From the NCBI GenBank assembly GCA_043228905.1, contig JBHGNT010000434.1:1-25855 (forward strand): DNA of 25,855 bases, read 5' to 3'. A model generated the notes under the pieces. It saw only the letters and a list, made by a program, of their open reading frames with translations. It did no database searches and was not told where the DNA came from. How positions within the stretch are numbered: position 1 is the stretch's first letter; the number at the start of each line of letters is the position of its first letter. Positions 1 through 25,855 of this stretch are shown piece after piece. Both the position numbers and the translations under genes were made by a program. This DNA is from Azolla caroliniana. Lineage: Eukaryota; Plantae; Polypodiophyta.

Positions 1-200
1 AACAGAGAAACCAAGAATGCAACAGAGAAAGCCACAGATATGCACAGATATCCGAGAAGATAGTAATTTATTAGAAAAACGCTCTATACTCCAAAATTAC
101 ACACTACCTCTTACAGAGGATTTCTGCCCTTTATATACACAGGGTTTTTAGCCGTTCACGCTTCCCGCGTGAACCATTACATTTGTTTGTTAACGCTTTA
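1..200 (-). mobile_element. Duplicated fragment of the Gypsy LTR flanking the DNA transposon (reverse complement of 23994-24193)
   Basis: Lies outside the TIR at 201 yet mirrors the flank of the complete element, so the left copy arose by segmental inverted duplication rather than an independent transposition. Confidence 0.8.
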
Positions 201-236
201 AACACGTTCGCGTTCACAAGTGGAAGGATCGCGCAT
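201..236 (+). repeat. Terminal inverted repeat (transposase-side end, left copy)
   Basis: AACACGTTCGCGTTCACAAGTGGAAGGATCGCGCAT; 35/36 identical to 14689-14724. Confidence 0.92.
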
Positions 237-558
237 AAATGGAAGGATAAGGGAAATTTTAGGGGTTTTTCAATGATTTTACAAAACACATTGATACCAG
301 TATCATACAAGTTCAAACATACTATGAAAAAGGTTAAAAATCCACTATTTTCGTGATTTAGAAGTAACTAAAAAAAGACGAATTTCAAAAACATACATTC
401 TCAATTTATATCACCAACTTTACAACCAATGTTATTTTATAAGAAACGATTTTTGGGAAATCATAAGAATTCAAAACACATGATTTTATATTACTCGATT
501 TGTTACAAGCGGAATGTAGTTACACTTAATAGCCAAATATACATTCATGATCACTCCT

Positions 559-3339
559 TTACGGAGAATCACTACTATAACTAATATACAATGACGATTC
601 CTCCTCATCATCCTCGGATGTACCAATCAGTGCATTATCTTCGTCATAAACCAAATGGTTTGACTCTAGATTATATGTAGCAGATCTCGTTTGCCTTTGA
701 CTCGAGCCACCTTGTAGACCTGGTAATTTTTCTTTTATTATATCTATTGTTGACTTCCTTAATCGTCCGGCTTTTGTAAGTGTGAAGTCGTACACGATGA
801 TATCCACATCAGAGATATCAAGGGTCGAGGTGTTACGAATGTTTCGCTTCCTCTTCCTACCTCCCCTTCTTGTTTGGCATTCAATCATCTCCAATGTATA
901 CTTACCTGTAAAAGCATTTGCACTTCTAGTGTTGTACCAATGAACATTTATAGACTTGATCGTGTTATCTATTTCATGCATTAGCACTTCTAGAATTTTA
1001 CCAACCCAAAATTGGTGGCCATGTGAGTTCTCATCAGCCGGCGTTGCAATCAACATCCCCGCGGTGAGCTCTTGCAAATTTCCTTGCCATCTAGCTTCGG
1101 CTGCTTTGGTCATCCTTGGTCCCACATAAATGTCTCTTTGTTGTGGATGGACCAAGCTGTCATTAATCGCATTTACTAGTCGCTCCGGACTTCTATTTAC
1201 GCGATCATGTTGCAGCGACCATGTGAATGGCGTTTCCAAATTCCAATTATCAACAGATACACAATTGTCTATAATTTCTTTCTGATCACTATAAAATACA
1301 TCCCACCATGACGTGTCTTGTTGTGCGGCATATTTCTTGGCGGCCTCAATATGTTTTCTTTTTTCTTCTAAGGCTTGGAGCCATGACCGTTTTTGTTCTA
1401 ATACCAAGTCGCTCTGCAACTGTCCTTTCTTCTCAATTGGCATTTGCTTAGCTCCATGGACAATTGTACTCGGCATACAAAGTAATAACTGGCAACCACC
1501 TTTAGGTTCCCATGTTGTAGAAGATGAATATTGTTTAGCATACAAAAGTGTAGAACCACTTATTCCATTTTTCTTTATCAAAAAAATGTGATTGAAACTT
1601 ATATTGTTTAACTGAGCAAGCACTTTAACATTCCCACCACCCCCATCTAATATATATCTCTTAAAGTCATATACCTCCTTCAAGTGTAACACTTTTGGGC
1701 GTGGTGTATATGCATCACAAATGACATCAAATAGTTTAGGTAAAGTGAAAGCATCATGCCGAGACAACTGTCTGGAGAATGTGCTAAACATCTGATCTAT
1801 ATGGTCATGTGTGTGGCCAACCAAAAGGAAATTGACTTTCACTTTCCTAAACAATTCTAGGTTGACCAACATACTTAGATAGCCAAATACAGTTGAATTT
1901 TTGTTCTCTCTAGCAGTATTGTCCAATTGAATGTATAGAACAGGGGGGAAAGGTTGTCCCCAAGACATCAAAACTCGGTGAATCACTGTAACTGTTAGGT
2001 TAGGGTCATTGTGAACATTGGGGTAAGTAATGAAGACGTGAGGTCGAACAGACCTATTATAAGCCAAGCATCCCACCAAGTGCATTTGAACAAGGCACTC
2101 ATCATTGACATCTTTGGGGAGCCTCCGCATATGCGGCAAGCATGTCTTCTTCTGGTCCATGCCATCTATCATTAAGCACATGTATTGTTCAGGCCTCTTC
2201 AAACACTTCTCTCTATGATGCATCGCCTTCCTTCGTTCTAAGGATTGTGCCTCGCGATGCTCTTGTAGTAACTTCTTACTCGTATCCTTTTCCATTGATG
2301 TCTTTGCACCTTTAGCCAAACTTTTAAGATTTGCACAAATGGAGCAATAACCCATACGTACTTTACGAGGAATAATAACATTTGAAAACCGAGCTCTCCA
2401 TAATCTTGTGAATTGGCTATAGGTGATAGACTTATTACGTGAGCCCAACATTTCAGATCGATAGACATCATAAACTTCCCGACGGGTATAATTATCAGAA
2501 AGATGCATCCTACCTGTAGTGGGCATTACTTCACAATTTAACTGAAAGTAAGTTTTCATCCAGCCAATAGCTAGTCTTCCAATTGCACCTTTCATACTTG
2601 GAACCTCTTTACAATTGAGCATCTGATCCCCGCTAAGTAGACGTTGTTGTACTCTATGTAGCCGCATGTTACTAACACATAACACAATTTTGAATGCAAC
2701 TCTACATATCTGTTGCGCATGGAAGATATAATACTCGAATGATACTTTGATCCCCGTACATTTGTCAGATACTAGTTGCATATGTGATCCGAGGTAAGTG
2801 TCTTGCTCATCACCGGTCATCGAAAAATAGTATCGCCTTAATTCTCGCAACTTTGATTTTCCAATCATAGACATACAACCACGGGCACAACATATTTTGT
2901 TGACATCAAATCCAATCTGTTTATCTGATGTCACCAAGCTAAATCTAGCCAGACGAATTCTTCGTGGGATTCTTCTAATATGCATAGGGCTCCCAGATTT
3001 CTCTTCCTGCATAGAGGTTGGTGTAACCTTGTTACAGTCTAATTCTCTGTTCTGACCATCGCCAATGTTATTCAATGTTTCCTGGGCACTTCCTTCATTC
3101 CCGGTATCTTTATTAATATCGTATTCTTCAATAGAGAACTCTTCACATGTGTCATTATTTGCATTCCCTGTAGATGAGCTCAGACAATATTCTTCGATAG
3201 AATTTGGTGAGTCGGTCGAAAGACAATATTCTTCAATCGAATATGGTGACTCTGTTGATAAACAATACTCTTCAGTAGAAAACGATGTGTCTGATGACAA
3301 ACAATATTCTTCAATCGAGAACGGTGAATCTTCACTCAT
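559..3339 (-). CDS. 926-aa Sola/DUF7869-like DDD transposase (copy 1)
   Basis: Uninterrupted ORF, identical to 20855-23635. RNase H-like motifs CLMIDGMDQKK, LYIQLDNTARENKN and FLLVGHTHDHIDQMFS; Cys clusters CCARGC and CSIC; lies inside a TIR-bounded element. Confidence 0.85.
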   Translation of the reverse strand: MSEDSPFSIEEYCLSSDTSFSTEEYCLSTESPYSIEEYCLSTDSPNSIEEYCLSSSTGNANNDTCEEFSIEEYDINKDTGNEGSAQETLNNIGDGQNRELDCNKVTPTSMQEEKSGSPMHIRRIPRRIRLARFSLVTSDKQIGFDVNKICCARGCMSMIGKSKLRELRRYYFSMTGDEQDTYLGSHMQLVSDKCTGIKVSFEYYIFHAQQICRVAFKIVLCVSNMRLHRVQQRLLSGDQMLNCKEVPSMKGAIGRLAIGWMKTYFQLNCEVMPTTGRMHLSDNYTRREVYDVYRSEMLGSRNKSITYSQFTRLWRARFSNVIIPRKVRMGYCSICANLKSLAKGAKTSMEKDTSKKLLQEHREAQSLERRKAMHHREKCLKRPEQYMCLMIDGMDQKKTCLPHMRRLPKDVNDECLVQMHLVGCLAYNRSVRPHVFITYPNVHNDPNLTVTVIHRVLMSWGQPFPPVLYIQLDNTARENKNSTVFGYLSMLVNLELFRKVKVNFLLVGHTHDHIDQMFSTFSRQLSRHDAFTLPKLFDVICDAYTPRPKVLHLKEVYDFKRYILDGGGGNVKVLAQLNNISFNHIFLIKKNGISGSTLLYAKQYSSSTTWEPKGGCQLLLCMPSTIVHGAKQMPIEKKGQLQSDLVLEQKRSWLQALEEKRKHIEAAKKYAAQQDTSWWDVFYSDQKEIIDNCVSVDNWNLETPFTWSLQHDRVNRSPERLVNAINDSLVHPQQRDIYVGPRMTKAAEARWQGNLQELTAGMLIATPADENSHGHQFWVGKILEVLMHEIDNTIKSINVHWYNTRSANAFTGKYTLEMIECQTRRGGRKRKRNIRNTSTLDISDVDIIVYDFTLTKAGRLRKSTIDIIKEKLPGLQGGSSQRQTRSATYNLESNHLVYDEDNALIGTSEDDEEESSLYISYSSDSP

Positions 3340-4012
3340 GGCTTAAGGTCTAGATAGGGCTCTCTAAGTTATACTCCTCTCTAACCATATACTCCTCCCT
3401 AAACATAAACTTCTCTCTAAACAAAAGCCAAATCAATAGAATGTCTATATTATGTAATATTCTATTAAAATACAATACATCTAAAAATTATTTTTAATAA
3501 AGTAATTTAACTTAAATTATCAATCATTATATAAACTAGATCTAAATGATGTTAAATCAAGTAAAATATAAAACTAATCATTAACAAGCCTTGAATATGT
3601 TGGATTAATGTTAAAATCATTGGCTAATTAATGACACCCATTTTGATATAGAACGTCTCACTCATTGATTCTTTAAGGCTCACCATTTTAATTATTAGAC
3701 TTATCAATCATTGGTTAATTCATGCCCACATCTTTAATACATAACTATTGAGAGTCATAAAAATTTTTGCTTTTAGTAATCAATCATTGGTACATTCATG
3801 AACCTCTATCATTGTCTCCTTCATAACCTTTGAAGTGATTGTAGGTTGTTATGAGTATAAAAGATTGATCAATATATTAGTTTGACTTTGTAATCATTAA
3901 TACAATCATAAGTTACTATAGTTAATGTGACTATGGTTACAAACTAACTATCCTCAAAGTTACCAACATTGGTTAAGATAACTATGGTTACTTTAACCAT
4001 GGGTTCAATCCC

Positions 4013-4020
4013 TATAAATA
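4013..4020 (+). promoter_or_regulatory. TATA box of the ParB-methyltransferase gene (left copy)
   Basis: CCTATAAATAG, 150 bp upstream of an ACCATG start at 4163 and followed by a UTR-like stretch. Confidence 0.65.
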
Positions 4021-4046
4021 GGAAGACCTCATCATATTTCACTCAC

Positions 4047-4109
4047 CAGAGCGTACAGAGCATACAGAGCACTCAGAGCACTCAGAGCACACAGAGCACA
4101 CAGAGCACT
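4047..4109 (+). repeat. 7 x 9-bp tandem repeat CAGAGC(A/G)(C/T)(A/T) in the predicted 5' UTR
   Basis: cagagcgta cagagcata cagagcact cagagcact cagagcaca cagagcaca cagagcact. Confidence 0.9.
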
Positions 4110-4162
4110 CAAGGCACAAAGCACGAAAGCGCGATCTCCGCCTCCACACAACACGATCAACC

Positions 4163-7100
4163 ATGTCTTCCAAGAGAGTCGAGCGCGAGGAGTCCAGGTA
4201 GGCCTCTGACACTGTGGACATTTTTGTAAATATGTTTCGTTTCCCGAAAAACTCGATACGGCGTATCGAGTTCATGTATACAATACAAATATTTATACAC
4301 GAACTCGATACGGCGTATCGAGTTCGTGTGTAAATATTTGTATTGTATACACGAACTCGATACGCCGTATCGAGTTCGTGTTTAAAGTAAAGGTTTTAAA
4401 CACGAACTCGATACGCCGTATCGAGTTCGTGTTTAAAAGGTCAGTTTTAAACACGAACTCGATACGGCGTATCGAGTTCGTGTTTAAAACCTTTACTTTA
4501 AACACGAACTCGATACGGCGTATCGAGTTCGTGTTTAAAACCTATACTTTAAACACGAACTCGATACGGCGTATCGAGTTCGTGTTTAAAACTTACCTTT
4601 TAAACAAGAACTCGATACGGCGTATCGAGTTCGTGTTTAAAACTTACCTTTAAACACGAACTCGATACGGCGTATCGAGATCGTGTTTAAAAGGTCAGTT
4701 TTAAACACGAACTCGATACGCCGTATCGAGTTCGTGTTTAAAAGGTCAGTTTTAAACACGAACTCGATACGCCGTATCGAGTTCGTGTTTAAAGTATAGG
4801 TTTTAAACACGAACTCGATACGCCGTATCGAGTTCGTGTTTAAAGTATAGGTTTTAAACACGAACTCGATACGGCGTATCGAGTTCGTGTTTAAAGTGTA
4901 GCCTTTGAGAGAGAAAAATCGTTTACGGGGTGGAAATGTTATCAAATTGTCTGTCAAAATCAGTCTTTCTATGTTGAGTTTACTTACTTCTAAACAAATA
5001 CAAGCTCTAATTATAGGTGTTTTTTGACCTACTTTAGCTTAAAATAGTAGAAAATGATCTACAAATTGCATTCAATATGGCAAATTCTCATCAATATAGG
5101 TTTAGAATCTATATAAGTCATATCTACTATTTAAAAGAATATATAACCCGTTTTACTTATTACGATATATATTTTCTAGGTTGAATAGCCATGCCTACAA
5201 TAGATTTTTGAATATGTTACTGCTCCTAGAAACTGTTCTTCATTATAATAACAACTTTAATCTACGTAACTGTCTAACTTATGTTATGGTGGATACTTTC
5301 TTAAATAGGTCGTTTGAGAATCTGTCAGACCGACCCGTGAAGAAAATTAAGCTTCGCATACAAGGTTCTCCAATCGAAGCCCAGACCAAGGTAACTCCGG
5401 AGTCCATAAAGAGAGGAAAAAAGCTTCTATTTAACGAAGAGACAAAATCTCAGCCCCATAGTGATGTAAGCCAAAAGAAAATTGTCGCCGCTACTGGAGG
5501 CGAAGACCTTCCTGACCGAGATCTAACGGACAAGGAATGGTGTATGCAATATATCGACTCAAAGAAAAAAGTCGTATTGTATACATCAAAGAAGAAGGGT
5601 GAGGGGCAGCTAGGAAAAGAAACTCCATTTATGTATGGCCGAATTCTACGATTTGACTACGAAGATGCAGATTCGGCCAACATACTGGTAATGATAGAGT
5701 GCTCCAAGGGGGTACGCAAAGTGTTCCTTTCAGAAGACCTTTTAGTAAAGGAATCTTGTGGGCCTGAAGTGTTCAAAAAAGCACTTGATAACTCACAAAA
5801 CCTGATTGTTACCTTGAGGCCTTATATACAAGGCCATGTAACTCTACGAGATGAAGAGCCCTCCCACTTGAAGGCCACTAAAAAGGTATCCAAAGTCCAG
5901 TCAAGACCAGCCAAGAAGAAGACAACGAAAATGTCGGATACGGATTCGACAAGTGACAATGAAGAAGAGGATAATAAGGGGACGCCAGGAGCCGAGCTGG
6001 CCTCGGGTGTTTTGTCATCCGAGCAGAATAAAATAAGAAGAGAGTTAATGAAACGGAAGCTGGTCAGGAAAGGGCAAGTATTTAATTTGCCTATAACACA
6101 CATCCATCGGCCCCCTATTGATGAAAAAACAGGTCGAAGACCACTTGAGATTAGAGAGCCTCATCGCATGCATGTTCAAAATCTCAAGAAAAAAATGAAA
6201 ATTAATCCTCATGCCACAGTGGTGCCTTTTATTGTTATGGTGGATCCTGAAGAATGTGAAACCATTGAAGATTTTGATATTAGAAAGCATGATCAATATA
6301 ATTATTTTGTCATTGGTGGATCGCATTCAGCAGAGGCACGTCGACAACTTGTCAGAGAACATCCAACCACTTTCTTCTTCAAGTATGCCGAGTGCAAAAT
6401 ATATGTTGGGCTCACAACCGAAGAGGCTAAGCTGTTGGCATGGGACCATAATAATGATAATGACTATAGGCAGAAAATGTCGTCTATTGAGCGAATCCGG
6501 TTCTTCCACCACGAGTATTTAGATGTGAAACAAAAGTTTGGTGTGAAGTTACATCCAGGCCTTCGACGTCAATGTCTGCATGAAGTCGGCATTGTGGTAG
6601 ATGATAATGTTAGGTCCGATGGTCTTCGAAAGTATGAATCTTGGTTTCAATTGGCGTTTAGAGATGGAGAAGTATGGGACCTCCAAGATCAAATCTTCTC
6701 AATGTGGGAGAATAAGGAGGTAAAGGGTCAACGACAAAAGAAATGTAGGGTTGACCCTCAACTAGAATTAAAGTCACAAGCCGCCAAGAGAATTGACTTG
6801 ACAATTGAAGAAGCGGCAGACGACATGAAGCTGTCTCTATGGAGAGCGATGCAAGGTATTAAGGACGAGCAGCTTCTTGTGTCCGTTTTGTCAAGGGTTG
6901 TGGCGAAAGATTTAAGCCTTGAAGAAATGGTCACCGAGTTCAATAAGTAAGTCTTTCAAATACTGAAATTGTAGTCTATCTGGTGTAATTCAAAGTTCTA
7001 ATCTTGATTTCTAATTTTACAGTCATAAGGTGTACATGAAGATCCAAGAAGTAATGATGAAACAACTTGGATGTATAACTTGGGAACAAGTGACCGAGGC

Positions 7101-8195
7101 GTTATCAGAGTATTTTATTGCATTCAAGGATTGGGTTAGTATTGATATTTTTTCATTACCCTTTCATCATATGTAGAGGTTGCGTAATAATACCTGATGT
7201 CCTATTGCTTCTATTAGAAACCGTGTCGAGGCAAGAAACAAGGAGAAGTTAAGGATATACACGATTTCCCTACATCCTTCCTTGCACATCTCGAGCGAGC
7301 TAGAAAAGAAAAGGATCGTCGCTTAGTCAAGGCGTACGAAATGGAGGAAGATGGCTCGTTTAAAAAATTTAGCCACAAGAAAGATATTACGAGAGATCTT
7401 TACTACAATGTGGTTTGCGGTGATGTCATCGACTTGATCCAGAAGGTGCCAAAGAAGGAATATACGCTAATGATTGCGGATATTCCTTACGGATTTCGAA
7501 TGGCTGGGTCATCATACGACGATGAACCGTTTAGGTTTAAACAATTGGAGAAGATGGTCAAGGATTTCGCTGAGCTAACGACCGCATCCTTGTGGCGAAT
7601 AGTTGTCTTTCATAGTATGGACCAAGGGTACTCGGTAGCTCAAGCTTTGAGATCTCGTTGCCATGGCATCGAGAACCTTGCATGGTAAGGATTATTTATA
7701 GGTGTCTTTCATTATATTGCAATTCTTAAGGTTGTTGAATCTATTTTTAACTCGATGAATTATTTTTTATAGGATCAAGACCAATGTAAATAGAGGGCCA
7801 ACTTTTCGGTTCGTTAATGCCATTGAATACATAACGGTTGGCTACTTCGATGAAATTAAAAAACAGAGAATCAAAGAGCATTCTAATGAAGTGGGAGGTT
7901 CAAATCTGTTGGTATATCCAGCAGTGACTCGGAAATTGCGACATGTCACCACGACAGAACGGGGACTTGTCAACCCATACCAAAAACCTCAACGACTTAT
8001 GATGCGCTTGATCGAGATGTTTTCTGTCGAAGGAGACTGGATATTAGATCTCTTTTCTGGCACAGGTATTCCTCGAACTAGGGTAACGATCTTGAGATAA
8101 CCAATCCCTTTTTTTTCGTTTGACAACTAAATCTTCTTGTTACTTACATCACAGGAACTACGTCAGCATGGATACCCGATCTGTTAGGCCCTTAG
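4163..8195 (+). pseudogene. 3'-truncated copy of the spliced ParB-like/amino-methyltransferase gene
   Basis: Predicted exons 4163-4197, 5309-6946, 7023-7134, 7218-7684, 7773-8065, 8155-8170; all introns GT-AG and phase-compatible. After ...FSGTGTTSA the frame runs into Gypsy DNA (WIPDLLGP, stop at 8193-8195). Confidence 0.8.
4250..4895. repeat. Tandem array of 13 palindromic units (43-bp palindrome plus ~8-bp spacer, period 50-52 bp)
   Basis: TTTAAACACGAACTCGATACG-(G/C)-CGTATCGAGTTCGTGTTTAAA with centres at 4261, 4313, 4365, 4416, 4467, 4518, 4569, 4620, 4670, 4721, 4772, 4823, 4874. Units 1-3 have shorter arms and longer AT-rich linkers. Confidence 0.97.
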
Positions 8196-11097
8196 GGTTA
8201 ATCCGGAAACTATGCATCGTCATTGGCGGTCACCACTTTGACATCTCGGCGGTAGTACTCACACTCGACTCTCCGGAGCATACCCAATACTACTTGGCAG
8301 ACCTTGGCTTCATTCGGCGAACATCAAACATAGCTGGCAACATAATTGTATCAGTTTCCGACGAGGACGCAGTAAAGTTCGCGTACCCATAGAAGAAATG
8401 ACGGGGCATCCGAAAGGAATGACACCATTGTACACAGAAGACATAAATATGCTGGAAGGAGTGGACGATACAGAGGTAGAAGCGTACCTGGATGAGCACC
8501 CGCAAATCATCCCACTATTCGAAATTGACGTAATAGAAACTGTGGCGGAGTACGCTACTCCCACTACACTTCACAAAGAGGCTTATGAACCGGACCCAGA
8601 GTCGATACTGGAATTAAACCGAGCACGGGTCGCATTCGAGAAAGAAATGGAAATTTCACGACGAGTCACTGCCTTAGCATTGGAAGAAGTTAATGTAGGA
8701 ACGACAGCGAATCCCCGATTACTCTCCATCGCGAAAGACATACTACTAGATCAGAAAGAGGCGATGTTAGCTTTGCTCAAGGAATATAAAGATGTGTTCG
8801 TGTGGTCCCACGAAGACATGAAGGGATTAGATCCAAAATTCTACCAGCATAAGATCAATTTAGCTATCGACGTGAAACCTATTCAGCAGCATCGATACTG
8901 AATGAATCTGAACTACGCAACTCGTGTAAAAGAAGAAATTGACAAACTTCTCAAGGCTAGATTCATTCGACCAGTCAAGCAAGCTACGTGGCTGAGCCCG
9001 ATAGTCGTAGTTCCGAAGAAAAATGGAAAAATCCGCGTTTGCGTAGACTATTAGAAATTGAACGCCGTAACTATTACAAATGCGTTCCCCTTACCTTTCA
9101 CCGACAGCGTATTGGACAAAGCACTCAGTCATTTTCTAGGACAAATACATTGGCATAGTCGGATGTTACAATATCTAGCGGATTTCACCACGCCATTACA
9201 TGTCGCCGTCCACCGTACACCTTTCAACTGGACGACAACTAAAGAAAAGGCATACGATGCGCTTAAAATAATGTTGACTCAAGCACCAATCACCAGATTG
9301 GGGGAAACCATTTCACGTTTTTGTAGACGCCTCAGACATAACAAAAGGTAGTGTGTTGATGCAACTCATAGAGCTGACTTGGTACAGACCAGTATATTAT
9401 GCCAGTAGGAAGCTATCAAAGGTGGAGCGTAACTACTCCACAACGGAACAAGAAGCATTGGGGACGATATACAACATCAATCAATTCCGACATTATCTAC
9501 TGGGGCGGAAATTTACGTTTCACGTGGACCATACGGCGTTGCTATACCTCGTGGGGAAGCAAGCGCTAACACGAAAATTGGCTAGATGGATGTTGTTGCT
9601 CCAGGAGTTCGACTTTGTTATACAATATCGACCGGGTACGCAACACACTATAGCGGATTTCTTAAGCAAGATAGATAATGGAGAAATGGTGCGAAAGGAG
9701 GACGACGACTTTTCGGATGCAGACATCATGTAGATCACAACTATAGTGACATGTACAGAAAAAACTTTTCCCGATCGTTGGTTAATGGAGATGACATTCT
9801 TTCTTACCACTGGATTACCACCGCCACAATTAAGAACGGACGAAAAGAAACGATTGGCCGTCCAAAGTCGTAACTTTTGTTTGGTCGAAGGGGTCCTGTA
9901 TCACAAAGGCAGCGAAGGAATCTGGCGACACCGAATACGCCCAGATGAGAAGGAAGCGGTTTTACGCGAAGCGCACTGTGGTACAGCAGGAGGACACTAC
10001 ACGGGCGATGTTATGGCTCGTAAAGTCTGGCATGCCAGCCTATGGTGGGCGACTACGCAAAAGGATGCGTATGAATATTGCAAACAATGCACCCTGTGTC
10101 AACGGATAGGCCAGCCCACAGAGGTCGCAATGATGCCACATCAACCAGTGTTGCCATTGGATCCATTCCAGAAATGGGGAAATGGGGACTCAATTTCGTG
10201 GGGCCATTTACACCAGCGGCAGCTCGGACTAGCAATAAATATATACTCGTGGGTACTAATTATTGCACTAAGTGGGTGGAAGCGAAGGCACTACGAGAAA
10301 ATTTCGCGGCAGTGACGGAGAAATTTCTTTACGAACATATCTGGTGTCGTTTTGGCTGCCCTATTGAGCTCATTAGTGACCAAGCAAGCCACTTTCTGAA
10401 TTCGGCCATCCGGGAGCTGACACAACACTATGCCGTTGTCCACAAGAAGAGCACGTCATATTATCCACAGGCGAATGGTTTAGCGGAGTCCATGAACAAA
10501 ACGTTACAAACGATACTAAAAAAGATCATCAATGAGAACAAAACAGACCGGCATACCAAATTACACAGCGTGTTATGGGCGTACCAAACCAACTATAAGA
10601 CTAGCATACAATCCACGCCTTTCCGGCTAGCATTTGGGTTGGAGGCCGTAATGCCAATCGAATTTCAAGTACCCAGTCTGTGGATTCAGGTACGAGACTG
10701 GCTATTAGAAGACAAATCCGAACAAATATGGCTACAACAGCTGCTCGAACTAGGCGAGACACGATTACGAAGCATGGCCATATTGGAACAAGAGTAGTGT
10801 CGGCGTAAAGCATTCGTGGACCGGCATTGAAATGCACGTGAAAAAGATTTTGTGGTCGGCAAAGCGGTCCTAGTCTTTCAAACATGGATGGGGCAAATGC
10901 CAGGCAAATTAAGATTCCGCTGGACGGGGCCGTACTGGATCGCTAGCGCGGAAAATGACACGTTTCAACTAGGCACCCTGGCCGGGGAAGTGTTACGACA
11001 AAAGGTGAATGGGTTTCGACTAAAACCTTACCAGGGACCGGTGCCACCGAACCCGTTCCACGCTGTAAACAACACGGCCGAAGAATCCGCAGATTAA
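8171..11097 (+). pseudogene. pol: Gypsy pol pseudogene (protease C-half, internally deleted RT, RNase H, integrase)
   Basis: Protease end (RPLGLIRKL...YPILLGRPWL across a frameshift); RT N-terminus (WLSPIVVVPKKNGKIRVCVDY, FPLPF); RNase H (FHVFVDASD, YASRKL...NYSTTE.EALG); integrase HHCC (HCGTAGGH...CKQCTLC) and core (WGLNFVGPF, ISDQASHF, NGLAE). Confidence 0.93.
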
Positions 11098-12235
11098 TTA
11101 AAGGGACCCACCTATATTATAGTGTAACAGTAATATTGTATTTAACTGTTAGAAAAAGAAGAAGAAGATAGTGACGTTATTAAAAGGACTGGATGCATGC
11201 ACAAACTACTAGAGAAAGAACACGCGGCACCACGATGGCACACAGGCCAATGAACCCTAGGCCACAAAAAGAGGAAAGCAAAAGTTTTCTGCACGGTGCA
11301 GAAAATATTCTTCAGTCCTTAACCCTCCTCTCTTTCGTCGCTCTCCTCACTCACCCAACTCCCCATCCTACCACAGAGCCTGCGCCCGCCATAGCCAGCA
11401 AACATCATCCACTAACCACGAATCTCCTCCACCTACGATGCCGATCACTATTTCCGCCGCCTTGCGCATATGGCTTCTCAAAAAGAGACTGGATGGATAA
11501 ATCAAAGTCACCGAGGCACTTGCTCACCCTAAACCCTTGAAATTGCCAGGAAGCTCAACATAGGCACAGTCACCAACACTACCATCCAGAAGAAGCTTGA
11601 CTTATCATCGATTGGGGAGAAACATTTCGACATCCCTCCTGCGGAAACCCTATAGGGATATTTCAGGGCATATTCGGTGTCCGCCAAAACATACAGGACA
11701 AAGGAAATCCCCGACCCCTTCTTTCGAGAAATAGCCAAGTTCTTGTTGGAGGTAGGCCACCTGCACGTAAATGCCTATGGGATGCCAAAGCTGAAGGCAG
11801 GCATTATCATTGACACCTTTGAAGGGCGTGTGGTCGATTGAGGGGTAATTACGGGACCAGCTTTACAGGAAGGCCTGCACGTGTATCAGGGTGGCAAAAA
11901 GCTAAGGCCAATCATACAACAGTATCTGACGATACTATTTCCACCCCGAGTTCTGCCCGCACCACAGCCCAGCAAACCCACGCCACCACCACATTCCGAG
12001 AAACGGAGGTTAGCGGAGTTGGCTACCACAGAATGGGATGGTAAACCACAATCTTCCCAGCCCCGCACGCAAACAACACAAGGAGAACGGTTGGCAAGCA
12101 AGGAGGAAGCTCCACATGACCAAGAAGTCGAACAACGCCAAGAAAGCCCGAGGCCAAAACGGCGTAGGCTAGACCAGAAATATGGGTGCAGACTAGTCAA
12201 AGACACAACCGCGGACATAGACAAAACCGCAGAAA

Positions 12236-12912
12236 CAGACACGACCGCCTTGGTCGATAGTTACACAACTACGGAGCCCAACACCACTTTCGAAATAATC
12301 CGGGAACCACGGCCGATCATTACGGCCCAGTCGCAGCGTGGGACAGGTGTACTCACGGCGAAAAGCAAAGTCCTAAAGTACCAGGACATTCCGAATACAG
12401 CCCATGAGTTCAGTGCGCTACTACAATTTGGAACAACTTACGAACTCATGGATGTTTTGGCAGACACGACCACCTTGGTTGACAGTTACGCAACTACGGA
12501 GCCCAACACCACTTTCGAAATAATCCAGGAACCACGGACGATCATTACGGCCCAGTCGCAGCGTGGGAAAGGTGTACTCACGGCGGAAAGCGAAGTCCTA
12601 AAGTACCTGGACATTCCGGATACAGTCCATGAGTCCAGTGCGCTACTACAATTTGGAACAACTTACGAACTCATGGAATTTTTGGCAGACACGTCCGCCT
12701 TGGTTGACAGTTACGCAACTACAGAGCCCAACACCACTTTCAAAATAATCCGGGAACCACGGCCGATCATTACGGCCCAGTCGCAGCGTGGGAAATGTGT
12801 ACTCACGGCGGAAAGCGAAGTCCTAAAGTACCCGGACATTCCGGATACAACCCATGAGTTTAGTGCACTACTACAATTTGGAACAACTTACAAACTCATG
12901 GAATTTTTGGCA
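12236..12912 (+). repeat. 3 x 225-bp (75-codon) in-frame tandem repeat
   Basis: Units start CAGACACG at 12236, 12461 and 12686; peptide DTTALVDSY...LQFGTTYELM repeated three times. Confidence 0.93.
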
Positions 12913-14129
12913 ACACAGCAAATTAAGGTATCACAAAGAATGGCGAAGGAGCACGCAAAACAACAGATGATTGAGTGTGCGCTCACACAAACAACGGAAA
13001 GTGAGGATGAAGGGTCTCTAGCCAAGGTAGGCAAGCAACAGAATGTGGGGATTTGACATATGGGCATTGAACTACCTCCACTGAATGCGGCCCTGGTTGA
13101 GGTACATTGGGAATTGGCTAGAGTGAGTGTGGGGGCCAAGGATATGGCTAGCAAGAATAAAAACATGTGGAAAACAGCCAAGTTGACTCAAGCCCAATTA
13201 CAGAAGGGCCAAGAGCGCTTTACAAAGCTCGAACAGAGCGTTACTAGGGCACCGCAAAATCCTGAACCAACAGCGGGTGAGGACCCCTCGATAACCCTAC
13301 AAGAGGAGATAGCCGCACAACAGGCCTTCGCTGCTAAAGCAAAAAGGGCTACACAGCTTGCGAAGTCCGAGATTGACTGCCTCCGCTTCGAACTCCGCCA
13401 ATCCTCCGACAAAGAAAAGGACATACGGGCCAAAGGCCGAAAGGCAATGAAGGCACTCGAAGCGGAGGTAGCAAGCACACCCGCATGAAAGAAGAAAACA
13501 CCAAACTACAGGAGGAAGCCCAAAAGTTGGAAGCCGCGATCACAGGACTCCAGGAGTTATTGGAAAAGAAGAAAGTGTGGTACGACAAGCAGCTCATATG
13601 AGAGCAGGAGGTGAGGCATCAGGTCAAAGTTCACCTGAACAATGAAATGGGCCAGCTGGAGGAATTACACTTGAAAGAATCCCAGATATGGGCAAGGATG
13701 AAGAACCATTATGAGGAAGCGGTTGTGGTTAATAAGCATGAAATCGAAAACCTCAAAAAAACCCTGGAAGAAGCGCACAACCGTTGCCAAGTCATAACGA
13801 ACAACGTGCGCATACTTCTTCAAACAAATCGGGAGAGGTTTACGGCGCAATTACAAGCAACGGTAGACAAAGGCTGGATGGCGTGGGCAACACAAGCGGC
13901 GAGTTGCATACCTACTGGGCGGACTGGGAAAACCGTAGAAAAGAAGGCCGAGGTTTCTACAAGCTCAATGAGGAAGGCATTGCGGCAGTACGCGAGGAAC
14001 AAACACAGGATTATCGCACGCTAGCGGACCAACACTCCGAGGAACTTGCGCAGCTTCTGGACGATTTCAGCGAAAGTCAGGACGATATGTTTCACCGAAT
14101 CATGGAAGCAAGCAGCATGCGGCAAAGAG

Positions 14130-14321
14130 CGGAGCCCATCACGATACCAGAAAGTGAAACCGTAGAACAACAGGAACCTCAACCCAATTCTCCGGAGATG
14201 ACAACTATGGTAAGCAACACACGTCTAAGAACGGAGCCCATCGTGATACCAGAAAGTGATACCGTTGAACAGGAGGAACCTCAGCCCAATTCACTGGAGA
14301 TAACAATTACGGTCGGCAACA
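14130..14321 (+). repeat. 2 x ~102-bp in-frame repeat (EPI.IPES.TVEQ.EPQPNS)
   Basis: CGGAGCCCATC at 14130 and 14232, with matching downstream sequence. Confidence 0.8.
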
Positions 14322-14568
14322 CTGAGGAAGTTACGGATAGGACAGAGCCTCAACCTACCGAGAGCCCGCAGACGGAAGAGCCAGCCATAGTAGAACGGAA
14401 TGAGCCAATAGAGCTGGGTCCGCCCACGTAGGGAGAAGTTTACGCCATGGAAACCCCCATGACGACCGAGGAAGTACAAGATAGGCAACTGAGCAATGAC
14501 GCTCCTACGGGCACTGCATCGTCCTCGAACCAGTACGTAGGAGCGGAGCCAAACATCCGGGATATTTT

Positions 14569-14590
14569 GGAGGAAGAATAGAGGGATGGG
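14569..14590 (+). other. Polypurine tract of the Gypsy element
   Basis: GGAGGAAGAATAGAGGGATGGG, two bases before TGAT at 14593. Confidence 0.65.
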
Positions 14591-14592
14591 TC

Positions 14593-14688
14593 TGATGTGC
14601 CATGGCACTGTCCCACAGGCGTGCCAGGTGTTGTCCAATGGAATCGTAACCGACGGACAGAAGCGCAAAAATATTATAATGTAGTAAA
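14593..14688 (+). mobile_element. 5' part of the Gypsy 3' LTR, interrupted by the DNA transposon
   Basis: TG start just after the PPT; ends in TAAA (14685-14688), which is repeated at 23994-23997. Confidence 0.6.
14685..14688 (+). other. Target-site duplication TAAA (left)
   Basis: gtagTAAA|AACACG...CGTGTT|TAAAgcg. The A/T run allows a slightly different register, but this one gives a perfect 4-bp duplication. Confidence 0.75.
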
Positions 14689-14724
14689 AACACGTTCGCG
14701 TTCACAAGTGGAAGGATTGCGCAT
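14689..14724 (+). repeat. Terminal inverted repeat (methyltransferase-side end)
   Basis: AACACGTTCGCGTTCACAAGTGGAAGGATTGCGCAT. Confidence 0.92.
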
Positions 14725-15056
14725 TCCACTTGTAGAATCTTCTTAAAACGAAGCAAATACACCCTCTCTACAATAATTGGATGCACTAGTATCACATGTT
14801 CCTCAACTTGATAAGAATTTGCAAATATAAAAATACATGATAGATCTACGAGTGGAGATCATTAGAAATCATGCAAGTTTAGACATGTTGATAAGTTAAT
14901 GTATCTAAATAAAGTTCAACTATGGCTCAATATGGCACTATTGTGCGACAAGGGAAACACTAACTTAAAGACTTATATTAATTAGGTAGGTTTTACAAAA
15001 TTATGAGGTGTACTTGTATCCATACTAATAAAATGAGATATAATTTATACTTTGAG

Positions 15057-15341
15057 CCATACGTGCATGTATGTAATTGTCGAAAATGTAGGATAGTGCA
15101 CATTAGGATAAGTGATTGGAATAACTAACTTATTAAAGTATTCAATACTTATATTAAAAGTTGATCTAATCTATTCCTCAGTTTGTTCATATGGGATCAA
15201 ACCATATGTGTATATAATTGTGCACAATGTAAGGCAGTGAACTTTAGGATAATGTCGTGGAAATAACAAACCTATTAGGCTTTCATACCTATATTTAAAA
15301 TTGATCTACTCTATTGCTTAGGTGATTCACACAAGATCAAA
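15057..15341 (+). repeat. Degenerate ~145-bp tandem duplication in the subterminal region
   Basis: 15057-15201 and 15202-15341 share collinear blocks: ccata, taattgt, aatgta, ttaggataa, aataac, ttgatcta.tctatt, gatcaaa. Confidence 0.7.
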
Positions 15342-15736
15342 CTCCGAACGATAACGCAACTGGAACCATTATCAACACACTACACAATCTAAGCAGCAAT
15401 GGAATAGAAACTAGACCTGTTTTAACAATATAAGACAAAGATCCATAATAACAACATGGACAGTCATGGCAATAATTATAGGGCCATGTTCTGTTAAGGT
15501 TAGCTTGGACCAAAATCAGCCTCCATTTAAGCTAGTTCATGTTTCTCCATAAGTTTGGTAGTCAGCTATGCACGCGGTGAAACCAATATCATAAATCTAC
15601 TAATGAGGTATATAAAAATAAAATTGAAACATATAGATGATTATAAAGAATAGAATCCACTAGGTAAAACCCAAAATTTGTATTAATAATGTGAAATCTT
15701 AACAAATCGTCAGTGTCATATTCTTTATAGAGTCTA

Positions 15737-18700
15737 TTACATAGCAATCAATTCATCTACGTCATTTTCTTCATCATCTTGTGTAGAACTGTCTTCGGCT
15801 ATACGTGCATTGGTTTCCCCTGTTAGCCGGGCCAACGAAATATCTTCTATAAGCTCATCATCAAGCTCTATTAGCTCTCCCGGTTCGCCGGCTAACGGAG
15901 GAATAGGCTCTCGCGAAGCGGGTTGAAACCTTTCTGTATTGGCGAGGTTCTTTGCACCGACCTCCTCATCCTGGTCTGGGCACTCCCACAAAGCCTTAAT
16001 CCGCATATTAATAAATATAACTTGGTCCTCGTCCTTCTCCAATGCAACTGTATTCCTAAACAGCTTCAATGCACATGCTGACGTAGTTCCTGTGATGTAA
16101 GTAACAAGAAGATTTAGTTGTCAAACGAAAAAAAAGGGATTGGTTATCTCAAGATCGTTACCCTAGTTCGAGGAATACCTGTGCCAGAAAAGAGATCTAA
16201 TATCCAGTCTCCTTCGACAGAAAACATCTCGATCAAGCGCATCATAAGTCGTTGAGGTTTTTGGTATGGGTTGACAAGTCCCCGTTCTGTCGTGGTGACA
16301 TGTCGCAATTTCCGAGTCACTGCTGGATATACCAACAGATTTGAACCTCCCACTTCATTAGAATGCTCTTTGATTCTCTGTTTTTTAATTTCATCGAAGT
16401 AGCCAACCGTTATGTATTCAATGGCATTAACGAACCGAAAAGTTGGCCCTCTATTTACATTGGTCTTGATCCTATAAAAAATAATTCATCGAGTTAAAAA
16501 TAGATTCAACAACCTTAAGAATTGCAATATAATGAAAGACACCTATAAATAATCCTTACCATGCAAGGTTCTCGATGCCATGGCAACGAGATCTCAAAGC
16601 TTGAGCTACCGAGTACCCTTGGTCCATACTATGAAAGACAACTATTCGCCACAAGGATGCGGTCGTTAGCTCAGCGAAATCCTTGACCATCTTCTCCAAT
16701 TGTTTAAACCTAAACGGTTCATCGTCGTATGATGACCCAGCCATTCGAAATCCGTAAGGAATATCCGCAATCATTAGCGTATATTCCTTCTTTGGCACCT
16801 TCTGGATCAAGTCGATGACATCACCGCAAACCACATTGTAGTAAAGATCTCTCGTAATATCTTTCTTGTGGCTAAATTTTTTAAACGAGCCATCTTCCTC
16901 CATTTCGTACGCCTTGACTAAGCGACGATCCTTTTCTTTTCTAGCTCGCTCGAGATGTGCAAGGAAGGATGTAGGGAAATCGTGTATATCCTTAACTTCT
17001 CCTTGTTTCTTGCCTCGACACGGTTTCTAATAGAAGCAATAGGACATCAGGTATTATTACGCAACCTCTACATATGATGAAAGGGTAATGAAAAAATATC
17101 AATACTAACCCAATCCTTGAATGCAATAAAATACTCTGATAACGCCTCGGTCACTTGTTCCCAAGTTATACATCCAAGTTGTTTCATCATTACTTCTTGG
17201 ATCTTCATGTACACCTTATGACTGTAAAATTAGAAATCAAGATTAGAACTTTGAATTACACCAGATAGACTACAATTTCAGTATTTGAAAGACTTACTTA
17301 TTGAACTCGGTGACCATTTCTTCAAGGCTTAAATCTTTCGCCACAACCCTTGACAAAACGGACACAAGAAGCTGCTCGTCCTTAATACCTTGCATCGCTC
17401 TCCATAGAGACAGCTTCATGTCGTCTGCCGCTTCTTCAATTGTCAAGTCAATTCTCTTGGCGGCTTGTGACTTTAATTCTAGTTGAGGGTCAACCCTACA
17501 TTTCTTTTGTCGTTGACCCTTTACCTCCTTATTCTCCCACATTGAGAAGATTTGATCTTGGAGGTCCCATACTTCTCCATCTCTAAACGCCAATTGAAAC
17601 CAAGATTCATACTTTCGAAGACCATCGGACCTAACATTATCATCTACCACAATGCCGACTTCATGCAGACATTGACGTCGAAGGCCTGGATGTAACTTCA
17701 CACCAAACTTTTGTTTCACATCTAAATACTCGTGGTGGAAGAACCGGATTCGCTCAATAGACGACATTTTCTGCCTATAGTCATTATCATTATTATGGTC
17801 CCATGCCAACAGCTTAGCCTCTTCGGTTGTGAGCCCAACATATATTTTGCACTCGGCATACTTGAAGAAGAAAGTGGTTGGATGTTCTCTGACAAGTTGT
17901 CGACGTGCCTCTGCTGAATGCGATCCACCAATGACAAAATAATTATATTGATCATGCTTTCTAATATCAAAATCTTCAATGGTTTCACATTCTTCAGGAT
18001 CCACCATAACAATAAAAGGCACCACTGTGGCATGAGGATTAATTTTCATTTTTTTCTTGAGATTTTGAACATGCATGCGATGAGGCTCTCTAATCTCAAG
18101 TGGTCTTCGACCTGTTTTTTCATCAATAGGGGGCCGATGGATGTGTGTTATAGGCAAATTAAATACTTGCCCTTTCCTGACCAGCTTCCGTTTCATTAAC
18201 TCTCTTCTTATTTTATTCTGCTCGGATGACAAAACACCCGAGGCCAGCTCGGCTCCTGGCGTCCCCTTATTATCCTCTTCTTCATTGTCACTTGTCGAAT
18301 CCGTATCCGACATTTTCGTTGTCTTCTTCTTGGCTGGTCTTGACTGGACTTTGGATACCTTTTTAGTGGCCTTCAAGTGGGAGGGCTCTTCATCTCGTAG
18401 AGTTACATGGCCTTGTATATAAGGCCTCAAGGTAACAATCAGGTTTTGTGAGTTATCAAGTGCTTTTTTGAACACTTCAGGCCCACAAGATTCCTTTACT
18501 AAAAGGTCTTCTGAAAGGAACACTTTGCGTACCCCCTTGGAGCACTCTATCATTACCAGTATGTTGGCCGAATCTGCATCTTCGTAGTCAAATCGTAGAA
18601 TTCGGCCATACATAAATGGAGTTTCTTTTCCTAGCTGCCCCTCACCCTTCTTCTTTGATGTATACAATACGACTTTTTTCTTTGAGTCGATATATTGCAT

Positions 18701-20031
18701 ACACCATTCCTTGTCCGTTAGATCTCGGTCAGGAAGGTCTTCGCCTCCAGTAGCGGCGACAATTTTCTTTTGGCTTACATCACTATGGGGCTGAGATTTT
18801 GTCTCTTCGTTAAATAGAAGCTTTTTTCCTCTCTTTATGGACTCCGGAGTTACCTTGGTCTGGGCTTCGATTGGAGAACCTTGTATGCGAAGCTTAATTT
18901 TCTTCACGGGTCGGTCTGACAGATTCTCAAACGACCTATTTAAGAAAGTATCCACCATAACATAAGTTAGACAGTTACGTAGATTAAAGTTGTTATTATA
19001 ATGAAGAACAGTTTCTAGGAGCAGTAACATATTCAAAAATCTATTGTAGGCATGGCTATTCAACCTAGAAAATATATATCGTAATAAGTAAAACGGGTTA
19101 TATATTCTTTTAAATAGTAGATATGACTTATATAGATTCTAAACCTATATTGATGAGAATTTGCCATATTGAATGCAATTTGTAGATCATTTTCTACTAT
19201 TTTAAGCTAAAGTAGGTCAAAAAACACCTATAATTAGAGCTTGTATTTGTTTAGAAGTAAGTAAACTCAACATAGAAAGACTGATTTTGACAGACAATTT
19301 GATAACATTTCCACCCCGTAAACGATTTTTCTCTCTCAAAGGCTACACTTTAAACACGAACTCGATACGCCGTATCGAGTTCGTGTTTAAAACCTATACT
19401 TTAAACACGAACTCGATACGGCGTATCGAGTTCGTGTTTAAAACTGACCTTTTAAACACGAACTCGATACGGCGTATCGAGTTCGTGTTTAAAACTTACC
19501 TTTTAAACACGATCTCGATACGCCGTATCGAGTTCGTGTTTAAAGTATAGGTTTTAAACACGAACTCGATACGGCGTATCGAGTTCTTGTTTAAAAGGTA
19601 AGTTTTAAACACGAACTCGATACGCCGTATCGAGTTCGTGTTTAAAGTATAGGTTTTAAACACGAACTCGATACGCCGTATCGAGTTCGTGTTTAAAGTA
19701 AAGGTTTTAAACACGAACTCGATACGCCGTATCGAGTTCGTGTTTAAAACTGACCTTTTAAACACGAACTCGATACGGCGTATCGAGTTCGTGTTTAAAA
19801 CCTTTACTTTAAACACGAACTCGATACGGCGTATCGAGTTCGTGTATACAATACAAATATTTACACACGAACTCGATACGCCGTATCGAGTTCGTGTATA
19901 AATATTTGTATTGTATACATGAACTCGATACGCCGTATCGAGTTTTTCGGGAAACGAAACATATTTACAAAAATGTCCACAGTGTCAGAGGCCTACCTGG
20001 ACTCCTCGCGCTCGACTCTCTTGGAAGACAT
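15737..20031 (-). CDS. Six-exon, ~965-aa ParB/Srx-like domain plus beta-class N6-adenine/N4-cytosine DNA methyltransferase fusion
   Basis: Predicted exons 20031-19997, 18935-17298, 17221-17110, 17026-16560, 16471-16179, 16089-15737 = 2,898 nt, one open frame, all GT-AG. ParB-like segment IREPHRMHVQNLKKKM...VPFIVMV...YFVIGGSHSAEARRQL...AECKIY. MTase motifs in beta order: VVCGDVIDLI, LMIADIPYG (motif IV), WIKTN, NPYQKPQRLMMRLIEMFS, WILDLFSGTGTT (motif I), RNTVALEKD. Exon 1 and the exon 2 acceptor are the least certain parts. Confidence 0.85.
19349..19944. repeat. Tandem array of 12 palindromic units in intron 1 of the ParB-methyltransferase gene
   Basis: Centres at 19370, 19421, 19472, 19523, 19574, 19625, 19676, 19727, 19778, 19829, 19881, 19933. 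Confidence 0.97.
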
Positions 20032-20084
20032 GGTTGATCGTGTTGTGTGGAGGCGGAGATCGCGCTTTCGTGCTTTGTGCCTTG

Positions 20085-20147
20085 AGTGCTCTGTGTGCTC
20101 TGTGTGCTCTGAGTGCTCTGAGTGCTCTGTATGCTCTGTACGCTCTG
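20085..20147 (-). repeat. 7 x 9-bp tandem repeat in the predicted 5' UTR (mirror of 4047-4109)
   Basis: Repeated (a/t)gtgctctg units on the + strand. Confidence 0.9.
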
Positions 20148-20173
20148 GTGAGTGAAATATGATGAGGTCTTCC

Positions 20174-20181
20174 TATTTATA
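20174..20181 (-). promoter_or_regulatory. TATA box of the ParB-methyltransferase gene
   Basis: TATTTATA on the + strand = TATAAATA on the - strand, 150 bp upstream of the ATG at 20031. Confidence 0.65.
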
Positions 20182-20854
20182 GGGATTGAACCCATGGTTA
20201 AAGTAACCATAGTTATCTTAACCAATGTTGGTAACTTTGAGGATAGTTAGTTTGTAACCATAGTCACATTAACTATAGTAACTTATGATTGTATTAATGA
20301 TTACAAAGTCAAACTAATATATTGATCAATCTTTTATACTCATAACAACCTACAATCACTTCAAAGGTTATGAAGGAGACAATGATAGAGGTTCATGAAT
20401 GTACCAATGATTGATTACTAAAAGCAAAAATTTTTATGACTCTCAATAGTTATGTATTAAAGATGTGGGCATGAATTAACCAATGATTGATAAGTCTAAT
20501 AATTAAAATGGTGAGCCTTAAAGAATCAATGAGTGAGACGTTCTATATCAAAATGGGTGTCATTAATTAGCCAATGATTTTAACATTAATCCAACATATT
20601 CAAGGCTTGTTAATGATTAGTTTTATATTTTACTTGATTTAACATCATTTAGATCTAGTTTATATAATGATTGATAATTTAAGTTAAATTACTTTATTAA
20701 AAATAATTTTTAGATGTATTGTATTTTAATAGAATATTACATAATATAGACATTCTATTGATTTGGCTTTTGTTTAGAGAGAAGTTTATGTTTAGGGAGG
20801 AGTATATGGTTAGAGAGGAGTATAACTTAGAGAGCCCTATCTAGACCTTAAGCC

Positions 20855-23635
20855 ATGAGTGAAGATTCACCGTTCTCGATTGAAGAATATTGTTTGTCAT
20901 CAGACACATCGTTTTCTACTGAAGAGTATTGTTTATCAACAGAGTCACCATATTCGATTGAAGAATATTGTCTTTCGACCGACTCACCAAATTCTATCGA
21001 AGAATATTGTCTGAGCTCATCTACAGGGAATGCAAATAATGACACATGTGAAGAGTTCTCTATTGAAGAATACGATATTAATAAAGATACCGGGAATGAA
21101 GGAAGTGCCCAGGAAACATTGAATAACATTGGCGATGGTCAGAACAGAGAATTAGACTGTAACAAGGTTACACCAACCTCTATGCAGGAAGAGAAATCTG
21201 GGAGCCCTATGCATATTAGAAGAATCCCACGAAGAATTCGTCTGGCTAGATTTAGCTTGGTGACATCAGATAAACAGATTGGATTTGATGTCAACAAAAT
21301 ATGTTGTGCCCGTGGTTGTATGTCTATGATTGGAAAATCAAAGTTGCGAGAATTAAGGCGATACTATTTTTCGATGACCGGTGATGAGCAAGACACTTAC
21401 CTCGGATCACATATGCAACTAGTATCTGACAAATGTACGGGGATCAAAGTATCATTCGAGTATTATATCTTCCATGCGCAACAGATATGTAGAGTTGCAT
21501 TCAAAATTGTGTTATGTGTTAGTAACATGCGGCTACATAGAGTACAACAACGTCTACTTAGCGGGGATCAGATGCTCAATTGTAAAGAGGTTCCAAGTAT
21601 GAAAGGTGCAATTGGAAGACTAGCTATTGGCTGGATGAAAACTTACTTTCAGTTAAATTGTGAAGTAATGCCCACTACAGGTAGGATGCATCTTTCTGAT
21701 AATTATACCCGTCGGGAAGTTTATGATGTCTATCGATCTGAAATGTTGGGCTCACGTAATAAGTCTATCACCTATAGCCAATTCACAAGATTATGGAGAG
21801 CTCGGTTTTCAAATGTTATTATTCCTCGTAAAGTACGTATGGGTTATTGCTCCATTTGTGCAAATCTTAAAAGTTTGGCTAAAGGTGCAAAGACATCAAT
21901 GGAAAAGGATACGAGTAAGAAGTTACTACAAGAGCATCGCGAGGCACAATCCTTAGAACGAAGGAAGGCGATGCATCATAGAGAGAAGTGTTTGAAGAGG
22001 CCTGAACAATACATGTGCTTAATGATAGATGGCATGGACCAGAAGAAGACATGCTTGCCGCATATGCGGAGGCTCCCCAAAGATGTCAATGATGAGTGCC
22101 TTGTTCAAATGCACTTGGTGGGATGCTTGGCTTATAATAGGTCTGTTCGACCTCACGTCTTCATTACTTACCCCAATGTTCACAATGACCCTAACCTAAC
22201 AGTTACAGTGATTCACCGAGTTTTGATGTCTTGGGGACAACCTTTCCCCCCTGTTCTATACATTCAATTGGACAATACTGCTAGAGAGAACAAAAATTCA
22301 ACTGTATTTGGCTATCTAAGTATGTTGGTCAACCTAGAATTGTTTAGGAAAGTGAAAGTCAATTTCCTTTTGGTTGGCCACACACATGACCATATAGATC
22401 AGATGTTTAGCACATTCTCCAGACAGTTGTCTCGGCATGATGCTTTCACTTTACCTAAACTATTTGATGTCATTTGTGATGCATATACACCACGCCCAAA
22501 AGTGTTACACTTGAAGGAGGTATATGACTTTAAGAGATATATATTAGATGGGGGTGGTGGGAATGTTAAAGTGCTTGCTCAGTTAAACAATATAAGTTTC
22601 AATCACATTTTTTTGATAAAGAAAAATGGAATAAGTGGTTCTACACTTTTGTATGCTAAACAATATTCATCTTCTACAACATGGGAACCTAAAGGTGGTT
22701 GCCAGTTATTACTTTGTATGCCGAGTACAATTGTCCATGGAGCTAAGCAAATGCCAATTGAGAAGAAAGGACAGTTGCAGAGCGACTTGGTATTAGAACA
22801 AAAACGGTCATGGCTCCAAGCCTTAGAAGAAAAAAGAAAACATATTGAGGCCGCCAAGAAATATGCCGCACAACAAGACACGTCATGGTGGGATGTATTT
22901 TATAGTGATCAGAAAGAAATTATAGACAATTGTGTATCTGTTGATAATTGGAATTTGGAAACGCCATTCACATGGTCGCTGCAACATGATCGCGTAAATA
23001 GAAGTCCGGAGCGACTAGTAAATGCGATTAATGACAGCTTGGTCCATCCACAACAAAGAGACATTTATGTGGGACCAAGGATGACCAAAGCAGCCGAAGC
23101 TAGATGGCAAGGAAATTTGCAAGAGCTCACCGCGGGGATGTTGATTGCAACGCCGGCTGATGAGAACTCACATGGCCACCAATTTTGGGTTGGTAAAATT
23201 CTAGAAGTGCTAATGCATGAAATAGATAACACGATCAAGTCTATAAATGTTCATTGGTACAACACTAGAAGTGCAAATGCTTTTACAGGTAAGTATACAT
23301 TGGAGATGATTGAATGCCAAACAAGAAGGGGAGGTAGGAAGAGGAAGCGAAACATTCGTAACACCTCGACCCTTGATATCTCTGATGTGGATATCATCGT
23401 GTACGACTTCACACTTACAAAAGCCGGACGATTAAGGAAGTCAACAATAGATATAATAAAAGAAAAATTACCAGGTCTACAAGGTGGCTCGAGTCAAAGG
23501 CAAACGAGATCTGCTACATATAATCTAGAGTCAAACCATTTGGTTTATGACGAAGATAATGCACTGATTGGTACATCCGAGGATGATGAGGAGGAATCGT
23601 CATTGTATATTAGTTATAGTAGTGATTCTCCGTAA
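20855..23635 (+). CDS. 926-aa Sola/DUF7869-like DDD transposase (copy 2, in the complete element)
   Basis: Intact single ORF with GCCATG start; motifs IDGMDQKK, QLDNTARENKN, VGHTHDHIDQMFS; NLS-like RRGGRKRKR; acidic tail. Confidence 0.85.
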   Translation: MSEDSPFSIEEYCLSSDTSFSTEEYCLSTESPYSIEEYCLSTDSPNSIEEYCLSSSTGNANNDTCEEFSIEEYDINKDTGNEGSAQETLNNIGDGQNRELDCNKVTPTSMQEEKSGSPMHIRRIPRRIRLARFSLVTSDKQIGFDVNKICCARGCMSMIGKSKLRELRRYYFSMTGDEQDTYLGSHMQLVSDKCTGIKVSFEYYIFHAQQICRVAFKIVLCVSNMRLHRVQQRLLSGDQMLNCKEVPSMKGAIGRLAIGWMKTYFQLNCEVMPTTGRMHLSDNYTRREVYDVYRSEMLGSRNKSITYSQFTRLWRARFSNVIIPRKVRMGYCSICANLKSLAKGAKTSMEKDTSKKLLQEHREAQSLERRKAMHHREKCLKRPEQYMCLMIDGMDQKKTCLPHMRRLPKDVNDECLVQMHLVGCLAYNRSVRPHVFITYPNVHNDPNLTVTVIHRVLMSWGQPFPPVLYIQLDNTARENKNSTVFGYLSMLVNLELFRKVKVNFLLVGHTHDHIDQMFSTFSRQLSRHDAFTLPKLFDVICDAYTPRPKVLHLKEVYDFKRYILDGGGGNVKVLAQLNNISFNHIFLIKKNGISGSTLLYAKQYSSSTTWEPKGGCQLLLCMPSTIVHGAKQMPIEKKGQLQSDLVLEQKRSWLQALEEKRKHIEAAKKYAAQQDTSWWDVFYSDQKEIIDNCVSVDNWNLETPFTWSLQHDRVNRSPERLVNAINDSLVHPQQRDIYVGPRMTKAAEARWQGNLQELTAGMLIATPADENSHGHQFWVGKILEVLMHEIDNTIKSINVHWYNTRSANAFTGKYTLEMIECQTRRGGRKRKRNIRNTSTLDISDVDIIVYDFTLTKAGRLRKSTIDIIKEKLPGLQGGSSQRQTRSATYNLESNHLVYDEDNALIGTSEDDEEESSLYISYSSDSP
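20858..21016 (+). repeat. 4 x 39-bp (13-aa) in-frame repeat at the transposase N-terminus
   Basis: DSPFSIEEYCLS / DTSFSTEEYCLS / ESPYSIEEYCLS / DSPNSIEEYCLS, plus a partial FSIEEY; mirrored at 3178-3336. Confidence 0.9.
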
Positions 23636-23957
23636 AGGAGTGATCATGAATGTATATTTGGCTATTAAGTGTAACTACATTCCGCTTGTAACAAATCGAG
23701 TAATATAAAATCATGTGTTTTGAATTCTTATGATTTCCCAAAAATCGTTTCTTATAAAATAACATTGGTTGTAAAGTTGGTGATATAAATTGAGAATGTA
23801 TGTTTTTGAAATTCGTCTTTTTTTAGTTACTTCTAAATCACGAAAATAGTGGATTTTTAACCTTTTTCATAGTATGTTTGAACTTGTATGATACTGGTAT
23901 CAATGTGTTTTGTAAAATCATTGAAAAACCCCTAAAATTTCCCTTATCCTTCCATTT

Positions 23958-23993
23958 ATGCGCGATCCTTCCACTTGTGAACGCGAACGTGTT
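23958..23993 (-). repeat. Terminal inverted repeat (transposase-side end)
   Basis: ATGCGCGATCCTTCCACTTGTGAACGCGAACGTGTT; reverse complement of 14689-14724 with one mismatch. Confidence 0.92.
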
Positions 23994-23997
23994 TAAA
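23994..23997 (+). other. Target-site duplication TAAA (right)
   Basis: Directly follows the TIR and matches 14685-14688. Confidence 0.75.
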
Positions 23998-24510
23998 GCG
24001 TTAACAAACAAATGTAATGGTTCACGCGGGAAGCGTGAACGGCTAAAAACCCTGTGTATATAAAGGGCAGAAATCCTCTGTAAGAGGTAGTGTGTAATTT
24101 TGGAGTATAGAGCGTTTTTCTAATAAATTACTATCTTCTCGGATATCTGTGCATATCTGTGGCTTTCTCTGTTGCATTCTTGGTTTCTCTGTTGCGTACT
24201 GTTAATCGTAAGGGTGTAGGTGTAAGCGCGGATCCCAGCGCACTTCCTAAAGAGTTCAGTTGTAGACGTCTCCCTTATACGCTACTAGGATACGAGGGAG
24301 TATCCCATTACGATTTACGGTACGAAGGTTCTATTCCTTTTAACACGGTCACCTTGAGGTCTACCTCGAAGGACTGAGCGTAGACAGTGTTCTTAATCGG
24401 TAACAGTAGGCCATTGGAGGTCTACACTCCTAGACTATTATGTAGTTATCCGAGGAGTTAGTGTCTGATGCTCTATACGAGCACTGAACTACTTGTCAGT
24501 ACTTCTATCA
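23998..24510 (+). mobile_element. Remainder of the Gypsy 3' LTR (3' end tentative)
   Basis: Continues the pre-insertion site; TATA-like TATATAAA near 24057; candidate end ...TATCA at 24510 pairs with the TGAT start at 14593. No second LTR in the window to confirm. Confidence 0.45.
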
Positions 24511-24674
24511 GTCCTTTATATGTATAGACTCTTGGAGTATTTTTTAAATTAGAGTTTTATGTTGTTCTACTCTCTTTGTGTTCTGTGAAGTTTCCATTAA
24601 ACCTTAGTTCCATTTTCTCTTGCTATCCGACAGAGGCGGTTGTGTTTGTTAGATTCCACACGCTAATATTTACA

Positions 24675-24685
24675 TGGTATCAAAG
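24675..24685 (+). other. Primer-binding site, tRNA-iMet type
   Basis: CA|TGGTATCAAAG versus canonical TGGTATCAGAG (1 mismatch). Confidence 0.8.
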
Positions 24686-24775
24686 TGCAAGGGTTGAAAA
24701 TCCTCTGTTACCGACACGATACCTGAGAAAACTAGAAGAAAACCTAACTTCCGGGTAAGAACAACCTGAAGAAAG

Positions 24776-25855
24776 ATGGACAGAGGAACGGCTAGCCCGC
24801 TTCAAACGTAGAAGCTCGACAGAGGCAACTATGCATCTTGGTCTCACAAGATGCACCAGTACCTGCTCGGACACGGTTACTAGATCTATTTCGAAGGAGC
24901 GAATGAAGTAGCGCTGGAGTCGGCACACAAGGACTTCTTGTCATGGGATCAAGGAGCGAGTAGACTTCTATACTGGCTCGTGTCCTGTGTGCACGACCAG
25001 ATGCTTGGCTACATCAGAGATGTGAAAACGTCGAAGGAGGCCTGGGAAAATCCCAAAACGATTTTCACCACCACTACCACAGCCTATATGTTGCAGCTCC
25101 GACAAGAGCTCAACAACATCCGACAAAGGGATATGTCGGTTACGGATTATACCACTAAGATAAAGGAGATCTGTGACGCATTAGGTTCCATCAATGTAAC
25201 GGTGGATGAAGAAGAGATGGTCTAGATCTGCCTCAGTGGTCTAGCGCAGAGGTACGAGCCTATCCAGACAATGATTTGCACCCGGGAGAAGCCACCATCC
25301 TTCATTGACTAGCAATCAATGTTGATGGTTGAAGAAAACCACGTGAGTGGGTCCAAGACCACTCAATTGGATAGTCGGATGTACACAGAGACAGATCGAC
25401 CCATGGGCGTGGAGGACGAGGTGGTTCGGCACGCAATAGCGGCGGCCAACAAGAGTAGAATCAAAGGCATGGAGATAGTGCCGAGAGTAGTGCCGAGAGT
25501 AGTGCGAGACCCTCCACGAGTAGGGGGAGTCAAGGCGGCATCGGAAACCAAAACAAAATGTTGGTATTGTGGCAAGAAAGGACACCGAGAGAGCGAGTGT
25601 TGGAAGAAGCGCACTGATTCAAACAAATCAGGATCTAGAAAGACCAGAAAAGGGCAGCCTTCGTAATCAAACATAAGACGAACTCGATGAAGATGACCAC
25701 TTCCACATCGGAGGAAGTGTGGTATGTTGACTCCGGAGCATCTAACCATATGACAAGCCACGAAGAGTGGTTCTCATATTTGGAGGAACCGAAACAACCG
25801 GAGATGACACTCCTCACCCGATCGAGCATGTCGGAGAGGTCCCTTTGAGTCATGT
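24776..25855 (+). pseudogene. Copia gag-protease pseudogene
   Basis: KLDRGNYASWSHKMHQYL (gag N-terminus), UBN2-like SKEAWE...QLRQELNNIRQRDMSVTDY, zinc knuckle CWYCGKKGHRESEC, protease WYVDSGASNHMT; several in-frame stops and frameshifts. Confidence 0.9.

What the first reader, a model, noticed from the sequence alone, without database searches (positions are those of the whole stretch)
14689..23993. Eukaryotic DNA transposon carrying a three-part module: transposase, spliced ParB-amino-methyltransferase fusion, and a parS-like palindrome array
Seen: a TIR/TSD-bounded element with two intact divergent genes and 12 near-perfect palindromes between their main coding regions. Known: bacterial ParB loads at palindromic parS sites and spreads along DNA; beta-class amino-MTases (N6_N4_Mtase family) write 6mA or 4mC and are mainly prokaryotic. 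Eukaryotic 4mC writers are known from bdelloid rotifers and Marchantia, and transposon-linked amino-MTases have been noted in comparative genomics. Inference: the element encodes its own site-loaded, possibly spreading DNA-marking system, nucleated at the array, for self-recognition, regulation of transposition or resistance to host 5mC silencing. I do not know of this combination with a cis array being described, but I cannot run a search.
Basis: partly seen in the sequence, partly recalled or inferred. Interest (0 to 1): 0.93.

Follow-up and report, generated by a model that had tools for sequence, protein, structure and literature searches.

The report
Plant transposon carrying ParB-methyltransferase and palindromes
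A cut-and-paste transposon of ferns, liverworts, Ginkgo and stoneworts carries, besides its transposase, a bacterial/phage-type ParB domain fused to a DNA amino-methyltransferase, plus a phased array of palindromes that travels with that gene; this suggests a mobile element that targets a DNA-marking enzyme to itself.

Summary
Window 14689-23993 is a 9.3-kb element with 37-bp terminal inverted repeats and a TAAA target duplication. It holds an intact 926-aa DUF7869 transposase with an integrase-like catalytic core. It also holds a divergent six-exon gene of 965 codons, whose product combines a ParB/KorB-like N-domain and HTH (shown by fold only) with a beta-class N6_N4 amino-methyltransferase. 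Twelve palindromes at a 51-bp period lie inside that gene's predicted first intron. A second, truncated inverted copy occupies 1-8170.

Comparison supports a functional unit. The divergent gene pair recurs in fern contigs, Riccia and a distant intronless contig. The fusion protein alone also occurs in Ceratopteris, Ginkgo and Chara. Catalytic motifs are invariant and dN is far below dS. Palindromes with a shared core but subfamily-specific arms accompany the ParB-MTase gene in all 13 fern, liverwort and metagenomic loci that reach its 5' flank or first introns. Copy number runs from 1 to 15.

Binding, methylation and spreading are untested. The ParB phosphate-binding box lacks the usual arginines, and the closest solved enzymes are adenine methylases. 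I found no published description. First-stage notes report further copies in this genome.

The parts
14685..14688 (.). Left target-site duplication TAAA
   Evidence: Same 4 nt as 23994-23997
14689..14725 (+). Left terminal inverted repeat, 37 bp
   Evidence: Reverse complement of 23957-23993 with 1 mismatch; homologous TIRs in L002 and L004
15737..16089 (-). ParB-MTase exon 6 (rest of motif I GTT..., acidic tail, stop TAA)
   Evidence: AG acceptor at 16091-16090; frame continues FSGT|GTTSACALK; tblastn-conserved in L002-L011
16179..16471 (-). ParB-MTase exon 5 (PYQKP, motif I LDLFSGT)
   Evidence: PF01555 at 34.2 bits against a 26.7 cut-off; aligns to M.RsrI
16560..17026 (-). ParB-MTase exon 4 (catalytic motif IV ADIPYGF)
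   Evidence: Motif invariant in ferns and Riccia, DFPYGF in L012 and Chara; 40% identical to Ginkgo P0073
17110..17221 (-). ParB-MTase exon 3 (linker HKVYMKIQEVMMK...)
   Evidence: GT-AG borders; junction matches the annotated Ceratopteris protein P0019
17298..18935 (-). ParB-MTase exon 2: disordered N-terminus, beta domain, ParB N-domain and HTH
   Evidence: AF2 model. Foldseek: CTP-bound ParB, Noc and KorB, E down to 8e-6. VIA: PadC Z 10.1, KorB Z 9.2
18936..19996 (-). Predicted intron 1, containing the whole array
   Evidence: Donor CCAG|GTAGGC at 19996, acceptor TAAATAG|G at 18936; frame restored exactly
19344..19944 (.). Array of 12 palindromes, 51-bp period, CpG o/e 3.0
   Evidence: TRF score 806; palindrome scan; CpG count
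19997..20031 (-). Predicted exon 1 (ATG plus 35 nt, MSSKRVEREES)
   Evidence: Read from sequence; phase fits exon 2; not verified by RNA
20172..20182 (-). TATA box CTATAAATAGG of the ParB-MTase gene
   Evidence: Same box aligned in L002; TATA boxes upstream of the arrays in L004 and L007
20855..23635 (+). Transposase gene, 926 aa, DUF7869
   Evidence: PF25273 E 1.8e-51; invariant D395, D473, D515; core 370-548 matches integrase/IstA cores at Z 9.7
23957..23993 (-). Right terminal inverted repeat
23994..23997 (.). Right target-site duplication TAAA
1..8170 (-). Second copy, inverted and truncated (flank 1-200, TIR 201-237, transposase, array 4250-4901 with 12.8 units, ParB-MTase up to exon 6)
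   Evidence: Identical to 16074-24193 outside the array

Best explanation
This is an autonomous cut-and-paste DNA transposon of an old streptophyte family. Shown: 37-bp TIRs; a DUF7869 transposase with an integrase-like DDD core; and a divergently transcribed spliced gene whose product joins a ParB/KorB-type N-domain and HTH to a beta-class DNA amino-methyltransferase. Both genes are under purifying selection, and the catalytic motifs are kept from Chara to ferns. Inferred: the helically phased palindromes in the 5' part of the ParB-MTase gene (intron 1 here) are cis sites bound by dimers of the protein's own HTH, as parS and KorB operators are bound by their ParB-family proteins. Binding holds the methyltransferase on the element's own DNA, next to the divergent promoters, so that the element is amino-methylated locally. 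I expect N6-adenine, less probably N4-cytosine. The probable outcome is control of the two promoters and/or of transposition, either KorB-like autoregulation or a self-supplied Dam-like mark like the one that times IS10/Tn5 transposition. Long-range spreading is not assumed.
For: Element anatomy. Transposase. ParB fold by two independent aligners, with the HTH matching the KorB-operator and SopB DNA-binding domains. MTase: PF01555 above threshold, motif IV before motif I, nearest solved enzymes M.RsrI, CcrM, M.MboIIA and DpnA. Selection: dN 0.04-0.2 with saturated dS, dN/dS 0.02-0.12 where computable. Linkage of transposase and ParB-MTase in L002-L004, L006, L007, Riccia L011 and the intronless L012. 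Palindromes accompany the ParB-MTase gene in all 13 fern, liverwort and metagenomic loci that reach the region. They share a central AT(G/A)C...G(C/T)AT core, both arms change together between subfamilies, and copy number is 1-15. They stay with the gene where no intact transposase is adjacent (L001, L015). Periods of 21, 31, 42 and 51 bp are close to whole numbers of helical turns. The window and L002 share TIRs but differ in palindrome arms, so the arms do not follow the transposase's end sites. One oyster DUF7869 locus has neither ParB-MTase nor an array.
Against: No binding or methylation data exist, and no RNA run was listed for the organism. There is no sequence-level ParB hit: Pfam ParBc is absent and only weak DUF6551 matches appear. 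Box II lacks the canonical arginines. The dimer prediction gave no verdict. Palindrome arms of 20-23 nt exceed a usual HTH-dimer footprint. In Riccia the palindromes are scattered over the whole element, and a second DUF7869 element there has its own palindromes, which would also fit a transposase-linked role. Palindrome type and protein clade are phylogenetically confounded. The Chara locus L013 showed no matching palindromes. Exon 1, and therefore the intronic position of the array, is predicted only, and its ATG is not conserved in L002.
Confidence: 0.5

Rival explanations
1. The palindromes are internal binding sites for the transposase, acting as a transpositional enhancer or copy-number sensor comparable to the Mu internal activation sequence or the paired TnpA motifs of En/Spm. 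On this view the ParB-MTase is cargo with a separate role.
For: The array lies between the two genes, close to the transposase promoter. In Riccia the palindromes are spread over the element, including near both gene ends, and a second DUF7869 element has its own palindrome arrays. In this window the palindrome's outer arm shares AAACACG with the TIR tip.
Against: The window and L002 have almost identical TIRs but different palindrome arms, and L004's arms do not resemble its TIR. Palindromes remain with ParB-MTase genes that lack an adjacent intact transposase (L001, L015). The oyster DUF7869 locus has no array, although that is only one control. Perfect dyad symmetry suits HTH dimers better than DDE transposase end-binding.
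Confidence: 0.15
2. The array works as nucleic-acid structure rather than as a protein site. If transcribed within intron 1, it would form twelve ~20-bp hairpins that could feed small-RNA pathways for self-limitation or host silencing, or it could form cruciforms in DNA.
For: A TATA box upstream of the array is seen in several loci, and the predicted intron 1 contains the array. Both arms change together, which structure alone would also preserve. The arms are 20-23 nt long.
Against: A specific central core is conserved across very divergent subfamilies, whereas pure structure would let the sequence drift. Spacing close to whole helical turns is a property of duplex DNA. Single-copy versions (L004-L006, L009, L012) would make poor small-RNA sources. 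There is no Rfam match.
Confidence: 0.12
3. The palindromes are mainly the substrate of the methyltransferase (or of host CG methylation), not a loading site. They would form a CpG-dense, methylation-sensitive switch in the gene's 5' region, while the ParB-like domain serves another purpose such as nucleotide binding or nuclease activity.
For: CpG o/e in the array is 3.0, against 0.5-1.0 elsewhere, with 6 CpG per unit. The fern cores contain TCGA/ATCGAT-type sites, and the L002 units contain GAATTC, the M.RsrI site.
Against: No short candidate target is shared by all subfamilies: the Riccia cores lack TCGA. Symmetry extends far beyond a 4-8 bp methylase site. The model leaves the conserved HTH unexplained.
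Confidence: 0.1
4. There is no function. The array is a satellite-like repeat that expands by replication slippage or hairpin-mediated duplication, and its association with the gene is inherited by descent.
For: Copy number is very variable (1-15), and the two otherwise identical copies in this window differ by one unit. The array consists of inverted blocks.
Against: The palindromes are retained at comparable positions between elements whose proteins are only 32-40% identical and whose synonymous sites are saturated. Symmetric changes in both arms and helical phasing argue for constraint.
Confidence: 0.05

Closest known systems
Phage and prophage ParB-N6_N4 methyltransferase fusions (ParB-terminase loci, Iyer et al. 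PMC4738411; ParB-CTPase fold survey, bioRxiv 10.1101/2025.10.10.680097)
   Same: Same domain order: a ParB-fold N-domain followed by a PF01555 amino-methyltransferase. Both are linked to mobile DNA. Members of this family give weak matches to DUF6551, which that survey lists among phage ParB-fold partners.
   Different: This gene is eukaryotic, spliced and nuclear, and it sits on a TIR transposon next to a DDD transposase. It has an extra beta domain, a KorB-like HTH and an associated palindrome array. No viral relative was detected, and no prokaryotic relative of the ParB part could be identified. Neither paper mentions transposons or plants.
KorB of plasmid RK2, ParB/parS and Noc/NBS
   Same: They are the best structural matches to residues ~296-589. 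They are HTH proteins that bind short palindromes as dimers. KorB operators lie in promoters, much as this array lies next to divergent promoters.
   Different: There is no sequence-level similarity. Box II lacks the arginines. There is no ParA or KorA partner. The C-terminal dimerisation domain is replaced by a methyltransferase. The sites number up to 15, are phased at 51 bp, and are up to 47 bp long.
Transposon-borne DNA-modifying enzymes: Dam-type MTases in retrotransposons (bioRxiv 10.64898/2026.05.21.726589), DNMTs in retroelements, TET/JBP in KDZ transposons (the last from my own knowledge)
   Same: A mobile element carries an enzyme of prokaryotic type that writes or edits a DNA mark, presumably acting on itself.
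   Different: The MTase family differs (beta-class N6_N4, not Dam). The element class differs (DNA transposon). This one has a dedicated DNA-binding module and a candidate cis array, and its hosts are land plants and Chara.
Eukaryotic 4mC writers: bdelloid N4CMT (PMC8885841) and Marchantia MpDN4MT1 (bioRxiv 10.1101/2021.02.12.428880)
   Same: They are PF01555-type permuted amino-MTases of bacterial origin working in eukaryotic nuclei. The family described here also occurs in a liverwort (Riccia).
   Different: Those enzymes carry SPPY-type motifs and are host genes (N4CMT with a chromodomain). This family has DIPY and scores better against adenine enzymes (E 2e-7 against ~0.1).
Chlorophyte/chytrid ParB-HTH + Dam-type proteins (Iyer et al. 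2016, PMC4738411)
   Same: A ParB-type DNA-binding module fused to an adenine methylase in eukaryotes.
   Different: The paper describes that MTase as a group-2 'chlorophyte-type Dam', not beta-class N6_N4. No transposon context or cis array is described, and the host range differs.

Membership tests
ParB/Srx superfamily (ParB N-domain + HTH) | ParB/Srx alpha-beta N-domain fold | tested here: met
   Foldseek: CTP-bound ParB, Noc and KorB at E 8e-6 to 3e-3, then sulfiredoxins. Independent VIA search of 48,161 chains: PadC Z 10.1, SerK 8.9, Arabidopsis Srx 8.1. The model pLDDT is only ~80 in this domain.
ParB/Srx superfamily (ParB N-domain + HTH) | Sequence match to the ParBc profile or to solved ParB proteins | tested here: not met
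   No Pfam ParBc hit and no PDB sequence hit, even with family profiles. Only DUF6551 matched, in 9 of 13 members, best E 0.0025.
ParB/Srx superfamily (ParB N-domain + HTH) | HTH DNA-binding domain following the N-domain | tested here: met
   KorB aligned over residues 299-589 (Z 9.2). KorB DNA-binding domain with operator (1r71) Z 5.5, and SopB DNA-binding domain Z 4.0, both over ~430-589.
ParB CTPase clamps (ParB, Noc, KorB) | Box II GERRxR phosphate-binding arginines | tested here: inconclusive
   The family motif is VIGG[S/N/C/G]H[S/T]xxA[R/K], with both glycines invariant. There is no arginine at the expected positions, and it resembles sulfiredoxin's GGCHR (my own knowledge). I did not inspect a residue-level structural alignment.
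ParB CTPase clamps (ParB, Noc, KorB) | CTP-dependent loading at a palindrome, then sliding or spreading | not testable with these tools
   Needs nucleotide-binding and ChIP-type experiments.
ParABS partition systems | A ParA ATPase partner | tested here: not met
   The element has only two genes, and no ParA-like ORF was seen in the element or in related loci.
Beta-class N6_N4 DNA amino-methyltransferases (PF01555) | Profile match above the curated threshold | tested here: met
   The exon-5 piece scores 34.2 bits against a 26.7 cut-off. Full-length relatives P0073 and P0080 give E 8e-18 and 6e-10.
Beta-class N6_N4 DNA amino-methyltransferases (PF01555) | Permuted order: catalytic motif IV before the AdoMet motif I | tested here: met
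   ADIPYGF is in exon 4 and LDLFSGTGTT spans exons 5 and 6.
Beta-class N6_N4 DNA amino-methyltransferases (PF01555) | (D/N/S)PP(Y/F) catalytic tetrad | tested here: met
   The tetrad is D-I-P-Y (D-F-P-Y in L012 and Chara, D-I-P-H in one Ginkgo copy). The second proline is replaced, but the motif is invariant across ferns and Riccia.
Beta-class N6_N4 DNA amino-methyltransferases (PF01555) | Target base (N6-adenine or N4-cytosine) and target sequence | not testable with these tools
   There is only a lean towards adenine: M.RsrI, CcrM, M.MboIIA and DpnA at E 2e-7 to 1e-3, against N4CMT 0.09 and PvuII 0.14.
DDE/D cut-and-paste DNA transposons | Terminal inverted repeats and a target-site duplication | tested here: met
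   37-bp TIRs and a TAAA TSD in the window. Homologous TIRs occur in L002 and L004, but their TSDs could not be verified.
DDE/D cut-and-paste DNA transposons | RNase H-like catalytic core with an acidic triad | tested here: met
   D395, D473 and D515 are invariant or nearly so across plant and animal homologues. The core matches retroviral integrase and IstA at Z 9.7, rmsd 2.9 A over 128 residues. Foldseek alone was weak, best E 2.5e-3.
Sola superfamily (suggested in earlier first-stage notes) | Similarity to reference Sola1-3 transposases | not tested
   No reference sequences were available. A 4-bp A/T-rich TSD agrees with what PMC3627910 reports for Sola2. No paper mentions DUF7869.
Marchantia DN4MT1 / rotifer N4CMT 4mC writers | SPPY-type motif IV | tested here: not met
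   This family has DIPY, whereas TSPPY is reported for MpDN4MT1.

The most novel reading that the evidence does not exclude
A family of plant and charophyte DNA transposons encodes a complete self-addressed epigenetic writer. A ParB/KorB-like reader docks on a helically phased palindrome array within the element and delivers a bacterial-type amino-methyltransferase (6mA or 4mC) to the element's own chromatin. The element would thereby carry a private DNA mark, distinct from the host's 5mC, that controls its expression or transposition. This would be the first sequence-targeted amino-methylation system in multicellular plants, and a natural 'binding-site array plus tethered writer' device.
Probability: 0.3. 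Interest if true: 0.9.

Novelty: new variant of a known kind. Interest (0 to 1): 0.8.

Why it matters
DNA amino-methylation (6mA/4mC) in multicellular eukaryotes is disputed, and very few writers are known. This is a conserved, catalytically intact bacterial-type amino-methyltransferase, present in many copies across ferns, Ginkgo, liverworts and Chara, with an obvious candidate target on the same element. That makes the question directly testable with existing long-read data and with a transformable fern or liverwort. It also extends the emerging theme of mobile elements carrying their own DNA-modifying enzymes to DNA transposons of land plants, here with a built-in DNA-targeting module. If the ParB-HTH/palindrome pairs prove specific, the subfamilies would offer several orthogonal natural binder-and-site pairs. 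In searches of about 8.4 million full-text papers and preprints I found no description of this element.

Tried and rejected
1. Sequence-level proof of ParB failed. Pfam on the exon pieces, and PDB searches with a single sequence and two family profiles, gave nothing except weak DUF6551 matches.
2. L002 has the same TIR but different arms, and L004's arms are unlike its TIR.
3. A link to the Marchantia 4mC writers is not supported by the motif (DIPY against TSPPY). A direct comparison was not possible.
4. No viral origin was found: a scan of viral contigs with the family profile gave no relative.
5. For RNA evidence of splicing, no run holding the stretch was listed.
6. The protein atlas search on the N-terminal beta domain gave scores of 0.77, which is noise.
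7. The self-association prediction for residues 296-589 gave no verdict (score 0.02) and is evidence neither way.
8. TSDs could not be confirmed in L002 or L004, whose flanks do not match; these are probably multi-copy assemblies.
9. Rfam gave no match in the window.
10. The joined 965-aa product was never assembled, searched or folded. I searched each exon by reference and used the annotated Ginkgo protein P0073 as a full-length proxy.

Full report
WHAT IS IN THE WINDOW

The window holds two copies of one element in opposite orientation. Copy B (14689-23993) is complete. Copy A (1-8170) is the reverse complement of 16074-24193. Outside the palindrome array I counted no differences between the copies over 3255 + 4250 compared positions. 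Copy A has one more array unit (12.8 against 11.7 copies).

The identity extends 200 bp past the right TIR, up to the window edge. Copy A is therefore an inverted partial duplication of copy B plus its flank, not an independent insertion. It is either very recent or an assembly artefact. Copy A stops inside the last MTase exon, where a Ty3/gypsy-type fragment begins (RT_RNaseH E 1e-24, rve E 2e-7). That fragment runs up to copy B's left end.

Copy B is bounded by 37-bp TIRs with one mismatch. The 27-nt TIR core occurs three times in the window against zero expected. The flanking 4 nt on both sides read TAAA.

THE TWO GENES

The plus-strand ORF 20855-23635 (926 aa) matches PF25273 (DUF7869) at E 1.8e-51. 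DUF7869 is formally a domain of unknown function, so I tested the transposase reading. An alignment with fern and animal homologues shows conserved blocks with invariant D395 and D473 and a nearly invariant D515. In an AlphaFold model built from that alignment, residues 370-548 superpose on retroviral integrase and IstA catalytic cores (Z 9.7, rmsd 2.9 A, 128 residues). Foldseek alone was weak, with a best E of 2.5e-3, but all its hits were RNase H-like enzymes. Together with the TIRs, this supports a DDD transposase. Assignment to the Sola superfamily, as earlier notes suggest, was not tested.

The minus-strand gene was read exon by exon. All junctions have GT-AG borders and consistent phases. 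The six exons are 20031-19997, 18935-17298, 17221-17110, 17026-16560, 16471-16179 and 16089-15737. The exon 2/3 junction reproduces the annotated Ceratopteris protein. The annotated Ginkgo protein P0073 aligns to the window's exons 4 and 5 at 40-42% identity and served as a full-length proxy.

Exon 1 is a prediction. A TATA box sits at 20182-20172, the ATG at 20031, and a donor follows 35 nt later. The TATA box and the short CAGAGCA-type repeats after it are conserved in L002, but the ATG is not.

IS IT ParB?

By sequence, no. Pfam and PDB searches with the protein and with two family profiles found no ParB. Only weak DUF6551 matches appeared.

By fold, yes. The model (mean pLDDT 63, about 80 in the relevant domain) hits CTP-bound ParB, Noc and KorB over about 290 columns at E down to 8e-6, followed by sulfiredoxins. 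An independent search of 48,161 representative chains puts the following first: PadC (Z 10.1), KorB (Z 9.2 over residues 299-589), SerK, and Arabidopsis sulfiredoxin (Z 8.1, 27% identity). The KorB-operator and SopB DNA-binding domains match residues ~430-589.

The product therefore has a ParB-type N-domain followed by an HTH. The family's box II reads GG[S/N/C/G]H[S/T], without the arginines of canonical CTP-binding ParB proteins. I therefore do not assume clamp loading or spreading. A confident beta domain at residues ~110-225 has only middling matches (SANTA domain Z 6.2, PH-like folds about 4.5).

IS IT AN AMINO-METHYLTRANSFERASE?

Yes. The exon-5 piece matches PF01555 above threshold. Motif IV (ADIPYGF, exon 4) comes before motif I (LDLFSGTGTT, exons 5 and 6), which is the beta-class order.

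The closest solved enzymes, found through the Ginkgo proxy, are the adenine methylases M.RsrI, CcrM, M.MboIIA and DpnA (E 2e-7 to 1e-3). The N4-cytosine enzymes score about 0.1. The Marchantia 4mC writers are reported to carry TSPPY, whereas this family has DIPY. I lean towards 6mA, but the target base cannot be told from sequence. Rodriguez et al. make the same point for this domain.

THE FAMILY

Homologues of the ParB part occur in Ceratopteris, many fern-like ENA contigs, Ginkgo, the liverwort Riccia sorocarpa, Chara braunii and unassigned metagenome contigs. Several carry PF01555 in the same protein.

The divergent arrangement, with the transposase on one strand and the ParB-MTase on the other, is seen in L002, L003, L004, L006, L007, Riccia L011 and L012. 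L012 is an intronless 789-aa version whose parts are only 32-39% identical to the window's.

Motif IV is invariant in ferns and Riccia, and is DFPYGF in L012 and Chara. Motif I is kept throughout. Between fern subfamilies, synonymous sites are saturated while dN is 0.04-0.2 in the ParB core and MTase exons. Where dN/dS could be computed it was 0.02-0.12. Both genes are therefore maintained by selection.

THE ARRAY

There are twelve palindrome cores at a 51-bp period. Nine units are 43-47 bp with arms of 20-23 nt and at most one mismatch. The array is CpG-dense (observed/expected 3.0, against 0.5-1.0 elsewhere). It is built of inverted blocks.

Among the fern, liverwort and metagenomic loci, every one of the 13 that reaches the 5' flank or first introns of a ParB-MTase gene has related palindromes (L008 begins too close to the gene to tell):
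- one in L004-L006, L009 and L012
- two in L003
- three in L015
- about seven in L001 and in the intergenic array of L011
- eight in L002 and L010
- twelve to thirteen in the window
- fifteen in L007

They share a central AT(G/A)C...G(C/T)AT core, while the outer arms are specific to each subfamily and change symmetrically. Examples are AACTCGATAC in the window, CCCAACTCGATAC in L010, GGAAGTCGATGC in L007, TGTATGCG in Riccia subfamily 1 and ACCCATGCG in Riccia subfamily 2.

Array periods are 51 bp (window, L002, L007, L010), 31 bp (L001), 42 bp (L011) and 21 bp (a second Riccia element). These are close to 5, 3, 4 and 2 helical turns. This is suggestive of proteins bound on one face of duplex DNA.

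In Ceratopteris L001 and Riccia L015 the palindromes lie in the intron before the MTase exons, and no intact transposase is adjacent. The single oyster DUF7869 locus examined has neither ParB-MTase nor an array. The Chara locus L013 showed no matching palindromes; it is long and its gene models are uncertain.

WHICH PROTEIN USES THE PALINDROMES?

The window and L002 have nearly the same TIR but different palindrome arms, and L004's arms do not resemble its TIR. So the resemblance to the transposon end noted in this window is not general.

Dyad symmetry, a conserved core, helical phasing, the presence of a KorB/SopB-like HTH in the fusion protein, and persistence alongside the ParB-MTase gene all favour that protein as the binder.

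Against this, Riccia's palindromes are dispersed over the whole element, and another DUF7869 element there has its own palindromes. Palindrome type is also confounded with phylogeny. The self-association prediction gave no verdict.

MECHANISM

My best reading, at about 50%, is this. The fusion protein's HTH binds the palindromes as dimers, next to the divergent promoters. That holds the methyltransferase on the element's own DNA, which is then amino-methylated locally, probably on adenine. The mark regulates expression and/or transposition.

Shown: the anatomy, the folds, the motifs, the selection and the co-occurrence. Inferred: binding, cis-methylation and its consequence.

The rivals are an internal transposase-binding enhancer, RNA or DNA hairpin function, a methylation-substrate switch, and a functionless satellite. 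They are weighed in their own sections.

WHAT IS KNOWN

- ParB-N6_N4 MTase fusions are described as typical of phages and prophages.
- A ParB-HTH plus Dam-type fusion is described in chlorophytes and chytrids.
- Dam-type MTases are described in eukaryotic retrotransposons.
- PF01555-type 4mC writers are host genes in rotifers and Marchantia, and Rodriguez et al. state that the rotifer enzyme has no eukaryotic homologues.
- No paper mentions DUF7869.
- I found no description of a DNA transposon with a ParB-MTase and a cis array. Repbase could not be consulted.

I classify the finding as a new variant of a known kind: a mobile element that carries its own DNA-modifying enzyme, here with a targeting module.

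First-stage notes of this scan report further copies with 51-bp-phased arrays elsewhere in the same genome. These notes are unchecked and are not independent evidence.

LIMITS

There are no expression, binding or methylation data. The organism was not disclosed; the closest named relatives are ferns. Model confidence is moderate. The TSD rests on a single copy.

Noticed in passing
window 1-8170 versus 16074-24193: Inverted partial duplicate of the element plus 200 bp of its right flank. There are no differences over 7505 bp compared outside the array, and one extra array unit. It is either a very recent inverted duplication (aberrant transposition or fold-back repair) or an assembly artefact.
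   Followed up: partly
window 8171-14688: Ty3/gypsy-type retroelement fragment (RT_RNaseH, rve) with frameshifts. It is followed by a 391-aa ORF that contains three 225-bp tandem repeats (12236-12916) and by further repeat-rich ORFs. Copy B appears to be inserted into this sequence.
   Followed up: partly
window 20876-21010: The transposase N-terminus is encoded by 3.5 tandem 39-bp repeats (SIEEYCLS-type peptide repeats) and is predicted to be disordered (pLDDT about 30).
   Followed up: no
window 20076-20147 (minus strand); L002 3567-3668: Seven 9-bp CAGAGCAC(A/T) repeats lie between the TATA box and the predicted ATG of the ParB-MTase gene. A similar CAGACAGA-type repeat occupies the same place in L002.
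   Followed up: partly
window 16570-16591: An isolated 22-bp palindrome (TCTCGATGCC|ATGGCAACGAGA, one mismatch) sits at the 3' end of MTase exon 4. Its ATGC-type core is the one used by other subfamilies' arrays. In Ceratopteris and Riccia the arrays lie in the intron just upstream of this exon.
   Followed up: no
window 18400-18750 (residues ~110-225 of the exon-2 product): A confident beta-rich domain sits before the ParB part. Its best match is the M18BP1 SANTA domain (Z 6.2), followed by PH-like folds (Z about 4.5). Its function is unknown.
   Followed up: partly
window 19392-19800 (array spacers): The 8-bp spacers fall into two classes in both orientations (GTAWAGGT and AGGTMAGT). One version, AGGTAAGT, equals the consensus 5' splice site, which may matter if the array is intronic.
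   Followed up: no
L011 18070-22093 (Riccia sorocarpa): A second DUF7869 element carries a different palindrome (TCCATGA-N3-TCATGGA) in 21-bp arrays on both sides of, and within, its transposase gene. Whether it has a ParB-MTase partner lies beyond the fetched DNA.
   Followed up: no
P0068 (Chara braunii, 1825 aa); L013: A Chara protein has three ParB-like stretches plus PF01555, and locus L013 has two tandem ParB-MTase-like units. No matching palindromes were found there.
   Followed up: no
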